Source: a phage. Taken from it: a stretch of 52,601 nucleotides of DNA. Below, piece after piece: positions 1 through 52,601 of the stretch; position 1 is the stretch's first letter, and each line of letters begins with the position of its first letter. The position numbers and the translations under genes are program-made. The stretch is taken from the NCBI GenBank assembly GCA_026686805.1, contig GCA_026686805.1_3949.1. One strand, 5' to 3'. Below the pieces are notes generated by a model that had not been told where the DNA came from, ran no database searches, and worked only from the letters and a program-made list of their open reading frames with translations.

Positions 1-58
1 CCAAAAACTTTATAGTTTATCTCAAGCAATAATGCTTTCCTAAACTGGAGATTCAAAA

Positions 59-589
59 ATGAACAAGTTCAAAGCTATCAACTACATTCGCTCAAATAGT
101 GTCATGTCTAAGCCTGTTAAGGATACCTACGAATTTCGTTGCAATGGTGAACACTTTGCTACCATCACCAAATCAAACAACGGGGCTTATTATATCCATC
201 GTCGTAATGTTTCTACGGTTGTAGTTTCTAACTTTATGCAAGCTGTAGCGGAACTCCTCCCGCTCTTCTTAGAAAAGTATGCCGTACAGTGTGAAAGTGT
301 TCGTGAATGCACTAAAACAGTGTTAAACGGTTATCGTATGGCTTATGAGCGCTCTTTAAAGAATCTCAATAAATACTACAAAGCACCGGAAGGTACTTCA
401 TCCACAGCCTACGGGGTAGGGGGCTTCAATGTCAGCCTTTACGAAGTGGAAGAAATCGAGCTTTATGACCATCGCCCAAATGGTTACGCTAAGACACTGG
501 GAGATGGGTTAATGCTGAATATCAAGAACTTAGAAAAAACTTTAAGAGAAATTGAAAAAGATATTGACGAGACAATCAAAAGTCTGTAA
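59..589 (+). CDS. hypothetical protein (176 aa)
   Basis: ORF from track; ATG preceded by conserved motif ctaaactggagattcaaaaATG with GGAG Shine-Dalgarno. Confidence 0.6.
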   Translation: MNKFKAINYIRSNSVMSKPVKDTYEFRCNGEHFATITKSNNGAYYIHRRNVSTVVVSNFMQAVAELLPLFLEKYAVQCESVRECTKTVLNGYRMAYERSLKNLNKYYKAPEGTSSTAYGVGGFNVSLYEVEEIELYDHRPNGYAKTLGDGLMLNIKNLEKTLREIEKDIDETIKSL

Positions 590-650
590 ATTGTCAATCA
601 ACGGGGGATAACCTCCCCCACTAAATAAAATCCTAAACTGGAGATTCAAA

Positions 651-914
651 ATGGAACACGTCGAATTGACCACACTTTTACAAATTGCAACCGACAAAGA
701 GGATGTAGCACTATTCCACCGTATTGAAAGTGATTTGTTCAATGGTGAAATCATCAAAGAGTCTTACGAAGTTGTCGGATTCAAAGATGGTAAAACATTT
801 GGATTCTTTGACCTCGACAAAGGCAACGCCGTTACAAAATATGATGTTTTATCTTGTGAGATTCTGACAAAATACAACGAAAAAAGGCTTGCAACATACG
901 CCAACATGCAGTAA
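651..914 (+). CDS. hypothetical protein (87 aa)
   Basis: ORF from track; same conserved upstream cassette (hairpin + ctaaactggagattcaaaATG). Confidence 0.55.
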   Translation: MEHVELTTLLQIATDKEDVALFHRIESDLFNGEIIKESYEVVGFKDGKTFGFFDLDKGNAVTKYDVLSCEILTKYNEKRLATYANMQ

Positions 915-979
915 ATTACTAATCAACGGGAGGTAATAACCTCCCACTAGATAAAAACCTTAAACTAGGAGATTCTAAA

Positions 980-1228
980 ATGGCTACTATCCGCGCTACT
1001 GTTAATGCTTATGGCTGCTACACTCTGGACGTTAAATTTGATATTGGTGGAACTGATGAATGCTTTTCATTAGTGAAGACAGTTATCAAGCAAGTTATCC
1101 CAGATTATAACCCTACTGATGACTTCTGGAAAGACGCTGTAAAAGAGGCATTAAACGACGAGCATCACTATCATTATTGGGGTGATTTGATTGTCTCCCT
1201 GTACTACAGCAAACAAGGTTACAACTAA
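980..1228 (+). CDS. hypothetical protein (82 aa)
   Basis: ORF from track; same conserved upstream cassette (ctaaactaggagattctaaaATG). Confidence 0.55.
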   Translation: MATIRATVNAYGCYTLDVKFDIGGTDECFSLVKTVIKQVIPDYNPTDDFWKDAVKEALNDEHHYHYWGDLIVSLYYSKQGYN

Positions 1229-1266
1229 TCGACGCAGCGGGGCTAAATAGCCCCAGATACCTTTAC

Positions 1267-1317
1267 AGCCCCTTTCTCATATGGATTCGATAGAATCTAT
1301 CTCATAGGGGCTTTTTT
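1267..1317 (+). terminator. putative intrinsic terminator after rightward early genes
   Basis: stem agcccct(1267-1273)/aggggct(1306-1312) followed by T6; the large loop contains a palindromic 20-mer; a shorter hairpin ggggctaaatagcccc lies just upstream. Confidence 0.35.
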
Positions 1318-1739
1318 ACGTCTATGTAATAGCCCCTATACAATCCTTTCCCTTCCCTTTCCAGAATCTATCCCACTGATTCGATAGAATCTATCTCGTA
1401 CCTTAAAAAGCAATAACTCTATAGGTTATTCTATAGCCCCTTATCAAATCAACTTAAATAAAGCCAATAACCCCAGAAAGGGGATTGCCCATTAAAACGC
1501 TCTATAAAGCTCTATAACAGCCTTATCAACCTAACTTAAGCAATCATATTAACCCACTCTAAAAAGCCCTTTATAGAGCTTCCCAGAGCCTTAAAAGAAT
1601 CTTATAAGGGTGAAAGCTTATAGGCTGGCTAGTATCTTGTGAATAACTAAACAATCCCCTTGATAGTCACTAAAAAGCATGTTATAGGGGCTATAAAGTT
1701 ACTTCAAAGTAACGTAAAAAAGGCTATAAAGTTACGTAA

Positions 1740-2720
1740 ATGCTAGCCCCCTTAACATTTTCTTAACAATTTCTTAACAATCCCTACATAGTTATGCTTG
1801 TTAGAGACTTGTTAGCCCCTTGTTAAATCTCTGTTAAGACCACGTAAAAGCCTTGTAAGAGTCTTTGGCATAGCCTTAAAAGCTCCTGTAAAGCCCTATA
1901 AAGAGCTATCCATACAGTTGAGGGGTAAATACTAGGAAGAGACTTAAAAGAGCTTATAAGGGGCTATAGAGAGCTTTTAAGAGGCATGTTTAGAGAATCA
2001 CTAAGAGGGAAAGGGAACGATAAGAAAGAGATAGTGACCATGTTAATAGTTTGTTAAAAAGATTAAACACTTGTTAGAAACTTGTTAATTATCTTTACAA
2101 AATAACTCTTTAAAATTAACTTGTTAGCTCTTGTTAGTCATCTGTTAAGACTCTGTAAAACCTATGTATCAACTGTTAAGAAACTGTTACACCCTTGTTA
2201 GTTCTGTTAAGAATCTATTAAGACCTCTGAAGAGATGTTAAGAGGATGTGAGAACTGTTAAGAGATTGTTAAGGATATTTTAAAATTTTGCAAAGTACTT
2301 GTAAGGGAGCTGTTAAGGGCTACCAAGCAGATATACATCTTCTACAGATATTTTTCAGTTCCTTCAAAGACCCTAAAAAATGACTTGATAGTCCTATTTT
2401 ATAAAAATTTTAAGATTCTGAATAATTACCTATACAGTCTTTTAAAAATACAGGTAGAAACAGGCTTATAAGATACCTTGTTAGTACCGTGTTAGACCTT
2501 GTGAGATAAGGTCTGTGAAGATATTCCTGTTAAGTTTGTTAAAACAGTCTATATAGAGGCTTAGTAATACCTAGTGAACACCTATAGAGGGTAACATAGC
2601 TAACATAGAGATTAAGAGGTGTATAGGAGCTTCTAAGAAGGTGTAGAGAGATGGTTAAGGTGATTGTATAGGTTGTTAAGAAGGCTTGTTAGAAGAGTGT
2701 TTAGATGGCTATTTAGAAGG
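1740..2720. repeat. array of short degenerate repeats (YTTGTTAR / CTGTTAAG / TTGTTAAG) in ~10-12 bp phase, non-coding
   Basis: seen directly, e.g. copies starting 1797,1808,1819,1831 and 2120,2130,2142,2173,2184,2195,2205,2215; no ORF of 60 aa or more in the region. Confidence 0.6.
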
Positions 2721-2880
2721 GCTATACAGAGGGCTATTAAGACCACTAGATAGATACTAAGATACTATATAGTACTATATAACTATATAGAGAGTAAGAT
2801 TAAGAAGGTTGTTAAGAAGGATAGATATTTTATTCACATATGATGGTGACCCAGAGGTTGGGACAACCGATAAAATTTTA

Positions 2881-2911
2881 TAAAAATTAAAAAGCCCCCG
2901 ATTAAGGAGGC
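2881..2911 (-). terminator. putative intrinsic terminator ending the leftward gene block
   Basis: imperfect hairpin gccccc/ggaggc followed on the minus strand by a T-rich run (A-run 2881-2893 on plus). Confidence 0.3.
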
Positions 2912-2923
2912 TCTTAAGATATT

Positions 2924-3472
2924 TTAAATCAGTGTTTCCAGAACTGTTTTTAGGGATGACTTAGTTGTCTGATAAAAATGAGTGAATCCATTGTTGTTAT
3001 CGAATATCTGCATCATGATATCATCTCCCTTGATTGGGTACACTCGGATATCATAGTGAAAACCATTAAAGACACAAGAACCACTACAGAATGAACTAAA
3101 ATCGTCTACTGAGATGTACTCTTCATGTCCTGTGATTTTTATACAAATACCTTTACTCGGTCTCTTAGGGTTGATATCTTCCATCACAGACATACTCTGT
3201 CCACCAAGAGATACCATAGTGACCACTTTACGGTTCTTCTGTCTAAAGTACATCTTAACTTTCTGCAAAGTGTCTTCATAGAACGGATAAGACCTTTCTA
3301 CAAAGATTCCTTCAAGTGGCTCTTTACCATTTTCAACTTCTCTGTTATGCCGTACTGCAAAGATAATTTGTTCGAACCAGTCAAGATTTTCTTCGGAGAG
3401 TGCTTCCCGAATATCACCCCAATCAAGGACTAGGTAGTTACCTTCAACATCTTTTAAGTTATCTTTTTCCAT
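2924..3472 (-). CDS. hypothetical protein
   Basis: track ORF 2924..3517 begins with TTG and overlaps the upstream gene; internal ATG at 3472 has a GGTGTGA RBS-like sequence and removes the overlap, so the start is uncertain. Confidence 0.45.
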   Translation of the reverse strand: MEKDNLKDVEGNYLVLDWGDIREALSEENLDWFEQIIFAVRHNREVENGKEPLEGIFVERSYPFYEDTLQKVKMYFRQKNRKVVTMVSLGGQSMSVMEDINPKRPSKGICIKITGHEEYISVDDFSSFCSGSCVFNGFHYDIRVYPIKGDDIMMQIFDNNNGFTHFYQTTKSSLKTVLETLI

Positions 3473-3485
3473 AGCTATCACACCA

Positions 3486-3950
3486 TTATCGTAAAACTTG
3501 GTAAGCTGGAACTGCAAACTTGTTGCCGTTGTTCTTAATGAGGTCTTCTTCTGTTACTAAGAATGTAATCCCACACAAGTGTGTGTATTGGCTATCATAC
3601 TCAAATATTTTAAGTAAGTATTTACCATTGTGATAAACAGATTCTACTACACCTTTTGCAACAATCTTTCCAGTCTTGAAATCTTTAAGAGGGTATACAT
3701 TACCAACTTTAGGGACTGTTTTCATCTCAGGTTCTTTTAGTTTCTCACTAACTTCTACATCACCTAGTAAGTGAGAACTCTCAAACGCTACATATTGCAT
3801 ATAAGCTTCTGAGCATTCCCAGATAAAACAATGTACAAGAATCTTAGCAGCATGTCTTGAGCAATTCAACTTATCACAAATTTCTTTGTACATTTCATCT
3901 TTAGTTGAGTTGTCAAGCATTGCTTTTCGAACTGTTTCTTTAATTTTCAT
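3486..3950 (-). CDS. hypothetical protein (154 aa)
   Basis: ORF from track, tightly packed in leftward operon. Confidence 0.5.
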   Translation of the reverse strand: MKIKETVRKAMLDNSTKDEMYKEICDKLNCSRHAAKILVHCFIWECSEAYMQYVAFESSHLLGDVEVSEKLKEPEMKTVPKVGNVYPLKDFKTGKIVAKGVVESVYHNGKYLLKIFEYDSQYTHLCGITFLVTEEDLIKNNGNKFAVPAYQVLR

Positions 3951-4362
3951 AAGCTCTCCGAATAACTCTATTAAACATCTCTAAAGTCAGCTTTCCAGAT
4001 TCTAAATGTGGCATAACAAGCTTTAAAGCTTTTTCAACATCATGCACAATATCAATTATACCTTCTTCATAGGCTTCTACGAGGATATCTTTTACACTGA
4101 TATAGCCTTCATTGATAATGATTTGCATATCAAAATCTTCTGATTGCTTGTTTAACTTACCTCTCCAATACCCATCAGCATTAAAAGATATCACTTCACA
4201 CTCTTTAAAATCCATATCATCTGCATGGAATGGAGTAATTATTGTGCATTGGATTGGGTACTCTACACCAGTGGTGTCAACATCAAAGACCTTCACAGAA
4301 GTAAGTGGTTTCTTTGTTTTAGAGCAGTAAACTGTCAATCTTTTACCAATAAGCTCTTTCAT
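3940..4362 (-). CDS. hypothetical protein (140 aa)
   Basis: ORF from track. Confidence 0.5.
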   Translation of the reverse strand: MKELIGKRLTVYCSKTKKPLTSVKVFDVDTTGVEYPIQCTIITPFHADDMDFKECEVISFNADGYWRGKLNKQSEDFDMQIIINEGYISVKDILVEAYEEGIIDIVHDVEKALKLVMPHLESGKLTLEMFNRVIRRAYEN

Positions 4363-4414
4363 TTCGCTACCTTCTAAGTTTCTACAAAGGGGCTATCAAG
4401 TAACCCCTAAGTTA

Positions 4415-4639
4415 TTACTCAGACTTTTCAGTCTTCTTATCGGATTTCTTACTAGTCTTCTTCTCAGCTTTCTGTTCAGGCTCCTTCTCAGAAGTTGCCT
4501 TAATAACCATATCAAGAAGCTCTGATAAGTCACTCTTCAGCAAAGTAACAGGCTGCTCGTTGTAGAAGTTTTTGTCAAGATAAACTTTGAACTCTTCTAT
4601 AGAAGGAAATCCAAAAATTGGTACAGGTGTCTTAATCAT
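4415..4639 (-). CDS. hypothetical protein (74 aa), Lys-rich C-terminus
   Basis: ORF from track. Confidence 0.4.
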   Translation of the reverse strand: MIKTPVPIFGFPSIEEFKVYLDKNFYNEQPVTLLKSDLSELLDMVIKATSEKEPEQKAEKKTSKKSDKKTEKSE

Positions 4640-4715
4640 TGTTTAGTCTCTCCATAGGCATCTTTTAAGATTGCCTTGTTAATCATTTCAGCGATTGCAA
4701 AACGAACACATACAG

Positions 4716-5219
4716 CTATAATTGTAGGTTGCATTCTTTACTTACCTCTTCAAGTTTAACTTCAGAGTCCTTAAGTCGTTTCTTATGAACTCTGAATCTT
4801 AGTAGTGAGATTATGATACCAGCTAAAGGAACAGCATACAAGTACCAAACATCATATATCTTTGCAGTAATCTGTGTAATAGTCAAGTCTTGAGCTATGT
4901 AGCTGATTGCTGATACGGCTAGTAATGTTGCTAAGAAGAAAACCAGTATCATAGCAATATTCAGACAACCTCTGGCATGGTATTCATGCTTAATGCACTT
5001 ATTCTTCTCTTCAACAACACTGTTGTAGTCATTTGTAAAGTCTCTGTAGAAAGCTTTCAAGTATTCTTGAGTGTAGCCTTCAAAGCAACCTGTACCATAC
5101 CAATAATCACCACCAAAATGCGCTATGATACCGGTATCCCCATTTGGTTTGGTTACTCTCAAAGAGGTGTGATGACGAGTATCTTGATAGTCTATTTTGT
5201 ATCTTTCTTCATAAATCAT
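4716..5219 (-). CDS. hypothetical membrane protein (167 aa)
   Basis: ORF from track; long hydrophobic stretch (IAMILVFFLATLLAVSAISYIAQ...AVPLAGIIISLL). Confidence 0.5.
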   Translation of the reverse strand: MIYEERYKIDYQDTRHHTSLRVTKPNGDTGIIAHFGGDYWYGTGCFEGYTQEYLKAFYRDFTNDYNSVVEEKNKCIKHEYHARGCLNIAMILVFFLATLLAVSAISYIAQDLTITQITAKIYDVWYLYAVPLAGIIISLLRFRVHKKRLKDSEVKLEEVSKECNLQL

Positions 5220-5566
5220 TTTCCAATCCCTCTCAATCGTTTATTCCACTCAAGGTCAACAAGTCTTTGCAGGACTTTCCCTCTAGGTGTTACACCTTTT
5301 AAATCTGCATCGTAGCAACGGTAAAAGTCACCTTCAGCGTGTTTACCATAGCATTTTCTGATATTCTGACTCCTACGATATTGTTCTAATAGAGACAGCT
5401 TGTAGTAATCTTCAACTGTAGTTAGTTTTTTCATTCTTTCACCGTAGTGTTTCTCTAGAAACAAAAAGGGAACTACCTCTCGATAGCTCCCATCATAATC
5501 AGTGTTGTATACTCGGTCAAGAGTATTTTTTAGGCAGTAATGCGCTACGTTTGTTACTCTCTTCAC
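5216..5566 (-). CDS. hypothetical protein (start uncertain)
   Basis: ORF from track; overlaps upstream ORF, internal Met possible. Confidence 0.4.
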   Translation of the reverse strand: MKRVTNVAHYCLKNTLDRVYNTDYDGSYREVVPFLFLEKHYGERMKKLTTVEDYYKLSLLEQYRRSQNIRKCYGKHAEGDFYRCYDADLKGVTPRGKVLQRLVDLEWNKRLRGIGK

Positions 5567-6098
5567 TCAATAGTGCGATAAATTCGTCGCCTTTACCTTT
5601 CCACGGGCTGAATGAAGGGATATGCTCACGAATAGCCTCAATAACCGTCTTAAGTGCTGTATTTTTCATCCACCAATCAGAATCTGCTGATGCCACTACG
5701 TAGTATCCACCTTCATCAGTCAGAATTGGCTCTGAGATACATGGAGAAATCAAAGTTGTGACGATTGAACCATTGTTCATGTAGTATGTACGCTTAATAA
5801 CCTTTTCAAGAAGCTTGTGAAGGTCACCGAACAGTGTTACAAGTTCTTTGTGGTCAATGTCTTTTTCGAGGCTTGCTCGATACTTCAATAGTGCAGCATC
5901 AACCTCTCTGTCATTGAATTTGAAGTACTGGACTTCATCAACAAGGCAAACACTGATATTGTTGACATTCATAGTCAACTTACAGACTTTTGCAGGAGAA
6001 TTGATACTTGGTTGAAAAAGTGCAACACAACCTTCAATGTTCCCAAAATGTTGGACTAGTGTTACTTGTGGGGTAATATTCTGTTGCTCTTCGGACAT
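5517..6098 (-). CDS. hypothetical protein (193 aa)
   Basis: ORF from track. Confidence 0.5.
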   Translation of the reverse strand: MSEEQQNITPQVTLVQHFGNIEGCVALFQPSINSPAKVCKLTMNVNNISVCLVDEVQYFKFNDREVDAALLKYRASLEKDIDHKELVTLFGDLHKLLEKVIKRTYYMNNGSIVTTLISPCISEPILTDEGGYYVVASADSDWWMKNTALKTVIEAIREHIPSFSPWKGKGDEFIALLSEESNKRSALLPKKYS

Positions 6099-6442
6099 TA
6101 TAGTTTCCTCATTAAATACTTTTTAAGTTGTGTGTTAGGTTTCTCAAAAACTTCTATAGAAGATATCTTGACAGATTCACCACGCATACCTGTGTGTTTG
6201 AATATATAGTACTCTAACATCCCTATATACTTTGCTGGTAAGTCATGTTTGACATACACCGTTACAGAATCTTCAAATTCAACAACCTTTGTACCATCTT
6301 TGTAGTTAAACTCTTTAGGATGGTTGTAGTTGTCGATGTCGTACATTAAAAAGAGTCTTTTCCGTTGCATATCAAGCTTATTGGTTAAAGACTCTTTGAT
6401 GTCTGAGAAGTTTTTATACACTATGACGTGGAGCTTACTCAT
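6098..6442 (-). CDS. hypothetical protein (114 aa)
   Basis: ORF from track. Confidence 0.5.
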   Translation of the reverse strand: MSKLHVIVYKNFSDIKESLTNKLDMQRKRLFLMYDIDNYNHPKEFNYKDGTKVVEFEDSVTVYVKHDLPAKYIGMLEYYIFKHTGMRGESVKISSIEVFEKPNTQLKKYLMRKL

Positions 6443-6728
6443 CGTTAAACTCTCTGACGAAGAAGTAGTTGACTTTATTATTACCTACCATAAGGTCAAA
6501 GCAGGTATTCTCAAAAGGTTTGTTGTAGGCATCATATGAAGTATACGTATCAGCTACTTGTTTAGTGTTGAGCTTTTTACTTGATGGATTTAAGAGGCCA
6601 CCATACAGTTTCTTGATAGCCTCTTCTACAACAGACCAGATGATTTCGTCAGTAATTTCTTCGTACAGGTCAAGTTCACGCTCTAGTGAGAAGTCACAAA
6701 TAGGGAAAATAACCTGTACTTTACTCAT
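6435..6728 (-). CDS. hypothetical protein (97 aa)
   Basis: ORF from track. Confidence 0.45.
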   Translation of the reverse strand: MSKVQVIFPICDFSLERELDLYEEITDEIIWSVVEEAIKKLYGGLLNPSSKKLNTKQVADTYTSYDAYNKPFENTCFDLMVGNNKVNYFFVREFNDE

Positions 6729-7126
6729 TAACGAATCACCTGTGAGACTTGAATTGCTTCAGTTACTGACAAGTCACCTACTTTCTCTTCTTTGATAAAG
6801 GTGAAGGTAAGTTCAACAGGCTCTCGCTCTTCTTGCTCAACTGGAACACCATTAAGCTCATCAAAGATTGATTGGGTTGTCCAATCTTCACCACCATCTG
6901 GGTAGTGGATTGCGTAAAGAGGGAACTCCCTGTCAAACCAACCAAATACAGGACAACCATCTTCATCATCTCGTACTCGATGAAGTGTGCTTCCAGACCC
7001 TGTAAACTGAAGGAATAAATCTCCGTTGCACTTGTATATTACTGCATCGGCAAAACCTATATCTTCTCGACCATCATGGCCAAACGTGTCAACTTTTACT
7101 TGGATATCTCTAACATCTTTATTCAT
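6728..7126 (-). CDS. hypothetical protein (132 aa)
   Basis: ORF from track. Confidence 0.5.
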   Translation of the reverse strand: MNKDVRDIQVKVDTFGHDGREDIGFADAVIYKCNGDLFLQFTGSGSTLHRVRDDEDGCPVFGWFDREFPLYAIHYPDGGEDWTTQSIFDELNGVPVEQEEREPVELTFTFIKEEKVGDLSVTEAIQVSQVIR

Positions 7127-7517
7127 AAAAACCTCTCTCTGCTTGTTCGATTTTTGCTCTTAAAGTTTCGCAATGATGTAGATGGTAGTTAGCTTCTTGT
7201 TCATGTGTTGCTAACTGCCTTTCCAGAACAGTTTTATAGTAACCTGCAAGTTGCTCTTTTGTCAACGGGTGTTCTGAAATAATATCAAGTCCACTTTCGC
7301 CAAGAGGGTTGAATTGTCCATGCTCATTGACATTGTAAGTCTCAAACTTGAACAGACCATTGTTCACAGACTCAATAGGCGACAGCTCAACAAGCTCTAC
7401 AGTAAACCGTGTATATACCTTGTCACCTCTTGAAACCACATTGTTTCCGACAATGCGTACAAGCGAGCCATTACGAGTGTACTTAAAAGTTCCAAAGTCA
7501 CTAGCCCAAAGTTTCAT
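7119..7517 (-). CDS. hypothetical protein (132 aa)
   Basis: ORF from track. Confidence 0.5.
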   Translation of the reverse strand: MKLWASDFGTFKYTRNGSLVRIVGNNVVSRGDKVYTRFTVELVELSPIESVNNGLFKFETYNVNEHGQFNPLGESGLDIISEHPLTKEQLAGYYKTVLERQLATHEQEANYHLHHCETLRAKIEQAERGFYE

Positions 7518-7534
7518 AGTTTTCTCCTTAGAAA

Positions 7535-7558
7535 ATAAAAAAGGCTCCCGAAGGAGCC
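7535..7558 (-). terminator. intrinsic terminator downstream of lysozyme gene
   Basis: hairpin ggctcc-cgaa-ggagcc (7543-7558) with A-run on plus strand = U-run on minus-strand transcript. Confidence 0.55.
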
Positions 7559-7568
7559 TATGAAGATA

Positions 7569-8033
7569 TTACTTTGGATATAGATTGTCAAGATAAATGG
7601 CAGCTTCCATTCTACGTCTGTTTTTCAGGCCGTTTGAAGTGACCTTCTTACCTTTTACTGTAACCTTGTTCCACCACTGCATAGCTTCTGCACAACCGAC
7701 CTTATTACCAGCATTGTGGCGCTTGATAAATGTAGAGTCCTGCATAGCTGTGATACCAATGTTGTATGTTTCACTTACAAGTGCATCAAACTCGTTCTGA
7801 GAAGTTGGAACCTTGATAGCTTTGTTCACTGCTGCAACGAACTTTTCAACATCTGCGAGAAGATACTGTTCAGCTTGTTCAGCGGTAATCTTCATACCCA
7901 TCTTAACAGGTTTTCCGTCAATACGGATTGTCCCATACCCAATTGTTGGGATTCCGGCAGAGTCTTCGTAAGCCTCTAACTTCAGACCTTCGAAGAACTT
8001 AATAGCATCTAAACCTTTTCTTGAGAGTTGCAT
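7569..8033 (-). CDS. endolysin, phage lysozyme (GH24, T4-lysozyme-like)
   Basis: N-terminal motif ...FEGLKLEAYEDSAGIPTIGYGT... matches the catalytic Glu/Asp/Thr region of GH24 lysozymes (from memory); 154 aa. Confidence 0.8.
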   Translation of the reverse strand: MQLSRKGLDAIKFFEGLKLEAYEDSAGIPTIGYGTIRIDGKPVKMGMKITAEQAEQYLLADVEKFVAAVNKAIKVPTSQNEFDALVSETYNIGITAMQDSTFIKRHNAGNKVGCAEAMQWWNKVTVKGKKVTSNGLKNRRRMEAAIYLDNLYPK

Positions 8034-8917
8034 TATGCCTCCCCTGCTGGATTAACTGTAACTGTTGCTGCATTAGATGTTACAGAGCCACCTGCGCCAG
8101 TAACTACACAGGTGTAGCTTCCTGAATCAGCAGCGGTTGCTCCTTCTTTGGTGTAGGTTGCAGTAGTTGCATCGAGGATGTCTTCCTCATCTTTCTTCCA
8201 CTGATAACCTGTTGCACCTGTTGCCACAACATTCAACGTTAAGGTCTCACCTTCATTGATTTCTTGATTGGTTGGCTGTTGAGTGATGACAGGTAGTGCG
8301 TTCACAGTCACTGTTGCTGCATCTGAGGTAACACTTGTTCCACCCTCTCCAGATACAACACAAGTGTATGAACCAGCGTCAGAAGGTGCTACTGACTGTT
8401 TTGTGTAAGTTGCAGAATTGGCACTAGGGATGTCCTCACCATCCTTTTTCCATTGATATCCAGTGGCATTAGTTGCAATAACGCTTAGGGTAAGTGTACC
8501 CCCTTCATTTACTGTTTGATTGGTTGGTTGCTGAGTGATTGATGGTGGTGTGATGACATCTTTCAACTTAGCATTCAACATTGAGAACGGCTTAACTCTT
8601 GCCAACCATTCACAGTAAATTGTGTCAACATCTTTACCATTGATGATTGCATACTGCAAATCCATGAAGAAATCAGCAGTTCTCATCTGTGCACCAACAC
8701 TGTAAAGCAATTCATCACTAAATGGAACTTTGTAGTCTGGTTTGTAGTCAAACTTCTCAACTTCTGCAATATCAGCTTCAGGCCAATATGAACTATAGGT
8801 AAGTGGTAAAATAGCCTCTTGATATGTTCTAAAATCATATCTCTTACCAGCCTTTACGTTTGCAATGAAGCCCTTCACAAACTCTTTAAAGTCTGGGTAA
8901 GTCTTTGCTTTAATCAT
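8033..8917 (-). CDS. protein with N-terminal domain paralogous to the adjacent gene plus two tandem Ig-like domains
   Basis: two ~85-aa repeats (..PSITQQPTNQTVNEGGTLTLSV.ATNATGYQWKKDGEDI...SYTCVVSGEGG..VTSDAATVTVN) typical of Ig/I-set-like folds; N-terminus aligns with ORF 8914..9285. Confidence 0.6.
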   Translation of the reverse strand: MIKAKTYPDFKEFVKGFIANVKAGKRYDFRTYQEAILPLTYSSYWPEADIAEVEKFDYKPDYKVPFSDELLYSVGAQMRTADFFMDLQYAIINGKDVDTIYCEWLARVKPFSMLNAKLKDVITPPSITQQPTNQTVNEGGTLTLSVIATNATGYQWKKDGEDIPSANSATYTKQSVAPSDAGSYTCVVSGEGGTSVTSDAATVTVNALPVITQQPTNQEINEGETLTLNVVATGATGYQWKKDEEDILDATTATYTKEGATAADSGSYTCVVTGAGGSVTSNAATVTVNPAGEA

Positions 8918-9285
8918 TTCTTTTTAGCCTCTAAATGTGCGTTTAGTCTAAAATAACCTTTGTGGTGTGGAGATACATCACCAACAACAATGCCTTTAAC
9001 CTTATAACCTTTACCAATTACATACTGAATATCCATAAGGAATCTCCCAAGACCAACAATATGGAACATTGGATATAATAGGTTCTCAGAGTCTGGAATA
9101 TTGATTTCAGGTTTGTAGGTGTGTTGTTTGCTTGTTGGTGTAATATCTTCTTCAGGCCATTTACTGAGTCTCCATGTCAAAGGTGTTGGGATAACATCAT
9201 TAAGGTTGTACCTTTCACCATTTTGCACGGAATTGATATAGGATTGTAGGAAGCAATAAAAGTCTTTTGCACTCTTAGCTTTCAT
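8914..9285 (-). CDS. hypothetical protein, paralog of the N-terminal domain of 8033..8917
   Basis: shared motifs (YxxP...FMDLQY.I..GKDV / FLMDIQYVIGKGYKV; RxxxFxxLNAxL) seen by eye. Confidence 0.5.
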   Translation of the reverse strand: MKAKSAKDFYCFLQSYINSVQNGERYNLNDVIPTPLTWRLSKWPEEDITPTSKQHTYKPEINIPDSENLLYPMFHIVGLGRFLMDIQYVIGKGYKVKGIVVGDVSPHHKGYFRLNAHLEAKKK

Positions 9286-9332
9286 TAAATATCCTTATAA
9301 ATAGTTAAAGGGGCTGATGCCCCTATTCACAC

Positions 9333-9923
9333 TTAAGCTTTGGTCTTAAGTAGGTTTTTAAGTTTTTTAAGATTCATACTCTCATCAAACTTAAAACCAA
9401 ATCCATTGACATAATCAATGAACTCGGATTTCTTACTGAGTGACAATGCGTAACTCATATCGAAGTTCTTACTTGTTTCTGCGTCTGGACTAGAGTTCAC
9501 ATCAAATGAAATTTCTGTAGGTTCTTGCTTACTTTTTCTCATATTATCAACCAACAAACATGTATAGTTTGCTGGATAGAAGTTTACACTACCATCAACG
9601 TAGCTGTACTTATTATTATGGATAAGGTTTGAAAATACCTTAAGAAATGTTTCTGAGTCGTGGCAAACAAGTTTGAATTGGCTGCTCTCTCCAAGCGCAA
9701 CTAATGAGTACGGACTTTCACTATCAAAGTCATAATTTGGATTCGATGGCGTCACTGTTACACGCATCAAGTTATTAGCGATAGTCTTCTGTTTAAAAGA
9801 ATTTTGAACATAGTGAAGACCTCTATCACACTGATTGACTAGCTCTTTAAGTAGGTCATTTGCATATGGTGAGTTAATTGATACAGAGCCATCACTATTG
9901 TAATTAAAACTTACTGTTAACAT
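9333..9923 (-). CDS. hypothetical protein (196 aa)
   Basis: ORF from track. Confidence 0.5.
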   Translation of the reverse strand: MLTVSFNYNSDGSVSINSPYANDLLKELVNQCDRGLHYVQNSFKQKTIANNLMRVTVTPSNPNYDFDSESPYSLVALGESSQFKLVCHDSETFLKVFSNLIHNNKYSYVDGSVNFYPANYTCLLVDNMRKSKQEPTEISFDVNSSPDAETSKNFDMSYALSLSKKSEFIDYVNGFGFKFDESMNLKKLKNLLKTKA

Positions 9924-10150
9924 TTTTCAGTTCTCCTGCGATTTATGATTTTGCTGCAATAGAGAAACGAAGTAAACTCACTGGAAGAAACCATTAAGTG
10001 TTGTTCACTAGATTGAGCCATTGCCCTGAAATACATTCCAGTCAAAGCATCATAGTGACTATTCTTTCCAATTGAGGTTATATAGCCATGACTCTTTGCA
10101 GTTTGATATAAATCTATAATATCTGCGATTTCTAATTGGGAACTACACAT
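9917..10150 (-). CDS. hypothetical protein (77 aa)
   Basis: ORF from track. Confidence 0.4.
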   Translation of the reverse strand: MCSSQLEIADIIDLYQTAKSHGYITSIGKNSHYDALTGMYFRAMAQSSEQHLMVSSSEFTSFLYCSKIINRRRTEKC

Positions 10151-10392
10151 AGATAATCCTCTTGTCTTCTGTAATTTTGAAAGAACAGGTACAGACCAAT
10201 TTCAGAGGATGAATAGTAGATTGACTCTACCCTTTTTGATTCCTTACAGTGATTGGTATTCTTACCTTTCTTCGGTTTATTTGATTTTCTCATTAAGTCT
10301 CCTTTGTAGAACAAGGCAGACCTACAGCTTTAAGTAAGATGGTACAGTAATCCATACAACAAGTCAAGAACTATTGCAAGTTAAAAAAGTTG

Positions 10393-10416
10393 TTGACAAA
10401 GTACTTGACAAGGTGT
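10393..10416 (+). promoter_or_regulatory. conserved element gttgacaaWgtacttgacaaggtgt with tandem TTGACA boxes (copy 1)
   Basis: near-identical copy at 52541-52565; lies in divergent intergenic region upstream of the + strand gene at 10543. Confidence 0.35.
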
Positions 10417-10542
10417 AGGCTTATAAATACTTAGAAGATTACTTAAAAGGTTCCTCTAAAAAGGCTATTTAAACAGATATCTTTCTGGATATCTATCTTT
10501 TATCTTAAAAGCCTTTTAAGAGGTCTTATAAGAGGCATACCA

Positions 10543-10914
10543 ATGAAAAACAGAACAAACAAAGGCCAGTTTAAAAAAGGCCAATCTGGAAACCCATCTG
10601 GAAGACCAAAAGGCTCTCGCAACAAAAGCTCACTTGTAAAAGCTCAACTGACCATTGACAATTCTGCTGAGTTTGCTGCAAAGTTATTTGAAGCGATTGT
10701 TACAAGGGATGCTGCTAAGCTTGCAGAGTTCGGGTTAAACACAGATGACGTAACCATCAAGAGTATGATTGAGGTCGGTAAAACTATCTTTACTCACTCA
10801 GCAGGTGAGATGAAAGCACTTGCAGCAGACACTAAGAAGACTCCTGATAATGGTGGTCAACAACAGACAGATAACAAACCAACGTTCTCTGCTGTAGCGA
10901 CTCTTAAAAAATAA
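10543..10914 (+). CDS. hypothetical protein with basic N-terminal GNPSGRPKG (AT-hook-like) motif
   Basis: ORF with AAGAGG RBS; motif KGQSGNPSGRPKGSRNK suggests nucleic-acid binding (inference). Confidence 0.55.
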   Translation: MKNRTNKGQFKKGQSGNPSGRPKGSRNKSSLVKAQLTIDNSAEFAAKLFEAIVTRDAAKLAEFGLNTDDVTIKSMIEVGKTIFTHSAGEMKALAADTKKTPDNGGQQQTDNKPTFSAVATLKK

Positions 10915-10925
10915 TTTTAAAAGGT

Positions 10926-10961
10926 GTTGACAGACTCTATAAAGTTGCTCTAAAGTCTGTC
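10926..10961 (+). promoter_or_regulatory. perfect 9-bp inverted repeat (tgacagact / agtctgtca) containing a TTGACA box, between two genes
   Basis: seen directly; hairpin 10927-10961 with 17-nt loop; could be terminator-like hairpin and/or operator/promoter. Confidence 0.3.
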
Positions 10962-10995
10962 ACATCAACAAACAAATGAGAGAAGAGAGTAAAAT

Positions 10996-12411
10996 ATGAG
11001 CGAATTATTTAAACATGCGCACCTTCATGCAGGTCGAACTGAAAATGGTGCTGTAAACCATACTTCATCAATGTCTGCTCTTGTAGACTTTTACAAAGCT
11101 GCTGGTTCAAGCCGTAGCAACGTAGAAATCTTACCAGACCTGTTCTACAAAGCTTTGCGTGAGGATGTTGATGTTGTAGTTCGTATTTTGCTTCATATGC
11201 GAGATGTACGAGAAGGTATGGGTGAGCGTAAAGCCTTCAGAACTGTTTTACTTCAAGCGATTGAAGACAAAGTTTTAGAGCCTACGCAGGTTCTTCGCAT
11301 TATGGATAAGATTGCAGAACTTGGTCGTTTTGATGACTTCAAAATCTTCGTAGGTACTCGTTTCGAGACAGATGCCTTCAAACATCTAGAAGCAGCATTA
11401 CTAGACCCTGCAACAGCAGGTTTGGCGGCTAAGTGGTTACCACGAGTCAAACCACGTCATAAGCAGTTTGTAAAACGTTTCTGCAAGTTTGCCAACTTGA
11501 GTGAGAAAGAGTACCGCACACTGTTGTCTGCACTATCTGATACAGTTGAGCAAAAAATCTCTGCTAATGAGTTTGGTAAGATTGACTACAGTAAGATTCC
11601 TTCACTTGCTGCTGCACGTTACCAAAAACTGTTTAACCGCAAAGATGGAGAACGCTACAAAGCTTACATCGAGTCCTTATCAAAGGGTGAGGCTAAGATT
11701 AATGCTGGTGCTGTTTACCCATACGATGTAATTAAATCTGTTAAGCATGGTAATGCAGATGTTGCTAATGAGCAGTGGAAAGCACTACCAAACTGGATGG
11801 CAGAGGGTGAAAACATCTTGTGTATGTCTGATGTTTCAAGCTCAATGTCTTGGGTGAATTTTGGTTCAATTACTGCTCTTGATATTGGTGTTTCACTTGC
11901 ATTGTATGTAGCAGAACGTAATACAGGTTGCTTTAAGAATGAGTTGATGGTTTATTCAACAAACCCTCACTTCATCGAACTGAGTGGTGATTTACGAAAC
12001 CGTCATCGTCAGGTGATGCGACACGTTGAATATGGCTCAACTAACTTACAAGCAGCTTTTGACCGTATTCTTGAAACAGGTAAAAGAAACAACTTGACTC
12101 AGAAAGATATGCCAAGTAAGCTTATCATCTTCTCCGATATGGAGTTCAATCAGGTTGATGGAGCTAACGGTCGTACAAACTTTGAAGCAATTCGTAGTAA
12201 GTACAAAAAAGCTGGATACGAAATGCCTCAACTGGTATTCTGGTACTTAGCAAACCGTAATGGTACTTGCGAAGTGTCTGTTAAGGATAACGGTGTAGCA
12301 ATGGTATCTGGTTTTTCTCCAGCTACTTTAAAAGCTCTGCTTGGTGGTGAGAAGTTTGACCCAATCAGTGTAATGCTCAAAGCAGTAATGATTGACCGTT
12401 ATATCTGGTAA
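10996..12411 (+). CDS. von Willebrand factor A (vWA) domain protein with MIDAS motif, N-terminal helical domain
   Basis: DxSxS MIDAS-like motif (MSDVSSSMS) followed by hydrophobic strand ...LIIFSDMEFNQ; 471 aa; RBS present. Confidence 0.55.
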   Translation: MSELFKHAHLHAGRTENGAVNHTSSMSALVDFYKAAGSSRSNVEILPDLFYKALREDVDVVVRILLHMRDVREGMGERKAFRTVLLQAIEDKVLEPTQVLRIMDKIAELGRFDDFKIFVGTRFETDAFKHLEAALLDPATAGLAAKWLPRVKPRHKQFVKRFCKFANLSEKEYRTLLSALSDTVEQKISANEFGKIDYSKIPSLAAARYQKLFNRKDGERYKAYIESLSKGEAKINAGAVYPYDVIKSVKHGNADVANEQWKALPNWMAEGENILCMSDVSSSMSWVNFGSITALDIGVSLALYVAERNTGCFKNELMVYSTNPHFIELSGDLRNRHRQVMRHVEYGSTNLQAAFDRILETGKRNNLTQKDMPSKLIIFSDMEFNQVDGANGRTNFEAIRSKYKKAGYEMPQLVFWYLANRNGTCEVSVKDNGVAMVSGFSPATLKALLGGEKFDPISVMLKAVMIDRYIW

Positions 12412-12420
12412 AAAGTTTTA

Positions 12421-12457
12421 AAAAGGGTATTGACAATGTGTTTGATACCCTTTAATA
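12421..12457 (+). promoter_or_regulatory. sigma70-like promoter TTGACA-17-TAATAT embedded in a perfect 9-bp inverted repeat, upstream of the tRNA array
   Basis: -35 ttgaca 12429-12434, 17-nt spacer, -10 taatat 12452-12457; inverted repeat aaagggtat(12421-12429)/atacccttt(12444-12452). Confidence 0.45.
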
Positions 12458-12576
12458 TGTTCTACATAGAAACGAAACGAGAGCTTTTCTAAGATACTGA
12501 AAAATATTTTAAAAAAGTTCTTGACAACCACTAAAAAATAATGTTAAAGTGGTTACATAGAGTTTGAAAAGTTTAT

Positions 12577-12653
12577 CTCTGTTTAGCTCAGCTTGGTAGA
12601 GCGTTCCGTTTGGGGCGGTAAGGCCGGAGGTTCAAGTCCTCCAACAGAGACCA
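12577..12653 (+). tRNA. tRNA-Pro (anticodon TGG)
   Basis: hand-folded cloverleaf: acceptor ctctgtt/aacagag, D-arm gctcagcttggtagagc, anticodon loop ttTGGgg, T-loop ttcaagt, CCA encoded. Confidence 0.65.
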
Positions 12654-12660
12654 AATTAAT

Positions 12661-12738
12661 GTTCCAGTAGACAAAATGGTAAAGTCACCACTCTTTCAAA
12701 GTGGATATCTGAGGGTTCAAATCCCTTCTGGAACGCCA
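12661..12738 (+). tRNA. tRNA-Glu (anticodon TTC)
   Basis: acceptor gttccag/ctggaac, anticodon stem ccact/agtgg, loop ctTTCaa, T-loop ttcaaat, CCA encoded. Confidence 0.75.
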
Positions 12739-12745
12739 GTTTTGA

Positions 12746-12817
12746 CAGAAGACCAATTACAGCAAACTTAATCTACTCATCTGACACGAAATCGGACAAA
12801 GAAGATATTTGGTCTGG
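12746..12817 (+). repeat. bipartite spacer element copy a (CAGAAGACC-nnWTWCAGCAA ... GGTCTGG)
   Basis: seen directly; 5' block 12746-12765, 3' block 12811-12817; agacc/ggtct can pair. Confidence 0.5.
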
Positions 12818-12828
12818 TCATTGAGAAT

Positions 12829-12905
12829 TGCGGGTATAGAGAAAGGGCGTCTCACATGTCTCATTAGCATGGTATCGGCAGGTTCGACTCCTGCACCCGC
12901 CTCCA
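12829..12905 (+). tRNA. tRNA with CAT anticodon (Met or Ile-lysidine type)
   Basis: anticodon stem catgt/gcatg, loop ctCATta, T-arm gcagg-ttcgact-cctgc, CCA encoded; acceptor has a mismatch at one end so boundaries +/-1. Confidence 0.6.
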
Positions 12906-12911
12906 ATTTTG

Positions 12912-12971
12912 CAGAAGACCGTATTCAGCAACAAAATACTTTTTGCGGATAAAAGAAAAAACACGGTCTGG
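12912..12971 (+). repeat. bipartite spacer element copy b
   Basis: gcagaagaccgtattcagcaa ... acacggtctgg. Confidence 0.5.
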
Positions 12972-12982
12972 CAATGTATTAA

Positions 12983-13059
12983 GGTTAGGAAGCACATAAG
13001 GTATGTGCGGTCGCCTGTTAAGCGAATGGCACAGGGTTCGAATCCCTGACTAACCGCCA
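12983..13059 (+). tRNA. tRNA-Asn (anticodon GTT)
   Basis: acceptor ggttagg/actaacc, D-stem gcac/gtgc, anticodon loop ctGTTaa, T-arm caggg-ttcgaat-ccctg, CCA encoded. Confidence 0.7.
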
Positions 13060-13067
13060 AATTAAAT

Positions 13068-13155
13068 GTGTCGTTATCCCGTAGATGGTAGCGGTGGGGA
13101 CTGTAAATCCCTTGTCATTGAGACTCGGTAGGTTCGACTCCTACACGGCACACCA
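13068..13155 (+). tRNA. tRNA-Tyr (anticodon GTA), long variable arm
   Basis: acceptor gtgtcgt/acggcac, anticodon stem gggga/tccct, loop ctGTAaa, long variable arm, T-arm gtagg-ttcgact-cctac, CCA. Confidence 0.7.
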
Positions 13156-13160
13156 ATAAA

Positions 13161-13237
13161 GGCTATGTAGTTTAACTGGAGAAAATACTCCCCTGTCACG
13201 GGAGATGATGTGAGTTCAAGTCTCATCGTAGCCGCCA
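13161..13237 (+). tRNA. tRNA-Asp (anticodon GTC)
   Basis: acceptor ggctatg/cgtagcc, anticodon stem ctccc/gggag, loop ctGTCac, T-loop ttcaagt, CCA. Confidence 0.75.
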
Positions 13238-13298
13238 ATTTTGAGAGGGCTATTTAGCCCCTCCCTTAAAGAGTTCTTACGAGTATTCTTTAAAGGAG

Positions 13299-13372
13299 CA
13301 GAAGACCAAATACAGCAAGAATGTATGAAATTTCAAGCCAATTTAATTTTGAAAATTTAAAACTTGGTCTGG
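13299..13372 (+). repeat. bipartite spacer element copy c
   Basis: agcagaagaccaaatacagcaa ... aacttggtctgg. Confidence 0.5.
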
Positions 13373-13385
13373 CTCAACAAATTTA

Positions 13386-13517
13386 CAGAAGACCGTTTAC
13401 AGCAAAACTTAAACAATCTATTTCTCCGGTAAAGAAAAGGCGAAGGTTCGATTCCTTCACTCGGCAGATGTCGAGTTGGTGTAATGGTAGCACTTAAGAT
13501 GATAAACAACGGTCTGG
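13386..13517 (+). repeat. bipartite spacer element copy d, enclosing a tRNA-like relic
   Basis: acagaagaccgtttacagcaa ... aacaacggtctgg; interior holds T-arm/acceptor-like and acceptor/D-arm-like segments. Confidence 0.5.
13442..13495 (+). other. tRNA-like relic in reversed half order (T-arm + 3' acceptor strand immediately followed by complementary 5' acceptor strand + D-arm)
   Basis: gaagg-ttcgatt-ccttc + actcggc then gtcgagt + ggtgtaatggtagcac; no complete cloverleaf can be drawn. Confidence 0.35.
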
Positions 13518-13666
13518 TAATTATCTTTGTAGATAAGTTATTAAGCTTACCTGTGAGTATGCGACCACAAAGGGTGAAAGGGTAAATTCTAGATTTAAAC
13601 CCAACAAGGCACATCGCTACAGACCTTAAGCAAGTCTGGGTAGCTTATCTACAAAGGTAATTTAAT

Positions 13667-13742
13667 GGAAGTGTAGCAGAATGGTGATGCGGCAGACTTT
13701 TAATCTGACAGGCGATGGGTTCGAATCCCTCCACTTCTACCA
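13667..13742 (+). tRNA. tRNA-Lys (anticodon TTT)
   Basis: acceptor ggaagtg/cacttct, anticodon loop ctTTTaa, T-loop ttcgaat, CCA; T-stem weak in my fold. Confidence 0.6.
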
Positions 13743-13746
13743 AAAT

Positions 13747-13823
13747 GGTTCAGTCGCAGATAAGGTAATGCAAGGGTCTCATAAGCCCTATGAATGTGGG
13801 TTCAATTCCCATCTGAACCTCCA
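13747..13823 (+). tRNA. tRNA with CAT anticodon (Met, initiator or Ile-lysidine type)
   Basis: acceptor ggttcag/ctgaacc, anticodon stem agggt/gccct, loop ctCATaa, T-loop ttcaatt, CCA. Confidence 0.7.
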
Positions 13824-13831
13824 ATTTATCG

Positions 13832-14326
13832 GTGATACTTATGATTTGTGCTAACAAAGATTGCGGAAATGAAGCCGTTAAAGGTGGAAAATTTTGCTCA
13901 CGCTCTTGTTCTGCAAAAGTGAACAACAAGAAACACCCAAAGAGAAGTCAGGAAGGCTCTTGCCATTCATGCGGAAAGGTAACGCCAAAAGCAAGAAAAT
14001 ACTGTGACGAATGTATTTCAGGTGGAGTCATGAAAAAACATAAGACCCATCATGAAAAAAGCAAAGCTAAATCACTGCACGTTAAAAAGTCTCGTGATAG
14101 ACTGAAGAAGGCTTTAGTTGATTACAAGGGTGGTTGTTGTTCAATTTGTGGTTACAATAGGTGCATAAAGGCTCTAGAGTTTCACCACTTAGACCCTAAC
14201 ACAAAAGACTTCACAGTAGGTCAAAAACACTACTCACTGGCTACAATGCAGTCTGAAGTTGATAAGTGTGTCTTGCTTTGTGCAAATTGCCATAGAGAAG
14301 TACACGAAGGGGTAACAATGCTGTGA
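13832..14326 (+). CDS. HNH homing endonuclease (Cys-rich N-terminus, C-terminal HNH motif)
   Basis: C-terminal ...CSICGYNRC...LEFHHLDPNTKDF...CVLLCANCHREVHEG = HNH signature; embedded in tRNA array; stop codon overlaps start of tRNA-Ile. Confidence 0.75.
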   Translation: MILMICANKDCGNEAVKGGKFCSRSCSAKVNNKKHPKRSQEGSCHSCGKVTPKARKYCDECISGGVMKKHKTHHEKSKAKSLHVKKSRDRLKKALVDYKGGCCSICGYNRCIKALEFHHLDPNTKDFTVGQKHYSLATMQSEVDKCVLLCANCHREVHEGVTML

Positions 14327-14395
14327 AAGCACATATGGATGTGCATTCGGCTGATAACCGAAAGGTAGAAGGTTCGAATCCTTCTCACAGTACCA
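14320..14395 (+). tRNA. tRNA-Ile (anticodon GAT)
   Basis: acceptor gctgtga/tcacagt, D-stem gcac/gtgc, anticodon stem ttcgg/ccgaa, loop ctGATaa, T-arm gaagg-ttcgaat-ccttc, CCA. Confidence 0.75.
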
Positions 14396-14410
14396 ATTTC
14401 AATAAAGTTG

Positions 14411-14439
14411 TTGACATTGAGATGCGACTACTTTATAGT
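14411..14439 (+). promoter_or_regulatory. sigma70-like promoter TTGACA-17-TATAGT inside the tRNA array
   Basis: -35 ttgaca 14411-14416, 17-nt spacer, -10 tatagt 14434-14439. Confidence 0.5.
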
Positions 14440-14445
14440 AACCTT

Positions 14446-14610
14446 AGTTTTCGTTGCGTAGCGTCTATTTTGCAAATTTAAAATAAATGCAAACGACAAT
14501 GTTTTTCTGGCAGTAGCTTGATAGGCTAAACACCAGTGAGGTCTTCCAATCCCTCATCAAAGAATTTGGCGTACTAGCCCACGGTATGATTAATAAGGTG
14601 GGCATCTTTA
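14446..14610 (+). ncRNA. candidate small structured RNA downstream of promoter (no coding potential, no tRNA fold)
   Basis: hairpins tttgca/tgcaaa and gcccac(14577-14582)/gtgggc(14598-14603) followed by atcttt; purely structural inference. Confidence 0.2.
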
Positions 14611-14643
14611 AGGGCTTTCTAAGAGAGTCTTTAAAGATAATTA

Positions 14644-14725
14644 CGGGGCGTATCTCAGCGGTCTTCTAAACCGCCGTTAACCGAGTAAGTGGAGTATGCG
14701 GGTTCGAGTCCTGCCGCCTCGACCA
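14644..14725 (+). tRNA. atypical tRNA-like gene, possible tRNA-Arg (anticodon TCT); D-arm not placeable, 23-nt region between anticodon and T arms
   Basis: acceptor cggggcg/cgcctcg, perfect anticodon arm gcggt-ctTCTaa-accgc, T-arm gcggg-ttcgagt-cctgc, CCA; geometry non-canonical. Confidence 0.35.
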
Positions 14726-14868
14726 ATTTAGTTAGCAGATTACTTAGACGACCTTATCGGGTCTCCGTGTAAGGAGGTGGTCTGTATCTCATGTTTTCCA
14801 GAACATGTAAATAATCTGAGAAGGGGCTTTACAGTGTTGAGATAATACGGTAAGCTTCGAATTATAGT

Positions 14869-14951
14869 ATGGGACGATGTTAAGACTCTAAGGCATGAGC
14901 AACGGCTTCCAACACCGTTTCAAAGGGGTTCAACTCCTCCGTCCCATGCCA
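14869..14951 (+). tRNA. atypical tRNA-like gene, possible tRNA-Trp (anticodon CCA); 7 extra nt between acceptor and D-arm
   Basis: acceptor atgggac/gtcccat (7/7), anticodon arm acggc-ttCCAac-accgt, T-loop ttcaact, CCA. Confidence 0.35.
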
Positions 14952-14964
14952 AAGTCTTATTAGG

Positions 14965-15052
14965 GGTAGGTAGCGGCTAATGGTAGCCAAACTGTCTTGA
15001 AAACAGTTGCCACTGTAGAGATACGGTGAGGGTTCGACTCCTTTACTTACCG
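14965..15052 (+). tRNA. tRNA-Ser (anticodon TGA), long variable arm
   Basis: acceptor ggtaggt/acttacc, perfect anticodon stem actgt/acagt, loop ctTGAaa, 20-nt variable arm, T-arm gaggg-ttcgact-ccttt; CCA not encoded. Confidence 0.7.
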
Positions 15053-15310
15053 CCTAATAAGATTTTAAAGCCAAGCTTCATTCGGATGTTGCTTTGGTAT
15101 CCCTCGTGTATTGTCGTACACACTGATAAAACACCTAGTAGGTGTCACGGAGAAGAGATAATATCAAGCTCTCCAAAGGTTCTAGTCACCGGATTAAACA
15201 AGACTATGCAAAGACCTTTTTAGGTCTTTTTAGAGGGCTTCTAAGGTTATTACGGCTTGTTGTGGAACCTTGTTGCTTAGGTTCTTAGAAGTTCTCTAAA
15301 AAGATTTAAT

Positions 15311-15388
15311 GGGAGATTGACGGTAATTGGTAAACCTATCTCGCTTAGAACGAGATGTTTGAGGGTTCGAATCCCTTGTCTCCTACCA
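15311..15388 (+). tRNA. tRNA with TAG anticodon (Leu by anticodon), short variable loop
   Basis: acceptor gggagat/gtctcct, perfect anticodon stem tctcg/cgaga, loop ctTAGaa, T-loop ttcgaat, CCA; class I architecture unusual for Leu. Confidence 0.55.
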
Positions 15389-15395
15389 AATTAAT

Positions 15396-15471
15396 GCAGG
15401 TGTAGCAAAATGGTTATGCGGCTGACTCTTAATCAGTAAGACGATGGGTTCAATTCCCTCCACCTGTACCA
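15396..15471 (+). tRNA. tRNA-Lys (anticodon CTT)
   Basis: acceptor gcaggtg/cacctgt, anticodon stem gctga/tcagt, loop ctCTTaa, T-loop ttcaatt, CCA. Confidence 0.65.
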
Positions 15472-15476
15472 AAAAT

Positions 15477-15552
15477 GGGGTCATAGTTTATATGGTTAAA
15501 ATTCGAGTTTTGCAAACTTGGGAACTGAGTTCAATTCTCAGTGACTCCACCA
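15477..15552 (+). tRNA. tRNA-Ala (anticodon TGC)
   Basis: acceptor ggggtca/tgactcc, anticodon stem cgagt/acttg, loop ttTGCaa, T-loop ttcaatt, CCA. Confidence 0.65.
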
Positions 15553-15558
15553 ATTAGT

Positions 15559-15633
15559 GCATCCATAGTTTAAACGGGAAAATTACAGTCTTCCAAACTG
15601 AGGTTGAGGGTTCGATTCCCTCTGGATGCTCCA
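15559..15633 (+). tRNA. tRNA-Gly (anticodon TCC)
   Basis: acceptor gcatcca/tggatgc, anticodon loop ctTCCaa, T-arm gaggg-ttcgatt-ccctc, CCA. Confidence 0.7.
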
Positions 15634-15640
15634 AATTAAT

Positions 15641-15716
15641 GCTCCTATCGTATAATTGGCTATTACGGTTGCCTTGTAAGCAACTTATCAGGGTTCGAAT
15701 CCTTGTGGGAGCACCA
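15641..15716 (+). tRNA. tRNA-Thr (anticodon TGT)
   Basis: acceptor gctccta/tgggagc, perfect anticodon stem gttgc/gcaac, loop ctTGTaa, T-loop ttcgaat, CCA. Confidence 0.75.
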
Positions 15717-15718
15717 AT

Positions 15719-15811
15719 TCAGAGGTCAAGTGAAAGACCGCTGGTGTCAACTGAAGACCGTAACAAATTCCACGGAGTTGAGTTAGCGGCACAACTTCAG
15801 ACCTCTTTCAC
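15719..15811 (+). other. structured spacer element (inverted repeat agaggtc ... gacctct, internal gaagaccgtaacaaattc block)
   Basis: seen directly; related to the CAGAAGACC-containing spacer elements; function unknown. Confidence 0.3.
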
Positions 15812-15886
15812 ACTCGCTTAGTTTATATGGTAAAACATCACCCTTACAAGATGAAGAAAAAGGTTCAAGTCCTTTAGTGAGTACCA
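15812..15886 (+). tRNA. tRNA-Val (anticodon TAC)
   Basis: acceptor actcgct/agtgagt, anticodon stem tcacc/gatga (one mismatch), loop ctTACaa, T-arm aaagg-ttcaagt-ccttt, CCA. Confidence 0.65.
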
Positions 15887-15887
15887 T

Positions 15888-15965
15888 GTTCCAGTATCCC
15901 AATTGGCAGAGGATGCAAGCTCAAACCTTGTATTAGTGACGGTTCGAATCCGTCTTGGAACACCA
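15888..15965 (+). tRNA. tRNA with CAA anticodon (Leu by anticodon), short variable loop
   Basis: acceptor gttccag/ttggaac, anticodon stem gcaag/cttgt, loop ctCAAac, T-arm gacgg-ttcgaat-ccgtc, CCA. Confidence 0.55.
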
Positions 15966-15981
15966 ATTTTAGGAGAACACT

Positions 15982-16089
15982 ATGAGCAATAAGTCAATTG
16001 CAAAAAAGTTTAGAGCGTCATACCTAAACAGACGTAAAAACAAAGTTTGTGAAAAACTGTATGGTGTTCTCGTAGGTAAGCAGGATTAG
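15982..16089 (+). CDS. possible small ORF (35 aa, basic) overlapping the 5' end of tRNA-Arg
   Basis: AGGAG RBS 6 nt upstream of ATG; below the track's 60-aa cutoff; overlap with tRNA makes it doubtful. Confidence 0.2.
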   Translation: MSNKSIAKKFRASYLNRRKNKVCEKLYGVLVGKQD

Positions 16090-16155
16090 TTCAAATGGAT
16101 AGAGCAACAGTCTACGAAGCTGTTAATAGGGGTTCGAATCCCTTATCCTGCACCA
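16080..16155 (+). tRNA. tRNA-Arg (anticodon ACG)
   Basis: acceptor gcaggat/atcctgc, D-arm gttcaaatggatagagc, anticodon stem acagt/gctgt, loop ctACGaa, T-loop ttcgaat, CCA. Confidence 0.75.
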
Positions 16156-16174
16156 ATTTAAAGAGGCTATTTAG

Positions 16175-16732
16175 ATGAGATATTTGAAGTATGCTTCATG
16201 GATTTTCTTAGCTTTGTTAGAGCCATTTGCAGCAATCTTAGCAGTTATCTTAGCACCTTTTGTAGTTCCATTCTACAGTGAGAAGAAAGGACACTTACCT
16301 TTCGGGTTCAGATGGATGGAGACATATGACAACCCAATTGATGGTGATGAAGGTCACGTTAAAAGATGGGCTAATATCAGATGGATTGGTAAACTAGGTG
16401 TCTACATGCAAAGAGTCGGATGGCTCTGGAGAAACAAAGCTTATAACTTCTCTTACCATGTATTAGGAAGAGATGTAAAAGATGTTACTAAGTGGAAAGG
16501 TAATATCAACGTAAGTTCTGACCCTGAAGATAATCAGACAGGTTATCTACTAATGTGGAACAGTAATGCTTGGGGATTATTCGCTTTTATCCCATCAATT
16601 AAAATCTTTGGTAAACAATTTTACTGGAGAATTTATATTGGATGGAAACTAAAAAGTGTTGTCCCAGAAGAAAGAGCATTCTCAAGGGAAAGAGTTATGT
16701 TGGCATTCTTTATTCATCCACTGAGAAAGTAA
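16175..16732 (+). CDS. hypothetical protein with hydrophobic N-terminus (185 aa), embedded in tRNA array
   Basis: ORF from track; N-terminal hydrophobic segment WIFLALLEPFAAILAVILAPFVVPF. Confidence 0.5.
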   Translation: MRYLKYASWIFLALLEPFAAILAVILAPFVVPFYSEKKGHLPFGFRWMETYDNPIDGDEGHVKRWANIRWIGKLGVYMQRVGWLWRNKAYNFSYHVLGRDVKDVTKWKGNINVSSDPEDNQTGYLLMWNSNAWGLFAFIPSIKIFGKQFYWRIYIGWKLKSVVPEERAFSRERVMLAFFIHPLRK

Positions 16733-16740
16733 AGATTTAA

Positions 16741-16816
16741 AGGGGATTAGTTTACAAGGTTAAAACCTCGGTCTTTGAAATCGAAGAAGTTGGTTCAATT
16801 CCAACATCCCCCGCCA
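16741..16816 (+). tRNA. tRNA-Gln (anticodon TTG)
   Basis: acceptor aggggat/atccccc (1-72 mismatch), anticodon stem tcggt/atcga, loop ctTTGaa, T-arm gttgg-ttcaatt-ccaac, CCA. Confidence 0.65.
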
Positions 16817-16818
16817 AT

Positions 16819-16897
16819 GCTCCATTACTCCAATTGGCAGAGAGGCCAGACTTAAAATCTGTGTTATGTATCGGTTCGAATCCGATATGGAGTACCA
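16819..16897 (+). tRNA. tRNA with TAA anticodon (Leu by anticodon), short variable loop
   Basis: acceptor gctccat/atggagt, anticodon stem caga/tctg, loop ctTAAaa, T-arm atcgg-ttcgaat-ccgat, CCA. Confidence 0.5.
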
Positions 16898-16902
16898 AAT
16901 TT

Positions 16903-16978
16903 AGCGGCATAGCATAACTGGCAATGCAGCAGTCTCTGAAGCTGTCTTATTAAGGTTCAAATCCTTATGCCGCTGCCA
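16903..16978 (+). tRNA. tRNA-Gln (anticodon CTG)
   Basis: acceptor agcggca/tgccgct, D-stem gcat/atgc, anticodon loop ctCTGaa (stem with two G-U pairs), T-arm taagg-ttcaaat-cctta, CCA. Confidence 0.55.
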
Positions 16979-17009
16979 CTTCTAAGGATTCTTACGAGAG
17001 TCCTTAAAT

Positions 17010-17085
17010 GTGGCCTTATCATAAACGGTAATGACCCATGCTGTGAACATGGTCTATACGGGTTCAAATCCCGTAGGTCACCCCA
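17010..17085 (+). tRNA. tRNA-His (anticodon GTG)
   Basis: acceptor gtggcct/aggtcac, perfect anticodon stem ccatg/catgg, loop ctGTGaa, T-arm acggg-ttcaaat-cccgt, CCA. Confidence 0.7.
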
Positions 17086-17091
17086 ATTTAT

Positions 17092-17167
17092 AGTCCAAGT
17101 AGCTTATATGGTTAAAGCGCGTGTCTGAAAAACATGAGAAGAGTGTTCAAATCCCACTGGACTACCA
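17092..17167 (+). tRNA. tRNA-Phe (anticodon GAA)
   Basis: acceptor (t)agtcca/tggact(a), anticodon stem cgtgt/acatg, loop ctGAAaa, T-loop ttcaaat; 5' boundary +/-1. Confidence 0.6.
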
Positions 17168-17183
17168 ATTTCAAAGGTGCTTA

Positions 17184-17918
17184 ATGAAAGAGATGACAGA
17201 ACAAGGTAAGGAGATTTTCAATCTCTTAAAAACCGGTAAAGGGTTTTCTAACCCCCTTATTACTGGTGCAGCAGTTCTCGGTGGAACCGTAGCTGCCTCT
17301 ACATCACTTGTAAGCTCTATTAGCTCTGTATCAGACCCTACAGTAAAGGATAAGCTTGTTGCTGCTGGACTTACAACAGTTCTGCTTAACAGCTTTACCA
17401 CGAGTCTGACAAGCACTACATCAACTACCAAAACACTAACAGATTACGGTCAAAAATCCATTGATGAGTTTTCATCACGTATGCAGGTAGCAAAAGGTTA
17501 TTCTAATGTTATGGGTGCAGCAGGTGAACAAGTTGGCTGTACACCATTTAGTGGTATTATGGGTGTTGCTACAGAGTATGGTCAAAAAGCTATTGATACG
17601 ATTAACAGTGCACTAGATAGTGTTAATGGTGTGTTAAGTGACTTACAAGATGCTATTGACAAAGGTCTTGATACTATTTCTGATTTAGCTGAGCAAGCTG
17701 TTAGTAAGATTAATGAAGGTATTTCAAAAATTACAGCTTATGCAGATGAAGTTGTGCAGATGATTGAAGAAGAAGCTGCTCTTATTGCAGAGTACCTTAA
17801 AACGAATATCAATGGGTTCTTAGCAGGTATCTTACCAGACTGGTTTGATGATGCTTGTAAAACTGGTGTAATTGACACTATTGCAACACCAGAAATGAAG
17901 AACGCATTACAGAAATAA
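17184..17918 (+). CDS. hypothetical Ser/Thr-rich protein (244 aa), embedded in tRNA array
   Basis: track ORF 17121..17918 overlaps tRNA-Phe; ATG at 17184 has RBS aaaggtg and clears the tRNA. Confidence 0.5.
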   Translation: MKEMTEQGKEIFNLLKTGKGFSNPLITGAAVLGGTVAASTSLVSSISSVSDPTVKDKLVAAGLTTVLLNSFTTSLTSTTSTTKTLTDYGQKSIDEFSSRMQVAKGYSNVMGAAGEQVGCTPFSGIMGVATEYGQKAIDTINSALDSVNGVLSDLQDAIDKGLDTISDLAEQAVSKINEGISKITAYADEVVQMIEEEAALIAEYLKTNINGFLAGILPDWFDDACKTGVIDTIATPEMKNALQK

Positions 17919-17920
17919 AT

Positions 17921-18013
17921 GGAAGATTAACCCTAAAAGGTAAGGGAGCAGTTTGCTAAACTGCCAGTAGCTGAGAAATCGGTGTACCAGTTCAAGTCTG
18001 GTATCTTCCTCCA
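17921..18013 (+). tRNA. tRNA-Ser (anticodon GCT), long variable arm
   Basis: acceptor ggaagat/atcttcc, perfect anticodon stem gcagt/actgc, loop ttGCTaa, ~21-nt variable arm, T-arm accag-ttcaagt-ctggt, CCA. Confidence 0.75.
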
Positions 18014-18017
18014 ATTT

Positions 18018-18093
18018 GAATCCGTGACAGAAATGGCTATGTGCCTGTCTGCAAAACAGGTTTATAAGGGTTCGAGTCCCTTCGGATTCTCCA
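18018..18093 (+). tRNA. tRNA-Cys (anticodon GCA)
   Basis: acceptor gaatccg/cggattc, perfect anticodon stem cctgt/acagg, loop ctGCAaa, T-arm aaggg-ttcgagt-ccctt, CCA. Confidence 0.75.
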
Positions 18094-18255
18094 ATTTATT
18101 TTACTCTCTCTCAATTAAAATAATAATAATGCCCTGCTATAAGTATTCTTCCTTTCGCTACCGAAGAGTATTTTTAGACAGGGCTTTTTTACAGAGTTAT
18201 ACTTTATAAGAAGCCTTATACAGTATGTCTCTGACGTACATTGTGGTTTCTCCTT

Positions 18256-18279
18256 GACGGTCTCTGTACCGTCTTTTTT
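18256..18279 (+). terminator. intrinsic terminator after tRNA array
   Basis: hairpin gacggt-ctctgt-accgtc followed by T6; a second, looser hairpin (gccctg ... cagggc + T6, 18131-18190) lies upstream. Confidence 0.5.
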
Positions 18280-18315
18280 AAGGGGAAACATGATTAACTA
18301 TTTGGAGAAAACATA

Positions 18316-18516
18316 ATGAGCGAGACCGTTTATAAAGAACTTTATGAAGCTAATAAGAAGCTAGAATTTATGCAGAATACTATCATGGCAATTGCAGACA
18401 GATTGTCTGTAGCAACAGGTATTGATATTAAAGAAGCATCTATGGATGCACTTCTTGATGCTGTTGATGCAAAGTTCGAAGTTAAGAAAGAAGAGACTGC
18501 TACAGACTCTGAATAA
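18316..18516 (+). CDS. hypothetical protein (66 aa) immediately upstream of large terminase
   Basis: ORF with GGAG RBS; position is compatible with a small terminase subunit but there is no sequence evidence. Confidence 0.4.
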   Translation: MSETVYKELYEANKKLEFMQNTIMAIADRLSVATGIDIKEASMDALLDAVDAKFEVKKEETATDSE

Positions 18517-18537
18517 TTCTATTTGCGGAGGTGCTTA

Positions 18538-20139
18538 ATGGACTTAAATGCTGTTAAGCAGAAGCGAGTGGAAGATGTTAGGAAAGTCCTAGCTGGAGAG
18601 TTGGGGCTTTCTGATGAAGTAAAAGAAATTATCAAATCATTCGGTAAAGACCCCTCTAAATTCCTTCCAACTCAAATTCTGACTTTATTAAGATACACAC
18701 CAGACCAAGTTAGACTTATCTTCAAATTGATGACTGATAAGAATTATGTAGCCCCTCAGCCGGGTTCTCAAGAGGTCTTTTTAAATACTAATGCTGACTT
18801 GGTTCTCTATGGTGGTGCTGCTGGTGCTGGTAAAACTGCTGCATTGTTAATGGATTCTTTAAGGTTTATTGAAGACCCTAACTATAATGCTGTATATTTC
18901 CGTCGAAATACAACACAGCTACAAGGTGGTTTATGGCCTGCTGCAAAGAAACTATTTGGTAAGTTTGGTGGGGTTCCTCACGAGCAGAAGATGACTATCA
19001 CATTCCCTTCTGGGGCAACTATCAAGTTTACCTATCTAGAACTTGAAAAGCACGCTGAAGGTCATCAGGGTATTGAATACTCAGCTATTTACTTTGACGA
19101 AGGTACACACTTCTCTGCTTCACAGATTTCATACCTACAAACACGTCTGCGTTCTGGTGCTGAAGGTGATTCATACATGAAGATTTCCATGAACCCAGAC
19201 AGAGACCACTTTATTTATGATTGGGTAGAACCATTCTTAGATGAAGAAGGTTATCCAGACCCTGAAAAGTGTGGTCGTATTCGTTGGTATGTAATGAATG
19301 ACGGTGTGATGGTTTCTGATTGGGAGAGAGACAAGATTCTTGAAATGTTCCCTCTTGAGATTCCTCAAACATACACCTTTATCTCTGGTACGATTGATGA
19401 TAACCCAATCCTTGACTTCTTAGAGCCTAAGTACCGTGGTAAGTTGGAAAACAACACCCCTGTAAACGTTGCAAGACTTCGTTTCGGTAACTGGAAGGCT
19501 CGTGCAGAAGGTTCAAACTATTGGCAAAGACAATGGTGTGAAATTGTTGATTCACTCCCAGAAGATGTATTCGATGTTAGAGCATGGGACTTAGCAGCAA
19601 CTTTACCATCTGAGATTAACCCTAATCCAGACTGGACAGCAGGTGTTAAGATGGGTAAATCTAAAAAAGACGGTTGCTATTATATCATTGATGTAGTAAG
19701 ATTTAGAGATAGACCCTCTGGAGTCGAAACACAAATTAATTTGACTGCTGAAAGTGACGGTAAGCGAACTGGTATTTTTATCCCTCAAGACCCAGGCGCT
19801 GCTGGTAAATCCTACGCGACATCCCTCATCAGGAAACTTGCCGAGAAAGGCTATCGTGCAAGAGCTAAACCAACAAATAAAGATAAAGTTACCCGCTTTG
19901 CGGGATTTTCTGCTGCTTCTGAAGCTGGACTTGTAAAAGTCTTAAGAGGTAGTTGGAATGAAGCTTACTTTCAAGAGCTTGAAGGCTTTTGTGGTGATGG
20001 CAAAACTAAAGATGACCAAGTGGATGCTACCAGTGATGCTTTCAACAGTCTTAACGAAGTTAAATTATTCAAGCCACCATCAATGGGTGCTCACACAGAC
20101 TTAGTGAGAGGAAACCCATATGAGGGGCTTAGACGTTGA
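18538..20139 (+). CDS. terL: terminase large subunit
   Basis: Walker A P-loop LYGGAAGAGKTAALL near N-terminus; ~530 aa; directly upstream of portal-sized gene; start moved to ATG 18538 (GGAGG RBS) from track ATG 18523. Confidence 0.8.
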   Translation: MDLNAVKQKRVEDVRKVLAGELGLSDEVKEIIKSFGKDPSKFLPTQILTLLRYTPDQVRLIFKLMTDKNYVAPQPGSQEVFLNTNADLVLYGGAAGAGKTAALLMDSLRFIEDPNYNAVYFRRNTTQLQGGLWPAAKKLFGKFGGVPHEQKMTITFPSGATIKFTYLELEKHAEGHQGIEYSAIYFDEGTHFSASQISYLQTRLRSGAEGDSYMKISMNPDRDHFIYDWVEPFLDEEGYPDPEKCGRIRWYVMNDGVMVSDWERDKILEMFPLEIPQTYTFISGTIDDNPILDFLEPKYRGKLENNTPVNVARLRFGNWKARAEGSNYWQRQWCEIVDSLPEDVFDVRAWDLAATLPSEINPNPDWTAGVKMGKSKKDGCYYIIDVVRFRDRPSGVETQINLTAESDGKRTGIFIPQDPGAAGKSYATSLIRKLAEKGYRARAKPTNKDKVTRFAGFSAASEAGLVKVLRGSWNEAYFQELEGFCGDGKTKDDQVDATSDAFNSLNEVKLFKPPSMGAHTDLVRGNPYEGLRR

Positions 20140-20155
20140 TAGCTAGGTGAGAAGA

Positions 20156-21622
20156 ATGGCAGATATTACAGAAACACAAGAAAGCTTACCACCATTTAGA
20201 ATGGGTGAAGTAGGTTCTTTGGGTCTGAAGGTTAAGAATGGAAGAATCTATGAAGAACCTCGTCAGGCACTAAGGTTCCCTGAAAGTATTAAAACTTTCC
20301 AATTAATGATGCGTGACCCTGCTGTAGCAGCATCTGTAAATATTATTAAGATGTTTGTCAGAAAAGTCAACTGGAGATTCGTACCTCCAAAGGGAAAAGA
20401 GCAAGACCCTAAAATGCTTGAAAGAGCAGACTTCTTTAATTCTTTAATGGATGACATGGAGCATGATTGGGCAGATTTTATTAATTCTGTAATGTCATTC
20501 TGCACTTATGGGTTCTGTGTTAACGAGAAAGTTTATAAGAAGCGTCAGGGTAAAAAAGGAAAGTACCAGTCAAAATTTGATGATGGTCTAATTGGATGGG
20601 CTAAATTACCAATCAGAAACCAATCAACACTTGATAAGTGGTATTTTGACGAAGACTTTAGAAAAGTTACTGGTGTTAGACAGAATCTGAGAAATGTTTC
20701 ACATATTGCTGGAGCAATTAATCTCGGAGAAAGACCACTAACAAGAAAACTTCCACGAGCTAAATTCATGCTGTTCAAGTATGACGATGAATATGGAAAT
20801 CCAGAAGGTCGTTCACCATTACTTAATGCTTATGTACCGTGGAAGTATAAAGTTCAGATTGAAGAGTATGAAGCTGTTGGTGTTTCAAGAGACTTGGTAG
20901 GTATGCCAAAGATTGGTTTGCCACCAGATTATCTTGATGAAAATGCAGAACCTGAAAAGAAAGCTTTCGTACAATACTGCAAGACTGTTGTTAATGATAT
21001 GATTGCTAACGACAGAGCAGGTTTAATCTGGCCTAGATATATTGACCCAGACACTAAAGAGGATATTTTTGAGTTCTCATTAGTTTCTAGACAGGGTGCT
21101 AAAGCATACGATACAGGTTCTATTATTGACAGATATTCCAAGCAGATTATGATGGCATTTATGTCAGATGTTCTTGCTATGGGTCAGTCAAAATACGGTT
21201 CATTCTCTCTTGCAGATTCTAAGACAAGCTTACTAGCAATGTCAGTAGATATTCTGCTTAAGCAGATTAAGAACGTAATTAACCGTGATTTAGTTGCACA
21301 GACTTATGCTCTTAATATGTGGGATGATGAAGAACACGTACAAATTACATATGATGATATCGAAACTCCAGACCTTGAAGCAATTGGTTCTTATATTCAG
21401 AAAACTGTTGCAGTAGGTGCTTTGGAAGTTGACAAAGAACTATCTAACAAACTTAGAGAGCATATTGGTCTTCCTCCTGCTGATGAATCTCAGCCAGTAT
21501 CTGAAAAGCTTTCTCCAAATAGTCAAAGCCGCTCAGGAGATGGTTATAAGACCGCTGGAGAAGGTACTGCAAAGACACCTTCAGCAAAAGACCCAAGCAC
21601 AGCAAATAAGGCAAATAAATAA
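20156..21622 (+). CDS. portal protein (putative)
   Basis: ~490-aa ORF immediately after large terminase (synteny); track ORF begins with GTG at 20147, ATG at 20156 has AGGTGAGAAG RBS. Confidence 0.6.
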   Translation: MADITETQESLPPFRMGEVGSLGLKVKNGRIYEEPRQALRFPESIKTFQLMMRDPAVAASVNIIKMFVRKVNWRFVPPKGKEQDPKMLERADFFNSLMDDMEHDWADFINSVMSFCTYGFCVNEKVYKKRQGKKGKYQSKFDDGLIGWAKLPIRNQSTLDKWYFDEDFRKVTGVRQNLRNVSHIAGAINLGERPLTRKLPRAKFMLFKYDDEYGNPEGRSPLLNAYVPWKYKVQIEEYEAVGVSRDLVGMPKIGLPPDYLDENAEPEKKAFVQYCKTVVNDMIANDRAGLIWPRYIDPDTKEDIFEFSLVSRQGAKAYDTGSIIDRYSKQIMMAFMSDVLAMGQSKYGSFSLADSKTSLLAMSVDILLKQIKNVINRDLVAQTYALNMWDDEEHVQITYDDIETPDLEAIGSYIQKTVAVGALEVDKELSNKLREHIGLPPADESQPVSEKLSPNSQSRSGDGYKTAGEGTAKTPSAKDPSTANKANK

Positions 21623-22122
21623 TGGCTGAAGTTATCTCTATTTCAAATGCTACACGAGTGCATTCGTATAGAGGTGTTCTTATTATCACTGACAAATTAT
21701 CTGTAGAGGCTGGCTCAAGGGTCAGCCTTTCAGGTTATGTAAGTGATGGTGAAACCTCTGACGTTTTCACTATTTGCAGGTTACTTGATGCTCCAATGAG
21801 TGGAAAACCGTTTATTTCAGGAAATTGTAGTGAAATTGTTAAAATTCCATTTGACAGTTCATGCCTTTTGGGTGTAAAGTTATATAACTGCGAGAATAAA
21901 CGTATCAATGTTAATAGCATTGAAGCCGCTTTCATTACCCTCGACACTGCATTTCAATCTCCAATGACAGTTAATAAAGAAACAAACAGACTTGAATACA
22001 TTTTTTCACAAAATGATTACAAAGTACTTGTCAAAGGCAAAGTATATGATATGATTGTAAATGTGGTAGATGAATCTGGTAACCATTCAACAGTCCTTAA
22101 ACAAAAAGTAAGGTTTAATTAA
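21622..22122 (+). CDS. hypothetical protein (166 aa), head module
   Basis: ORF from track, overlapping stop/start with portal. Confidence 0.5.
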   Translation: MAEVISISNATRVHSYRGVLIITDKLSVEAGSRVSLSGYVSDGETSDVFTICRLLDAPMSGKPFISGNCSEIVKIPFDSSCLLGVKLYNCENKRINVNSIEAAFITLDTAFQSPMTVNKETNRLEYIFSQNDYKVLVKGKVYDMIVNVVDESGNHSTVLKQKVRFN

Positions 22123-22454
22123 TGGGAACATTAACTATTGATGGTAAGAATAAAATCCTCGCCACGCTAACCCCAACGACTATTATTTTACACAATGTAG
22201 ACCCAACGGCAGACCCTACAGCAAATAAGGTTACTCAGCCAGTGGCTATTTATTTTTCTGAACCGGATAACGGCTTAATTGCCTCAGAAGACACAGTTAA
22301 TATTACTGTTCCAGCTTCTGCAACGGTCTCACACTATAGCTTGTGGGATGCTAACGATAAATGCGTGGCAACTGGTGCTCTTAGCAAACCTCAATTCTTT
22401 GCTGAAGAAGGTATCTATGTTATCTCTTCAGTCTCTGTAGATTTAAACAAATAG
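22122..22454 (+). CDS. hypothetical protein (110 aa), head module
   Basis: ORF from track. Confidence 0.5.
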   Translation: MGTLTIDGKNKILATLTPTTIILHNVDPTADPTANKVTQPVAIYFSEPDNGLIASEDTVNITVPASATVSHYSLWDANDKCVATGALSKPQFFAEEGIYVISSVSVDLNK

Positions 22455-22465
22455 GGTGAGTAAAA

Positions 22466-23812
22466 ATGAGTTCGAATATCTTCAGACTTGCTGATAGATT
22501 ATTCAACCAACCTTTACTAGCCACTGAATCATTAGCTCACTCAGCAGCAACTTATGTGAATAACAGATTGCTGGGTGATGTCCAAGCAGCAGTAAACTTT
22601 GATAAACCCAAAGGTGACGCAAGAAGTCTTTTAAAAGTAAAAGATGACATTGCTATTATCCCTATTATGGGTGGTTTAACTCATCGTATGACGTTCATTG
22701 ATGCAATGTGTACAGGTGGATTAAGCTCTTATGAGGGTTTACGTAGAGGCTTTGACGAAGCTTTAGCAGATGAGTCAATCAAGACTATTGTTCTGCATAT
22801 TGATTCTGGTGGTGGTGAAGCTTCAGGTTGCTTTGAATTAGCACGTCACATTATGGCTTCAAGAGGCCAAAAGAAAATTATTGCTTATGTAGATGAGTTC
22901 GCTTGTTCCGCTGCATACGCTCTTGCATCTTCTGCTGAAGAAATTATTGCATCACCAGATGCAGATGTTGGTTCTATTGGTGTAATTATGGTTCATCAGG
23001 AATTAACTAAGGCATTTGAAAAGAATGGCGTAACAATTAACGTCATCAAAGCTGGTGAGTTTAAAGGTATGGGTTCACCATTCCAAGCACTCTCAGAAGA
23101 AAGCAAAGAAAGACTTCAAAAGAGAATTAATGATACCTACGCAACCTTTACAGGTTTTGTAGCTGAATCACGTAATCTCTCTGAAGAAGCTGTAAAGAAT
23201 ACTGAGGCGAATGTTTATTCTGCTCAGGAAGCTCTTGAACTTGGTTTAATTAACTCAATCATGTCTCAAGATGATTTCTTAAATTACTTACAAGGTTCTG
23301 AAGAGGCTCCTGTAAGTTTAAACGTTAACAATTCAGGTGAAGAAATGACTGAACAAGAAAAGCAAGAACTAGAGGCTTTGCGTCTTCAGGTTGCTCAAAT
23401 GAAAGCCAAAGAACAGGAAGCTGCTTTGTCAGATTTGACTAATAAGATTTCTGCTTCTGCTGAAGCTTTTGGATTTGATGCAAAAGAAGCTGCAACGACT
23501 ATTTTAGGTGCTGGTCTTGATAACCCTCTGAGTGTTCTGTTTATGAATGCTATGGAAGGTGCTAACCAGAAACTTAATGAAACTATCGCGTCCCATGCTT
23601 CTGCAATGGAAGAAAAAGAATCAGAAATTACCAAGCTGAAAGAAACTGCTGGTGCTGTTCTTGAGCATTCTAATGCTATGGAAGAAATGGGTAATAACGG
23701 TGAAGCTGATTTGGTTGAAGAAGAAAAAGAACCAGCTAAGAATGCTTCCGAAGACACCGCTGAACAACGCAAACTGGCTCTCCAGAATGCTCTAAAATCT
23801 CTTATCAAATAA
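22466..23812 (+). CDS. prohead protease, S49 (SppA/ClpP-like) family, with Ala/Glu-rich scaffold-like C-terminal half
   Basis: motifs IVLHIDSGGGEASG and ...AYVDEFACSAAYALASSA... resemble S49 peptidase core; C-terminal half low-complexity helical. Confidence 0.65.
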   Translation: MSSNIFRLADRLFNQPLLATESLAHSAATYVNNRLLGDVQAAVNFDKPKGDARSLLKVKDDIAIIPIMGGLTHRMTFIDAMCTGGLSSYEGLRRGFDEALADESIKTIVLHIDSGGGEASGCFELARHIMASRGQKKIIAYVDEFACSAAYALASSAEEIIASPDADVGSIGVIMVHQELTKAFEKNGVTINVIKAGEFKGMGSPFQALSEESKERLQKRINDTYATFTGFVAESRNLSEEAVKNTEANVYSAQEALELGLINSIMSQDDFLNYLQGSEEAPVSLNVNNSGEEMTEQEKQELEALRLQVAQMKAKEQEAALSDLTNKISASAEAFGFDAKEAATTILGAGLDNPLSVLFMNAMEGANQKLNETIASHASAMEEKESEITKLKETAGAVLEHSNAMEEMGNNGEADLVEEEKEPAKNASEDTAEQRKLALQNALKSLIK

Positions 23813-23823
23813 GGAACACAATA

Positions 23824-24201
23824 ATGGCATATCAAGGTTTTACTAAGTTAGGTAACAGAGAACCTCTGAATGATATCATTCTTTGGGAACAGGTTACACC
23901 AACAGGCCACTCTCGTAAAGAGTATACCCCACAGGCATCTACAGAGTATCGTGTAGGTGAAGTTCTGAAAGCAGACGGTACTAAGGTACAAGCGGGAGAA
24001 GAATCTCAAGCAGACTCTGTATGTATCGTTAATTTCTACGCAGACCTGCAACTGTCTTACCACGGTCAGTTGAAAGTTGTTGGTATTTACCGCGACGCAG
24101 AGCTAAAAGACATGCTTACTCTTGAATCAAGCGTTGACGCTGATGCAGTCAAGACAGCTCTGGCTGCTAAAGGTATTGATTTCGTACCAACTGGCCTGTA
24201 A
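23824..24201 (+). CDS. hypothetical head protein (125 aa; possible decoration protein)
   Basis: ORF between protease and capsid genes; position only. Confidence 0.4.
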   Translation: MAYQGFTKLGNREPLNDIILWEQVTPTGHSRKEYTPQASTEYRVGEVLKADGTKVQAGEESQADSVCIVNFYADLQLSYHGQLKVVGIYRDAELKDMLTLESSVDADAVKTALAAKGIDFVPTGL

Positions 24202-24234
24202 TAACAATAATAAGACATTCTGGAGAATTTTACA

Positions 24235-25341
24235 ATGTTGACTAATTCTGAAAAAAGCAGATTTTTCCTTGCTGACCTGACTGGTGAAGTCCAGTCTATC
24301 CCAAATACTTATGGGTATATTTCCAACTTAGGTCTGTTCCGTTCAGCACCAATCACCCAAACTACTTTCCTTATGGACTTGACTGATTGGGATGTTAGCT
24401 TGCTTGATGCGGTAGACCGTGATAGCCGTAAAGCAGAGACTAGCGCACCTGAGCGTGTTCGTCAAATCAGCTTCCCAATGATGTACTTCAAAGAAGTTGA
24501 AAGCATTACTCCTGATGAAATTCAGGGTGTACGTCAGCCAGGCACTGCAAACGAACTGACTACTGAAGCTGTAGTACGTGCTAAGAAGCTGATGAAGATT
24601 CGTACCAAGTTCGATATTACTCGTGAGTTCCTGTTTATGCAAGCTCTGAAGGGTAAAGTTGTTGATGCTCGTGGTACTCTGTATGCTGACCTGTACAAGC
24701 AGTTCGACGTTGAGAAGAAGACTGTTTACTTCGACCTTGACAACCCTAATGCTGACATCGACGCTTCTATTGAAGAACTGCGTATGCACATGGAAGACGA
24801 AGCTAAGACTGGCACTGTAATCAACGGTGAAGAAATTCACGTAGTTGTTGACCGCTTATTCTTCAGCAAACTGGTTAAGCATCCTAAGATTCGTGACGCT
24901 TATCTTGCACAACAGACTCCACTGGCTTGGCAACAGATTACTGGTTCTCTGAGAACTGGTGGCACTGACGGCGTTCAGGCTCACATGAACACTTTCTACT
25001 ACGGTGGTGTTAAGTTTGTCCAGTACAACGGTAAGTTCAAAGACAAGCGTGGTAAGGTTCACACTCTGGTGAGCATTGATAGCGTAGCGGCAACTGTTGG
25101 TGTCGGTCATGCTTTCCCTAACGTTTCTATGCTGGGCGAAGCAAACAACATCTTCGAAGTGGCATATGGTCCATGTCCTAAGATGGGTTATGCCAATACA
25201 CTTGGTCAGGAACTGTACGTATTCGAATACGAAAAAGACCGTGACGAAGGTATTGACTTTGAAGCTCACTCTTACATGCTGCCATACTGCACACGTCCTC
25301 AGTTGTTGGTAGACGTTCGTTCTGACGCTAAACCAGACTAA
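24235..25341 (+). CDS. major capsid protein (putative)
   Basis: 368-aa ORF following protease/scaffold gene with strong RBS region; assignment by synteny. Confidence 0.55.
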   Translation: MLTNSEKSRFFLADLTGEVQSIPNTYGYISNLGLFRSAPITQTTFLMDLTDWDVSLLDAVDRDSRKAETSAPERVRQISFPMMYFKEVESITPDEIQGVRQPGTANELTTEAVVRAKKLMKIRTKFDITREFLFMQALKGKVVDARGTLYADLYKQFDVEKKTVYFDLDNPNADIDASIEELRMHMEDEAKTGTVINGEEIHVVVDRLFFSKLVKHPKIRDAYLAQQTPLAWQQITGSLRTGGTDGVQAHMNTFYYGGVKFVQYNGKFKDKRGKVHTLVSIDSVAATVGVGHAFPNVSMLGEANNIFEVAYGPCPKMGYANTLGQELYVFEYEKDRDEGIDFEAHSYMLPYCTRPQLLVDVRSDAKPD

Positions 25342-25362
25342 TATTCTTAAGGAGGGTTATGA

Positions 25363-25812
25363 ATGTGTTATACAGGCGACCCAGCCAATAACCCTCTTGA
25401 TAGAGTAAGAATCCTCTGCACAGACACCAATAATGATGAAATTCTTATTGAACAGTCTGTGCTAGAGTGGTTCTATCTAGAATCTGGAAAGGATGAAAAG
25501 AAAGCAGCCATCAAAGCTCTTAAATATTTACTCTTTCAAGTAGCCAAGATGGGAGATGAGAAGGTTGGTGGTGTTTATTTACGTAACTCTTCCAGATTCA
25601 AATCTCTGAAAGCTGTTTATGACGACCTTGTTAAAAGCTCTGTTTCAGGACTACCCTATGCAGGTGGTATTAATCAGTGTGATATTGATATGCGTCGTCA
25701 GAATCCTTGCTCTGTCAAGAAATACACAGAATATGGTGATGCTGCCAGATACGAAGGCAGAGATTACTGCAACCGTGTTAATGGCGTATTTATTATCGAG
25801 CGAGATGAATAA
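25363..25812 (+). CDS. hypothetical protein (head-tail joining region)
   Basis: ORF with AGGAGGG RBS. Confidence 0.5.
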   Translation: MCYTGDPANNPLDRVRILCTDTNNDEILIEQSVLEWFYLESGKDEKKAAIKALKYLLFQVAKMGDEKVGGVYLRNSSRFKSLKAVYDDLVKSSVSGLPYAGGINQCDIDMRRQNPCSVKKYTEYGDAARYEGRDYCNRVNGVFIIERDE

Positions 25813-26294
25813 TGGTTAAAAGGGTTATTCACCCCGCTAGAGCAAAATTAGTCGGGGCTATGAAGAACTTGCAAACGGCTAATGCTCAAGTTGGGTATTT
25901 TCAAGAACAAGGTCAACATAGCTCTGGTTTTTCTTATCCTGCTTTAATGTATTTACAAGAAGTTATTGGGGTTCCTTCAGCTTCTGGTAAAGTATATCGT
26001 AGGTTGTTTGAAATCACTATGATGCTAAACAAACAGACCTTGTTAGAGCAGACTAAGAAGAATCTATATAAGCAACTTAGCAGTCTCAACACAGACCCTT
26101 CAAATACCTTAGAAGCATTTGCAAAGAATGCTCAAAAGGCAATTAAAAGAGGTTTTGGTAATTCTGCTATCCTCCCTCCTAACGCACCTTCCACAGTCAA
26201 GAAAAAAGGCTTTAATGCACCTCTTGTTGAGACAGGTGACTTAAGAGATAACCTTGCTTATAAAATTTCTACTAAGAAGGGTATTAAGAAATGA
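25812..26294 (+). CDS. hypothetical protein (head-tail joining region)
   Basis: ORF from track, start overlaps preceding stop. Confidence 0.45.
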   Translation: MVKRVIHPARAKLVGAMKNLQTANAQVGYFQEQGQHSSGFSYPALMYLQEVIGVPSASGKVYRRLFEITMMLNKQTLLEQTKKNLYKQLSSLNTDPSNTLEAFAKNAQKAIKRGFGNSAILPPNAPSTVKKKGFNAPLVETGDLRDNLAYKISTKKGIKK

Positions 26295-26692
26295 GACTCT
26301 TAAACAGACACAGCTTTGTAGTAAAGCGTAAAGTCTCTGAAGACGGTTATTACAATGATGATGGTGATTGGGTAGCTTCACAAGATATTGTAGAGGTTAA
26401 CTGCAAAGGTAATATCCAGCCATATATCAAAGGTTCTGTAAAGAATGGTACACAGATTGCTTTACCGGAAGGTATCAGGCTTACCGATACAAGAATCCTG
26501 TATACTACATATAAACTTAGAACTTCAGATGATGTAGAGTGGAATGAGTCTGACATTGTTATGATTGATGGCCATGAGTATGAAGTATTTATGACTATGG
26601 ATTGGTCACAACAATTAGCCCATACGTCCCATTATGAATATATCATTATTAGAAGGGATAAAATGAATGCAGTTAGAAACAGCAGAACTTGA
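26291..26692 (+). CDS. hypothetical protein (head-tail joining region)
   Basis: ORF from track. Confidence 0.45.
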   Translation: MRLLNRHSFVVKRKVSEDGYYNDDGDWVASQDIVEVNCKGNIQPYIKGSVKNGTQIALPEGIRLTDTRILYTTYKLRTSDDVEWNESDIVMIDGHEYEVFMTMDWSQQLAHTSHYEYIIIRRDKMNAVRNSRT

Positions 26693-27266
26693 AAAAGGTC
26701 TAGTTAGAACCTTAGTGGATGTTATTGGTCACAGACTAGCTCGTGATAAAAATAATAGACCAAACGTAATTAGAGCTTACCCTTCTGATAACTCAAATGA
26801 CAAAGGTTTAAAACCTGACCAGCCATTTATTACCGTATATTGTCAAGATGCTGCAACACCTTATGGTTGGGTTCTTGATAAGTTTGTTGAGGATGATGTA
26901 GTTTGCTACAGAATTGCTTTTCAGATTCCTGTACTAATTACGGTGAATGGTAAAGGTGCTCACAGCATCATGCTTGAGCTTAAACAACGATTAGAGATGA
27001 GTTCAGTCAGGGATTTAATTCTTGAAGAGACAGGAGCTACAGTTTTAGACACTGGAGCTATCCCAAATGACTATACTTATCTTAATACAGATTTCGAAAA
27101 TTCTGCGCCTCTTGTTGTAACTCTTGTAAAAAATTCAGTCCTGAAAGATGAACGTGGAGGTATTATTGAACGTGTCATTGTTGATGGTGAATTAGTTTAC
27201 GAAGAAGGACAAGAGCCACCAGAATATACTATCCATCTAGATGTAGACTCCAAAGGGGTAAAATAA
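26667..27266 (+). CDS. hypothetical protein (head-tail joining region)
   Basis: ORF from track. Confidence 0.45.
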   Translation: MQLETAELEKGLVRTLVDVIGHRLARDKNNRPNVIRAYPSDNSNDKGLKPDQPFITVYCQDAATPYGWVLDKFVEDDVVCYRIAFQIPVLITVNGKGAHSIMLELKQRLEMSSVRDLILEETGATVLDTGAIPNDYTYLNTDFENSAPLVVTLVKNSVLKDERGGIIERVIVDGELVYEEGQEPPEYTIHLDVDSKGVK

Positions 27267-28619
27267 ATGTGGAATCCAATTGTTAATGTAGATATTACAT
27301 TGAACACCGCAGGAACTACAAGAGAAGGTTTTGGGCTGCCACTATTTTTAGCTTCAACAGATAACTTTGAAGAAAGAGTCCGTGGTTACACTTCCTTAAC
27401 TGAAGTTGCTGAAGATTTCGATGAAAACTCTGCTGCATATAAGGCTGCTAAACAACTTTGGAGTCAGACTCCTAAAGTAACTCAGCTTTATATTGGTAGA
27501 CGTGCTATGCAGTACACTGTATCAATTCCTGATGAGGTTACTGAGAGCACTGATTATTCTTTAACTGTAGCTGTTAGTGGTGGAGTTTCTCAGCCATTCC
27601 AGTACACTTCACAGTCAGAAGATACTGCTGAGAAGGTGTTACAGCAGCTTAAAACACAGATTGAAGCAGAACCTTCTGTAAAAGACCTTGTTACCGTTAA
27701 TGTAACTGGTTCTGGCGGTTCAGCAACAATGGTAATTACCAAAGCTGGTGACAATGACTTCGTGAAGGTGACTTCTACAGCACAAACAGTATCAATTGCA
27801 AGTACTACTGCTGACACAGCATCGACTGCTCTGGCAGCTATTGAAGCTTACTCAACTGACTGGTATTTCATTGCAGCAGAAGACAGAACTCAACAGTTTG
27901 TCTTAGCAATGGCTTCTGAGATTCAAGCTCGTAAGAAAATTTTCTTTACAGCTAACTCTGATGTAACAGCCCTACAAGGTACAGAATTAGCTAGTGCAAA
28001 TGATGTTCCAGCACAGCTTGCTAAGAGTCAGTACACTCGTACCGTTTGCTTGTGGCATCACACAGCAGCAGAAGACTATCCAGAAATGGCATACATTGCT
28101 TATGGTGCTCCGTATGATGCAGGTTCAATTGCTTGGGGTAATGCACAGTTAACTGGCGTAGCTGCTTCTCTACAGCCATCTAATCAGAGACCTCTGACGA
28201 GTATTCAGAAGTCAGCTTTAGATGCACGTCACTGTAACTTTATTGACCTTGATGGTGGTGTTCCAGTGGTTCGTAGAGGGATTACTTCTGGTGGGGAATG
28301 GATTGATATCATCCGTGGTGTTGACTGGTTAGAATCAGACCTGAAAACTTCTCTGAGAGACTTGCTAATTAACCAGAAGGGTGGTAAGATTACTTATGAT
28401 GATACTGGTATTACCCGTATTCGTCAAGTCATTGAAACCTCTCTGCAAAGAGCAGTCAACAGAAACTTCCTGTCATCTTACACAGTTAATGTTCCTAAAG
28501 CCTCTCAAGTTGCTTTGGCAGACAAGAAAGCTCGTATCCTGAAAGACGTTACCTTCTCAGGTATCTTAGCAGGGGCTATCTTGGATGTTGACTTGAAAGG
28601 TACAGTGGCTTACGAATAA
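27267..28619 (+). CDS. tail sheath protein (putative)
   Basis: 450-aa ORF directly upstream of a ~150-aa tube-sized gene, chaperones and tape measure (canonical contractile-tail order). Confidence 0.5.
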   Translation: MWNPIVNVDITLNTAGTTREGFGLPLFLASTDNFEERVRGYTSLTEVAEDFDENSAAYKAAKQLWSQTPKVTQLYIGRRAMQYTVSIPDEVTESTDYSLTVAVSGGVSQPFQYTSQSEDTAEKVLQQLKTQIEAEPSVKDLVTVNVTGSGGSATMVITKAGDNDFVKVTSTAQTVSIASTTADTASTALAAIEAYSTDWYFIAAEDRTQQFVLAMASEIQARKKIFFTANSDVTALQGTELASANDVPAQLAKSQYTRTVCLWHHTAAEDYPEMAYIAYGAPYDAGSIAWGNAQLTGVAASLQPSNQRPLTSIQKSALDARHCNFIDLDGGVPVVRRGITSGGEWIDIIRGVDWLESDLKTSLRDLLINQKGGKITYDDTGITRIRQVIETSLQRAVNRNFLSSYTVNVPKASQVALADKKARILKDVTFSGILAGAILDVDLKGTVAYE

Positions 28620-28634
28620 TAGAGGTAAATTGGA

Positions 28635-29081
28635 ATGGCTATGTATCAGCAATATTCCCCTAAAGACGTTGTGTGTAGCTGGAATGGTATTGCCATTGAA
28701 GGCTTTGCCCCAGACTCATTCTTACGTCTACAGAGAACATCACCACTTGTGACACCAGTTGTAGGTGCGGGTGGTCAAGTTGCTCTGACAAGAAATGCAG
28801 ACAAGACAGGCACTATTGAGATTGAGCTAATGCAGACTTCTCTCTCTAACCAGATGCTTTCTGCAATTCAAGCTAAACAAGACAATATGGAACTTGAAGA
28901 AGATATCTCTTCTAACTTCGTAATCTACGACCCATCAGGCTCTGTTCTGGCAACTGGTATTAATGCTTGGTTGCAGGAATTACCGCAGATTGAACTTGGT
29001 CGTGACCAGAACTCTAAAACTTGGATTTTTGGTTGTGAGAAGCTAGACTACACTTCTACAATTCCAGCGTCAAGTGTTTAA
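28635..29081 (+). CDS. tail tube protein (putative)
   Basis: 148-aa ORF between sheath-sized gene and terminator; synteny. Confidence 0.5.
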   Translation: MAMYQQYSPKDVVCSWNGIAIEGFAPDSFLRLQRTSPLVTPVVGAGGQVALTRNADKTGTIEIELMQTSLSNQMLSAIQAKQDNMELEEDISSNFVIYDPSGSVLATGINAWLQELPQIELGRDQNSKTWIFGCEKLDYTSTIPASSV

Positions 29082-29093
29082 TAAATCCTATAA

Positions 29094-29126
29094 GGGGGAG
29101 ACTTTAAAAGGTCTTCCCCTTTTTTG
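29094..29126 (+). terminator. intrinsic terminator after tube gene
   Basis: hairpin gggggagac...gtcttcccc followed by tttttgtttctttt. Confidence 0.55.
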
Positions 29127-29154
29127 TTTCTTTTAAAAGTATTAAGGAATCACA

Positions 29155-29553
29155 ATGAAAACAGAATCTAGAGTAATTAATGGTAAGAAAGTAAATATCG
29201 TTCTGCTTGGGGCAAGAGATGGTATTAAGATGTCTATGAAGTTGGGTAAAATTGTTGTTCCAACCTTTGCACAGATGCTGTCAAGTCTGACTGATAAAGA
29301 CAAGAAAGAAGCTCCAATGGTTCCATTTAAAGAACTTGTTGAAGCTTGTTTTGACAGAATTGAAGAAATTAACCTTGAAGAAATGGCTACATTACTATTT
29401 CAAGGGGCAACTGTCGATGACTTCCCACTTAATATTGATACGTACTTCCAAGCAAACTACGGTGAGTTTATTGATTACTTAGCATTTGCGCTGGAGGCAA
29501 ACTTCGGAAGTTTTTTCGAAGCAAGCATTTTCAAAAGCCTAACTTCTCAGTAA
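29155..29553 (+). CDS. tail assembly chaperone (putative)
   Basis: 132-aa acidic ORF immediately upstream of tape measure gene. Confidence 0.45.
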   Translation: MKTESRVINGKKVNIVLLGARDGIKMSMKLGKIVVPTFAQMLSSLTDKDKKEAPMVPFKELVEACFDRIEEINLEEMATLLFQGATVDDFPLNIDTYFQANYGEFIDYLAFALEANFGSFFEASIFKSLTSQ

Positions 29554-29555
29554 AC

Positions 29556-29794
29556 ATGGGTAACACTCTACAGACACCACTAACTGATGCTGCTGTAGAG
29601 GCAACCTATGAAGAAGCAGACGAGATGAAATTTGTGCTTGCTATTTATGGTATGGAAGGGTGTAAAGAAACACTTGACCAACTCTTTGCTATGACATTCT
29701 CTGATTTATTATCATTGAGACAATTTCTTGAGATTCAGAGGTCGTATAAAGAGGAAATTGCTTACAACGAACTTAGAAGAGCAGGAAAAATGTA

Positions 29795-29795
<1 letters not shown>
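29556..29795 (+). CDS. hypothetical protein (79 aa; possible second chaperone)
   Basis: ORF from track. Confidence 0.4.
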
Positions 29796-35179
<5,384 letters not shown>

Positions 35180-35180
<1 letters not shown>

Positions 35181-36649
35181 TGGCAGGATTAACTACAACA
35201 GGATTACAAACTCTAAGATATCAGGAAATTTTTGATAATATCAAATCAAGACTTCTTAGAGATATTTCACCAAACCTTGACGTTTCTGAAGATAGCCAAT
35301 TAGGTCTCTTCCTAGCTTCAATTGCAAGGTCTTTAGCAGATACACATGAGATTCTATCAGAAATCTATGACGGCGGGACAATTGACAAGGCTGAAGGATT
35401 TAACCTTGATGATATTACAGCTTTGAATGCTGTATACAGATATGTTGCTCAGGCAACAAGGGGTCAGGTTGAGTTCACTGGAACAACTGGTGCTACCATC
35501 TCTTCAACAACAAGATTGAGAAGTACTGCTGGAAATATCTTTTATCCAGTTAACAATATTACCCTTACCCCATCATATTGTGTTGAAGCTGTTCTTGAAG
35601 TTAACTCTTTACGAACTGATGCAGATTATGTTATTATTATTGATAACATTATTTTCTCATATAAACCAACCTCATCAGACACAATTACCACACTACTAAC
35701 TAAATTAGCAGAGGCTATTAATGGTGGTATTGTAGCAAAAGCAGAAGTTATCAATGATGGAGCCTCATTAAGAATCTATAAAGACGAGGGTGATATCATT
35801 GCAAGAACAAACCCTATGGTTGTTACTGCGACAACGTTTCTGACCTTTACAAAGATTACAACTATCTCAGATGTAGTGGCTGAAGAGGTTGGTGCTATTC
35901 CTGCTTTAGCTGGGACTCTTATTGAGATTGAGACAACTGTTGATGGTCTTGACAGCATCTATAACAGGTATGACTTAACAACTGGTAGAAACGAAGAAAC
36001 TGACACAGAACTTAGACAGAGATATTTAGAATCCTTAGCAGTTACTGGTGTAGGGACTTTGGATGCAATTGTAGCTGCTGTTAAAAGAGTTCAAGGGGTC
36101 TCAGATGCTTCAGGTGTTGAAAATGATACTGAAGAGACGGACTCAGAAGGTCTTCCACCAAAATCTTTTAAGATTGTCGTAGTTGGTGGTCAAAATGATA
36201 ATGTTGCTCAAGCAATCTGGGATACAAAACCTGCTGGTATTAGGGCTTATGGCTCAATTTTTGGTACAGCCCATGATTTAGGTGGTTTAGCACATAATAT
36301 TTATTTTAGCAGACCAACACCAAAATACGCATTTGTTAAAGTCTCTTACTCTTTATATGACGAAGAGAGCTTGACAATCCCTGAAGAGGATATCAGAGAC
36401 AGTATTGTACAAGGTATTAATGCCTACGGAAGAACTCTTAAGGTTGGTAATGACGTTATCCCTAACAGAATCTACGGATATATCTATGACGTAATTAAAG
36501 GTATTGAGATTAACGAGGTTAAAGTAGCCTTATCAAACAGCCAATCAGTTCCACCTAGTGACGGACAATATACTACAGCAAGAATTACTGTTGACGGTGA
36601 CCAATATACTGTTTGGGAAAGCAGCCAGTATACCATCACTAAGGAGTAA
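35180..36649 (+). CDS. baseplate J-like protein (putative)
   Basis: 489-aa ORF in baseplate cluster; synteny. Confidence 0.45.
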
Positions 36650-36651
36650 CA

Positions 36652-37506
36652 ATGTTTGAAAAGATTGATAGTGTTTATTATAAAACACTTGATGAAAGAA
36701 CTGTAACACAGTTTAAAGATAAGTTTATCTATACAAGCATCTTGAAAGCAATCACTGATGAGCTACAAACCTTAGAAGATGTTTGCTGGCAAATGCACAC
36801 AGAGAGGAATATTAGGACGTCAGTAGGCCAACAACTTGATAATATTGGCTCACTGATTAAAGTTCCTAGACCTTTAGGTGCTGATGATGAAACATATAGA
36901 GCTATGCTTTATATCCAAATCTTCCTAAGACGTTCTGACACTACTCCAACATTCTTGCAAAAAGCAATTATGACATTGTATGGTGCAACTTTCTCTCAGA
37001 TTTTTGAGCATATTACCCCTAAGACTGGTGGTATCGTTATCCGTATTAACACCAGAAGAAGCGTTCTTGATGCTGCATATACACTGTCAAAGATTTCTGC
37101 AACAACCACTGGTTCCGCTGTTATCTTAAGAGATGTTACTTTAAATGGGACTGCTTGGACACCTGTAGAGGTTGCTGATTCATCACTTGCTATTGTTGAT
37201 GATAAAGAGAACTGGTTTGTAACTGATGCTAACAGAGGTCTGGTCACAAATAACACTGGCGGCTCTCTGGAGTCCAACCTAGTAGGGAGTCTTGCAGATG
37301 CTGGTGTTATTGATGGTTACTTTAAGGTTGACAGAACAGCAAACTCGCAGAGCGATGATTATATGACTGTAGATAGGTCTAATAATAGCGGCTATTTCAT
37401 TGCTGGTAAAGAAGCTATTGCAGGTAGTGCATATGGAATCATGGCTGAGGTTGCACAAATTGTCAAAGGCAGAAAAGATAAATCACAACAAGAAGGAAAT
37501 TCTTAA
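36652..37506 (+). CDS. baseplate/tail protein (gpI-like, putative)
   Basis: 284-aa ORF following J-like gene. Confidence 0.4.
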
Positions 37507-37808
37507 TGGCAGTTTTAAATTGGTCTACAAATGAAGTAGATACTGATGGTAATCAGTTAAAAGTTTTACCACCACCGGAAGTTCAAGAGACAGGTCTTTT
37601 AAAGGGTGAGCCTATGGGTAGACAGTGGTTCAACTATATTATCAACTACCTGCTGAATAAAGTAAATGGCACTGTTGGTGAAGTTCGTTCATATGCAACT
37701 GAGCAACCAGATTTAGTGGCTAATGGCTGGAACCTCATTAAGTCTGAGACAGGGACTGCATCAACAAGTACAAGAAACCTTTACACATATGAATATGTAG
37801 GAGCTTAA
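37506..37808 (+). CDS. hypothetical tail protein (100 aa)
   Basis: ORF from track. Confidence 0.4.
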
Positions 37809-37810
37809 TA

Positions 37811-38986
37811 ATGGCAGTAGGTGAAATTCAAATTAGTGCCTTGCCACAAGCGGCCTTACCAATCGATTTGAGTGATATCTTCCACCTTAAGCAAGGTGTT
37901 GAGGATAAAAGATGTACGCTTGAGCAGTTGTTAGCACCTCACACATCTTTGAGGAATAACCCTCATGGTGTAACTAAATCACAAGTAGGTCTTGATAATG
38001 TTATTAACTCTCTTCAATTAGTTGCAGCTAATAACTTGTCAGACATTGTAAATGTTGCTGAGGCAAGAGCAAATCTACAAATTATGTCGTCAGAGGAAGT
38101 GAATAACTTAATTCAGCAACATATTGACGATAAAAGCAACCCACACAACACAACGAAAGCACAGGTTGGTTTAAGTAATGTTCAGAACTGGACAACATCT
38201 AATCTGTACAATGAAGATGCTGATAAGTATGCTACAGCGAGAGCAGTGAATAATCTATACAAAGCTATCCAAGCATCATATCCAGTGGGTACTATTCATC
38301 TATCTGTTAACTCTGCTAACCCATCCACTTACTTGCTTTGTGGAGGTACTTGGGAGTTAGTTTCTAAAGGTAGAGCACTAGTTGGTTATGATACAGATTC
38401 TAGACCTGTTGGTTCAACGTTTGGTTCTCAGACTGTAGCATTAACAAATAATAATTTACCAGCGCATACTCACTCTATCTATCTAACAGGTGGTGGTCAT
38501 ACACACTCTGCAAGTGTATCTATCTCTAGTTTTGATTATGGTTCAAAAAGTACATCAACTTTTGATTACGGTACAAAAACGACTAATAGTGCTGGTGCTC
38601 ACACTCACACGTTTAGTGGCACAACAAGTAATGCTGGTAACCACAACCATAGAGTCCCTATGAGGGGTAATGATAGGGGTGGCACAAACGCTATTACTGC
38701 ATCTGCTGATGCTGGTGTTGGTAATGCTATGTATACTGATTTAGCTGGTGCTCACACCCATAGCTTCTCAGGTACAACTGCATCATCTGGTGCTCATAGC
38801 CATACTGTCGCAATTGGTGCTCACAGCCACACTGTTAATATTGGTTCGCACAGTCATACAGGCACTGTTACTGTTTCTAGCTCTGAGCACACACACTCAG
38901 GGACATCTGGTTCTGTTGGTGGTGGTCAAGCTTTCAGTGTTGAGCAGCCATCTTTTGTAGTGTATGTGTGGCAGAGAACAGCTTAA
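37811..38986 (+). CDS. tail fiber protein with multiple HxH repeats
   Basis: C-terminal half contains repeated HTHS/HSHT/HNHR motifs and ends ...QAFSVEQPSFVVYVWQRTA, paralogous to the C-terminus of the next gene. Confidence 0.65.
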   Translation: MAVGEIQISALPQAALPIDLSDIFHLKQGVEDKRCTLEQLLAPHTSLRNNPHGVTKSQVGLDNVINSLQLVAANNLSDIVNVAEARANLQIMSSEEVNNLIQQHIDDKSNPHNTTKAQVGLSNVQNWTTSNLYNEDADKYATARAVNNLYKAIQASYPVGTIHLSVNSANPSTYLLCGGTWELVSKGRALVGYDTDSRPVGSTFGSQTVALTNNNLPAHTHSIYLTGGGHTHSASVSISSFDYGSKSTSTFDYGTKTTNSAGAHTHTFSGTTSNAGNHNHRVPMRGNDRGGTNAITASADAGVGNAMYTDLAGAHTHSFSGTTASSGAHSHTVAIGAHSHTVNIGSHSHTGTVTVSSSEHTHSGTSGSVGGGQAFSVEQPSFVVYVWQRTA

Positions 38987-38996
38987 TTTCTTTACA

Positions 38997-39018
38997 GGGG
39001 CTATAAAGCCCCTTTTAA
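38997..39018 (+). terminator. hairpin between the two tail fiber genes
   Basis: aggggc-tataaa-gcccct followed by ttttaag (short U tract). Confidence 0.3.
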
Positions 39019-39032
39019 GAGGAAAATTCATA

Positions 39033-41582
39033 ATGGCAGATTACAAATTGAGTCAATTAAACTCAATCGACACAATTCGTTCAGAAGACCTATTGCACAT
39101 CAGAGTTAAGAAAAGACCTGAAATGTTGGGTGATGAAGACCGCAGAATGACCTATCAAGACTTCTTAGCTTCCTTCAAACTAGAAAGGTTTGTTCAGATT
39201 GCTGGAAGTAATATGACTGGGGATTTAGGTATTGTCAAGTTACTTTATGGTGGTAAGGCAGTATTTGACCCTACAGGTTCTTCTGAAATTACTATTGGGG
39301 ATGTTTTAAAGACTTTTAAACTTAATGCAAATGGTCTTAAACTAACTATTGCAGATGCTTCAAGGTCAGCAACTGTTTATCATACTCTGAATAAGCCAAG
39401 TCCTAATGAGCTTGGTATGAGAACTAATGAAGAGAATGACGCAAGATATGCAAGACTTGCTATCACAAACACATTCTCTGGAACTCAAAATATTCAAGGT
39501 GATGCTAACTTACTTCGCCTTAGAAACCAAAATGCAAATAATGCACAATACATCGAAGGTGTAAACCTAGATGGTTCGGCTAGATGGTGGGTTGGTATTG
39601 GTAGTAATGGCTCTGATGAAGTAAAGCTGTACAATAACAAATACAACTCAGCCTTGACTGTTGCAAGTAATGTCTCTGTTAATAAGTCTTTAGCAATCAC
39701 TGGTCAAGTTCAACCTTCAGATTTCTCTAACTTAGATGCTAGATACTTCACTCAGACAGTTGCTAATCAGAGATTTGCACAGTTAGCTGCTAATAATAAT
39801 TTCACGGGCACTAACACGTTTAGTAGAAATCTAACCATCATTAGTGACAGTGCTGCTTTAAGGTTGAAAAATGCAACAGCTAGCTCACTATTCATTCAGG
39901 GTGTTGACTCTCAGAACACTAACAGGTGGTATGTAGGGAACGGGGATAACACAGCCTCTGTGCTGCTACACAACTATGTACACGGTTCAAATATCAGGCT
40001 TGATAATGGCTATATCTCAGTCAACCAGAACTTCAGAATCACTGGTCAAATTCAACCTTCGGATTGGACTAATATTGACTCTAGATATATTCCGGCAGCA
40101 ACATTAAGTACGATTGCAAGGACTAATGCACAAAATACTTTTAATGGTGTACAGAAAGTTGTTACGGATAATGAAGCCCTAATTGTGAAAAACTCTACTC
40201 AGAACAGACCATTGTATATCCGTGGTGTGGACACTGCTAATGTGTCAAGGTGGTGGGTAGGTGTTGGTGGGGCAGATACTAATGATGTAACCCTAAATAA
40301 CAGTTATTCTGGAACCCAATTGGTTCTCGGGAATACAACATCATACATTAACAAAACATTGACTATTGCTGGACAAGTTCAACCTTCAGATTTCTCTAAC
40401 TTAGATGCTAGATACTTTACGCAAAGTGCTAGTGATAGTAGATACCTAAGAATCAGAAGCACTAGCTTCAATGTGGGAAACACTGATAAGTGGGCTAAAA
40501 TTGCCACTGTTGTGATGCCACAATCAGCATCCACTGCTGTTATTGAGGTATTTGGTGGGTCAGGTTTTAATATTAATACACCAAACCAAGCAGGTAAATG
40601 TGAAATTGTTCTGCGAACTTCAAATAACAATCCAAAGGGCTTAAATGTTGTTGCTTGGAGAACATCAGAGAACACCATTATCAGGGATATTGGTTATGTG
40701 AATACTTCTGGAGACACCTATGATATTTACTATCTTGCTGGTACGTATCAAAACAGCACAACGACAAGGGTTCAGTCTTCTAGTAATGCAAGTGTACAGT
40801 TGTTTGAAGTCCCACAGACATTTGATGATGCTCCACAAGGTATTGTGAAGGGTACAATTGCAAAATACTACACAAGTTTGCAAAAACCAACCCCTTCAGA
40901 TATTGGTGCATACACTAAAGCAGAAACTGACCAGAAGATTGCAGAAGCAATTAGTGACTCTACAGACCTGAATAAAATCTATCCAGTAGGTATTGTGACG
41001 TGGTTTAACAGTAATGTCAACCCTAATACAGCACTTCCTGGGTTAACTTGGACGTACCTGAACAATGGTGTTGGTAGAACTATTAGAATTGCAGCAGCAA
41101 ACGGTTCAGATGTTGCTACAACTGGTGGTTCAGACTCTGTAACGTTGTCTGTTGGTAACTTACCTTCACACACGCACAGCTTCTCTGCTACTACTTCATC
41201 ATTTGACTATGGTACTAAGACTTCTAGCACAACTGGTAACCACAACCACAACAGAGGTACTATGGAGATTACTGGTTCATTTGGTTACTTCAGAAGTGAC
41301 GCTAGTAGCTTCTACACAGCAAGTGGTGCATTCTACCTCGGTAGTCAGGCAGGTTCTAAAGGGTATACTGGTAACAACTTTACTAATGGTATCCCTGTCA
41401 ACTTCAACGCATCAAGAAACTGGTCTGGTGTAACGAATACAACAGGTAACCACAGCCACACTGTTGGTATTGGTGCTCACAGCCACACAGTTAGCGGTAA
41501 CACAGGTGGTACTGGTTCTGGTTCAGCATTTAGTGTTACTAACCAGTTCTATAAGTTAATGGCTTGGGTAAGAACTGCTTAA
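39033..41582 (+). CDS. tail fiber protein with three internal tandem repeats and HxH-rich C-terminus
   Basis: start set at ATG 39033 (AAGAGGAAA RBS) instead of track 38964; three ~100-aa repeats each ending ..ITGQVQPSDFSNLDARY..; C-terminus ...GNHSHTVGIGAHSHTV...SAFSVTNQFYKLMAWVRTA. Confidence 0.7.
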   Translation: MADYKLSQLNSIDTIRSEDLLHIRVKKRPEMLGDEDRRMTYQDFLASFKLERFVQIAGSNMTGDLGIVKLLYGGKAVFDPTGSSEITIGDVLKTFKLNANGLKLTIADASRSATVYHTLNKPSPNELGMRTNEENDARYARLAITNTFSGTQNIQGDANLLRLRNQNANNAQYIEGVNLDGSARWWVGIGSNGSDEVKLYNNKYNSALTVASNVSVNKSLAITGQVQPSDFSNLDARYFTQTVANQRFAQLAANNNFTGTNTFSRNLTIISDSAALRLKNATASSLFIQGVDSQNTNRWYVGNGDNTASVLLHNYVHGSNIRLDNGYISVNQNFRITGQIQPSDWTNIDSRYIPAATLSTIARTNAQNTFNGVQKVVTDNEALIVKNSTQNRPLYIRGVDTANVSRWWVGVGGADTNDVTLNNSYSGTQLVLGNTTSYINKTLTIAGQVQPSDFSNLDARYFTQSASDSRYLRIRSTSFNVGNTDKWAKIATVVMPQSASTAVIEVFGGSGFNINTPNQAGKCEIVLRTSNNNPKGLNVVAWRTSENTIIRDIGYVNTSGDTYDIYYLAGTYQNSTTTRVQSSSNASVQLFEVPQTFDDAPQGIVKGTIAKYYTSLQKPTPSDIGAYTKAETDQKIAEAISDSTDLNKIYPVGIVTWFNSNVNPNTALPGLTWTYLNNGVGRTIRIAAANGSDVATTGGSDSVTLSVGNLPSHTHSFSATTSSFDYGTKTSSTTGNHNHNRGTMEITGSFGYFRSDASSFYTASGAFYLGSQAGSKGYTGNNFTNGIPVNFNASRNWSGVTNTTGNHSHTVGIGAHSHTVSGNTGGTGSGSAFSVTNQFYKLMAWVRTA

Positions 41583-41661
41583 TCCCTTGTTGACTGATTG
41601 TTAAGATGGTGTTAATATTCTTTATGGGTATTCTCACCATCTTGGCTGATGAGGTGATTAA

Positions 41662-41856
41662 ATGCCTACAATCCTAGCAATTCTTCTAAAAAATCTAGGT
41701 AGCTTCTTCTGGAAACTCATTTTATCCCTTCTAAGTGAATACATGATTGAGAAAGTGTTCTTTAAGCTTGCAAGATACCTTGCGAGTAAAACAGACACAC
41801 CTATTGATGATGAGTTCGTAGATAACTTAGAGAAAGCTTTTAAAGGGGAGAAATAA
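41662..41856 (+). CDS. small protein with hydrophobic N-terminus (64 aa)
   Basis: ORF with GAGGTGA RBS. Confidence 0.45.
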   Translation: MPTILAILLKNLGSFFWKLILSLLSEYMIEKVFFKLARYLASKTDTPIDDEFVDNLEKAFKGEK

Positions 41857-42228
41857 ATGAAGTGGCTAGAGGAAGCTTTTAAAAATAATATTGGTGCAAT
41901 TGTAGTTGGTATTTTTAGTGTTATCGGGATGTATACCACTATGCAAGTTTCAAGTGGTAAGCAAGAAGTGTCTGTCACAACAAAGTTACAGCAGCTAGAT
42001 AATTATTCCAAAAGTAACTATTCAGCTATTCGTGATTTACAGTCTGACATGAGACTGATTCAGCTAGGGATGGAGAACCAGAAAGTCCAGTTAGAGAATG
42101 TTAAGGGTGAGAATGCAAAACTTACCAAAACTCTTGATAAATTCTCTGACAGTGTGAACAATCTGGCTCAATCAGTATCAGCCTTGCAAGCTATTACTGA
42201 AAAGAACACAAAGAATACTGAAAAATAA
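41857..42228 (+). CDS. membrane-anchored coiled-coil protein (123 aa)
   Basis: N-terminal TM-like segment IGAIVVGIFSVIGMYTTMQV then heptad-like helical region; GGGGAG RBS. Confidence 0.45.
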   Translation: MKWLEEAFKNNIGAIVVGIFSVIGMYTTMQVSSGKQEVSVTTKLQQLDNYSKSNYSAIRDLQSDMRLIQLGMENQKVQLENVKGENAKLTKTLDKFSDSVNNLAQSVSALQAITEKNTKNTEK

Positions 42229-42234
42229 AATTTA

Positions 42235-42262
42235 AGGCTCCTTTTTACGGGAGCCTTTTTGT
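42235..42262. terminator. bidirectional intrinsic terminator between convergent gene blocks
   Basis: hairpin ggctcc-tttttacg-ggagcc flanked by A-run upstream and tttttgttttt downstream. Confidence 0.6.
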
Positions 42263-42264
42263 TT

Positions 42265-43164
42265 TTACTTGCCTACTGACAGAGGTGCTTCAATCTTTCC
42301 TGCATGTTGGTAGTTGTAAATGCCACCAATAAAATCACTTGCAGTAAGGTGTTTTAGGTCACTTAGTGTGTTAAGTGGTACACCAATCTCAAAAGTAGGT
42401 GCATGGAACTCTTCATTGTTCATCAGTTCATAAACCTGCTTCATATGGTTCTGATAAATCTGGGTATCCCCAAAGACACCTATCAAGTACCGTGGAGTGT
42501 ATCCAGTCATCTTACAAAGAACTTCTAAGATGAAACCATAAGACGCAATGTTAAATGGAAGTCCTAAAAAGGTGTCTACAGAACGCTGATACCATTGCAA
42601 ATCCACTTCACCTTCATTAGTGATATAAATCTGAAACAGAACATGACAAGGTGCTAAAGCCATTGAGTTTGCTGCAATATCTGCTGCATTCCAAGCATTA
42701 ACAAGCATGTAACGGTCTGTGATATCACCCTTCATCTTCGTTACTAAGGTCTCTAGTTGGTCTACAACACAACCATTATGACCTTCAAAGTTTCTCCACT
42801 GAACCCCATAGATTCTCCCACCTGCATCATCTAACCAATCTTGTTCAGAAGAATAATTAGAGCTTAACCAGCGTTTAAAATCATCTGACCAGATAGTCCA
42901 GCGTTCCCCATCATTTTCACCCCAAGTACGGTAACGGAGTTCACCCAGCTTATTCTCACCATTCAGGAACCATAAAGCTTCCCCAATAACTTGCCGTGTA
43001 AACACCTGTTTAGATGTTAAAAGCGGGAAACCAGTTCGCATATCAAAACGAAACTGAGGTGGAGCAAAAGCAGAGATGACATCTCCAGTTCGTGTGGTAC
43101 GCAGTTCACCGACTGATAAAACATGGTTCAGGATATTTTTGTAACTCAAATCAGCTTGTGACAT
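42265..43164 (-). CDS. thyA: thymidylate synthase
   Basis: conserved ThyA motifs: ...LAPCHVLFQ... (active-site Cys) and ...QRSVDTFLGLPFNIASY...; 299 aa. Confidence 0.9.
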   Translation of the reverse strand: MSQADLSYKNILNHVLSVGELRTTRTGDVISAFAPPQFRFDMRTGFPLLTSKQVFTRQVIGEALWFLNGENKLGELRYRTWGENDGERWTIWSDDFKRWLSSNYSSEQDWLDDAGGRIYGVQWRNFEGHNGCVVDQLETLVTKMKGDITDRYMLVNAWNAADIAANSMALAPCHVLFQIYITNEGEVDLQWYQRSVDTFLGLPFNIASYGFILEVLCKMTGYTPRYLIGVFGDTQIYQNHMKQVYELMNNEEFHAPTFEIGVPLNTLSDLKHLTASDFIGGIYNYQHAGKIEAPLSVGK

Positions 43165-43165
43165 A

Positions 43166-43711
43166 TTAAAAGTGTCCTTTTACTTGTGGAACATAAATTT
43201 CAAAGGTTGCTTTACCATCTTCTGAAAGTCTTGACTGAACCTTTGCAAATACACGGTTATCATACAGCTTATCGAAGAAGTTTTCAAAAGGTAAATGCAC
43301 AGTGGCCTCTTCAGTCACTTTATGGAAGACTGTGTGGAACACTACATCAGCATACGGTAAAGCACTGACAAGAATACCTGCACCACCAATTACAAAAACA
43401 TCTTCATCAATAGAGCTATCAAGATACTTCAAAAATGCTCCAAAGGACTCTTTACTGGCCTTAGCATACATTACATCATCTTTGTCAAAATCTATACCTA
43501 AATATGGCACAGAATTTGTTAAGATAAGGTTTTCACGGTCAGGTAAAGGCTTACTACCCAGAGTCTTAAAAGTCTCATTACCCATGACTACTAAATTTCC
43601 TTTAGTGAGTCTCTTAAACTCTTGCATGTCCTGTTTATGTCTAGGCCACGGCATACCAGTTGGAGTACCGAACTCCCCATGTTCACCACTTGCAAAGATT
43701 AATTTAATCAT
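43166..43711 (-). CDS. folA: dihydrofolate reductase
   Basis: DHFR motifs: MIKLIFA..GEFG..GMPW, VVMGNETFKTLGSKPLPDRENLILT, VFVIGGAGI; adjacent to thyA. Confidence 0.85.
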   Translation of the reverse strand: MIKLIFASGEHGEFGTPTGMPWPRHKQDMQEFKRLTKGNLVVMGNETFKTLGSKPLPDRENLILTNSVPYLGIDFDKDDVMYAKASKESFGAFLKYLDSSIDEDVFVIGGAGILVSALPYADVVFHTVFHKVTEEATVHLPFENFFDKLYDNRVFAKVQSRLSEDGKATFEIYVPQVKGHF

Positions 43712-43968
43712 TTTGTAAATCCTTTCTTAATGAACCAGTTGATAACATTCTTCACAGCTTTATTGCTATGGTAGATTAAGTGTGGTGTAGGTTGGTATGA
43801 ACCATAAGCCCAGAAAGCAATGATTTCATTGCACTCTGTACACCTTGTACTCTCTTCAGCAATATGACCGTTGACTATTTCACTTACCTCACCTTGTAAG
43901 TCTGTACATCCACAATGTGGACATCGGATAGGTGTTCCATCAGACTCATAGCAGTGTTCAATTTCCAT
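43708..43968 (-). CDS. zinc-ribbon protein (86 aa)
   Basis: two Cys pairs CPHCGC ... CTECNE. Confidence 0.5.
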   Translation of the reverse strand: MEIEHCYESDGTPIRCPHCGCTDLQGEVSEIVNGHIAEESTRCTECNEIIAFWAYGSYQPTPHLIYHSNKAVKNVINWFIKKGFTK

Positions 43969-44484
43969 TTACTTAACCTCAAAAACTGGCTCAAGAACCA
44001 ATATAAAGTCTACACAGTCATCTTCTTCATCCAGAATACCATCAAAGTTCTTAGGAACGAAGTCGAAGAGACTCATAACAAAACAGTCAGAAGTGACCTT
44101 GATAGTTCCTCCCATGTTCTCTACAGTTAACACTGTACGACTTTCTTTTACCTCCCTCAGAAGATTACCCACAAAGTCATCTAAGAAGTACTTCATCAAT
44201 GACTTAAAACCTTTAGGATAATCTGTACCAGAGTATGTTTCAATCTGTGGTACAAGCTTAACATTTATACTAGTCTTTGTTAAGAACGTTTTAGAGAACA
44301 TACTATCAGGTAACTTACAAACAGTCTTTCCAGTACCTTCATGTTCAATCTCAACAAAACCAGCTTCATCGCCACATGTAACTATTTTAAAAGATGCTTC
44401 ATTTTCATACTGTGAAGCCATAAACTTTTTAAGCATCTCCTTAAGGAAATCTGCATGAGCATCTTGTAAGTAGACATCAATCAT
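43969..44484 (-). CDS. hypothetical protein (171 aa)
   Basis: ORF from track. Confidence 0.5.
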   Translation of the reverse strand: MIDVYLQDAHADFLKEMLKKFMASQYENEASFKIVTCGDEAGFVEIEHEGTGKTVCKLPDSMFSKTFLTKTSINVKLVPQIETYSGTDYPKGFKSLMKYFLDDFVGNLLREVKESRTVLTVENMGGTIKVTSDCFVMSLFDFVPKNFDGILDEEDDCVDFILVLEPVFEVK

Positions 44485-44497
44485 AGTTAATCACCTA

Positions 44498-44857
44498 TTA
44501 TGGGAACAGACACTTAATGTCATCGTTTTTGAAAACAAAACTTGTGTAGTTGTGACCATCAACATCCAACCAAACAGCCTGAACATCTACACCATCAAGA
44601 TTCTGGTAAAGCTCTTTGATGAAGTGGTCTTTCACAATCTGACTGCTAGTTGTTTCCAGCTTAATGTTCGAGATTGCTGAACCTACAGCCATATAGCCCA
44701 TGACACGTTTCTTCTCAGTATGCTTAATCTTACCATCTTTGTAAGCCATAATGAGATTGGAAAGAATTTTTACACCATAATACTTTTCAAGGTGAGTAGG
44801 TACACCATAAAAACCTAATGCGAAGTTTTCAGAGTGGATAATGTTTTCACGTTTCAT
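44498..44857 (-). CDS. hypothetical protein (119 aa)
   Basis: ORF from track. Confidence 0.5.
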   Translation of the reverse strand: MKRENIIHSENFALGFYGVPTHLEKYYGVKILSNLIMAYKDGKIKHTEKKRVMGYMAVGSAISNIKLETTSSQIVKDHFIKELYQNLDGVDVQAVWLDVDGHNYTSFVFKNDDIKCLFP

Positions 44858-44858
44858 A

Positions 44859-45188
44859 TTAATCTGCCAACCTTAAATTAAAATTAACACCAAATTTTTC
44901 ACATACTTCCAACATATACTCAAGGGAAACATTCCCAGTGAGGTGGATTATGTTGGATACACGAGCCTGAGAGATACCACAAATTTTAGCAACTTGCTCT
45001 TGAGAAAGACCTCTGGATTTAATCTCTCTCTTAAAACGATGTGCAACGAAGTCTCTCATTTCATCTACATCCATTGGACAAATATAACTCTCCATTTCAG
45101 CCTCTCTATCAGCCTCCCAATCATCTTGTGGGGCATAGGGGTCAAAAACCTCATTCATCTTTCTTCTTCCGTTTGCGTGAAGTGTCAA
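44859..45188 (-). CDS. helix-turn-helix DNA-binding protein
   Basis: C-terminal HTH-like segment RGLSQEQVAKICGISQARVSNI. Confidence 0.5.
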   Translation of the reverse strand: MTLHANGRRKMNEVFDPYAPQDDWEADREAEMESYICPMDVDEMRDFVAHRFKREIKSRGLSQEQVAKICGISQARVSNIIHLTGNVSLEYMLEVCEKFGVNFNLRLAD

Positions 45189-45363
45189 TTAATGAATCTA
45201 TGTTTGTAGCCCTAACCTTTTCACGTTCATCGTTAAGATAATCATCAAGAGCCTTTTCAATTTGTGAATCATCTTGACAGATGACTGTAAAGACTGTAAA
45301 GCCGTCTGTATCGTCAATTATCTTACCATAACCGCTTCTGGGATGTAACTTTTTAAGAGACAT
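45151..45363 (-). CDS. hypothetical protein (70 aa)
   Basis: ORF from track; overlaps neighbour. Confidence 0.35.
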   Translation of the reverse strand: MSLKKLHPRSGYGKIIDDTDGFTVFTVICQDDSQIEKALDDYLNDEREKVRATNIDSLIDTSRKRKKKDE

Positions 45364-45364
45364 A

Positions 45365-45748
45365 TTAGATACCTGTGCAGCTTCTGTTTTCTAAGAAATA
45401 TTCAACACCGTACATAGCTTTTTGCATCAAATCTTCTTTAAACTGGATACGATGGTTGAGCATAGCCTGTACATCAATATCATCATGGTGCTTCTCTTTA
45501 ATATTTGCAGATTGCAGGAAATACTCTGCAAGAACACGATACTGGTAGTCAGTCACCTTATCGGTCATCTCTGTCAAAGACTCTTCAGAGATTGGTTTAA
45601 GTAGCTCACCTTTAGATAGAGCAACACCTTTAACAATCTGGCAAGTGTCTTCTGGAACACCTGATAAGTCCACATTTGGGAGTTCTGTTGCATTGACTGG
45701 TAAATTCATTGCCATAACCATTGCAGCAGCTAATAAAATCTTTTTCAT
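45365..45748 (-). CDS. secreted/periplasmic protein with signal peptide
   Basis: N-terminus MKKILLAAAMVMAMNLPVNA looks like a Sec signal peptide. Confidence 0.5.
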   Translation of the reverse strand: MKKILLAAAMVMAMNLPVNATELPNVDLSGVPEDTCQIVKGVALSKGELLKPISEESLTEMTDKVTDYQYRVLAEYFLQSANIKEKHHDDIDVQAMLNHRIQFKEDLMQKAMYGVEYFLENRSCTGI

Positions 45749-46029
45749 AATGACCTCAAAGTTATATTAAATTTTGTATTACATTGAGTATAAAAATAAG
45801 CTATAACACCTGACTTGTCAACAGATTTTATAGCTTATTTGGCAGATTTTTTATAAGGCTACTGCCATCCTTCCATACCAGACTACACCATGCCAGACCA
45901 GACTTCACATCACCTTACCGTGCAATACATGACTTAAAACCCTTTTAGAAGACTCTTAAGTGATGCTGGTGAGTACCCGTTGGTTTATGCTGCTCAGTAT
46001 ACTCACCATATTTTCTATGTCAACAACTT

Positions 46030-46176
46030 TTATATAAAAGCCCTGATAGCTATATGTGTTGCAAAACAGAAGATTGTGAACAAGAAACCCATTGCAAAGG
46101 ATGTGTTCAAAAGCTTACTTGTGATGTAAGATAACACAAAGATAACTAATGCAAACAGAATGATTGTACTTAACAT
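46030..46176 (-). CDS. possible small hydrophobic protein (48 aa)
   Basis: hand-translated ORF (MLSTIILFALVIFVLSYITSKLLNTSFAMGFLFTIFCFATHIAIRAFI) below the track's cutoff; weak RBS. Confidence 0.25.
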   Translation of the reverse strand: MLSTIILFALVIFVLSYITSKLLNTSFAMGFLFTIFCFATHIAIRAFI

Positions 46177-46179
46177 AGT

Positions 46180-47283
46180 TTACTCATAATCCCTAATAAC
46201 TAGCCCGACAGGGAACTGTAAAGAACCCTTACGAGTCATCTTCTGGAACTGAACCGTTAAAGGCTTCCCGATAAACTCTTCAGGATGTTCAGCAAGATAC
46301 TTTTTCTTCTCATGAGTAGTCTTCCATGAGACATCTACAAAGACGTTAGGAAGAGTCTCTACAACGAACTTACCGTGACCACGTTTATCAGTCTTGACAC
46401 CAGTCACTTTAAACTCTTCAGTGTGCATCTTCTTGTGCTTAATCAAGAAGTATGAACGGTGACAACACTCATAGAAAGATTCTTCAGAGATTGAACGGTA
46501 CATTGCACCTTCAAACTGAGCTTCAACCCACTTATCATGGGCTTCATCAAACTCTTCCCAAGAATTTACACGACGAGACTTAACAGGAACAACTTTACAG
46601 CCGTCTCTGAAGTCATTCAATGGTGAAGTCTCAATAATATCTCTACGCTCAGGCCACGTCTTAGTACTGTCACAGATATCATACCAGTAAAACTTGAGTA
46701 GATGTCGGTCAGGATTGTCTTCATTTTTAATCATGGAGACAATATCTTCTAAGTCCAACCCATGAGCATAGATTTCACCATCAAATTCATCAACATCTTT
46801 ATGGAGCCTCAACATTGCCATAATGTCAGGTATTAGCTCAGTAGGAATTTTATAAATAGTGTTCTCACGAGAATATGCTGTAAATACACTACCAATACTT
46901 AAGTGTCTTGAAATTCTACAACGTACACCATCCAGTTTCGGTTGAGCATCAGCAGGGAACTTCAGATACTTTGCATGACTAACCTTTGCAGCATCATGAG
47001 CAAGCTGTACACCTACCTTCTCAGTATTCTGTGCAGACTCTTTTGTGTAAGCATAACCTTTACGGTCAACTTGCTTTTTATACTTAGCAGTAACTTCAAA
47101 GAGAGCTTGCTGTTCAGCGTTACGCTCATTCTTTTTACCGATGTTCTTAGGCTCTGCTGTGTACTCTTCAAACATCATCTTGCCATTTTCTTTACCGTAG
47201 GTTGTAATAACTTTGTCACCTACAGCAACGCATGACCAGACGTTAAAAGAGCCGTCTTTATTTTGTTTGTACAGAATTGTCAT
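46180..47283 (-). CDS. ATP-dependent DNA ligase
   Basis: adenylation motif I KLDGVR; motif III-like FDGEIYAHG; EGAMYRS; LIKHK; start set at second ATG (47283, AGAGGA RBS) rather than track start 47319. Confidence 0.75.
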   Translation of the reverse strand: MTILYKQNKDGSFNVWSCVAVGDKVITTYGKENGKMMFEEYTAEPKNIGKKNERNAEQQALFEVTAKYKKQVDRKGYAYTKESAQNTEKVGVQLAHDAAKVSHAKYLKFPADAQPKLDGVRCRISRHLSIGSVFTAYSRENTIYKIPTELIPDIMAMLRLHKDVDEFDGEIYAHGLDLEDIVSMIKNEDNPDRHLLKFYWYDICDSTKTWPERRDIIETSPLNDFRDGCKVVPVKSRRVNSWEEFDEAHDKWVEAQFEGAMYRSISEESFYECCHRSYFLIKHKKMHTEEFKVTGVKTDKRGHGKFVVETLPNVFVDVSWKTTHEKKKYLAEHPEEFIGKPLTVQFQKMTRKGSLQFPVGLVIRDYE

Positions 47284-47284
47284 T

Positions 47285-47476
47285 TTATTCCTCTGAGTGA
47301 TACCAAGTGTTGCAAGCATTACATGCGTAAAGCTCTAAGTCATTTTTATCTGGTTTATGGAAACAGTTTGCTCCGCAGTGGCAACGAAACGGCTTTCCAC
47401 CAACTGTCAGGATGAAGGATTGAACCTTTCCATCAGGGGTCCGTACAGCATTTTTATGCTTATCTTCTTTGTTCAT
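47285..47476 (-). CDS. small Cys-rich zinc-ribbon protein (63 aa), paralog of 47801..48004
   Basis: shared pattern KNAV.T.DG...FIL.V.GK.FRC.CG.NCFHKPD...L..Y.CN.C. Confidence 0.5.
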   Translation of the reverse strand: MNKEDKHKNAVRTPDGKVQSFILTVGGKPFRCHCGANCFHKPDKNDLELYACNACNTWYHSEE

Positions 47477-47555
47477 TTATCTCTTGCCTCACAAGCTATG
47501 CAGCCTTTTGAGTAGAAGGAGTGCCAAGCATGTCCACCAAAGTCTTCTTTGGTAA

Positions 47556-47804
47556 TTAAATTGAATTTATAGCTTCCATGTGTTTTCCGTAGAAATCTAA
47601 ACATTTTTCATCTTGCTCCTTTATGTAACTATCATAAAATTCAGGTGATTCTGGTCTTTCACCAAAGGAAATAACCTTCAGGTAGTACTTACCATATGTG
47701 GAGCTGTCTAACCAAGAATCAAATAGTAATTTCTTAGTATTAGTCTTTGGAGGGATTACCAAGCTTTTCTCATACAATTCCTTCATCTCTTGAGTTATCT
47801 TCAT
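47556..47804 (-). CDS. hypothetical protein (82 aa)
   Basis: ORF from track. Confidence 0.45.
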   Translation of the reverse strand: MKITQEMKELYEKSLVIPPKTNTKKLLFDSWLDSSTYGKYYLKVISFGERPESPEFYDSYIKEQDEKCLDFYGKHMEAINSI

Positions 47805-48004
47805 TGCATACCCTTAATCTTACCTAAGAACCTTACACCACAATTATTACACTCGTATATGTCTAAATTTGTGTTATCAGGTTTATGAAAACAGTTTGAC
47901 CCACAACGACACCGGAATAGCTTACCATCAACACGAAGAATGAATGTTTCAAGCTCACCATCTTCTGTAAGAACTGCGTTCTTAAATTTATTATCTTTAC
48001 CCAT
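47801..48004 (-). CDS. small Cys-rich zinc-ribbon protein (67 aa), paralog of 47285..47476
   Basis: see paralog. Confidence 0.5.
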   Translation of the reverse strand: MGKDNKFKNAVLTEDGELETFILRVDGKLFRCRCGSNCFHKPDNTNLDIYECNNCGVRFLGKIKGMQ

Positions 48005-48160
48005 TTGTACTCTCGCCTGTGTCAGATTTCATATAAGACCTATCACTACGTCTTTTAATGAAATGTACAACGCATTTCGGTGTATCTTTTGCATCTTTGA
48101 TGTGCAACCTTTCGAAACTACGCACTGTGAAGGTTGCATCTGTCATTGTTTGCTTAGATT

Positions 48161-48418
48161 TCATTTTCTCTTACCTCCAATCTCTACATCAATAACTTGA
48201 ACATCACCAGCAACATCAAAATTATGAATGATGCTCTCCACAGTGTAAGTCCAACCATCAATGCGAACCAACTCACCTTCTCGTGGGACTATTGGGTTAC
48301 GTTGAGCTACGGTTGTAGTGGAGTGAACAACATCATAACAATAGATGTAGTTTACTAAGACTTCCATCGCGAAAACCTCACTCAATAACCGTAGTGTGTG
48401 ATTGTCCATTTTTGCCAT
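48161..48418 (-). CDS. hypothetical protein (start uncertain)
   Basis: ORF from track; overlaps upstream lipoprotein ORF by 41 nt. Confidence 0.4.
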   Translation of the reverse strand: MAKMDNHTLRLLSEVFAMEVLVNYIYCYDVVHSTTTVAQRNPIVPREGELVRIDGWTYTVESIIHNFDVAGDVQVIDVEIGGKRK

Positions 48419-48635
48419 AGTTGTAAGATGTTGTTGTTTGAGAATTTGGACATCTTACAACAACAATATCTCTGCTTATAGCATCACCATTGAGTTTGTA
48501 GATTTTGCAGTCTTGCATCTCTGGAGGGAGGCTGTAAGAAGCATCTTTGTTTTCATAAGATGGGTTGCAGCCAGATAGAAAAATTACTCCAAGTGCAACC
48601 ATTGCTTTCACACAAATCTTAACCTTATTGTTCAC
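48378..48635 (-). CDS. putative lipoprotein
   Basis: signal peptide ending in lipobox-like LSGC (..MVALGVIFLSGCNPS..). Confidence 0.45.
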   Translation of the reverse strand: MNNKVKICVKAMVALGVIFLSGCNPSYENKDASYSLPPEMQDCKIYKLNGDAISRDIVVVRCPNSQTTTSYNYGKNGQSHTTVIE

Positions 48636-48767
48636 GATAGTCTATCTCTCTGTATGTTTTTAAATAGTGAGTGATGAGTTCTGGTAATTCACTACGTTTA
48701 ACGTTTGAACGAAGAAGTGTCCAGTCAAAACCTTTACCAACCCTTCCCCAGAGGCTGTACATTTTCT

Positions 48768-49001
48768 TCATAGCAACTCCAGAATATCAATACGTTCGCC
48801 TTTGAGTACTCCAGTACGGTCTTTTGCAATCTTACCGTCAACGATAAGGATGTGTGTAGACCTTAAAGCGTCGTTGTTAAAGGTTTTTACGAACTTGCTA
48901 GGCATGACTACAATGGACATCTCCTGAATTAACTCTGGAGTGTAGCAGTTATCATGAAGTTGCTGAATAACGTCTGCAAGTGTCATTTTTGATGTCTCCA
49001 A
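48768..49001 (-). CDS. hypothetical protein (77 aa)
   Basis: ORF from track. Confidence 0.4.
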   Translation of the reverse strand: METSKMTLADVIQQLHDNCYTPELIQEMSIVVMPSKFVKTFNNDALRSTHILIVDGKIAKDRTGVLKGERIDILELL

Positions 49002-49198
49002 TATTCAATATCTACAAGTTCTTGTGCAACACTTTTAAGGTTACTTTTAAGGAAAACTTTCTCACCACCAGGCAGGGAAGTGTTATCAATGAGTCTATTC
49101 ATTCTCTCAAACAACTTCTGCTTACGGTTCTTGATAGTTTCCTTTGAAGCACCTTTCATCATTGCTGCATGGGTTCTTCCACGGTGGCTCATAATCAC
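48983..49198 (-). CDS. hypothetical protein (71 aa)
   Basis: ORF from track. Confidence 0.4.
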   Translation of the reverse strand: MIMSHRGRTHAAMMKGASKETIKNRKQKLFERMNRLIDNTSLPGGEKVFLKSNLKSVAQELVDIEYWRHQK

Positions 49199-49243
49199 TC
49201 CTATATAAGATACAGTATAAGGTACTCTTCCATGAGCACCTTG

Positions 49244-49810
49244 TCAACTTAGTTTTGCAAACTCTCCGTGGAGTTTTACAGCAGCTTCACAGTAAGCTTT
49301 ATGGGCTTCTTCAGGTGTGTCATAGTAGCCTAATGACATCTTTTTACCTTTATAGCTTATTTGCGCAAACCACCTACCAGACTTCTTCTTCAGGCTTACA
49401 CCCTTATAGCCTGATTTATTGGTGGATAGTTTGCTTTTATTCCAAGCACTTTGGTAGTCATCTGCTTCTCTTAAGTTTACAATCCTGTTATCAAGGGAGT
49501 CTCCATTAATGTGGTCAATAACACCTTTCGGTAACCTACCATACACGTACAGCCATGCGAGTCTGTGTGCTTTATGTGCTTTCTTGTCAAAATAGATAGT
49601 AATCTGCTTATGACCAGTTGAGTCAATCTGGATGCTCCCCGCTACCTGTCCTGCGTACTTACTATTAAAGACTTTAACAGCCCTTGAGTCACCCTCTCTA
49701 CGAAGCCAAGTAAAGACCCCTGTTTCGGGGTCATAGTGTAGTAGCTCCTTTAAACGTTCTTGTGTAATCATTTTGTCACCATTAATGCACTTCCAACCAC
49801 GATTTACCAA
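49244..49810 (-). CDS. HNH homing endonuclease with C-terminal AP2-type DNA-binding domain
   Basis: HNH core ...KAHRLAWLYVYGRLPKGVIDHINGDSLDNRIVNLREA..; AP2-like ...GYKGVS...GRWFAQISYKGKKMSLGYYDTPEEAHKAY..; track start overlaps the polymerase 3' end, alternative ATG at 49771. Confidence 0.7.
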   Translation of the reverse strand: MVNRGWKCINGDKMITQERLKELLHYDPETGVFTWLRREGDSRAVKVFNSKYAGQVAGSIQIDSTGHKQITIYFDKKAHKAHRLAWLYVYGRLPKGVIDHINGDSLDNRIVNLREADDYQSAWNKSKLSTNKSGYKGVSLKKKSGRWFAQISYKGKKMSLGYYDTPEEAHKAYCEAAVKLHGEFAKLS

Positions 49811-52481
49811 CCTTACCAGTACCAGTTACCAGTGTTTCACTCTTTAGTCCTAAGTTCTTAGAGGCTTGCCCGTAATACCAATCAGTGACAGCCTTCACCT
49901 CTGCCGTCATACTTTCTGGGCATTCCCAACTCGTCTCGTCGTGATAGGAGCACAATAAACGAGCACCTATAGCTGGTTTGCGACCGTTCAACTTCATCAA
50001 ACCTTCGTCAATCATACGACGGCAAGCAAGGTTAATTGCCTCGTTCTGAATCTGACTTTCCGAACCCATGAGCAAATAATTCAACAACTTATGTGGAGAT
50101 TTACACCACAACCAAGCTCCAGCAACCTTTACAAAACCCCCTTTAGAGATTGCAGCAGTCTTACCAAACACCTCTTCAAGTGCCTTTTTAGTTGCTTTGT
50201 AGTCAGCTTCCAAGTCATCTAGCAGCTTCTTAATTTTAGGCAAACGAATAAAGTAAGTCTGTTTAGTCAGTGCACCTTCCTGAGTAGTTGCAGCTTTAAT
50301 CGTCTTAGCAAACTTCTCATCACCTGCACCGAACAGCAGTGCATAGATACCATTCTTAGCTTTTTTACGACCCTTACTAATCTCATGGAGAAGATTCTCA
50401 TCCTGAGTGGCTCGACAAGTCAAGATATCCTGCTCATCATTCAAGCTAAAGTAAATACTGTTCAGTGTGTGTGCATCAGTCCCTGAATAGACAACGTACA
50501 GGTCATTCTCAGAGTCATAGCGGAGGTACTTATCAATCTCTGGGTTGAGGTACTCATCAAAGTGTTTGCAGTAATAGCGTCCATCTTCTTGACGAATAAA
50601 CTCAATCTCTTCTTTACCTTGCGTTACCGCTTTGGTGAAGTCTTTGTCACCCATAAAGTTACAAAGAAGAACTAGCTGGGCTGAGTTCATATCTACAGAG
50701 ACGACGTTAGTACCTTCTTCACAAATCCACACTGCCCTCATTGGTTCCCCATAGACAGCAGCACCAGACGGTACGTTTACAATACCATATTGTGTCATAC
50801 GCCCAGTTGAAGTACCAAATACCATTGCACCAGCACTAAGGCGACCATCTGGACGAATCTGGTTTAACCAACCTTTTTCATCATCCTTTGAGTTCTCAAT
50901 GGTTCTGCGTCGGTGCATCAAAGTATAGTATTTAGCAATCTTCTGTCCAAGCTCACCTTCAATCGTATCATAAGAAGATTCAGTAAGTTTTGGTGAAGTA
51001 CGGATTAAGCAAGGTTCAAGCAAATCCGTGTACTTCTTCACAGACCAGTTATGTTCAATGTACTGGACACCTTCATGTTCAACATAACTCAAGCCACACC
51101 GTTCAACCATCTCCTGCCACTTAGGATGCTTTGTAATCATCTTTTTGTTGTCTTTGAAACGACAAACTTTGACAGGGCGACCATCTGAGTCTTTCTTGTA
51201 GTTCCAGTCATCTGGAATCCAACCAACTGACTTCAAGTAGTCTTTAACAACTGCTACCTGAGTCATACGAGAAACTTCAAACTCAATTGGTGTATATGGT
51301 GCATCAATCAATCCTGTGTAGCGACTTGACTCAAGTTCAAAGTGGTTAACAACATGGCTGTTATAGTACTTCACAGTTTTAACAGTTTTTACTGGCTTCC
51401 AGTCTTTGCATTTCTTACCAATCTTTGCATTCAACTCGTTGCAAATTGCACGAGCATCCTTCATTGCTACAAAACCTTCCTTGTACTCTTCACCAGTTAC
51501 AGAGTTGGTTGGTGTGTAGCAATTTCTCTTTTCAATGTTAAAAATCTTTGTAGTTGGCTTACCAAATGGCTTGATTTCGTATGTCTGCATCTCACCGTTA
51601 CGCACCTGTTGACGATACTTTGTCTTAGGATACTTGGTAATTCTCTTCAGTCCATCTGCATGACCAAATGTTTCAACATACTCATTCCAAGCTTTTGCAA
51701 ACTCTTCTCCAGTGACTTTACCTTTGGTCTTAATAGTTGGAGGAAGGTGTGGTTCAACCTCTGAAGCAAGCTCATTAGTCAACTTGTCAAGTTCCTTTAC
51801 ATGGAACTCCATAAGCTCTTTATCAGCTTTCCAACCATTGATAGCTTGTTGGCTCATCCAGAAAGATGTCTCTTTAGCTCGCATGTAAGTTTCATAAGTG
51901 TCTATACCACACTTCTTAAGCTTGAGATACTCGTTATCAAGTGCCCGTTTAGTTTTGGCGTTAATACGGATATCTTCTACAACACGAGTGAAGATTTCTG
52001 CATTCCACACACCCCAATGTTCAATCTCTGGTTTACGAACACCAACACGAGCACCCCATGCAGCCAAACCATGAGCACCTTTATAACCCTTTGGAGTTGG
52101 TCTATCCATCCACTGAACACGAGACTGGATAAGAGAGTCCTGAAAGAAATTACTCCACGGCTTACATTTTGGATTATCAAAGTTCCATAAATCCGGTGCA
52201 ATGTGATTGAAAACCCACCAGTCATAACCGAGACCATTATGGATACAAAGTCGTTTTGCCTTCAACGCAAACTCAATACCTTCACGTAAACCACCCTTAA
52301 TGTACTTAGTGTACTTGTGGCCGAGGATAGGCTCATCTGTGAAGACCCATACAGGTGGCTCTTCATCGTCAGATTTATAGTCTGCAAAAGCCATTACGTG
52401 AACTTTAGTGAACTCAAGGAGTAAACCATCAGTTTCTGTATCACCAACTAAATGTAAGTTTTTAAAATCTACGTTTTCCAT
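49782..52481 (-). CDS. DNA polymerase, family A (Pol I-like) with 3'-5' exonuclease domain
   Basis: exo motif I LVGDTETDGL near N-terminus; polymerase motifs VSVDMNSAQLVLL (A-like), RKKAKNGIYALLFGAG (B-like), CSYHDETSWE (C-like); start set at ATG 52481 (GAGGGAG RBS) rather than track 52511. Confidence 0.8.
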   Translation of the reverse strand: MENVDFKNLHLVGDTETDGLLLEFTKVHVMAFADYKSDDEEPPVWVFTDEPILGHKYTKYIKGGLREGIEFALKAKRLCIHNGLGYDWWVFNHIAPDLWNFDNPKCKPWSNFFQDSLIQSRVQWMDRPTPKGYKGAHGLAAWGARVGVRKPEIEHWGVWNAEIFTRVVEDIRINAKTKRALDNEYLKLKKCGIDTYETYMRAKETSFWMSQQAINGWKADKELMEFHVKELDKLTNELASEVEPHLPPTIKTKGKVTGEEFAKAWNEYVETFGHADGLKRITKYPKTKYRQQVRNGEMQTYEIKPFGKPTTKIFNIEKRNCYTPTNSVTGEEYKEGFVAMKDARAICNELNAKIGKKCKDWKPVKTVKTVKYYNSHVVNHFELESSRYTGLIDAPYTPIEFEVSRMTQVAVVKDYLKSVGWIPDDWNYKKDSDGRPVKVCRFKDNKKMITKHPKWQEMVERCGLSYVEHEGVQYIEHNWSVKKYTDLLEPCLIRTSPKLTESSYDTIEGELGQKIAKYYTLMHRRRTIENSKDDEKGWLNQIRPDGRLSAGAMVFGTSTGRMTQYGIVNVPSGAAVYGEPMRAVWICEEGTNVVSVDMNSAQLVLLCNFMGDKDFTKAVTQGKEEIEFIRQEDGRYYCKHFDEYLNPEIDKYLRYDSENDLYVVYSGTDAHTLNSIYFSLNDEQDILTCRATQDENLLHEISKGRKKAKNGIYALLFGAGDEKFAKTIKAATTQEGALTKQTYFIRLPKIKKLLDDLEADYKATKKALEEVFGKTAAISKGGFVKVAGAWLWCKSPHKLLNYLLMGSESQIQNEAINLACRRMIDEGLMKLNGRKPAIGARLLCSYHDETSWECPESMTAEVKAVTDWYYGQASKNLGLKSETLVTGTGKVGKSWLEVH

Positions 52482-52540
52482 TTTTACTCCCTCTAAAATC
52501 ATTAACCTCATACATTACTGCAAAAAATTATAAAAAGCAA

Positions 52541-52565
52541 GTTGACAATGTACTTGACAAGGTGT
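52541..52565 (+). promoter_or_regulatory. conserved element gttgacaaWgtacttgacaaggtgt with tandem TTGACA boxes (copy 2)
   Basis: near-identical to 10392-10416; upstream of polymerase start in a divergent region. Confidence 0.35.
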
Positions 52566-52601
52566 TAATCTTTGCGAAGTGGGTTTTTACTTAAAAGGTT
52601 A

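What the first reader, a model, noticed from the sequence alone, without database searches (positions are those of the whole stretch)
30..982. Conserved hairpin plus translation-initiation cassette repeated before each of three small early genes
Upstream of the ATGs at 59, 651 and 980 the same block recurs: a GC-stem hairpin (gggggataacctccccc at 603-619, gggaggtaataacctccc at 929-946), then actaRataaaaMcYtaaactRgagattcWaaaATGG. This looks like modular promoter or RNA-processing plus RBS units for co-regulated early genes, possibly for attenuation between consecutive genes.
Basis: seen in the sequence. Interest (0 to 1): 0.5.

Follow-up and report, generated by a model that had tools for sequence, protein, structure and literature searches.

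The report
Repeated promoter–hairpin–RBS cassettes, Felix O1-like phage
Each small early gene at the start of this Felix O1-like phage sequence is preceded by a copy of one compact expression cassette (host-type promoter, GC stem-loop, standard ribosome-binding leader). This is the kind of element called a PeSL in T4-like phages, and relatives gain and lose genes by recombination between the copies.

Summary
The copy before ATG 59 shares only the ribosome-binding block and has a weak A/U hairpin.

The window is a Felixounavirus. Its three genes end a cluster of 10-19 small genes of unknown function, and in relatives nearly every one is preceded by such a cassette.

- an A-rich tract
- a -35 hexamer (TTGACR or TTGCAA)
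- a 17-nt spacer
- a -10 hexamer (TAAATT) whose TAA is the stop codon of the upstream gene
- 10 nt ending in CAAC
- a GGGG...CCCC hairpin
- a conserved leader with a GGAG Shine-Dalgarno sequence
- the ATG

So each block is a sigma-70 promoter whose transcript should begin 2-4 nt before the hairpin. Promoter, hairpin and leader reassort among copies. Gene gains and losses between phages are exact gene-plus-cassette units: Felix O1 lacks gene 651-914 and has one cassette where the window has two.

In architecture this matches PeSLs, the promoter-early stem-loops of T4-like phages, without sequence homology. No transcript data exist, so promoter activity and the hairpin's role are inferred. I class it as a new member of a known kind, of moderate interest.

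The parts
11..16 (+). -10 hexamer TATAGT of cassette 1. Its -35 (TTGCAA, 17 nt upstream) falls before the window start.
   Evidence: Identical full-length copies in IMG/VR contigs read TTGCAA-N17-TATAGT-...-CCTAAACTGGAG. The same hairpin-less type occurs in GEC_vB_B1.
24..37 (+). Weak A/U-rich hairpin AAGCAATAATGCTT, in the position held by the GC hairpin in the other copies.
   Evidence: RNA fold: 5 bp, and the 71-nt segment as a whole is not more stable than shuffles (z = -0.34). The GEC_vB_B1 copy keeps AAGC...GCTT with a different loop.
38..58 (+). Conserved leader and Shine-Dalgarno block of cassette 1 (CCTAAACTGGAG at 39-50, GGAG at 47-50).
   Evidence: Homology to KEP1 (93.7%) begins exactly at position 38.
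59..589 (+). Gene 1, 176 aa, function unknown (phrog_4725). Homologue of Felix O1 ORF22.
   Evidence: ORF22 is maximally expressed at 5 min (PMC3185647 Table 3).
542..563 (+). A-rich tract upstream of the -35 of cassette 2 (UP-element-like), inside the coding sequence of gene 1.
   Evidence: A-rich tract at the same register in most copies printed.
564..569 (+). -35 hexamer TTGACG of cassette 2, inside gene 1.
587..592 (+). -10 hexamer TAAATT of cassette 2. TAA at 587-589 is the stop codon of gene 1.
   Evidence: TTGACG-17-TAAATT, 9 of 12 matches. In 137 of 137 copies the hexamer at this register reads TAnnnT.
600..600 (+). Predicted transcription start: the A of the conserved CAAC, 8 nt after the -10 and 3 nt before the hairpin.
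   Evidence: Inferred from sigma-70 promoter geometry and the invariant 10-nt distance between -10 and hairpin. Not mapped experimentally.
603..619 (+). GC stem-loop GGGGGA-TAACC-TCCCCC.
   Evidence: the hairpin alone folds at -10.2 kcal/mol. Covariance-model hit at 597-624.
620..650 (+). Leader ACTAAATAAAAT plus Shine-Dalgarno block CCTAAACTGGAG (632-643, GGAG at 640-643).
651..914 (+). Gene 2, 87 aa, function unknown (phrog_7022). Absent from Felix O1.
867..888 (+). A-rich tract upstream of the -35 of cassette 3, inside gene 2.
889..894 (+). -35 hexamer TTGCAA of cassette 3, inside gene 2.
   Evidence: The promoter scores only 8 of 12 consensus matches, below the threshold of the scan.
912..917 (+). 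-10 hexamer TAAATT of cassette 3. TAA at 912-914 is the stop codon of gene 2.
925..925 (+). Predicted transcription start (A of CAAC).
   Evidence: Inferred in the same way as position 600.
928..945 (+). GC stem-loop GGGAGGT-AATA-ACCTCCC.
   Evidence: the 76-nt segment has z = -2.99. Hairpin alone -11.5 kcal/mol. Coordinates. Covariance-model hit at 922-950.
946..979 (+). Leader ACTAGATAAAAA plus the long Shine-Dalgarno allele CCTTAAACTAGGAG (958-971, GGAG at 968-971).
980..1228 (+). Gene 3, 82 aa, function unknown (phrog_4559). Homologue of Felix O1 ORF23 and the last gene of the cluster.
1239..1254 (+). Cassette-type hairpin GGGGCTAAATAGCCCC, followed by CAGATAC and CTTTACA (1261-1267). This is a cassette remnant with no gene after it.
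1267..1317 (+). Canonical intrinsic terminator closing the cluster: stem AGCCCC...GGGGCT followed by T6.
   Evidence: the segment has z = -4.24. Listed as t23 in Felix O1 (PMC3185647 Table 2).

Best explanation
Each block is a self-contained early-expression cassette of a Felix O1-like phage, built like the PeSLs (promoter-early stem-loops) of T4-like phages.

Shown by sequence:
- An A-rich tract, a -35 hexamer (TTGACG at 564-569; TTGCAA at 889-894), a 17-nt spacer and a -10 hexamer TAAATT (587-592; 912-917). The TAA of the -10 is the stop codon of the upstream gene.
- Ten nucleotides ending in CAAC, then a GGGG...CCCC stem-loop (603-619; 928-945).
- An A/U-rich leader with a GGAG Shine-Dalgarno sequence 7-8 nt before the ATG.

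Inferred:
- Host sigma-70 RNA polymerase starts at the conserved CA, about 8 nt after the -10 (A600, A925), so every small gene has its own early promoter.
- The new mRNA begins 2-4 nt before the stem-loop. A stem-loop that close to the 5' end is known to protect E. coli mRNAs from 5'-end-dependent decay by RppH and RNase E.
- The same stem-loop lies 13 nt after the upstream stop codon. For transcripts arriving from upstream it would act as a 3' barrier or partial attenuator, insulating neighbouring units.

Shown by comparison: the 60-100-bp cassettes are direct repeats at which homologous recombination adds, deletes and swaps gene-plus-cassette units and reassorts the promoter, hairpin and leader sub-blocks.
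For: Identity of the window:
- It is a Felixounavirus: 258 phage records match, the best at about 93%.

Register:
- 50 type-A copies from 8 relatives and the window line up without gaps.
- With IMG/VR loci added there are 137 copies. The -35 hexamer is TTGCAA, TTGACA, TTGACG, TTGACT, TTGATT or TTGACC in 119 and TAGACA in 16. The -10 hexamer reads TAnnnT in 137 of 137.

Independence from shared ancestry:
- Among 13 spacer-distinct upstream contexts, TTG sits at the exact -35 offset in 10, against 0-2 at each of 16 neighbouring offsets. The background TTG frequency is 0.022.
- The one recurrent non-TTG form, TAGACA, contains the upstream gene's TAG stop codon.

Hairpin:
- 40 distinct sequences all fold.
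- On a covariance-model alignment of 112 hits (52 distinct rows), 94.7% of cells pair, two pairs show changes on both sides (10 cells), and 0 of 500 shuffles reach the observed covariation score.
- G-U is the commonest pair at one position (26 of 37 rows). This fits a structure in the sense-strand RNA.

Conservation:
- The same architecture occurs in Mooglevirus and, with diverged sequence and compensatory stem changes (GGGG/CCCC to GGTG/CACC), in Kolesnikvirus.

Recombination:
- Window 41-654 and 911-1273 both align to Felix O1 and overlap there on a single cassette. Gene 651-914 plus one cassette is therefore a clean indel.
- Window 38 onwards is 93.7% identical to KEP1, while 3-37 is absent from KEP1's hairpin-bearing cassette and aligns, within a 78%-identical stretch spanning 3-136, to the hairpin-less cassette of GEC_vB_B1.
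- The gene-order table shows that insertions and replacements are cassette-plus-gene units.
- There are 39 combinations of promoter context, hairpin class and Shine-Dalgarno allele, and 14 of 24 gene families are preceded by more than one combination.
- Michonne carries a cassette with no gene after it.

Timing and analogy:
- Felix O1 ORF16, 20, 21 and 22 of this cluster peak at 5 min.
- Promoter and terminator/attenuator activities were shown experimentally for PeSLs of phages RB49 and phi1 (PMC2839356).
Against: - No transcript 5' or 3' ends have been mapped for any Felix O1-like phage. Promoter activity, start sites and hairpin function are all inferred.
- Promoter-like hexamer pairs are not enriched in 1-3000 as a whole: 12 found against 8.7 expected. 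Cassette 3 matches only 8 of 12 consensus positions. The case therefore rests on conserved register, not on match quality.
- Where the -35 lies in coding sequence, the protein C-terminus (L/I-D-E...) is also conserved, so that conservation is not independent evidence.
- Copies are paralogues that exchange sequence, so copy counts overstate independence.
- Covariation in the hairpin is modest. Sliding the 3' partner by one column still leaves 91% of cells paired, because the arms are G-runs and C-runs.
- The 5'-cap role cannot be the general function of the hairpin. [quoted passage not shown] Cassette 1 of the window has no GC hairpin.
- No U-tract follows the hairpin in the window copies or in any type-A copy printed (the 3' flank reads ACTAAATAAAG, or AACAATCC in the variant class), so efficient intrinsic termination is unlikely.
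Confidence: 0.7

Rival explanations
1. There are no internal promoters. The cluster is one long early transcript from the strong upstream promoters, and the hairpins are intercistronic processing or stabilising elements. An endonuclease cuts in the A/U-rich leader and the hairpin blocks 3'-5' exonucleases, giving stable monocistronic pieces, as RNase III sites do in the T7 early region and REP elements do in E. coli operons.
For: A hairpin follows every stop codon within 13-40 nt and is followed by an A/U-rich single-stranded stretch. Strong double promoters exist upstream in relatives (TTGACAATACCCCTTGACA). The G-U pairs point to an RNA-level structure.
Against: This does not explain TTGnnn-N17-TAnnnT at a fixed register in 13 unrelated upstream contexts. 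It also does not explain why the -10 stays TAnnnT while neighbouring loop positions vary in type B. The stems are 5-8 bp, far shorter than RNase III substrates. No Rfam family matches. The two models are not exclusive, since read-through transcripts would still carry the hairpins.
Confidence: 0.12
2. The hairpins are ordinary rho-independent terminators that end each gene's transcript, as several GenBank records annotate them. The shared downstream block is simply a strong ribosome-binding site.
For: WebGeSTer-based annotation in ASO1A marks them as terminators, and the KhF3 and wV8 records do likewise. The stems are GC-rich, with free energies of about -10 to -14 kcal/mol for most variants.
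Against: No T-run follows the hairpin in the window copies or in any type-A copy printed; the flank is ACTAAATAAAG. The terminator scan of 1-3000 does not call them. The real terminator that ends the cluster has T6 (1312-1317). Full termination before every gene would require a promoter after each one, which leads back to the cassette model.
Confidence: 0.06
3. The repeats are recombination sites first and expression signals second. The GGGG...CCCC hairpins would be recognised by a structure-specific phage recombinase, so that gene-plus-cassette units move as discrete cassettes, as at integron attC sites.
For: Indels are exact cassette-plus-gene units. Sub-blocks reassort. Michonne has a cassette without a gene. 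The PeSL authors raised the same possibility and detected excised circles in phages RB49 and phi1 (PMC2839356).
Against: Crossover points differ between cases: at the -10 in Felix O1 against the window, and at the Shine-Dalgarno block in the window against KEP1. This fits general homologous recombination over 20-60-bp identities better than a fixed cleavage site. No candidate recombinase was looked for. The hairpin loops are not conserved.
Confidence: 0.07
4. The similarity reflects only recent tandem duplication and gene conversion of intergenic DNA, with no selected function beyond a ribosome-binding site.
For: Many copies are identical: 39 of 112 covariance-model hits share one sequence. 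Felix O1 and wV8 list them simply as direct repeats.
Against: The architecture persists in three genera while the sequence drifts. The hexamers, their 17-nt spacing and stem pairing are retained through substitutions. Stop codons are built into the hexamers.
Confidence: 0.03

Closest known systems
PeSLs (promoter-early stem-loops) of T4-like phages RB49 and phi1, and of the PST/T4 and nt-1/KVP40 pairs (Arbiol et al. 2010, PMC2839356; Comeau et al. 2014, PMC4122927)
   Same: - Short composite motifs repeated in one hyperplastic region full of small genes of unknown function.
- A sigma-70-type -35/N17/-10 with an AT-rich tract upstream.
- A Gn-loop-Cn stem-loop placed between the hexamers, over the -10 or just downstream of it.
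- The Shine-Dalgarno sequence and ATG at the 3' end, and the upstream stop codon at the 5' end.
- Indels and replacements between relatives are bounded by the motifs.
- The type-B consensus of this subfamily (TTTACA-N17-TAnnnT) resembles the PST/T4 PeSL consensus TTTACW-N17-TAYWAT.
   Different: - A different virus subfamily (Ounavirinae), with no detectable sequence homology: a BLAST search with the cassette hits only Ounavirinae records.
- In the two full window copies the stem-loop is transcribed at about +4 to +21 of the predicted mRNA.
- Stop codons are embedded in the -10 or the -35 hexamer.
- The leader between hairpin and ATG is itself highly conserved.
- Promoter and terminator activity and mini-circles have not been tested here.
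Promoter-coupled terminators of bacteria (Fletcher et al. 2026 preprint, doi 10.64898/2026.08.19.745784)
   Same: Transcript-ending and transcript-starting signals for tandem genes share one short stretch of DNA. A stem-loop overlaps promoter elements.
   Different: In that class the stem-loop DNA supplies the -35 and the T-tract supplies the spacer, with the 3' end about 10 bp upstream of the next start. The window copies have the hairpin after the -10 and no T-tract. One Kolesnikvirus copy does fit that layout: TTTACA in the terminator loop, then a T-run, then TATACT.
5'-terminal stabilising stem-loops of E. coli mRNAs, such as the ompA 5' UTR (Emory, Bouvet and Belasco 1992; cited from memory, not checked here)
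   Same: A stable hairpin predicted within 2-4 nt of the 5' end, followed by an unstructured leader and a ribosome-binding site.
   Different: The start site is only predicted. The hairpin is absent from cassette 1 and lies upstream of the predicted start in type-B cassettes.
T7 early-region RNase III sites between genes 0.3 and 1.3
   Same: A stem-loop in every intergenic gap of an early gene cluster transcribed by the host polymerase.
   Different: T7 sites are long, irregular helices of about 20 bp or more on a single transcript. Here the stems are 5-8 bp and each is paired with its own promoter.
Direct repeats already listed for Felix O1 (57-bp and 39-bp repeats; PMC3185647) and wV8 (DR_1 to DR_9 in NC_012749)
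   Same: These are the same sequences. The 39-bp repeat TTGACACTGGTTTTTAGATAGATTAAATTACACATCAAC is the type-A promoter, and the 57-bp repeat is the type-B core.
   Different: They were reported only as repeats, without a function. The same paper states that secondary promoters and temporal control in this phage are unknown.

Membership tests
PeSL (promoter-early stem-loop) cassettes | A short motif repeated in intergenic gaps of a hyperplastic region rich in small genes of unknown function. | tested here: met
   There are 14-19 cassette-preceded genes within about 6-7 kb in KEP1 and Michonne. The window has 3 copies in its first 1 kb and none in the remaining 51.6 kb. The three proteins have no Pfam or PDB match and fall in PHROGs of unknown function.
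PeSL (promoter-early stem-loop) cassettes | A sigma-70-like -35 and -10 with a spacer of about 17 bp and an AT-rich tract upstream. | tested here: met
   Met at sequence level only. TTGnnn or TAGACA, then N17, then TAnnnT, in 135 of 137 copies. TTG sits at the exact offset in 10 of 13 distinct contexts against 0-2 at other offsets. A-rich tracts are visible.
PeSL (promoter-early stem-loop) cassettes | A stable stem-loop, typically Gn-loop-Cn, within or next to the promoter. | tested here: met
   40 variants all fold. 94.7% of cells pair across 52 distinct rows. The hairpin lies 10 nt after the -10 in type A and spans the spacer and -10 in type B.
PeSL (promoter-early stem-loop) cassettes | The Shine-Dalgarno sequence and start codon of the downstream gene at the 3' end, and the upstream stop codon at the 5' end. 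| tested here: met
   GGAG lies 7-8 nt before each ATG. TAA lies within the -10 hexamer (587-589 and 912-914).
PeSL (promoter-early stem-loop) cassettes | Differences between related phages (insertion, deletion, replacement) are bounded by the motifs. | tested here: met
   The Felix O1 against window indel of gene 651-914, the window against KEP1 breakpoint at position 38, and the gene-order table.
PeSL (promoter-early stem-loop) cassettes | Promoter and terminator/attenuator activity demonstrated, and excised mini-circles detected. | not testable with these tools
   This needs reporter fusions, transcript-end mapping and inverse PCR. No transcriptome data for this phage group were found in the library.
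PeSL (promoter-early stem-loop) cassettes | Sequence homology to the T4-like PeSLs. The authors do not require this, since PeSL sets of different T4-like lineages also differ in sequence. | tested here: not met
   A blastn search with a 96-nt type-A cassette finds 252 records, all Felix O1-like by organism name except one labelled Staphylococcus. The relationship is therefore analogy, not common descent.
Rho-independent (intrinsic) terminator | A GC-rich hairpin immediately followed by a run of U. | tested here: not met
   The hairpin is present, but its 3' flank is ACTAAAT or ACTAGAT in the window and A-rich in every type-A copy printed. The scan does not call it. The cluster's real terminator at 1267-1317 has T6.
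RNase III processing site (T7 early type) | A double-stranded stem of roughly two helical turns. | tested here: not met
   The stems are 6 bp and 7 bp in the window and at most 8 bp in relatives.
Promoter-coupled terminator (Fletcher et al. 2026 preprint) | A terminator stem-loop and T-tract that form the -35 and spacer of the next promoter. | tested here: not met
   In the window copies the hairpin lies downstream of the -10 and there is no T-tract.
5'-terminal stabilising stem-loop | A stem-loop within a few nucleotides of the mapped 5' end that prolongs mRNA half-life. | tested here: inconclusive
   The geometry fits, because the distance from -10 to hairpin is a constant 10 nt. The start site is predicted rather than mapped, and half-life cannot be tested here.

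The most novel reading that the evidence does not exclude
The cassettes could be the exchange sites of a gene-cassette pool in a strictly lytic phage subfamily. In this reading, gene-plus-cassette units excise as small circles, as PeSL mini-circles do, and re-insert at any other cassette, possibly helped by a factor that recognises the GGGG...CCCC hairpin. Ounavirinae would then trade ready-to-express host-takeover or anti-defence genes in an integron-like manner. The invariant leader (ACTAAATAAAGT-CCTAAACTGGAG) might additionally be the common target of one post-transcriptional regulator that shuts off all these genes together.
Probability: 0.12. Interest if true: 0.65.

Novelty: new member of a known kind. 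Interest (0 to 1): 0.4.

Why it matters
Felix O1-like phages are widely used for Salmonella and E. coli typing and biocontrol. The genome papers on Felix O1 and VpaE1 state that it is unknown how their transcription, especially early transcription, is organised (PMC3185647; PMC4690856).

Reading the 'direct repeats' as promoter/stem-loop/RBS cassettes has three consequences:
- It gives a concrete, testable map of a dozen or more early promoters per genome.
- It explains why gene content in this region differs between close relatives.
- It shows that the PeSL design recurs outside the T4-like phages, which suggests a general way for large lytic phages to keep a swappable set of accessory genes expressed.

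The cassettes are also natural insertion points and ready-made expression signals for engineering these phages.

Tried and rejected
- MAFFT alignment of the hairpin variants was not structure-aware and was unusable for pair counts. I replaced it with a covariance-model alignment. The seed alignment A3 held five real variants and three sequences that I edited to equal length (s6x-s8x). It served only as a search model, and the pair counts were made on real matches. Such an alignment leans towards the model's structure.
- One harvesting regex was too strict and recovered only 12 variants, so those chimera numbers are not used.
- A first build_rna_model call failed on a malformed structure string.
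- Rfam search of 1-3000 found nothing relevant: one sub-threshold Phe-leader hit on the other strand.
- Pfam and PDB searches of the three proteins found nothing, and PHROGs gave only families of unknown function.
- Literature searches found no transcript mapping of any Felix O1-like phage and no earlier link between PeSLs and this group. The wV8 and VpaE1 papers do not discuss the repeats.
- For type-B cassettes I considered taking the first, stop-codon-overlapping TAAAGT as the -10. I rejected this by eye on four upstream contexts from the alignment, none of which has a -35-like hexamer 17 nt upstream. The internal TTTACA-N17-TAnnnT is invariant.
- I rejected an extended -10 (TGn) reading, since one search reports no TG before the second hexamer.
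- I considered an RNase E site in the leader. By eye, and from my recollection of the reported preference, the leader has no U-rich motif. This was not scored.
- Not attempted: a search for RegB- or RegA-like regulators among the window's proteins.
Full report
**What the window is.** Bases 1-3000 match 258 phage records, all Felix O1-like myoviruses. The best are KEP1 and KEP3 at about 93%. The three + strand genes (59-589, 651-914, 980-1228) are the last genes of a cluster of small + strand genes. In relatives this cluster runs for about 6-7 kb from a phosphatase gene to a gene-free stretch of roughly 1.5-1.7 kb. The window starts inside the intergenic region before the third-from-last gene. 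The three proteins have no Pfam or PDB match and fall in PHROGs of unknown function.

**Check of the observation.** The shared block exists and is not chance. The 21-nt core finds 2 matches at up to 3 mismatches against 0.02 expected. The third copy differs by two single-base insertions. The copy before ATG 59 shares only positions 38-61. Upstream it has a -10 TATAGT (11-16) and a weak A/U hairpin (24-37) and no GC stem. Identical full-length copies in IMG/VR show its promoter as TTGCAA-N17-TATAGT, so its -35 lies just before the window start. A profile HMM and a covariance model find no further copies in the other 51.6 kb of the window.

**Anatomy.** Printing the upstream regions of all cluster genes in relatives showed the same unit before most of them. 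Anchoring 50 copies on the first G of the hairpin puts every element in register without gaps:
- an A-rich tract
- a -35 hexamer
- 17 nt
- a -10 hexamer
- 10 nt ending in (T)CAAC
- a GGGG...CCCC hairpin
- ACTAAATAAAGT
- CCTAAACTGGAG or CCTTAAACTAGGAG
- about 7 nt
- the ATG

In the window this gives -35 at 564-569 (TTGACG) and 889-894 (TTGCAA), and -10 at 587-592 and 912-917 (both TAAATT). The TAA of each -10 is the stop codon of the upstream gene. The -35 and the A-rich tract lie inside that gene.

A second cassette type (type B, 110 copies, none in the window) reads TTTACA-N17-TAnnnT, with a GGGGCTTA...TAAGCCCC hairpin spanning the spacer and the -10.

**Promoter evidence and its limits.** Across 137 type-A copies from 39 loci:
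- The -35 is TTGCAA (41 copies), TTGACA (35), TTGACG (18), TTGACT (16), TAGACA (16), TTGATT (8) or TTGACC (1).
- The -10 reads TAnnnT in all 137.

Because copies are paralogues, I collapsed them to 13 contexts with unrelated spacers. TTG sits at the exact offset in 10, against 0-2 at each of 16 neighbouring offsets, with a background TTG frequency of 0.022. The recurrent exception, TAGACA, contains the upstream gene's TAG stop. In other contexts the TGA stop lies inside TTGACA.

In type B, T1, A2 and T6 of the -10 are kept in 106 of 110 copies, while the three positions between them vary across ten forms.

The limits are these:
- Generic promoter-like matches are not enriched in 1-3000: 12 found against 8.7 expected.
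- Cassette 3 matches only 8 of 12 consensus positions.
- Where the -35 is in coding sequence, the protein C-terminus is also conserved.
- No transcript ends have been mapped in this phage group.

Supporting context comes from end-point RT-PCR in Felix O1. ORF22, the homologue of gene 59-589, and ORFs 16, 20 and 21 of the cluster peak at 5 min. ORF23, the homologue of gene 980-1228, peaks at 25 min.

**Hairpin.** Forty distinct sequences occupy the hairpin position and all fold; most variants have free energies of -10 to -15 kcal/mol. On a covariance-model alignment of 112 hits (52 distinct rows):
- 94.7% of cells pair.
- Two pairs show changes on both sides (10 cells).
- 0 of 500 shuffles reach the observed covariation score.
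- Sliding the 3' partner lowers the score, although a slide of one column still gives 91% pairing because the arms are G-runs and C-runs.

G-U is the commonest pair at one position. The G-rich arm is always 5' on the sense strand. Both points indicate a structure in the sense-strand RNA rather than a symmetric DNA site.

No U-run follows the hairpin in the window copies or in any type-A copy I printed, whereas the terminator that closes the cluster (1267-1317) has T6. The 'terminator' labels in some GenBank records are therefore not supported as canonical intrinsic terminators.

**Conservation beyond the genus.** Mooglevirus (Michonne, Silverhawkium, ESh21) has the same two cassette types with different hairpins, such as GGGGAGG-GAAA-CTTCCCC and GGGGC-AAGCAA-GCCCC. 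Kolesnikvirus (Erwinia phage Pistou) has diverged versions:
- TTTACA-N17-TAGTAT with a GGTGTTTA...TAAGCACC hairpin, a compensatory change relative to GGGG/CCCC.
- TTGACA-N18-TAAAAT, where the -10 is the hairpin loop.
- A changed leader, CCCTTATAAAGGAATC.

The design is thus kept across the subfamily while the sequence drifts.

**Recombination.**
- Felix O1 lacks gene 651-914. Window 41-654 and 911-1273 both align to it and overlap there on one cassette, so the difference is exactly one gene plus one cassette between direct repeats.
- The window is 93.7% identical to KEP1 from position 38 on. Positions 3-37 are absent from KEP1's hairpin-bearing cassette and align, within a 78%-identical stretch spanning 3-136, to the hairpin-less cassette of GEC_vB_B1.
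- A gene-order table for nine genomes shows that every insertion or replacement is a cassette-plus-gene unit. The same gene is preceded by type A in one phage and by type B or another form elsewhere.
- Promoter context, hairpin class and Shine-Dalgarno allele occur in 39 combinations, and 14 of 24 gene families are preceded by more than one.
- Michonne carries a complete cassette whose ATG is fused to the next cassette.

**Most likely mechanism.**
- Shown: the composite architecture, its conservation, and its role as a recombination boundary.
- Inferred, about 0.7: each cassette is a host sigma-70 early promoter with a standard ribosome-binding site, giving every small gene its own transcript.
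- Inferred with less confidence: in the window's two full copies, transcription starts at the CA about 8 nt after the -10 (A600, A925). The mRNA would then begin 2-4 nt before the stem-loop and be protected from 5'-end-dependent decay. The same stem-loop, 13 nt past the upstream stop codon, would act as a 3' barrier or partial attenuator for read-through transcripts.
- Because the hairpin lies upstream of the predicted start in type-B and Kolesnikvirus cassettes, its shared role across cassette types is more likely the second one, or a DNA-level role in recombination.

**Comparison with known systems.** The closest match is the PeSL of T4-like phages. A PeSL is a sigma-70-like promoter with an AT-rich upstream tract, a Gn-loop-Cn stem-loop in variable position relative to the hexamers, and a Shine-Dalgarno sequence and ATG at the 3' end. 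PeSLs are concentrated among genes of unknown function in hyperplastic regions, mediate indels, and have experimentally shown promoter and terminator activity and excised circles. All sequence-level defining features are met here. The functional ones cannot be tested, and there is no sequence homology. I therefore file this as an analogous member of that kind in another subfamily.

The repeats themselves were already listed for Felix O1 (39-bp and 57-bp direct repeats) and annotated as DR_1 to DR_9 in wV8, without interpretation. The Felix O1 and VpaE1 papers say that promoters and temporal control are unknown. The window copies do not fit a canonical terminator, an RNase III site or a promoter-coupled terminator.

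**Verdict.** This is a new member of a known kind, of moderate interest.

Noticed in passing
window 1229-2925: About 1.7 kb with no sizeable ORF lies between the convergent gene clusters. It is packed with CTTGTTA(A/G) and CTGTTAAG units at 11-nt spacing (1797-1857, 2063-2094, 2123-2220, 2246-2320), inverted copies TTCTTAACAA (1752-1791) and GGGGCTATAAAG units. It looks iteron-like and is conserved in relatives. Felix O1-like phages have terminal repeats of about 600 bp, whose position relative to this region I did not check.
   Followed up: partly
window 1267-1317 and 1378-1400: The terminator closing the cluster has about 25 extra nt in its loop compared with relatives, which have AGCCCCTATTTAAAGGGGCTTTTTT. 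The extra sequence includes GATTCGATAGAATCTATCTC, which is repeated 94 nt downstream.
   Followed up: no
window 10382-10416, 12419-12453, 12498-12532, 52531-52565: A second repeat family looks like strong promoters with two overlapping -35 boxes (TTGACAaaGTACTTGACAA). Relatives have a similar pair (TTGACAATACCCCTTGACA) upstream of the gene 59 homologue.
   Followed up: no
window about 12600-18100: Many repeats of GGTTCGAATCC-type sequence look like tRNA T-arms. This is presumably the tRNA cluster known in Felix O1, which has 22 tRNAs. I did not run a tRNA finder.
   Followed up: no
L006 (Citrobacter phage Michonne) 2178-2355: A complete type-B cassette ends in an ATG that is fused directly to the CTTTACA of the next cassette. 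This is a cassette with no gene, as expected after a gene is lost by recombination.
   Followed up: yes
window 587-589 and 912-914; relatives L001 404-432 and 3016-3110: Stop codons of upstream genes are built into promoter hexamers: TAA in the -10 TAAATT or TAAAGT, TGA in the -35 TTGACA, and TAG in TAGACA. The last case explains the only recurrent non-TTG -35.
   Followed up: yes
window 39-50 and 632-643 versus 958-971; all loci: In the copies printed, the T and A insertions of the Shine-Dalgarno block occur together: CCTAAACTGGAG or CCTTAAACTAGGAG, apart from point variants such as CCTAAATTGGAG. No form with only one of the two insertions appeared. In the two window copies folded, each allele keeps a 3-bp helix around the loop UAAACU. 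The leader is more conserved than a Shine-Dalgarno sequence alone would need.
   Followed up: partly
L130 (Erwinia phage Pistou) about 5900-6000: One Kolesnikvirus intergenic region has a canonical terminator (GGGGGCTTTACAGCCCC plus T6) with TTTACA in its loop, followed 18 nt later by TATACT. This is the promoter-coupled-terminator layout described in a 2026 preprint.
   Followed up: no
GenBank records MZ726791, KT184315 and NC_012749: The U-tract-less cassette hairpins are annotated as rho-independent terminators, in wV8 even on the opposite strand, or as plain direct repeats. These annotations probably mislead.
   Followed up: partly

Follow-up and report, generated by a model that had tools for sequence, protein, structure and literature searches.

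In lambda (the R sites of cosB), SPP1 (pacL and pacR) and P1 (the pac hexamers), several short sites flank the terminase cut in an arrangement that allows the DNA to wrap around an oligomeric small terminase; these elements measure 100-250 bp and belong to cos or headful systems. In Twort-like staphylococcal phages, a short inverted repeat at the boundaries of the long direct terminal repeat is a proposed terminase signal, and the terminal repeats themselves extend over several kb and include genes. Tandem direct repeats of ~11 bp make up R1 parC, on which small dimeric proteins assemble cooperatively into a superhelical filament. The T7 sequence carries arrays of CCTAAAG in 12-13-bp steps flanking its 160-bp terminal repeat: YTAAAG sites recur in 13-bp steps over positions 176-340 (autocorrelation at lag 13: z=7.9), and a less pronounced array precedes the right repeat; we found no established function for these arrays in the open literature. 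Finally, the p6 protein of phi29 binds one monomer every 12 bp (every 11 bp in GA-1), contacting one face of the DNA through the minor groove; it nucleates preferentially at the two genome ends and coats the entire genome (PMC10899789).

Here we describe a 1.7-kb non-coding island at positions 1229-2923 of a 52,601-nucleotide stretch of phage DNA (contig GCA_026686805.1_3949.1; hereafter the window, to which all coordinates refer). As in T7, the non-coding DNA contains a short, exact direct terminal repeat, and arrays of 6-8-bp motifs recur at about one helical turn inside the repeat and on both sides of it. The two loci differ in the array motifs (CCTAAAG in T7 vs. CTATAAAG, CTTAAAAG and CTGTTAAG here), in repeat length (160 bp vs. 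579 bp), in scale (~20 units over 0.5 kb vs. ~60 over 1.7 kb) and in step (12-13 bp vs. 11 bp with a 10.4-bp long-range phase); moreover, the arrays of the present phage change orientation, and it is a myovirus with a T4-type terminase and without a phage RNA polymerase. Because motif, period and scale differ, the T7 arrays are an analogue of this locus and not a homologue. The p6 complex resembles it in spacing and in the concentration of its preferred sites at the ends, but phi29 has terminal-protein ends and no terminal repeat, and p6 responds to bendability, not to a defined frame such as the one that a protein would bind here. The three reverse and four forward units beside the left end of our repeat resemble the 4+3 hexamers of P1 pac, and repeated sites adjoin the terminase cut as they do in pac and cosB systems, the small terminase here being a candidate; the present element, however, spans 1.7 kb around an exact terminal repeat. 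That repeat has a short inverted repeat at its two boundaries, as in Twort-like phages, but at 579 bp it is unlike their gene-containing repeats. ParR/parC and plasmid iterons are set apart from this locus by its place in a lytic phage with no adjoining partition or initiator gene, by its far larger number of units and by its coincidence with the genome ends.

Results

The island coincides with the mapped genome ends of related Felixounavirus records

The best megablast matches to the window were Felixounavirus genomes, with 197 records reaching at least 80% query cover, and the records of several relatives place the chromosome ends inside the island. The E9 record has an identical 580 bp at both of its ends, which maps to 1746-2324 (its start aligns with window 1746-4096 and its end with window 38-2324), the Pr103Blw record annotates a 'short direct terminal repeat' with the same boundaries as repeat_region 1-581, and the NBSal004 record carries 694 bp at both ends with boundaries identical to those of E9 and Pr103Blw (window 1746 and 2324). 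All three records begin with GCCCCCTTAACATT (window 1746); those of E9 and NBSal004, like the annotated repeat of Pr103Blw, finish with ..GTTAAGGGCTACC, and several further GenBank records open only some tens of bases from 1746. The same sequence thus stands at both virion ends in the records of close relatives, and the present phage is placed by homology. On that homology, the island is the concatemer junction, comprising both physical chromosome ends, of a Felixounavirus (Felix O1-type) genome. The preliminary description of this DNA, made from its letters alone, had overlooked that the island holds the genome ends together with a 579-bp direct terminal repeat, whose boundaries we take from related records. 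Published work on relatives mostly agrees with such fixed ends: PhageTerm has called direct terminal repeats, one of them of 581 bp (PMC8303462), and in UAB_Phi87, Bal31 digestion with run-off sequencing gave a terminal repeat of 608 bp, two Bal31-sensitive fragments pointing to fixed ends (PMC4837284); a contrary case is Felixounavirus SEP1, for which PhageTerm called headful packaging (PMC13431587). The features of the island are as follows.

1239-1317, plus strand: two hairpins closing the rightward gene block, read from the sequence (GGGGCTAAATAGCCCC at 1239-1254; GCCCCT...AGGGGC then TTTTTT at 1268-1317)
1320-1745, minus strand: unique non-coding arm, plus strand C-rich (GC skew -0.3), with reverse-oriented ~11-bp units
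1744-1757, no strand assigned: left boundary of the terminal repeat, with the virion left end at G1746 (..GCTA before the end, GCCCCCTTAACA after it)
1746-2324, plus strand: direct terminal repeat of 579 bp, a single collapsed copy in the assembly, with boundaries from relatives' records
1751-1781, minus strand: three reverse CTTAACA(A) units in exact 11-bp steps, just inside the left end (TRF period 11, 2.8 copies, 95% match)
1797-2317, plus strand: forward arrays of CTTGTTAG / CTGTTAAG units with 18 TGTTAR sites, from motif positions and spacings
2311-2339, no strand assigned: right boundary of the terminal repeat, with the virion right end at C2324 and the box AAGCAGATATACATC directly outside
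2340-2889, plus strand: right arm, unique and non-coding, following the terminal repeat at the virion left end (alignment of the E9 record start)
2385-2426, plus strand: weak, putative rightward promoter-like site, a TTGATA/TTGACA hexamer then an A/T-rich block, conserved in the alignment (scan match 9/12 at 2398-2426)
2890-2915, minus strand: intrinsic terminator closing the leftward gene block (scan: 10-bp stem then T run)

Plus-strand ORFs finish at 1228 and minus-strand ORFs begin at 2924. Between them we found no ORF of at least 60 aa, the largest being 31 and 37 aa, just as had been claimed from the sequence; the accompanying claim of convergent transcription is true of the circularised assembly, but not of the virion, where the gene blocks face outward to the two ends. 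The terminator scan made no call for the 1268-1317 hairpin because its loop is long. That loop holds a 14-bp palindromic insert, GATTCGATAGAATC, which occurs twice in the window; the stems of both hairpins are kept in 7 phages, while the insert is variable and present in some only. A sigma-70 promoter scan was uninformative (10 weak matches vs. 6.3 expected). Many GenBank records open inside the island or have spurious ORFs annotated there.

The two boundaries of the repeat carry conserved sequence in 7 phages of 3 genera. At the left boundary TAGCCCCCTTAACA is conserved; at the right boundary GGGCTACCAAGCAGATATACATC is invariant in the 7 phages, and the junction between GGGCTACC inside the repeat and AAGCAGATATACATC outside it is conserved or invariant across them. 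The right-boundary box occurs only once in the window, and Erwinia phage phiEa21-4 retains its sequence as CTAAGCAGATATACAAT. Across the boundaries, TAGCCCCCTTAACA (1744-1757) and TGTTAAGGGCTA (2311-2322) form an inverted-repeat pair, an arrangement that would be compatible with nicks on opposite strands.

The island is tiled with short units on one face of the helix

Units of ~11 bp, each made of a palindromic CT-N4-AG frame and a 3-nt spacer, cover the entire 1.7 kb. CT-N4-AG occurs 63 times in the island (37/kb; ~5 are predicted by base composition), TGTTAR 25 times (14.8/kb vs. 1.08/kb in the rest of the window) and YTGTTAR at 13.0/kb (vs. 0.61/kb); the TGTTAAG/CTTGTTAG subtype is specific to the island. 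Among consecutive CT-N4-AG sites, 23 of the 62 spacings are of 10-12 bp (random placement: mean 4.7, maximum 13), and the autocorrelation of the bases is strongest at lag 11 (z=11.0, or 23.4 for 5-mer self-matches) and recurs in harmonics at 21-22 and 31-33. Because the phase slips between clusters, a Fourier transform over the whole 1.7 kb was only marginal against shuffles, and we therefore relied on autocorrelation and Rayleigh phase analysis in place of a global spectrum. By the Rayleigh test, motif positions keep a coherent long-range phase at 10.40-10.44 bp: the 18 TGTTAR sites of the terminal repeat reach R=0.76 at 10.40 bp, above the null 95th percentile of 0.58, and the complete set of 25 reaches R=0.67 (null 0.49). 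The preliminary description had proposed a dense packing of short repeats, copies spaced about 10-12 bp apart on one face of the helix and tandem tttcttaacaa copies, and had suggested autocorrelation or Fourier analysis as a check. The density and the spacing are borne out by the counts above, the helical face by both Rayleigh values and the tandem copies by the TRF array at 1751-1781 (period 11); of the check itself, autocorrelation gave a clear signal and the global Fourier spectrum did not.

The units are ordered with respect to the ends. In the 1320-1745 arm they include CTATAAAG, CTTAAAAG and CTTATAAG, and the CT-N4-AG sites have a best phase of 11.04 bp (R=0.66). Starting 6 bp inside the left end come three reverse units (1751-1781; YTAACA sites at 1752, 1763 and 1774) and four forward units (1797-1839), and the arrays then reach the right boundary; motif orientation flips at ~1790, ~45 bp inside the left end, where the sign of the GC skew flips too. 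In the G-rich right arm (2340-2889; GC skew +0.4 to +0.5), the units are forward, at ~11-12 bp, and consist of TGTTAR, CTATAGAG and CTATTAAG with purine spacers; TRF reports periods of 11-12 and 24.

Motif and phase outlast the surrounding sequence

The island is 75% identical to that of Moogle, compared with 58-72% for the flanking genes, and within it TGTTAR columns are 95% conserved vs. 85% for other columns. The reverse units of 1751-1781 are conserved in Felix O1, Bas63, Moogle and SUSP1, and so is the layout of three reverse followed by four to five forward units. In phiEa21-4, a syntenic gap of 1.19 kb has a lag-11 autocorrelation of z=7.6 and TGTTAR at 12.6/kb (0.70/kb outside it); the motif, the 11-bp phase and the boundary box thus survive in this relative despite sequence drift, the pattern that the preliminary description had looked to related phages to reveal. 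A scan of IMG/VR for TGTTAAG-N4-TGTTAAG returned 120 loci, mostly single chance matches, and the dense arrays among them were those of Ounavirinae. Small TTAACA arrays were seen in 4 unrelated contigs, and no DUF5681 gene (see below) lay near them within the fetched stretches, so that they provide no evidence of co-occurrence.

The CT-N4-AG frame is enriched throughout coding DNA

Outside the island, CT-N4-AG was the top outlier of 3,328 gapped dinucleotide pairs (475 observed vs. 243.5 expected, z=14.8), with a 1.2-2.7-fold excess in each 4-kb bin. Against synonymous-codon shuffles it was enriched in all three codon phases (z=16.4), the genome-wide excess at synonymous sites being two-fold, and the enrichment at synonymous sites recurred in phiEa21-4 (z=12.7), but not in T4 (z=-0.9), T7 (z=-2.5 and -2.1) or E. 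coli (z=0.8). Pairs of sites in coding DNA show a peak in spacing at 11 bp (19 pairs) and at 12 bp (27), where 4.5 would be expected, and a deficit at 16-20 bp. We ruled out a codon-phase artefact, since the same-phase gaps of 1, 7 and 10 were unenriched and all three phases exceeded the synonymous shuffles, and a general excess of short inverted repeats, the other 15 reverse-complementary gap-4 dinucleotide frames having z values from -3.1 to 6.7. In the coding core of T7, its own heptamer core, CTAAAG, is modestly over-represented (25 observed vs. 10.9 expected).

Packaging proteins encoded in the window

We located two packaging genes, one of them as a candidate:

10543-10914, plus strand: DUF5681 protein, candidate small terminase (Pfam PF18932, E=2e-14)
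18523-20139, plus strand: large terminase, T4-type Terminase_6N/6C (Pfam E=9e-43 and 4e-33; PHROG 979)

The DUF5681 protein has an invariant AT-hook-like arm (KKGQSGNPxGRPKGSxN), and its best PDB profile match is a weak one to the HMG-I/Y AT-hook (E=0.2); a PDB sequence search with the protein gave no match, and its AF2 model is poor (pLDDT 66, pTM 0.36). In distant relatives, the DUF5681 gene lies directly upstream of a large-terminase gene. We infer from this gene position in distant relatives that the protein is a candidate small terminase, and it may also be the binder of the arrays. Pfam, PHROG and NCBIfam scans of 32 window ORFs revealed no initiator and no histone-like protein, and the sole DNA-binding domain that they found was that of an HTH_3 protein at 44859-45188.

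Discussion

The preliminary description offered three readings of the island: an iteron-type origin, an array of protein-binding sites and intrinsically curved DNA. Protein-binding arrays fit best, because conservation is higher in the motifs than in the spacers and the motifs lie on one helical face and survive in a distant genus; the origin gained no positive support, and curvature was not supported. We infer that the island most likely serves as a scaffold of phased protein-binding sites, used in terminase recognition and the cutting of the ends, and we give a probability of roughly 55% to the reading in which the 579-bp repeat at the junction, set between the arms 1320-1745 and 2340-2889, is accompanied by phased sites on which the terminase docks. 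An oligomeric phage protein, for which the DUF5681 protein is the small-terminase candidate, would assemble on the phased sites along one face of the DNA and mark the junction in replicated concatemers; the AT-hook-like arm of that candidate would suit the A/T-rich unit centres. The large terminase, which is of T4 type, would then be placed at the two inverted-repeat boundaries (TAGCCCCCTTAACA / TGTTAAGGGCTA together with the invariant box AAGCAGATATACA), where its nuclease would be expected to cut, nicking opposite strands at the two boundary sites. Strand-displacement synthesis would copy the 579 bp and leave the repeat at both ends of each packaged genome, as in the T7 model. Two observations count against docking as a full account: the arrays reach 500-600 bp past the terminal repeat on each side, far beyond what a cut site needs, and terminase recognition leaves the two-fold CT-N4-AG excess across all coding DNA unaccounted for.

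That excess is what a second explanation addresses, namely that the arrays are nucleation sites of an abundant genome-coating architectural protein resembling p6 of phi29, which would bind every ~11-12 bp in one groove, start at the dense end arrays, spread over the CT-N4-AG-biased genome and organise or protect the DNA while aiding replication, transcription switching or packaging. The periodic 11-12-bp signal is densest at the genome ends yet genome-wide, the excess spans all codon phases and is shared by phiEa21-4, whereas T4, T7 and E. coli lack it, and the spacing, groove and preferred end sites of p6 itself offer a precedent. We nevertheless judge this explanation unlikely, as scans of 32 window ORFs revealed neither a homologue of p6 nor a histone-like protein (~35 kb of the genome falls outside the window), TGTTAR sites show no enrichment outside the island, so that two different signals may overlap, and an excess of a 4-base frame could come from a structural code, a modification or a nicking target. 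We would advance only tentatively the broader proposal that Ounavirinae carry a genome-wide, helically phased CT-N4-AG code that a phage protein reads, with the island as its high-density nucleation centre.

The remaining explanations concern the island itself. An iteron-type replication origin, at which an initiator would bind the phased repeats and melt an adjacent A/T-rich stretch, could draw on the phased direct and inverted short repeats, on A/T-rich tracts at 2092-2121, 2272-2295 and 2395-2415, on the GC-skew flip at ~1790, on two perfect matches to the DnaA box TTATTCACA (1638-1646 and 2830-2838) and on the precedent of T7, which has secondary origins near its ends. However, the skew flip reflects motif orientation, the DnaA boxes are lost in Bas63, Moogle and phiEa21-4, the island has no IHF consensus site, and the six flanking ORFs, without a Pfam match and in PHROGs of unknown function, include no recognisable initiator; ~60 units of 11 bp over 1.7 kb in two orientations are also far from the usual 4-8 iterons of 17-22 bp, and the island matches the mapped genome ends exactly, all of which makes an origin improbable. 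Even less probable in our view is a role in DNA ejection or end protection, in which a dense array on the first-entering DNA would bind a protein of the virion or the host that protects the end against RecBCD or makes entry pause, as at the injection stop region of T5. Both terminal gene blocks do face outward, such that the first-entering DNA expresses no gene, but the sequence holds no sign of which end enters first, and we identified no gene for a nuclease inhibitor or an end-binding protein. We give very little weight to a purely structural effect of intrinsically curved or anisotropically flexible DNA, or to encoded non-coding RNAs. A periodic sequence could favour a superhelical path, but the wedge model, an approximate one, gave a mean bend of 18.4 degrees vs. 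16.4-17.9 in the flanks, with local minima matched elsewhere in the window and end-to-end ratios within the range of the rest of it; by this prediction, which the preliminary description had named as a check, the island is no more bent than its surroundings. Likewise, transcription to the right could be driven from the conserved TTGATA/TTGACA block at 2385, but the promoter score of this block is weak, the island sits between two terminators, and a scan at E<=1 found no Rfam family at threshold (the best hit, E=0.29 and 24.8 bits vs. a gathering score of 55, fell on a terminator).

Felix O1-type phages are staple tools of diagnostics and therapy, and Bas63 is on its way to becoming a model system. 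The accessible literature on Felix O1-type ends gave only the existence of a ~600-bp repeat and no end-defining signals, a literature search for CTNNNNAG returned primers only, and the PhageMaP paper on Bas63 leaves this intergenic region unaddressed. What is gained here for Felix O1-type ends are base-level boundaries, a conserved cut-site box and a candidate small terminase, along with a defined 1.7-kb cis element that must stay intact in engineering and genome rebooting. The CT-N4-AG enrichment at synonymous sites is strong (z=16) and lineage-specific. If the proposed genome-wide code is real, it would amount to a sequence-specific, self-marking chromatin of a lytic phage, similar to that of p6 but with a defined motif selected into every gene. 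If the enrichment reflects a DNA-binding protein, it would constitute an unusually clear phage-written binding code across coding sequences, and may offer a route to understanding how lytic phages distinguish their own DNA from that of the host.

Genome ends and terminal repeat

Megablast assigns the window to Felixounavirus, the genus of Felix O1-like myoviruses. There are 257 matching records, 197 of them spanning at least 80% of the gene-free island (1229-2923) at 78-93% identity, and the island is non-coding in essentially all of these records. Many relatives' records start or stop within it. The E9 record carries 580 identical bases at its two ends, the NBSal004 record carries 694 bases at both ends, and bases 1-581 of Pr103Blw are annotated as a 'short direct terminal repeat', determined with PhageTerm (PMC8303462). 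These three repeats share a start, GCCCCCTTAACATT (window 1746), and an end, GTTAAGGGCTACC (window 2324), and therefore the repeat is collapsed in the window assembly. Bal31 digestion combined with run-off sequencing showed a 608-bp repeat in UAB_Phi87, a related phage (PMC4837284). The original Felix O1 paper went no further than inferring 'short terminal repeats' and left the region undescribed (PMC3185647). One paper gives a PhageTerm 'headful' call for a Felixounavirus, SEP1 (PMC13431587), a result at odds with both the Bal31 digestion and the E9, Pr103Blw and NBSal004 records.

Judged by homology, then, the island is the genome terminus with a 579-bp direct terminal repeat, and the gene blocks described earlier as convergent are the two terminal blocks, both transcribed outward. 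The preliminary description had proposed an iteron-type origin, protein-binding arrays or curved DNA; binding-site arrays are plausible, and the terminus and its repeat had been missed.

1268-1317, plus strand: left hairpin terminator, read from the sequence
1284-1297 and 1378-1391: 14-bp palindrome GATTCGATAGAATC, ~10 bp of flank common to both copies
1746-2324: direct terminal repeat, 579 bp, mapped by homology to three records
2325-2923: unique DNA after the terminal repeat at the left end
2385-2426, plus strand: conserved TTGATA/TTGACA hexamer and A/T-rich block, ~60 bp beyond the repeat's right boundary
2890-2915, minus strand: right hairpin terminator, from a terminator scan

The plus-strand gene block stops at 1228, the 3' ends of the minus-strand block begin at 2924, and no ORF of at least 60 aa lies between them, as had been noted. 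In several GenBank entries for Felixounavirus genomes the record starts inside the island. Some entries annotate 'hypothetical proteins' of 30-55 aa there (E9 CDS0001-0004, NBSal004, LMP25/33/34, Meda), which are almost certainly false gene calls, since the repeat DNA is non-coding. The block at 2385-2426 is directed into the G-rich right arm, where it may act as a weak promoter of non-coding RNA. One copy of the palindrome sits inside the terminator hairpin loop; related copies are present or absent at differing places in Felix O1, Moogle and SUSP1, and the palindrome behaves like a small insertion element prone to indels.

Helically phased repeat units

The repeat unit in its broadest form is a palindromic frame, CT-N4-AG, followed by ~3 nt. 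The island holds 63 copies (37/kb vs. about five copies expected from base composition), and its TGTTAR subtype occurs 25 times (14.8/kb vs. 1.08/kb elsewhere in the window). Up to ~1790 the island is C-rich with units in reverse orientation; beyond, it is G-rich with units forward. Consecutive CT-N4-AG spacings are 10-12 bp in 23 of 62 cases (4.7 expected), adjacent copies lying mostly 11 bp apart, and base autocorrelation peaks at lag 11 (z=11; z=23 for 5-mers) with harmonics at 21-22 and 31-33. Over long range the sites keep a phase of 10.40-10.44 bp, the B-DNA helical repeat (across the terminal repeat's 18 TGTTAR sites R is 0.76, vs. a null 95th percentile of 0.58), and therefore the earlier claim that they lie on one face of the helix is confirmed. 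The phased repeats are real and highly non-random.

Conservation in relatives

Between the window and Citrobacter phage Moogle, of another genus, the island is 75% identical and the five flanking genes are 58-72% identical. When seven phages are aligned, conservation is 95% in TGTTAR columns (other columns, 85%) and 91.5% in CT/AG frame columns (vs. 84%). Felix O1, Bas63, mio, momo, Moogle and SUSP1 have a common layout, in which three reverse CTTAACA units in exact 11-bp steps directly follow the left end, succeeded by four or five forward units, a ~200-bp gap and the main array; lag-11 z is 7-12 in each. At the boundaries, TAGCCCCCTTAACA (1744-1757) pairs with TGTTAAGGGCTA (2311-2322) as an inverted repeat, and all seven phages share, without a single change, the 23 bases GGGCTACC|AAGCAGATATACATC that span the right boundary.

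Erwinia phage phiEa21-4 (Kolesnikvirus), undetected by megablast, has a syntenic 1.19-kb gap that is also non-coding, keeps CTAAGCAGATATACAAT, and shows a lag-11 z of 7.6 and TGTTAR at 12.6/kb (0.70/kb outside); its left arm uses a different motif, TTCTAA, at 10-12-bp steps. Motif and phase are thus kept while sequence drifts, the pattern for which a comparison with relatives had been proposed. The island is under purifying selection, and its end location, repeat architecture and phasing are established.

Short intergenic TTAACA/TGTTAA arrays at 8-11-bp steps also occur in unrelated IMG/VR viral contigs, and the motif may serve for recognition more widely.

L045, ~5986-6060: array; this contig has 31 nt 93.5% identical to window 1749-1779
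L096, ~490-740: arrays, ~2 kb upstream of a T4-type large terminase
L075, ~680-720 and 1170-1200: arrays
L042, ~8700-8880: array

Alternative roles and a possible packaging mechanism

An iteron-type replication origin would bring together phased repeats, an initiator and DnaA boxes, and two perfect DnaA-box consensus matches (TTATTCACA) do lie in the island, inverted, one per arm:

1638-1646, minus strand: DnaA box
2830-2838, plus strand: DnaA box

Bas63, Moogle and phiEa21-4 lack both boxes, however. No recognisable initiator lies near the island, no IHF sites lie within it, and an origin finds no positive support. In an approximate wedge model, predicted curvature does not exceed background. 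No Rfam family matches the island. A role in ejection or end protection is possible.

Beyond the ends, architecture, phasing and selection, we infer a packaging mechanism by analogy with exact-terminal-repeat phages. Replication would yield concatemers with one repeat copy at each junction; terminase would recognise the junction and place one nick at each boundary, on opposite strands, after which strand-displacement synthesis would duplicate the repeat. Dyad-symmetric nicking predicts inverted-repeat boundaries, which 1744-1757 and 2311-2322 fit. The phased units would give an oligomeric recognition protein a scaffold on which to dock along one DNA face. In T7, the closest analogue checked, the 160-bp repeat is flanked by CCTAAAG arrays in 12-13-bp steps.

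10543-10914, plus strand: DUF5681 protein, 123 aa, candidate small terminase or array binder
10996-12411, plus strand: DUF2828/DUF7788 protein
13832-14326, plus strand: HNH endonuclease ORF
18523-20139, plus strand: large terminase, T4-type

The DUF5681 protein is a candidate recognition protein for the phased units. In distant relatives its gene immediately precedes and overlaps a large-terminase gene, where small terminases are usually encoded, which makes the product a likely, unannotated small terminase. Its N-terminal arm, KKGQSGNPxGRPKGSxN, is invariant in 28 homologues and matches best, weakly (E=0.2), the HMG-I/Y AT-hook among PDB profiles; such an arm would fit the A/T-rich unit centres. 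The AlphaFold model of the protein is too poor for use. Just upstream of the gene, a cluster of CT-N4-AG units (10430-10532) follows a TTGACA promoter-like pair. The neighbouring DUF2828/DUF7788 protein may be the counterpart of Bas63 gp130, a Ro60-like protein encoded directly upstream of tRNA genes (PhageMaP preprint).

Genome-wide CT-N4-AG bias

In the 49.7 kb that remain when the island is set aside, a scan of all 16x16 dinucleotide pairs at gaps of 0-12 gave CT-N4-AG as the single strongest outlier (475 vs. 243.5 expected, z=14.8). The excess is about two-fold at synonymous sites in coding sequence (363 vs. 176 ± 11, z=16.4, in shuffles preserving the protein sequence and codon usage of every gene; 373 vs. 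181 with an independent gene list), appears in all three codon phases, and is 1.2-2.7-fold in all 4-kb bins outside the island. A codon-phase artefact was rejected because gaps sharing the codon phase are not enriched, and a general palindromic-frame excess because other palindromic dinucleotide frames are not comparable. The distribution of inter-site distances in coding DNA has its peak at 11 bp (19 pairs) and 12 bp (27 pairs), where 4.5 are expected, and a deficit at 16-20 bp. CT-N4-AG also ranks first in phiEa21-4 (z=14.4; synonymous-shuffle z=12.7), and its enrichment is absent in T4, T7 and a 50-kb E. coli stretch (z -2.5 to 0.8).

Small clusters of CT-N4-AG units also occur at intergenic terminator-like hairpins (for example GGGGCTATAAAGCCCC) and resemble the 57-bp intergenic repeats of Felix O1 (PMC3185647).

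4371-4400: hairpin-associated cluster
15216-15245: hairpin-associated cluster
38990-39019: hairpin-associated cluster

Terminase recognition alone does not account for the genome-wide excess. It suggests, at less than even odds, a protein that reads CT-N4-AG throughout the genome and nucleates at the dense terminal arrays, by analogy with phi29 p6, whose monomers each occupy 12 bp (11 bp in GA-1), contact the minor groove and prefer sites at both genome ends (PMC10899789). No such protein was found among the window ORFs scanned, and ~35 kb of the genome lies outside the window.

The existence of the terminal repeat is already published for the genus, and the island belongs to a known class, the terminal-repeat junction with short-repeat arrays. 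In the searchable literature we found no description of the phased 1.7-kb array architecture, the boundary boxes, the conservation across four genera or the genome-wide CT-N4-AG bias, and a full-text search for the motif gave no relevant match. What may turn out to be truly novel is the genome-wide CT-N4-AG code.

Follow-up and report, generated by a model that had tools for sequence, protein, structure and literature searches.

A repeated 25-nt element with promoter-like anatomy and a conserved second TTGACAA box at the two divergent gene-block junctions of a Felix O1-like phage

The early promoters of several well-described phages (PL and PR of lambda, A1–A3 of T7, early promoters of T5) possess a TTGACA −35 hexamer in the context G/T-TTGACA, an A/T-rich upstream tract and a spacer of 17–18 nt. 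They are used by unmodified host RNA polymerase and stand at the head of early units. The 25-nt element described here consists of two TTGACAA heptamers (box 1 and box 2) with a short linker between them. It shares the −35 hexamer, its context, the upstream tract and the spacing of these promoters, and would likewise be served by unmodified host polymerase at the head of transcription units. It differs from them in weak −10 hexamers (TAGGCT, TAATCT) and in a conserved TTGACAA within the spacer. To our knowledge, no second TTGACAA is embedded in the spacer of the lambda PL/PR, T7 A1–A3 or T5 early promoters.

Divergent, back-to-back promoters that share a short control region, with a protein positioned over one −35 and its spacer lying just upstream of the other −35, are known from lambda OR (PR/PRM); P22 Pant/Arc is a further comparison, as a promoter whose spacer contains the operator. 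The layout found here is similar, and an XRE/Cro-type HTH gene is also present in this phage. In contrast to lambda OR, there are two sites and not three graded operators, the boxes are direct repeats with pseudo-dyad symmetry only, and binding is hypothetical. The phage is strictly virulent, so that any switch would be temporal and not a choice between lysis and lysogeny. The CII-dependent promoters of lambda (pRE, pI, paQ; TTGC-N6-TTGC) resemble the element in having short direct repeats about one helical turn apart and a poor core element. Their repeats are TTGC with a 10-bp period and straddle a poor −35, whereas the present repeats are TTGACAA at a period of 12 bp, with box 1 itself a perfect −35, and no CII homologue was identified. 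T4 middle promoters likewise combine a weak TAnnnT −10 with an extra upstream box, and their expression is delayed relative to the immediate-early genes. In T4, however, the MotA box, centred at −30, replaces the −35, whereas the present element retains an intact −35 and has its additional box centred near −20. Neither MotA nor AsiA is reported for Felix O1 (PMC3185647).

The window, i.e. the whole stretch of DNA analysed (52,601 nt, contig GCA_026686805.1_3949.1), represents about 60% of a Felixounavirus genome (Felix O1-like myovirus, 85–90 kb). The best database matches reach 99.5% identity; related records number more than 250. Felix O1, which has relatives in the hundreds, is a classic phage for the typing and biocontrol of Salmonella.

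The element is present twice in the window, about 42 kb apart, as was noticed in the original prediction. Copy B differs from copy A by one mismatch (Table 1). Each copy contains two TTGACAA heptamers with a period of exactly 12 bp. No third site is found in the window at up to 3 mismatches; 100 dinucleotide-preserving shuffles of the window gave 0 matches, the chance expectation being none. In the complete relative ASO1B (MZ726792.1) the element is present exactly twice, on the plus strand at 24304 and 66809, with no further match at up to 5 mismatches in the complete genome. These copies are the only perfect TTGACA-N6-TTGACA pairs of ASO1B; a third tandem box pair, with a period of 13 bp, is located at 13302/13315. 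In Felix O1 itself the two copies read GTTGACAAAGCACTTGACAAGGTAT and GTTGACAATGCACTTGACAAGGTGT.

The genome of ASO1B comprises four gene blocks, which meet at two convergent and two divergent junctions, and both copies of the element are situated in the divergent ones. The earlier suggestion that the copies lie upstream of divergent gene starts and mark transcription-unit boundaries is borne out: both are found in divergent intergenic regions, each at one of the only two divergent gene-block junctions of the genome. Copy A is flanked by the start of a 53-aa ORF (10293, minus strand) and by the DUF5681 gene (10543, plus strand), and copy B by the start of the DNA polymerase gene (minus strand) and by a gene just past the window end (plus strand). 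The plus-strand block behind junction A comprises the DUF5681 gene, a vWA-type protein, 25 tRNAs, terminase and structural genes.

Table 1. Positions of the features at and around the two junctions (window coordinates; minus-strand hexamers are given in reading direction)
Feature	Position	Strand	Remarks
Junction A	10294–10542		lysis/small-gene block (−) versus DUF5681 block (+)
First leftward gene at junction A	10132–10293	−	53 aa; ATG 10293 preceded by AAGGAG RBS
Leftward promoters, junction A (predicted)	10339–10379	−	two −35-like boxes 12 bp apart
Leftward pair 1, junction A	10379–10374, 10356–10351	−	TTGCAA, then TATGGA after 17 nt
Leftward pair 2, junction A	10367–10362, 10344–10339	−	TTGACT, then TACCAT after 17 nt
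A-tract	10383–10388	+	UP-element-like position, directly upstream of box 1
25-mer, copy A	10392–10416	+	GTTGACAAAGTACTTGACAAGGTGT
Copy A, box 1	10393–10399	+	TTGACAA; proposed −35; invariant across genera
Copy A, linker	10400–10404	+	AGTAC; variable across genera
Copy A, box 2	10405–10411	+	TTGACAA; within spacer; invariant across genera
Copy A, 3′ part	10412–10416	+	GGTGT after box 2
Candidate weak −10, copy A	10416–10421	+	TAGGCT, 17 nt after box 1; putative
Rightward leader, junction A	10442–10532	+	predicted 33-pair hairpin ending at the RBS of the DUF5681 gene
Palindrome, junction A	10502–10520		TCTTAAAAGCCTTTTAAGA
DUF5681 protein gene	10543–10914	+	123 aa; first gene behind copy A
XRE-type HTH_3 protein gene	44859–45188	−	candidate regulator; 99 aa from ATG 45158
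Single-box relative	49219–49247	−	TTGACAAGGTG, TACCTT 17 nt past TTGACA
DNA polymerase gene	49782–52481	−	ATG 52481 with GGGAG RBS
Junction B	52482 to window end		DNA polymerase/nucleotide-metabolism block (−) versus replication/ribonucleotide-reductase block (+)
Leftward DNA polymerase promoter, junction B (predicted)	52512–52540	−	−35 TTGCTT 52540–52535, 17-nt spacer, −10 TAATGT 52517–52512
25-mer, copy B	52541–52565	+	GTTGACAATGTACTTGACAAGGTGT
Copy B, box 1	52542–52548	+
Copy B, box 2	52554–52560	+
Candidate extended −10, copy B	52563–52571	+	TG-T-TAATCT, 18 nt after box 1; putative
Palindrome, junction B			AGCTTTTAAAAAGCT

Junctions A and B align over about 190 nt, well beyond the 25-mer, and are therefore paralogous control modules. 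The alignment spans the leftward −10 region, the A-tract, the 25-mer, a ACTTAAAAGGTT block, an ACAGATA(T)CTTT block and the palindrome preceding the RBS; TTACTTAAAAGGTT is found about 47 nt downstream of each copy. Within the paralogous modules, the 25-mer is the best-preserved core.

In Felix O1, four 'transcriptons' are described, with divergent promoters assumed at both junctions (PMC3185647). The only junction candidate given there is P41, consisting of box 1, N15 and TATAGG; other homologous sequences are stated not to have been found in the 40–41 or 96–97 intergenic regions, the mechanism of transcription timing is stated to be not known, and neither a phage RNA polymerase nor known sigma-modifying proteins are reported (PMC3185647). 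By RT-PCR, ORFs 41, 42, 44 and 96–98 peak at 25 min, and ORFs 45–49, located behind canonical promoters, peak at 5 min (PMC3185647). This semi-quantitative timing of the genes flanking both junctions is consistent with a weak or regulated promoter. The GenBank records of ASO1A and ASO1B carry sigma70-like promoters at both sites, with box 2 used for junction A and box 1 for junction B. Both P41 (Whichard et al. 2010) and the ASO1A/ASO1B features thus already name these sites as sigma70-like promoters; the annotations employ different boxes at the two sites, and the shared 25-mer and the second box are absent from them. The promoter identity was accordingly predicted before; no earlier description was found of the shared module or of the conserved second box. 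The literature search revealed no transcript-start or RNA-seq study of any Felixounavirus and no mention of TTGACAAGGTG in a phage context.

Box 1 reads TTGACA (6/6) in both copies and in all genera examined. Its context is aaaaaagttgTTGACA at junction A and ataaaaagcaagTTGACA at junction B. An A-rich tract with G/T-TTGACA is likewise found at most of the phage's other intergenic TTGACA sites with a good −10 hexamer; predicted promoters in this A-rich context include those ahead of the tRNA cluster and within the polymerase-side block. The other predicted sigma70 promoters of the phage read aaaagttgTTGACA, followed by TAnAnT after 16–18 nt. At the two junctions, TAnnnT is present 17–18 nt past box 1 in every genus examined. 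The −10 position of copy A reads TAGCCT or TAGTGT in Moogleviruses and Suspviruses. In copy B, TAATCT is preceded by TG at −15/−14; the Mooglevirus version of the hexamer is TAGTCT, the region aligns with TACATT of the Erwinia-phage orthologue, and TTAATC at 17 nt is an alternative hexamer. The TG dinucleotide before the −10 is not universal, since copy A of Felix O1 reads GGTATAGGCT. The proposed −10 hexamers retain the critical A at −11 and T at −7 and match the sigma70 consensus at 3/6 positions only. For this reason both copies fail a standard sigma70 consensus scan (at least 4/6 per hexamer and at least 9/12 overall), in which neither was called. The −10 hexamers are assigned by position only and should be read as candidates. 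The earlier remark that the −10 is non-canonical holds (3/6 consensus); the distance from box 1 to the candidate −10 is a canonical 17–18 nt.

Kolesnikviruses of Erwinia are the most distant relatives examined (polymerase N-terminus 63% identical). At junction B they possess a single TTGACA-17-TACATT promoter, followed by a leader homologous to the coliphage leader, and box 1 is therefore the positional orthologue of an unambiguous −35. At junction A they possess TTGACA-16-TAGAAT. The 11-mer TTGACAAGGTG is present in the window at 49247–49237 (minus strand), where it precedes a small ORF (ATG 49192) and closely follows an HNH endonuclease gene, and again in ASO1B at 82571, where TAGGCT follows at 18 nt. 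Since TTGACAAGGTG appears as a single-box promoter elsewhere, the same sequence can be an ordinary −35.

The copies of the 25-mer are probably promoters of the host polymerase, with box 1 as the −35. The element would be the upstream core of two paralogous promoters for host sigma70 RNA polymerase, in which box 1 and the A-rich upstream tract serve as the −35 and the remainder of the 25-mer as spacer, up to a deliberately weak −10. Copy A would start the unit of the DUF5681 gene, tRNAs, terminase and structural genes; copy B would start the replication and nucleotide-metabolism unit. Each copy would be the rightward half of a pair of divergent promoters standing back to back, and the two pairs would occupy the only junctions of a Felix O1-like genome that face outward. 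The explanation as a whole, i.e. two sister host promoters in which box 2 belongs to an operator for a phage regulator, is rated slightly above even.

The leftward hexamers at junction B are fixed across Felixounavirus, Mooglevirus and Suspvirus (−10 TAATGT, TAGGGT or TAGTGT, depending on the genus), and the 17-nt spacer between them varies freely, which is a textbook promoter footprint. The leftward −35 lies only 1 bp from box 1, so the junction B promoters stand back to back. The predicted transcript start is near 52505, and ATG 52481 is therefore taken as the real start of the polymerase gene; the in-frame ATGs at 52502 and 52511 either precede or coincide with that predicted transcript start. 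The boxes themselves were tried as leftward −35 hexamers (TTGTCA) and rejected, with one weak candidate at junction A (TTGTCA-18-AATAGT) and none at junction B.

Conservation within the spacer was followed in junctions pulled from viral contigs by their flanks only, so that the element could not bias the sample. This sample consists of 30 junction-B and 26 junction-A sequences from three genera, and both copies are present in all three. Box 2 is invariant in 56/56 sequences; the linker of 4–5 nt varies. Junction-B sequences occur in six variants, in which TTGACAA is followed by TGCA, TGTA, TTCA, AGCA, TGCG or TACA and then by CTTGACAAGGTGTTAA; box 2 and the following GGTGTTAA are unchanged in all 30. 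Junction-A sequences read TTGACAA, then AGTA, AGGA, ATGA or GGGG, then C or A, TTGACAAG, then G, C or A, and TGTAG. All substitutions in the sample fall in the linker or in the 2 nt after box 2, and indels between the boxes are absent. Six-genome alignments have the same pattern of conserved boxes and variable linker. The linkers of copy A and copy B differ and change independently; gene conversion was on this ground rejected as the cause of the similarity between the copies, and the boxes must be kept by selection. Box 2, at about −23 to −17, would be a conserved control element in the spacer and not a second promoter.

One clear DNA-binding regulator is encoded in the window, the HTH_3 protein (Pfam E = 6e-10; PHROG 'transcriptional regulator'). 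By tblastn it is present in 261 records of Escherichia, Salmonella, Shigella and Citrobacter phages, among them records of Felixounavirus, Mooglevirus and Suspvirus. The same search gave none in Erwinia phages, although the polymerase is present in 34 Erwinia records. In the whole genome of SunLIRen, which has single-box promoters, a local tblastn gave a best E of 3 for the HTH_3 protein, ten small SunLIRen proteins contain no HTH domain, and a search of solved structures with the HTH_3 protein yielded no informative relative. The protein shares its phyletic distribution with the tandem boxes. This co-occurrence is suggestive only, since many other genes differ between these clades.

TTGACAA is nearly self-complementary, and TGACAA-N5-TTGACA is therefore a 17-bp pseudo-palindrome (5/6 symmetric positions), which can be read just as well as a direct repeat. 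A point against an XRE protein as the ligand is that clear palindromes are the usual targets of this family, and the two boxes repeat directly, with pseudo-dyad symmetry only. In the preferred reading, box 1 and box 2 would together form the operator TGACAA-N5-TTGACA, bound by a phage-encoded regulator. Such a regulator would co-regulate both rightward units, and we infer that the clade-specific HTH_3 protein is the candidate. A protein on the site would cover the rightward −35 and spacer and, at junction B, would also lie just upstream of the leftward −35. Since the site abuts this −35, binding could shift the balance of the divergent promoters at junction B, as in lambda OR. That box 2 is an operator for a phage regulator is put forward tentatively and is rated well below even. 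A regulator-binding site, proposed before for the entire element, is plausible for a part of it, the rest being read as host promoter.

A pattern-only scan of viral contigs gave mostly chance matches in coding DNA, and its meaningful groups were Felix-like and T4-like. The latter are fragments of aquatic T4-like myoviruses with the gene order uvsY, uvsW, DUF6561 gene, gene 55, gene 47; among isolates, cyanophages and pelagiphages come closest to them. From 80 gene-55 loci retrieved by protein similarity, 66 unique upstream regions were obtained, most of which contain a tandem-box form just upstream of, and antisense to, the late-sigma gene 55. Two forms occur, TTGACA-N6-TTGACA(A/G/T)-N4-TATAGT and TTGACA-N5-TTGACAAG-TGTG-TATAGT. 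In both, a constant 17 nt separates box 1 from the −10, and box 2 shifts by 1 bp. This fixed spacing supports the assignment of box 1 as the −35 and of box 2 as a conserved spacer element, and the recurrence suggests that the second box may act on RNA polymerase itself and not via a phage repressor. No homology between the T4-like and Felix-like elements is asserted, since the search pattern itself accounts for part of the resemblance. A broader interpretation is speculative and rather unlikely. The tandem −35 promoter (TTGACA, N5–6, TTGACAA, N4–6, −10) would be a distinct, recurrent architecture of lytic phages, evolved independently in Felix O1-like and aquatic T4-like phages, in which box 2, read by a small phage protein or by RNA polymerase, would set early-to-middle timing and divergent balance. 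If so, the Felix O1-like copies would be master switches of the whole programme.

Box 2 might instead provide a second polymerase register, i.e. two sigma70 promoters would overlap at a distance of 12 bp, and two transcript starts and a higher total promoter occupancy would be expected. Exactly this arrangement is seen on the leftward side of junction A (TTGCAA-N6-TTGACT with TATGGA-N6-TACCAT, 17 nt each), on its rightward side TACTTA is present 17 nt past box 2, and the ASO1B pair at 13302/13315 is a third tandem pair, of 13-bp period. At junction B, however, no −10-like hexamer is found 15–19 nt past box 2 (AAGTGG at 17 nt), although box 2 is most strictly conserved there, and box 2 was for lack of such a hexamer rejected as a −35 at this junction. 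In addition, the putative second −10 of junction A becomes CACTTA, with a 1-nt shift, in most Moogleviruses, and in the T4-like analogue only box 1 holds the 17-nt spacing to the −10. Tandem promoters fit junction A and not junction B, and as an account of box 2 they are considered unlikely. A similarly low probability is given to box 2 as a spacer element intrinsic to polymerase action, without a phage protein. It could tune open-complex formation or promoter escape or, as a decoy −35, could render the promoter slow or sensitive to polymerase concentration. The same design in an unrelated lineage with unrelated hosts, with box 1 and the −10 at a fixed 17 nt, argues for this possibility. Against it, a −35-like hexamer at −23 to −18 is not known to act by any established mechanism, Erwinia relatives manage without box 2, and the T4-like element runs antisense to all of its neighbouring genes and may therefore differ in function.

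The phage-specific promoter class of the original prediction would depend on a phage-modified polymerase or on an unrecognised phage sigma factor or activator, as do T4 middle and late promoters. It agrees with the weak −10, with the 25-min and not 5-min peak of the flanking genes of Felix O1 and with the lack of a known timing mechanism in that phage. It is nevertheless very unlikely. Only two copies are present per genome, the full genome of the relative having these two and no others; box 1 matches the host −35 perfectly and stands at canonical spacing; no TGCTT-type (MotA-type) box is located 11–13 nt ahead of the −10; the T4 late motif TATAAATA is observed 3 times against about 3.6 expected; and no phage polymerase or sigma factor is reported (PMC3185647). 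A T4-late-like promoter was considered on account of TATAAATA at 10422–10429 and rejected, the motif being unenriched and not conserved in Moogleviruses. Least probable of all is a replication origin or packaging site, whether through iteron-like repeats or, as in T4 ori(uvsY), through a promoter whose transcript would act as replication primer in the AT-rich leader. The leaders are AT-rich (71% and 76% versus 61% for the window), junction B lies between the polymerase and the primase/helicase genes, and the GenBank record Si3 opens 9 nt past copy A. Against these points, each site has two boxes only, fewer than the three or more of iterons, two sites 42 kb apart are unlike a single pac or cos site, GC skew simply tracks gene orientation, and the ORF-free 1.7-kb region at 1228–2924, with about 24 repeats, is a far better origin-like candidate.

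With box 1 as a host −35 and box 2 as a putative regulator site, both rightward starting promoters are placed in one paralogous control module. A testable explanation is offered of why the genes on either side of both junctions are expressed with a delay, and one conserved 7-bp box and one small HTH gene are singled out for mutagenesis. If box 2 should represent a general in-spacer control of a sigma70 promoter, it would be a compact part for synthetic promoter design. If the copies are ordinary early promoters only, the gain is better annotation, namely the polymerase start codon and the divergent promoter pairs.

The leader hairpin of junction A has z = −3.2 and one compensatory pair. Rfam covariance models gave no match at E ≤ 1 in either ASO1B junction, and a known RNA family at the junctions was accordingly rejected. 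Elsewhere in the window, a dense repeat array occupies positions 1763–2815 within the ORF-free region.

Tandem TTGACA elements also occur outside the two copies of the window. In aquatic T4-like myoviruses a conserved tandem element is followed by a strong -10, TATAGT; the boxes have a period of 11 or 12 bp, and box 1, the proposed -35, stands at a fixed 17 nt from the -10. The element lies directly upstream of gene 55, the late-sigma gene, in antisense orientation, and may be an antisense promoter or control site for this gene. Where the early block ends, perfect tandem TTGACA pairs stand in ASO1B, a complete Felixounavirus relative, and in the Erwinia phage SunLIRen, where the pair is bounded by AGCCC...GGGGCT (see table).

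Coordinates of features in the window and of tandem TTGACA elements in other phages
Feature	Position	Remarks
CTTWWAAG clusters	1590-2472, 10442-10532, 49032-49051, 52590	
Perfect palindrome TCTTAAAAGCCTTTTAAGA	10502-10520	contains CTTWWAAG
DUF5681 gene, then DUF2828/DUF7788 gene (471 aa), then cluster of 25 tRNA genes	10543-12411 and 12577-18093	the two DUF genes are the first behind copy A
tRNA-cluster promoter (example)	12430	TTGACA-17-TAATAT
Promoter TTGACAAGGTG-17-TACCTT	49219-49247	serves next small gene
HNH homing-endonuclease ORF	49244-49810	directly downstream of polymerase gene
T4-like tandem element	L176-L255 (gene-55 loci of aquatic T4-like myoviruses), ~590-700 in each; also L054 (another such fragment), 3907-3929	in L176-L255, upstream of gene-55 match
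Perfect tandem TTGACA pair, ASO1B (L003)	13302-13320	7-nt linker; ~120 nt left of window start
Perfect tandem TTGACA pair, SunLIRen (L017)	16302	6-nt linker

The leader of the DUF5681 gene (10442-10532) is predicted to fold into a hairpin of 33 pairs whose end lies at the ribosome-binding site (z = -3.2). Felixounavirus and Mooglevirus differ at one pair of this hairpin by a compensatory replacement (C-G to U-A, U-G being the intermediate). The predicted structure of the junction B leader is weaker (z = -1.45). CTTWWAAG is enriched across the whole window (25 observed, a count that none of the shuffles attained; 8.3 expected) and concentrated in non-coding control regions. Part of this signal is overlapped by AAGAGG ribosome-binding sites. 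CTTWWAAG-containing AGCTTTTAAAAAGCT is present at the homologous spot in junction B of relatives.

The 471-aa DUF2828/DUF7788 protein bears the PHROG name 'RNA-binding protein' and is annotated as vWA-like in some records. The tRNA cluster has canonical promoters of its own, and these promoters are set in hairpins. The small terminase is reported missing from Felix O1.

The start codon of the DNA polymerase is annotated inconsistently among records: the longest ORF begins at 52511, and 52502 is annotated in some of them. Within 52479-52511, a GGGAG ribosome-binding site and a position downstream of the conserved leftward promoter are found only for the ATG at 52481. The HNH ORF overlaps with its 3' end the promoter of the next small gene.

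Between the early (+) and the lysis-side (-) block, which converge, lies a stretch of 1.7 kb without ORFs (1228-2924). This stretch contains about 24 copies of YTGTTAR, all on the same strand, within 1763-2815, as well as the motifs CTTAAAAG, CTTATAAG and CTATAAAG. The region resembles an array of iterons or protein-binding sites, which makes it a candidate for a replication origin or a cis site of another kind.

Felixounavirus sequence is also present inside the records of Staphylococcus phage SA1 (GU169904.1), Campylobacter phages A126/A132 and Listeria phage LPML1, with 95-99% identity in most of them. Chimerism or contamination of the assemblies is the probable explanation, rather than a genuinely unusual host range.

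What the first reader, a model, noticed from the sequence alone, without database searches (positions are those of the whole stretch)
10543..12411. vWA/MIDAS-domain protein plus GRPKG-motif protein directly upstream of the tRNA array
The 471-aa protein has a clear MIDAS-like motif (DVSSSMS) and vWA-like core after a ~270-aa helical N-terminal domain. Its neighbour has an AT-hook-like KGQSGNPSGRPKG motif. A helical-domain-plus-vWA architecture is also seen in Ro60-type RNA-binding proteins, which pair with tRNA-like Y RNAs; the N-terminal domain here is shorter than a TROVE domain, so an RNA-chaperone role tied to the adjacent tRNA-like RNAs is speculation only.
Basis: inference. Interest (0 to 1): 0.55.

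Follow-up and report, generated by a model that had tools for sequence, protein, structure and literature searches.

The report
Phage Ro60-like protein with Y-like RNAs
The 471-residue protein of this Felix O1-type coliphage has the ring fold of the RNA-quality-control protein Ro60, and four previously unannotated small RNA genes resembling Ro60's "Y RNA" partners lie between the first tRNA genes next to it, so the locus looks like a phage Ro60/Y-RNA system that can be tested in E. coli.

Summary

New here: the first three inter-tRNA gaps hold four small RNA genes (12743-12820, 12909-12974, 13296-13375, 13383-13520). They share a covarying bulged basal stem followed by CAGCAA. The longest carries a tRNA-like domain in the order seen in bacterial YrlA Y RNAs. 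A generic stem-N2-5-CAGCAA module lies within 600 nt of DUF2828 genes in 63 of 91 lineages (168 on the gene strand, 13 opposite). RtcB is the commonest protein neighbour in bacterial contigs. Three Ounavirinae lineages whose fetched sequence lacks DUF2828 keep the tRNA array and show no copy of these RNAs (whole genome tested only for SunLIRen).

The DUF5681 neighbour is not a partner. It is probably the small terminase. Function (RNA/tRNA quality control or repair, possibly counter-defence) is inferred, not shown.

The parts
10543..10914 (+). DUF5681 gene (123 aa; invariant K12 G13 N17 P18 G20 R21 P22 G24 S25 N27). Probably the small terminase subunit, not a partner of the Ro60-like protein.
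   Evidence: The homologues found by this query are confined to Ounavirinae and are present with or without DUF2828 at the locus. The gene lies directly upstream of and overlapping TerL in L098-L101. The structure model is poor and gave no fold hit.
10927..10956 (+). Sigma-70-like promoter (TTGACA-18-TAAAGT) in front of the Ro60-like gene.
   Evidence: A promoter is annotated at the same place in phage ASO1A. This is a consensus match only.
10996..12411 (+). Gene for a compact Ro60-fold protein (471 aa): HEAT-like helical ring domain at about 1-265, vWA/MIDAS domain 274-455, terminal helix 456-471. Pfam DUF2828+DUF7788; PHROG 850.
12430..12550 (+). Two sigma-70-like promoters (12430-12458 and 12521-12550) between the gene and tRNA-Pro. 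They probably drive the tRNA/Y-like RNA cluster.
   Evidence: Consensus matches only. The first overlaps a hairpin at 12422-12453.
12743..12820 (+). Y-like RNA 1 (78 nt), filling the gap between tRNA-Glu and tRNA-Met. Layout: outer helix UGAC/GUCA, bulge AGA versus G, inner helix AGACCAA/UUGGUCU, then UUA-CAGCAA.
12909..12974 (+). Y-like RNA 2 (66 nt), filling the gap between tRNA-Met and tRNA-Asn. Layout: UUGC/GCAA, bulge AGA versus G, AGACCGU/ACGGUCU, then AUU-CAGCAA.
   Evidence: In orthologues the outer helix is UUAC/GUAA, a compensatory change.
13296..13375 (+). Y-like RNA 3 (80 nt). Layout: GAGC/GCUC, bulge AGA versus G, AGACCAA/UUGGUCU, then AUA-CAGCAA.
13383..13520 (+). Y-like RNA 4 (138 nt). 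It has the same basal module (UUAC/GUAA, AGA versus G, AGACCGU/ACGGUCU, UUA-CAGCAA) closing a tRNA-like domain in YrlA order: anticodon-like arm, T arm at 13442-13458, closed acceptor-like hairpin at 13459-13476, D arm at 13479-13493.
   Evidence: It is the only non-tRNA hit with E below 0.1 of covariance model R1, which was trained on Clostridial and S13 elements (21.1 bits, E about 0.005). The Rfam tRNA model partly matches 13409-13459. The same minimum-energy architecture appears in SUSP2, Moogle and ValKK3, with covarying closing and acceptor-like stems. The element overlaps a hypothetical ORF at 13357-13614 on the - strand.
12577..18093 (+). tRNA gene array (25 by ARAGORN) in which the Y-like RNAs are embedded.

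Best explanation
The 471-aa protein is a compact member of the Ro60 structural class: a HEAT-like helical ring closed by a vWA/MIDAS domain. It most likely forms ribonucleoprotein particles with the four small RNAs encoded just downstream, between the first tRNA genes.

Each of those RNAs has a basal stem made of an outer helix, an AGA/G bulge and the inner helix AGACC/GGUCU, followed by unpaired CAGCAA. This is the probable protein-binding module. The longest RNA adds a tRNA-like domain, as in bacterial YrlA Y RNAs.

The RNAs would be transcribed with the tRNAs from the host-type promoters at 12430 and 12521. RNase P and the 3' processing of the flanking tRNAs would then release them.

By analogy with Ro60/Rsr, the ring would take up single-stranded ends of misfolded or cleaved structured RNAs, here most plausibly tRNAs or their precursors. 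The Y-like RNAs would gate the ring or tether it to a host enzyme such as PNPase or the RtcB ligase. The net effect would be to protect or repair the translation RNAs during infection.

Shown: the fold, the intact MIDAS, the existence, covariation and family-wide linkage of the RNAs, and RtcB neighbourhood in relatives. Inferred: protein-RNA binding, processing, substrates, host partners and benefit to the phage.

For: RNAs in the window. The motif AGAAGACC-N5-CAGCAA occurs 4 times against 0.01 expected, always on the + strand, at 12747-13405. All four fold into the same basal architecture. In 38 copies from 10 Felixouna/Moogle/Susp sources, 11 of 11 basal pairs hold, with four fully covarying outer helices.

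Family level. The module of a 7-bp stem, 2-5 nt, then CAGCAA occurs within 300 nt of the gene 117 times on the gene strand and 3 times on the opposite strand. It is present within 600 nt in 63 of 91 lineages, against 7 on the opposite strand, with 146 distinct stem sequences. In the elongated tRNA-like versions in Clostridia, the extra hairpin shows 10-21 double compensatory changes per pair.

Presence and absence. The RNAs are present in every Ounavirinae source with DUF2828 that was fetched. No copy was found in the sequence fetched from SunLIRen (whole genome), Wc4-1 and LPML1 (loci only).

Neighbours. RtcB (Pfam E 1e-105) lies 104-286 nt downstream on the same strand in six loci, and 1-2.6 kb away in three more, including Listeria phage A511. 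tRNA genes lie within 1 kb in 27 of 91 lineages (p about 3e-5 in each of two independent sets).

Precedent. Phage phiLo Ro60 binds two adjacent Y-like RNAs and host PNPase (PMC12135203). Bacterial YrlA RNAs lie within 4 kb of Ro60 on the same strand (PMC4201824).
Against: No member matches Pfam TROVE, even at E up to 10. Sequence similarity to Ro60 is limited to the vWA half. No Rfam Y RNA or YrlA match was found in the window. The RNAs are predicted only: no expression, end-mapping or binding data exist. Folding z-scores of the short forms are modest, -1.1 to -2.2. Y-like RNA 4 overlaps a hypothetical ORF annotated on the opposite strand in wV8. There is no RtcB in the 52.6-kb window. About 30% of lineages show no module under the simple descriptor. 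The modules could instead be cis-regulatory operators in the gene's own transcript. Lineages are not phylogenetically independent, so the p-values are approximate.
Confidence: 0.6

Rival explanations
1. The protein is a Ro60-fold RNA binder, but the CAGCAA stem-loops are not separate small RNAs. They would be cis-acting elements: operators for autoregulation in the gene's mRNA, or processing or stability signals that punctuate tRNA precursors.
For: In many lineages the modules sit as 1-4 tandem copies in what could be the 5' UTR (A511, F341, L163, L167). In the window they fill the gaps between tRNAs exactly, as spacer processing signals would.
Against: In the window and in Rumpelstiltskin they lie downstream of the gene, and in the window beyond two promoters. 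One copy carries a complete tRNA-like domain, and in Clostridia the module is embedded in full tRNA-like genes. Ounavirinae arrays without the gene have no such spacers in the sequence fetched, yet must still be processed.
Confidence: 0.15
2. The protein is mainly a vWA/MIDAS protein-protein adaptor, for instance an assembly or chaperone cofactor or a sequestering factor for a host protein. Its helical domain would have lost RNA binding, and the neighbourhood with tRNAs and small RNAs would reflect residence in a variable accessory region.
For: The MIDAS is the most strongly conserved motif. No TROVE sequence signature is present. LeBron gp53, a homologue, is moderately toxic when over-expressed, with no mechanism known (PMC13148394). 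Fourteen of the 36 viral-contig lineages and 32 of the 55 genome-contig lineages have no tRNA within the 8-10-kb flank fetched.
Against: The whole ring superposes on Ro60 and not only the vWA domain. No MoxR-type ATPase or any other protein neighbour recurs, whereas the CAGCAA RNA module does, at 117 versus 3 by strand within 300 nt. RtcB linkage points to RNA.
Confidence: 0.12
3. The two proteins form a pair: the DUF5681 protein is a nucleic-acid-binding cofactor of the vWA protein, as the finding's title suggests.
For: The two genes are adjacent on the same strand in all Felixouna, Moogle and Susp phages and in P778.
Against: DUF5681 recurs next to DUF2828 in only 2 of the 36 viral-contig lineages. 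It persists at the same place in three Ounavirinae lineages without DUF2828 at the locus. The DUF2828 gene has its own promoter-like site. DUF5681 sits at the small-terminase position elsewhere.
Confidence: 0.05

Closest known systems
Ro60/Rsr with Y RNAs (Salmonella rsr-yrlBA-rtcBA operon; Deinococcus Rsr-Yrn1-PNPase)
   Same: Ring of helical repeats closed by a vWA/MIDAS domain. Several small RNAs are encoded within about 1 kb on the same strand. They include short forms and one long form with a tRNA-like domain in the order T arm, closed acceptor-like stem, D arm, as in YrlA versus YrlB (PMC4201824). The 5'/3' basal stem carries a bulge and a short conserved purine-rich motif. RtcB lies next door in bacterial relatives.
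   Different: The protein is about 70 residues shorter. It has no Pfam TROVE match and is about 12-15% identical to Ro60. The RNA motif is CAGCAA after an AGA/G-bulged stem, not GNCGAA. The RNAs do not reach the Rfam YrlA or Y_RNA models. In this phage the RNAs are interleaved with tRNA genes.
Thermus phage phiLo Ro60 with Yrl1/Yrl2 (PDB 9kop, 9l5y; PMC12135203)
   Different: phiLo Ro60 is a recognised TROVE protein of 502 aa, and its RNAs carry a CGAA motif. Sequence identity to the window protein is about 15-16%. Nothing is known about PNPase for the window protein.
Mycobacteriophage 'Ro-like RNA binding protein' (for example LeBron gp53, Rumpelstiltskin gp54); PHROG 850 'RNA-binding protein'
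   Same: True homologues, 31-34% identical over the full length, and already named Ro-like or RNA-binding in databases. Rumpelstiltskin has three CAGCAA modules just downstream of the gene.
   Different: The names appear to be annotation transfers with no experiment behind them, and I found no description of cognate RNAs. LeBron gp53 is only known to be moderately toxic on over-expression. These phages have no tRNA genes nearby.
Stable small RNAs of unknown function in the phage T4 tRNA gene cluster (species 1 and 2 / rnaC, rnaD). Recalled from my own knowledge, not tested here.
   Same: Non-tRNA stable RNAs encoded among phage tRNA genes and released by tRNA processing.
   Different: No sequence comparison was made. 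To my knowledge T4 has no DUF2828 gene.

Membership tests
Ro60 / TROVE family | Ring of HEAT-like helical repeats closed by a vWA domain, with a C-terminal helix returning to the ring | tested here: met
Ro60 / TROVE family | Sequence match to the TROVE domain model (Pfam PF05731) | tested here: not met
   None of the 41 family members hits TROVE at E up to 10. Eight of 41 hit vWA_Ro60 PF25045 weakly, best 1.7e-4. The family profile against PDB sequences gives Ro60 at E 0.37 over the MIDAS region only. hhalign against human Ro60 covers only 237-444.
Ro60 / TROVE family | Intact MIDAS (DxSxS...T...D) in the vWA domain | tested here: met
   D279, S281, S283, T349 and D381 are invariant in 41 homologues.
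Ro60 / TROVE family | Cognate Y RNA gene(s) close by on the same strand, with a 5'/3' stem carrying a conserved bulged motif | tested here: met
   Four elements lie 0.33-1.1 kb downstream on the + strand, with a covarying bulged stem followed by CAGCAA. At family level the count within 300 nt is 117 on the gene strand versus 3 on the opposite strand. The criterion is met in a variant form, because the motif differs from GNCGAA.
Ro60 / TROVE family | Match of the RNAs to the curated Y RNA models (Rfam Y_RNA, YrlA RF02553) | tested here: not met
   No hit in window 10000-19000 at E up to 5 or in 13238-13666 at E up to 10. The weak YrlA hits in L181 (30 bits, gathering score 69) are artefacts of tandem tRNA-like genes.
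Ro60 / TROVE family | Binding of Y RNA and of misfolded RNA ends; partnership with PNPase | not testable with these tools
   This needs biochemistry.
Pfam DUF2828 + DUF7788 (PHROG 850) | Scores above the curated cut-offs over both domains | tested here: met
   DUF2828 scores 102 bits (cut-off 29) and DUF7788 148 bits (cut-off 27.1). phrog_850 matches at E 4e-184 over the full length.
RtcB-centred RNA repair operons | RtcB ligase gene adjacent on the same strand | tested here: not met
   There is no RtcB in the window. The feature is met in relatives only: six loci at 104-286 nt, three more at 1-2.6 kb including Listeria phage A511.
Pfam DUF5681 (neighbour protein) | Score above the cut-off; invariant GNPxGRPKGSxN motif | tested here: met
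   54 bits against a cut-off of 27.5. The invariant columns are listed.
Small terminase subunit (neighbour protein) | Small gene immediately upstream of the large terminase gene; oligomeric helical fold with a DNA-binding N-terminus | tested here: inconclusive
   The position criterion is met for distant DUF5681 members, which overlap the TerL start in L098-L101. In the window terL is 7.6 kb downstream. The model has pLDDT 68 and gave no fold hit. No terminase family hit was found.
AT-hook (neighbour protein) | Match to the AT-hook motif model (R-G-R-P core) | tested here: not met
   No Pfam AT_hook hit at E up to 1. The sequence reads S-G-R-P-K-G, within a motif specific to DUF5681.

The most novel reading that the evidence does not exclude
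DUF2828/DUF7788 proteins together with CAGCAA stem-loop RNAs would be a second, so far undescribed, widespread family of Ro60/Y-RNA-type particles in phages and bacteria. They are linked to RtcB in cells and to tRNA clusters in large virulent phages. In Felix O1-type coliphages, four such RNAs are hidden between tRNA genes and matured by tRNA processing. The particle would serve the phage as a counter-measure to host nucleases that cut tRNAs, by recruiting host RtcB or blocking PNPase.
Probability: 0.4. Interest if true: 0.85.

Novelty: new variant of a known kind. Interest (0 to 1): 0.7.

Why it matters
Ro60/Y RNA particles are conserved from bacteria to humans, yet their bacterial and viral roles are poorly understood. 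Only one phage Ro60 has been characterised structurally and biochemically, in a thermophile.

If the reading here is right, a compact Ro60 relative with its own class of partner RNAs is common in phages: 710 of 50,697 phage records carry a homologue. It is present in Felix O1-type phages that grow on E. coli K-12 and Salmonella, where genetics, RNA-seq and pull-downs are routine.

The reading also gives a function to unannotated gaps inside phage tRNA arrays. It connects tRNA arrays, increasingly seen as counter-defence against tRNA-cleaving immunity, to an RNA quality-control or repair module. And it gives a testable handle on Pfam DUF2828/DUF7788, which also occur in plants and fungi.

Tried and rejected
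1. Direct sequence search of PDB with the protein found nothing relevant. NCBIfam and PADLOC gave no hits for either protein.

2. A Y RNA in the 165-nt spacer before tRNA-Pro: the spacer holds two promoter-like sites and a hairpin and no Rfam match.

3. The Clostridial motif TGACAA-N6-16-CAGCR does not occur in the window. The window RNAs share only the stem-N3-CAGCAA part.

4. The YrlA hits in L181 were rejected as artefacts that span the T arm of one tandem tRNA-like gene and the D arm of the next.

5. ARAGORN intron mode merges neighbouring tRNAs, for example window 15559-15716. Those calls were discarded.

6. tRNA-Cys anticodon loops (CUGCAAA) mimic the motif. They were filtered out by the distance to the T arm.

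7. No protein neighbour is conserved across the 36 viral-contig lineages: at most 7 share any family (DNA polymerase, ClpP, DnaJ), which reflects lineage synteny.

8. Structure prediction and fold search for DUF5681 gave nothing usable.

9. Literature: no paper on DUF2828 function and none linking Felix O1 to Ro60 or Y RNA. Burroughs & Aravind 2016 (NAR) and Sim et al. 2020 (Annu Rev Microbiol) could not be read, so prior description of this family within 'ROT/TROVE' systems cannot be excluded.

10. The idea that the protein is needed for the tRNA array as such was rejected, because SunLIRen has the array and no homologue anywhere in its genome.
Full report
**What is there.** The window is part of a Felix O1-type myovirus (Felixounavirus). 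The 2.2 kb around the finding is 97-98% identical to many E. coli and Salmonella phages such as wV8. Both ORFs exist as described. One is 10543-10914, 123 aa, with KGQSGNPSGRPKG. The other is 10996-12411, 471 aa, with DVSSSMS at residues 279-285. The tRNA array starts 166 nt after the second gene and holds 25 genes, all on the + strand. The genes lie just right of a divergent control region. Consensus-type sigma-70 promoters precede the 471-aa gene (10927-10956) and the tRNA array (12430-12458, 12521-12550).

**Identity of the large protein.** Pfam assigns DUF2828 plus DUF7788, both well above cut-off. PHROG 850 ('RNA-binding protein') matches over the full length at E 4e-184. A homologue is encoded in 710 of 50,697 phage records. 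These are Felix-like phages, KVP40-like vibriophages, Aeromonas, Cronobacter S13, Sinorhizobium, Campylobacter, Listeria A511, Enterococcus, Staphylococcus, Bacillus and cluster L mycobacteriophages. In the last group it is annotated 'Ro-like RNA binding protein'.

An alignment of 41 homologues shows an invariant full MIDAS (D279, S281, S283, T349, D381) and many invariant Arg/Lys in the helical half.

The AlphaFold model is confident (pLDDT 90, pTM 0.89).
- Foldseek against the PDB returns Ro60 proteins as the top 11 hits: Thermus phage phiLo, Xenopus, human and Deinococcus Rsr. E-values are 2e-8 to 3e-6 with full-length alignments and TMq up to 0.66. Isolated vWA domains score TMq about 0.22.

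The helical domain is therefore a shortened Ro60 ring and not just 'helical'.

At sequence level the relation is weak.
- No member hits Pfam TROVE; 8 of 41 hit vWA_Ro60.
- The family profile finds Ro60 in PDB only at E 0.37.
- hhalign against human Ro60 aligns the last ring helix plus the vWA domain at E 1.5e-4.

I therefore file the protein as a Ro60-fold protein of a distinct family, not as a TROVE-family member.

**Genomic neighbourhood across the family.** I collected 170 loci in three ways: 11 annotated phages, 80 IMG/VR contigs and 80 GTDB genome contigs. At 70% protein identity they form 91 lineages.
- A tRNA gene lies within 1 kb in 12 of 36 lineages of the viral-contig set and in 15 of 55 of the genome-contig set, almost always on the same strand as the gene (two Clostridial loci are the exception).
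- Against a generous 8.5% expectation this gives p about 3e-5 in each set. A placement test within the fetched windows gives Fisher p of 7e-5 and 3e-5.
- The arrangement varies. The gene is upstream of the array in Felix and P778. It is downstream in A511, EFDG1 and Campylobacter F341. It is inside the array in S13 and several uncultured phages.
- Some loci without tRNAs carry a phage tmRNA gene downstream.
- No protein family recurs in more than 7 of the 36 viral-contig lineages.
- In the genome-contig set the commonest neighbour is RtcB (Pfam E 1e-105). It lies directly downstream at 104-286 nt in six loci and within 1-2.6 kb in three more, including Listeria phage A511 gp52. A divergent WYL-domain gene occurs in three lineages.

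This is the layout of the Salmonella rsr-yrlBA-rtcBA operon.

**The partner RNAs.**
- In Clostridial loci where ARAGORN saw no tRNA, the Rfam tRNA model and ARAGORN's intron mode found 1-4 tandem tRNA-like genes of 100-135 nt, 68-700 nt upstream of the gene.
- They carry an extra hairpin between the D arm and the anticodon arm, followed by invariant CAGCAA. RNAalifold shows 10-21 double compensatory changes per pair in that hairpin and almost no broken pairs.
- The same insert is present in two tRNA genes next to the S13 gene.
- A covariance model built only from these elements (R1) hit one place in the window with E below 0.1 that is not an ordinary tRNA: 13336-13467 (21 bits, E about 0.005).
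- Following this up showed that the motif AGAAGACC-N5-CAGCAA occurs four times in the window, against 0.01 expected. All four are on the + strand in the first three inter-tRNA gaps.
- All four fold alike: outer 4-bp helix, AGA/G bulge, inner 7-bp helix AGACCRN/NYGGUCU, three unpaired bases, CAGCAA, then a variable apical part.
- The four outer helices are UGAC/GUCA, UUGC/GCAA, GAGC/GCUC and UUAC/GUAA.
- In 38 copies from ten Felixouna, Moogle and Susp sources, every one of the 11 basal pairs is kept. This includes an orthologous G-C to A-U switch.
- The fourth RNA (13383-13520) encloses an anticodon-like arm, a canonical T arm, a closed acceptor-like hairpin and a D arm. This is the order described for YrlA.
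- Unconstrained folds of the SUSP2, Moogle and ValKK3 counterparts give the same architecture with different closing and acceptor-like stem sequences. P778 keeps the basal layout with an entirely different sequence.

Family-wide, a generic descriptor (7-bp stem, 2-5 nt, CAGCAA, partner strand within 150 nt) finds the following:

| Measure | Gene strand | Opposite strand |
|---|---|---|
| Modules within 300 nt of the gene | 117 | 3 |
| Modules within 600 nt of the gene | 168 | 13 |
| Lineages (of 91) with a module within 600 nt | 63 | 7 |

The gene-strand modules within 1.5 kb of the gene have 146 distinct stem sequences. Examples are three tandem copies just upstream of A511 gp57, two before the Campylobacter gene and three after the Rumpelstiltskin gene.

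**Natural knock-outs.**
- Erwinia phage SunLIRen keeps DUF5681, the syntenic 26-tRNA array and terL. It has no DUF2828 homologue anywhere in its 84.6-kb genome: tblastn with 91 queries gave a best E of 0.017 over 28 aa, and the profile search found nothing.
- Pectobacterium phage Wc4-1 and 'Listeria' phage LPML1 lack the gene at the locus.
- None of the sequence fetched from the three contains the Felix-type RNA motif. The T-arm descriptor finds no element in the tRNA arrays of SunLIRen and Wc4-1.

The gene is therefore not needed for a tRNA array. It does go together with the Y-like RNAs.

**The small neighbour.** DUF5681 homologues found with this query are confined to Ounavirinae. The gene is independent of DUF2828 and is preceded by its own control region. 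Distant DUF5681 genes overlap the start of a large-terminase gene in two unrelated contigs and follow a ParB-methylase in a third. No other small-terminase candidate is recognisable near terL at 18523-20139. I therefore think it is the small terminase, separated from terL by the inserted Ro60-like gene, the Y-like RNAs, the tRNAs and HNH genes. The structure model was too poor to test this.

**Mechanism.** The best-supported reading is a phage Ro60/Y-RNA-type particle. The fold, the conserved MIDAS, the RNAs and their linkage are shown. Binding, maturation by tRNA processing, substrates and host partners are inferred from Ro60 biology. That biology includes Y RNA gating and tethering to PNPase, rsr-rtcB operons induced by tRNA damage, and phiLo Ro60 attenuating PNPase, together with the RtcB neighbourhood seen here. 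A role in keeping tRNAs functional under host attack is plausible but untested.

**Novelty.** The 'RNA-binding/Ro-like' label already exists in databases. I found no paper on DUF2828 function, on its cognate RNAs, or on Ro60/Y RNA in Felix O1-type phages. Two key reviews could not be read. I rate the finding a new variant of a known kind, with interest 0.7.

Noticed in passing
window 10543-10914 and 18523-20139; L098-L101: The DUF5681 gene occupies the small-terminase position (overlapping the TerL start) in unrelated phage contigs. In Ounavirinae it is separated from terL by about 7.6 kb of tRNAs, small RNAs and HNH genes, which suggests a split terS-terL module.
   Followed up: partly
L005 11895-12018 and 12024-12140 (Cronobacter phage S13); L181 7428-7865 and about 25 other Clostridial loci: tRNA-like genes of 100-135 nt carry an extra covarying hairpin (loop UGACAA) plus CAGCAA between the D arm and the anticodon arm. 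In S13 they have an encoded CCA end. Some Clostridial copies lack an anticodon arm. The only Rfam family they reach at its gathering score is tRNA.
   Followed up: partly
L035, L049, L050, L055, L060, L067, L068, L069, L076, L079 and L011 (coordinates): Phage-encoded tmRNA genes lie on the same strand 1.2-7.8 kb from DUF2828 genes in several uncultured phage contigs and in Enterococcus phage EFDG1.
   Followed up: no
window 14644-14722; 14337-14642; 15216-15315: Rfam calls a further tRNA (31.7 bits) that ARAGORN misses. There are weak tmRNA-like matches just upstream of it, and a strongly hairpin-like stretch before tRNA-Leu that hits a miRNA precursor model at E 6e-4. These may be further structured RNAs within the array.
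   Followed up: no
window 13832-14326 (+): An HNH homing-endonuclease ORF lies inside the tRNA array. Its 3' end overlaps the start of tRNA-Ile (14320-14395).
   Followed up: no
window 13357-13614 (-): An 85-aa ORF, annotated as hypothetical gp48 in wV8, lies antisense to Y-like RNA 4 and to the rest of the structured Asp-Lys spacer. It is probably an over-annotation.
   Followed up: no
window 8033-8917 (-) and 8914-9285 (-): A 294-aa protein has two tandem Ig-like repeats (ITQQPTNQ...GYQWKKD...SYTCVV). Its N-terminal domain is paralogous to the adjacent 123-aa ORF. Relatives annotate the protein as tail or Hoc-like.
   Followed up: no
L006 13127-13204 (Sinorhizobium phage phiN3): A suppressor-type tRNA (anticodon UUA) lies 1.8 kb downstream of that phage's DUF2828 gene.
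   Followed up: no
L001 11510-11579 versus window 12909-12974: The second Y-like RNA exists in two allelic forms among Felixounaviruses: a 66-nt form with UUGC/GCAA and a 70-72-nt form with UUAC/GUAA. They have different apical loops, which suggests exchange between paralogues.
   Followed up: partly

Follow-up and report, generated by a model that had tools for sequence, protein, structure and literature searches.

Two short intergenic regions of a phage genome each hold a perfect inverted repeat lying over a TTGACA box, which raises the question of whether these repeats act at the DNA level on the promoters that they overlap, act as hairpins in RNA, or have no function of their own. The window (the whole stretch of DNA analyzed, 52,601 nt) belongs to Felixounavirus and has 98% identity to phage ASO1A. 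From about 10.5 to 45 kb, every gene lies on the + strand.

Inverted repeats and promoter-like sites

The upstream gene (10543..10914, +; 123 aa) encodes a DUF5681 protein (Pfam PF18932, E 2e-14), is annotated as a CDS in relatives, and is equivalent to gene 41 of Felix O1. The gene flanked by the two hairpins (10996..12411, +; 471 aa), equivalent to Felix O1 gene 42, combines DUF2828 with DUF7788, and its relatives are named vWFA protein or, in RefSeq, “RNA-binding protein”. Its product had no sequence match in PDB or NCBIfam, and its Pfam matches were DUF families only. A relationship to the Ro60/TROVE RNA-binding proteins was considered and dropped, as sequence comparison gave no confirmation. 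Further downstream lies an array of 25 tRNAs, the first of which is tRNA-Pro (12577..12653, +; ARAGORN and Rfam).

An earlier note on this DNA had described both open reading frames, which are present as it stated, and had placed a perfect 9-bp inverted repeat after each. Both repeats exist, at positions 1 nt higher than those given there: TGACAGACT at 10928-10936 pairs with AGTCTGTCA at 10954-10962, and AAAGGGTAT at 12422-12430 pairs with ATACCCTTT at 12445-12453. The same note's observations that both hairpins carry a TTGACA box, and that a TTGACA-17-TAATAT site overlaps the second repeat, held on inspection, since the repeats overlap two strong-looking sigma-70 promoter-like sites on the + strand, each matching the consensus at 10/12 positions. 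P1 consists of TTGACA (10927-10932), an 18-nt spacer and TAAAGT (10951-10956) behind an A/T-rich tract, AATAATTTTAAAAGGTG, and carries a “promoter” annotation in phage ASO1A. P2 consists of TTGACA (12430-12435), a 17-nt spacer and TAATAT (12453-12458) behind the UP-element-like AAAAAGTTTTAAAAAGGGTA. A further site of the same score that the earlier note did not contain, P3 (12521..12554, +), lies closer to the tRNA array than P2 and comprises TTGACA at 12521, an 18-nt spacer and TAAAGT with a TG upstream.

All three sites show a sigma-70 plus UP pattern, namely TTGACA, a spacer of 16-18 nt, TAnnnT, and an A/T-rich upstream tract (TTTTAAAAAG) at -40 to -60. Their hexamers are conserved across four genera. 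Both hexamers of P1 are kept in Felixounavirus, Suspvirus, Mooglevirus (as TAGAGT) and Erwinia phage Pistou (as TTGACA-17-TAAATT), and P2 is unchanged in all relatives but ESh22 (TAAGAT). As a class, promoter-like matches in the region were not above chance (32 observed, 34.6 expected); therefore, the argument for these promoters rests on their intergenic position and conservation.

Folding and conservation of H1 and H2

As + strand RNA, the first repeat is part of a 13-pair hairpin, H1 (10923..10966; MFE -15.6 kcal/mol, z -3.6), which begins 9 nt past the stop codon. Its outer helix (GGTGT 10923-10927 / ACATC 10962-10966) is separated by a bulged T at 10928, conserved as a single U, from an inner helix (GACAGACT 10929-10936 / AGTCTGTC 10954-10961) that closes a 17-nt loop (10937-10953). 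The second repeat lies within a 59-nt three-helix fold (12415..12473, +; RNAalifold and MFE) that begins 4 nt past the stop codon. Here, a closing helix (12415-12419/12469-12473) encloses both a mini hairpin (12456-12460/12464-12468) and H2 itself, a 12-bp hairpin (12422-12433/12442-12453) that starts 11 nt past the stop, has an 8-nt loop (12434-12441), and consists of three G-C, seven A-U and two G-U pairs, with an energy of about -12.6 kcal/mol (RNA fold z -2.7).

An intrinsic terminator would carry a U-rich tract of about 7-9 nt directly 3' of the stem, and on the + strand such a tract follows neither hairpin. H1 is not a canonical terminator, because it has no + strand U tract (its 3' flank is CATCAACAAACAAA / CAUCAACAAACAAA) and its 17-nt loop in this phage exceeds the usual terminator range of about 3-8 nt. 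By stability and loop size, the stem-loop of H2 is a marginal case for a terminator. The tail of H2, CCC-UUUAAUAUGUU, holds only three consecutive U and passes a lenient terminator scan only. In ESh22, the tail is poorer still (CCCUGUAAGAU), which together with the features of H1 makes canonical intrinsic termination doubtful. H2 is nevertheless already known as a predicted terminator: the Felix O1 genome paper (Whichard et al. 2010, PMC3185647, Table 2) lists a rho-independent terminator t42 after gene 42 (“gggtattgacaatgtgtttaatacccttt”, dG -10.2) and its complement t43, both predicted by TransTerm/MFOLD. The core of H2 equals t42, whose sequence is identical to the A-variant in relatives, so that t42/t43 and H2 are the same element. 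That paper lists neither H1 nor a promoter at t42, and leaves unremarked that a -35 box lies in the stem/loop and a -10 box in the tail. The combined terminator/promoter structure proposed in the earlier note is thus a fair label for H2, given the t42/t43 prediction.

About 50 relatives from three genera were compared. The stems are invariant or show G-U-compatible changes plus one compensatory change, all stem substitutions but one retain pairing, and the loops drift. For H1, the RNAalifold consensus of 26 distinct sequences from Felixounavirus, Suspvirus and Mooglevirus contains 12 pairs, none of them broken; at 10924/10965, G-U, A-U and G-C pairs are all found, and pairs 10934/10956 and 10935/10955 show only G-U or U-G replacements. 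When the promoter hexamers are set aside, variation is seen in 13 of 14 columns of the H1 loop and in 4 of 17 columns of its stem (Fisher P = 2e-4), and the columns compared are mostly promoter spacer, free of constraint from the promoter itself. For H2, the same comparison gave no significant difference (P = 0.15). The consensus of the H2 region contains 22 pairs with one double compensatory change (U-A to G-C, in one lineage), six one-sided compatible changes and one broken cell. Divergent lineages also rebuild the stems: H1 of Mordin has 4+12 bp and an 8-nt loop (-18.8 kcal/mol, z -4.3), that of IMG/VR contig L023 reaches -22.5 kcal/mol, and H2 of ESh22 has lost the outer A-U pairs and gained two inner pairs and a tetraloop. 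Because a G-U pair on the + strand becomes C-A on the - strand, the stability of the - strand RNA is erratic for H1 (-10.9 to -23.8 kcal/mol, while the + strand is never weaker than -15.0 kcal/mol) and is always lower for H2, where the + strand is the more stable in 15/15 sequences.

Covariation is thin, as only one double-sided compensatory change was found, in a single lineage. A covariation test by shuffled pair counts had no power because the changes are one-sided. Furthermore, parts of the stems coincide with the -35 box, the -10 box, the upstream tract and the start region, and these parts would be conserved anyway. In Erwinia phage Pistou, P1 is retained without a significant hairpin (z +1.4), and the DUF2828/vWFA gene is absent; the promoter of the tRNA array in this phage adjoins another hairpin, of 8 bp. 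In an Rfam 15 scan of the window, only tRNAs reached the gathering score, and permissive scans of 10880-11010 and 12395-12580 gave only chance-level matches far below threshold. A known RNA family was rejected on this ground.

Repeats at promoter-like sites elsewhere in the window

With perfect arms no shorter than 9 bp and a loop of 3-25 nt as the criterion, the window contains 12 repeats, compared with 6.3 +/- 2.3 expected from dinucleotide shuffles, so that one repeat alone is weak evidence. An 85-nt promoter region has about a 1.5% chance of containing such a repeat, and 5/12 repeats overlap intergenic promoter-like sites, namely P1, P2, 46023(-), 45821(-) and 41590(+). The probability of at least four of eight sites doing so is about 2e-6; the sites were chosen partly post hoc, 41590 having been noticed through its repeat. 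The MFE z-scores of intergenic promoter-like sites differed from those of coding ones only at a borderline level (P = 0.05), partly because the fixed window cut some arms.

Two of these sites have an architecture like that of H1 and H2. On the - strand, a hairpin at 45794..45840 combines a 13-bp perfect repeat with a 5-bp inner helix (RNA -17.8 kcal/mol, z -3.6). Its apical loop contains TTGACA (45821-45816), and its U-rich tail doubles as the -10 box TATTTT (45798-45793). It is invariant in 22 relatives, in which the region upstream is hypervariable. On the + strand, a TTGACT-17-TAATAT site (41590..41643) has a 9-bp perfect repeat (41603-41611/41635-41643) around its -10 box, and the resulting hairpin, 21 nt past the stop of an 872-aa ORF, reaches -23.7 kcal/mol as RNA (z -5.2). 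The remaining site (45967..46023, -) comprises TTGACA at 46023-46018, a 16-nt spacer and TATACT; its 9-bp repeat (46008-46000 / 45975-45967) overlaps the -10 box and spans the start region, with a fold z of -1.5. A 5-bp pair, AAAGT/ACTTT, is present at the promoter at 14411. No significant structure was found at the 10405 site or at P3. The P3 repeat is weak (7 bp, AACCACT 12526-12532 / AGTGGTT 12548-12554), and we dropped it as a third example, as its fold z is -1.4 and the energies in relatives are only -4 to -7 kcal/mol.

Possible roles of the overlapping signals

We favor, at about an even chance of being right, the reading that H1 and H2 are conserved + strand 3'-end RNA hairpins squeezed onto the promoter of the next gene. 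Most likely, the overlap itself comes from tightly packed signals for the end of one gene and the start of the next, and is not a new switch. The hairpins would form in the 3' untranslated tails of transcripts reading through from the DUF5681 gene and the vWFA-like gene, and most likely define or protect mRNA 3' ends. H2 may terminate transcription weakly as an intrinsic terminator, with its U-rich tail (UUUAAUAU) doubling as the -10 box of the next promoter, and H1, without a U tract, may be a pause site or a barrier to 3'-exonucleases. The TTGACA boxes would be separate, DNA-level signals, that is, strong host sigma-70 promoters with A/T-rich upstream tracts, of which P1 would restart transcription for the next gene and P2 and P3 for the tRNA array. 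The sequence, the folds, the pattern of conservation and the enrichment at promoter-like sites are observed here, whereas we infer that function resides in the + strand RNA, that 3' ends form at the hairpins, and that the promoters fire. The signals would overlap for lack of room in such short intergenic regions: the first of these, IGR1, measures 81 nt, less than the roughly 90 nt that a promoter should need together with an upstream tract and 5' leader. The unrelated arms and varied geometry at five sites fit independent elements packed together. RT-PCR of Felix O1 assigns ORFs 41, 42 and 44 together to the 25-min class, whereas ORFs 45-49 belong to the 5-min one; these classes give no hint that transcription breaks off strongly at H2, and they do not resolve the activity of P2 or P3.

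An alternative is that the hairpins act on the - strand, as intrinsic terminators of leftward, antisense transcripts, or that they are bidirectional terminators; unchecked, these antisense transcripts would leave the rightward gene block and enter the leftward lysis/tail operon. An A-rich tract lies just 5' of each hairpin on the + strand, so that the - strand hairpins are directly followed by a U tract: H1(-) reads ...GUCAACACC-UUUUAAAAUUAUUUUUU (-16.0 kcal/mol, z -2.7) and H2(-) reads GGGUAU...AUACCC-UUUUUAAAACUUUUU, the position of Felix O1 t43 on the complement (PMC3185647, Table 2). This left flank is invariant in all relatives, including ESh22, in which the right flank is altered. We nevertheless regard this reading as unlikely, as the genes around it all point rightward, no better-than-chance - strand promoter was found downstream, a promoter UP element would account for the A tract just as well, and most substitutions give G-U on the + strand and C-A on the - strand. 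Of comparably low probability is the view that the repeats have no function of their own and are by-products of promoter composition, in which an A-rich upstream tract faces a T-rich -10 region and TGACA/TGTCA is symmetric, together with the general conservation of short intergenic regions. About six perfect 9-bp repeats are expected in the window, strong covariation was not seen, the outer AAA/TTT pairs of H2 and the pair at 14411 follow from promoter composition, and P3 and the 10405 site lack significant structure. However, chance falls far short of explaining the enrichment at promoter-like sites, spacer positions in the H1 stem are conserved while adjacent spacer positions in the loop drift, longer stems of different sequence are rebuilt in divergent lineages, and pairing survives all stem substitutions except one.

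Regulation at the DNA level, in which the repeats would be operators for dimeric regulators or cruciforms that hide promoter elements under negative supercoiling and so make promoter activity dependent on time or supercoiling, is in our view highly improbable. Horwitz and Loeb reportedly engineered, in 1988, an E. coli promoter controlled by cruciform extrusion, which is a precedent for such control. Each repeat covers at least one promoter hexamer, and the timing of Felix O1 transcription with host polymerase alone is unexplained (PMC3185647). The arms (TGACAGACT, AAAGGGTAT, AACCACT, AAATAAGCTATAA, TGGTGAGTA and AAGATGGTG) nevertheless have no common sequence and leave gaps of 14-24 nt; arm spacing (8-24 nt) and register to the -35 and -10 boxes vary from site to site, so that one regulator cannot recognize them all; the operator reading offered earlier falls on this point. 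Extrusion of a cruciform is unfavorable for DNA hairpins as weak as these, with only -7 to -9 kcal/mol per strand and unpaired centers of 8-17 nt, and the tolerated substitutions create G-T mismatches that would weaken a duplex arm or the symmetry of half-sites. The earlier proposal that hairpin formation occludes the -35 box would require this extrusion and is therefore not supported; at the RNA level, the hairpins exist only in upstream read-through transcripts, where a -35 box has no meaning. Similarly improbable is a role in cis as RNA targets of a protein, such as the DUF2828/vWFA “RNA-binding protein”, with autoregulation or mRNA stabilization as the outcome, or as sites at which an endonuclease parts the mRNA from the tRNA precursor. 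H1 and H2 bracket exactly the DUF2828/vWFA gene, homologues of its product bear the RefSeq name given above, the single-U bulge of H1 is conserved, and Pistou lacks both the gene and H1. This correlation comes from a single phage, however, and the protein has no PDB or NCBIfam match and only DUFs in Pfam; like hairpins also occur at unrelated genes (45794-45840 and 41603-41643), and 12-16 bp makes a short stem for RNase III. A T7-type RNase III site was rejected for the same reason, as the stems have 12-16 pairs in all lineages compared with around 20 bp, about two helical turns, and often an internal loop in such sites.

Among known systems, this phage's own canonical terminators (such as GGCTCCTTCGGGAGCC-TTTTTT at 7559-7542) and those of Felix O1 (t5, t35 and t111) resemble H1 and H2 in being stem-loops 3' of a stop codon on the transcribed strand. 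They have GC-rich stems of 6-10 bp, 4-nt loops and runs of 5-6 T, whereas H1 and H2 are A/U-rich and have loops of 8-17 nt, with the U tract missing from H1 and interrupted in H2. Compact genomes such as those of phiX174, T4 and T7 contain intercistronic mRNA-stabilizing hairpins and inefficient terminators; we know of none among these that encloses the -35 or -10 box of the next promoter. In Pseudomonas phages, ONT-cappable-seq showed that most mapped 3' ends have a stable structure and that 84/268 are canonical terminators (PMC10914365). Both groups resemble H1 and H2 as read here, in that stable, non-canonical hairpins in short intergenic regions, with promoters nearby, mark or shield 3' ends.

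P1-P3 resemble the early promoters of T5 and T4 and rrnB P1-like UP promoters in their TTGACA box, 17-18 nt spacer, TAnnnT and upstream tract. They differ from strong sigma-70 phage early promoters in their -10 boxes, which match at only 4/6 positions, and embedding in a conserved hairpin is, to our knowledge, not a feature of that class. An inverted repeat within the promoter region is shared with the early promoters of the N4 virion RNAP and with the Horwitz and Loeb lac promoter. The N4 hairpins have stems of 5-7 bp, 3-nt loops and a conserved sequence read by a phage RNAP, in contrast to H1 and H2, which have loops of 8-17 nt, unrelated sequences and sigma-70-type elements. An N4-type or supercoil-extruded hairpin promoter was excluded by these long centers and the weak DNA folds (-7 to -9 kcal/mol), and no RNA polymerase of phage origin is described in the Felix O1 paper (PMC3185647). 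A literature search on Felix O1-like phages found no transcriptome, and one on published overlaps of terminators and promoters found nothing useful.

A very unlikely extension of the packing model is a terminator-in-promoter module, in which the hairpin of the incoming RNA arises from the -35/spacer DNA of the next promoter and the RNA is released at its -10 box. Polymerases from upstream would then be removed or handed over for re-initiation at a strong promoter, the promoter would be insulated from occlusion, and the end of one unit would be coupled to the start of the next, which could help a phage that has neither a polymerase nor a sigma factor of its own to order transcription. The locus would be of greater interest only if termination and re-initiation were mechanistically coupled in this manner. 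If the packing model holds, the gain is mainly better annotation of widely used therapeutic and typing phages, with strong promoters placed before the tRNA array (P2 and P3) and the vWFA-like gene (P1), and with the Felix O1 “terminator” t42/t43 sharing its DNA with a promoter. It would be an example of how compact phage genomes stack RNA- and DNA-level signals on the same bases, which matters when these intergenic regions are edited or reused as genetic parts.

Hairpins and promoter-like sites ahead of the tRNA array

The 2.3 kb around the hairpins H1 and H2 showed 98% identity to Escherichia phage vB_EcoM_ASO1A and 94-98% identity to over 200 Felix O1/wV8-like phages (genus Felixounavirus). 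On the + strand, H1 follows the ORF 10543..10914, a DUF5681 domain match at the position of Felix O1 gene 41. H2 follows the ORF 10996..12411, at the position of gene 42, whose product has DUF2828 and DUF7788 as its sole Pfam matches and none among PDB sequences or in NCBIfam. Relatives call this product “vWFA protein” or, in RefSeq, “RNA-binding protein”; proteins of 29-41% identity to it are present in unrelated large phages. Its gene, with a hairpin on either side, lies immediately 5′ of an array of 25 tRNA genes (+ strand; ARAGORN, Rfam), which starts with tRNA-Pro at 12577.

The two perfect 9-bp inverted repeats described in the earlier note were both present, 1 nt away from where it had placed them (arms 10928-10936/10954-10962 in H1 and 12422-12430/12445-12453 in H2). 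A consensus scan located, on the + strand, the promoter-like site P1 on H1 (TTGACA, 18-nt spacer, TAAAGT, from 10927), which carries a promoter annotation in the ASO1A record, and confirmed, as a pattern, the previously noticed TTGACA-17-TAATAT match overlapping H2 (P2, TTGACA at 12430). The scan also found P3 (TTGACA, 18-nt spacer, TAAAGT, TG upstream; 12521-12554), missing from that note, 91 nt past P2 and 27 nt ahead of tRNA-Pro. TTTTAAAAAG-type, UP-element-like tracts lie upstream of all three. The start-region motif TACATAGA common to P2 and P3 suggests that they are tandem promoters for the tRNA array. The fold of the repeat at P3 was not significant (z -1.4).

In + strand RNA, H1 has 13 pairs and a 17-nt loop (-15.6 kcal/mol, z -3.6), comprising an outer helix GGUGU/ACAUC (10923-10927 with 10962-10966), a bulged U at 10928 and an inner helix GACAGACU/AGUCUGUC (10929-10936 with 10954-10961). 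H2 has 12 pairs (12422-12433 with 12442-12453), two of them G-U, and an 8-nt loop; it is contained in a 59-nt three-helix fold predicted by RNAalifold (12415-12473) that begins 4 nt past the stop codon. H1 reaches over P1 from just 5′ of the -35 to about +3, and the H2 fold covers P2 between about -50 and about +8. Since transcription is predicted to start at the 3′ arms or further downstream, the hairpins would be formable only in transcripts from upstream. No Rfam family matched the H1 or H2 regions. H2 had been predicted to be a terminator, since “gggtattgacaatgtgtttaatacccttt” is listed as the rho-independent terminator t42 in Felix O1, with its complement as t43 (PMC3185647, Table 2); the same paper lists neither a promoter at H2 nor H1.

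Conservation and strand

One 9-bp repeat alone is weak evidence: the window held 12 such perfect repeats with loops spanning 3-25 nt, where shuffles gave 6.3 +/- 2.3. Five of the 12, however, overlap intergenic promoter-like sites, namely P1, P2, 46023(-), 45821(-) and 41590(+), and the probability of at least 4 of 8 sites being overlapped is ~2e-6 (chance per site 0-4%), the sites being in part a post hoc choice. When fold z-scores were compared, more crudely, between intergenic and coding promoter-like sites, the difference was borderline (P = 0.05). We compared both intergenic regions in about 50 relatives from IMG/VR, metagenomes and GenBank, covering Felixounavirus, Suspvirus, Mooglevirus and Erwinia phage Pistou. 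Among 26 distinct H1 sequences, no consensus pair was broken; pair 10924/10965 was G-U in 13, A-U in 8 and G-C in 5, and all changes at 10934/10956 and 10935/10955 led to G-U or U-G. Outside the promoter hexamers, 13/14 loop columns of H1 varied versus 4/17 stem columns (P = 2e-4), a contrast that the promoter alone is insufficient to explain, because the loop and much of the stem share its spacer. In divergent lineages, longer H1 stems were built from different sequence, as in Mordin, where a stem of 4+12 bp folds at -18.8 kcal/mol (z -4.3), and in an IMG/VR contig (-22.5 kcal/mol). The 22-pair H2 fold had one-sided compatible changes at six pairs and one double compensatory change (12456/12468, U-A to G-C, in Shigella phage ESh22); its single broken cell, also in ESh22, was offset by two added inner pairs and a tetraloop. 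The stem-loop contrast in variability was not significant at H2, and Pistou conserved P1 with no significant hairpin there. Covariation was thin, and shuffle controls were powerless. The observation at H1 and H2 is real and beyond chance, and the elements are conserved; that the repeats are a functionless by-product of composition is unlikely.

Both hairpins are followed directly by U runs on the - strand, owing to the A-rich tract upstream, as expected of antisense or bidirectional terminators. In contrast, substitutions were mostly to G-U on the + strand, which is C-A on the - strand; H1 stability across relatives was -15.0 to -22.5 kcal/mol on the + strand versus -10.9 to -23.8 on the - strand, and H2 was more stable on the + strand in 15/15 sequences. 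These results favor + strand RNA, and - strand terminators are improbable.

Roles of the hairpins

The earlier note had also suggested operators, or hairpins occluding the -35 box. The arm sequences were unrelated among the five hairpin sites and the registers differed: H2 and the 45794-45840 hairpin enclose the -35, H1 bridges -35 to -10, the 41603-41643 hairpin encloses the -10, and the 45967-46008 hairpin spans the start. A common DNA-binding regulator was therefore excluded, leaving the operator idea unsupported. The DNA hairpins are weak (-7 to -9 kcal/mol) with centres of 8-17 nt; thus cruciform extrusion, and with it -35 occlusion, is unlikely, and any DNA-level operator or cruciform is very doubtful. 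Slightly less probable still is that the hairpins are RNA sites for processing or for binding a protein, which might be the flanked putative “RNA-binding” protein.

What the sites have in common is a stable + strand hairpin shortly past a stop codon, where the space between genes is not long enough for hairpin and promoter side by side (81 nt between 10914 and 10996). On these grounds, we read the hairpins as probable 3′-end elements of the upstream messages, a reading whose every functional step we infer. The U-rich tails of H2 (UUUAAUAU) and the 45794-45840 hairpin (UUAUUUUUAU) double as the -10, and these two could serve as weak intrinsic terminators. A U tract is absent at H1 and 41603-41643, which would more likely cause polymerase pausing or block 3′-exonucleases. 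A combined terminator/promoter, as proposed before, is reasonable for H2, given t42 in Felix O1, and not for H1. The promoters would be independent DNA signals restarting transcription. The 3′-end reading fits phage transcriptomes from long reads, where stable hairpins mark most 3′ ends and canonical terminators are a minority (PMC10914365). As intergenic 3′ hairpins that overlap promoters, H1 and H2 represent an already-known type of element, here in a compact phage. A mechanism that deliberately couples termination to renewed initiation at the embedded promoter would be more interesting, if true, and is quite unlikely.

By RT-PCR in Felix O1, ORFs 41, 42 and 44 belong to the 25-min class and ORFs 45-49 to the 5-min class, which gives no indication of a strong boundary there, at H2. 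The Felix O1 authors call passage through the many terminators, and the timing of transcription, unknown (PMC3185647). We found no transcript-end data in the literature on Felix O1-like phages.

Other elements in the window and in relatives

Pistou lacks the vWFA-like gene; in its stead, between the conserved P1 and the tRNA array, lies an unannotated tRNA-like gene (2498-2570 in Pistou) with an abnormal 2-nt “anticodon” (ARAGORN). In the window, the Rfam tRNA model scored 31.7 bits at 14644-14722 (+; gathering score 29), where ARAGORN called no gene, and the ARAGORN calls tRNA-Met 12829-12905 and tRNA-Tyr 13068-13155 were missing from the Rfam gathering list. All three may be degenerate or pseudo-tRNAs.

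A non-coding - strand stretch of ~170 nt, 3′ of the 46023 site, contains 5-nt periodic NNGGT repeats (~45925-45865). The region 45749-46179 (-) is hypervariable in relatives, with 1-3 tandem modules, and ends at the invariant 13-bp hairpin 45840-45794. In every module, a leader (TTTTTAAAAGGTCTTTAAGAGGGTCTTTTAATRAGG) and a hairpin (GGGTAGTTAGTCTCAGCTAC...GAGACTTACC), both conserved, are combined with 10-16 NNGGT units. The region had no Rfam match; its sequence resembles that of a non-coding RNA in which triplet repeats form a protein-binding array.

The 24-nt motif TTGACAANGTACTTGACAAGGTGT, whose two TTGACA boxes are spaced 12 nt apart, occurs exactly twice (10393-10416 and 52542-52565, +; chance expectation, none), and both copies head gene blocks that are divergently transcribed. 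The first copy corresponds to “P41” of Felix O1, and the motif is perhaps an early promoter or a regulator site that the blocks share. The hairpin in 41583-41650 (+; -23.7 kcal/mol, z -5.2, 12+7 pairs, no U tract) lies 21 nt past the stop of the 872-aa ORF 38964..41582, just ahead of a 64-aa ORF, and has within it the TAATAT of a TTGACT-17-TAATAT site. Finally, 1229-2923 is a 1.7-kb stretch without long ORFs, with many short TTAACA/CTTAACAATTT-type repeats, small tandem arrays and two of the 12 perfect inverted repeats (1304-1339 and 2765-2790).
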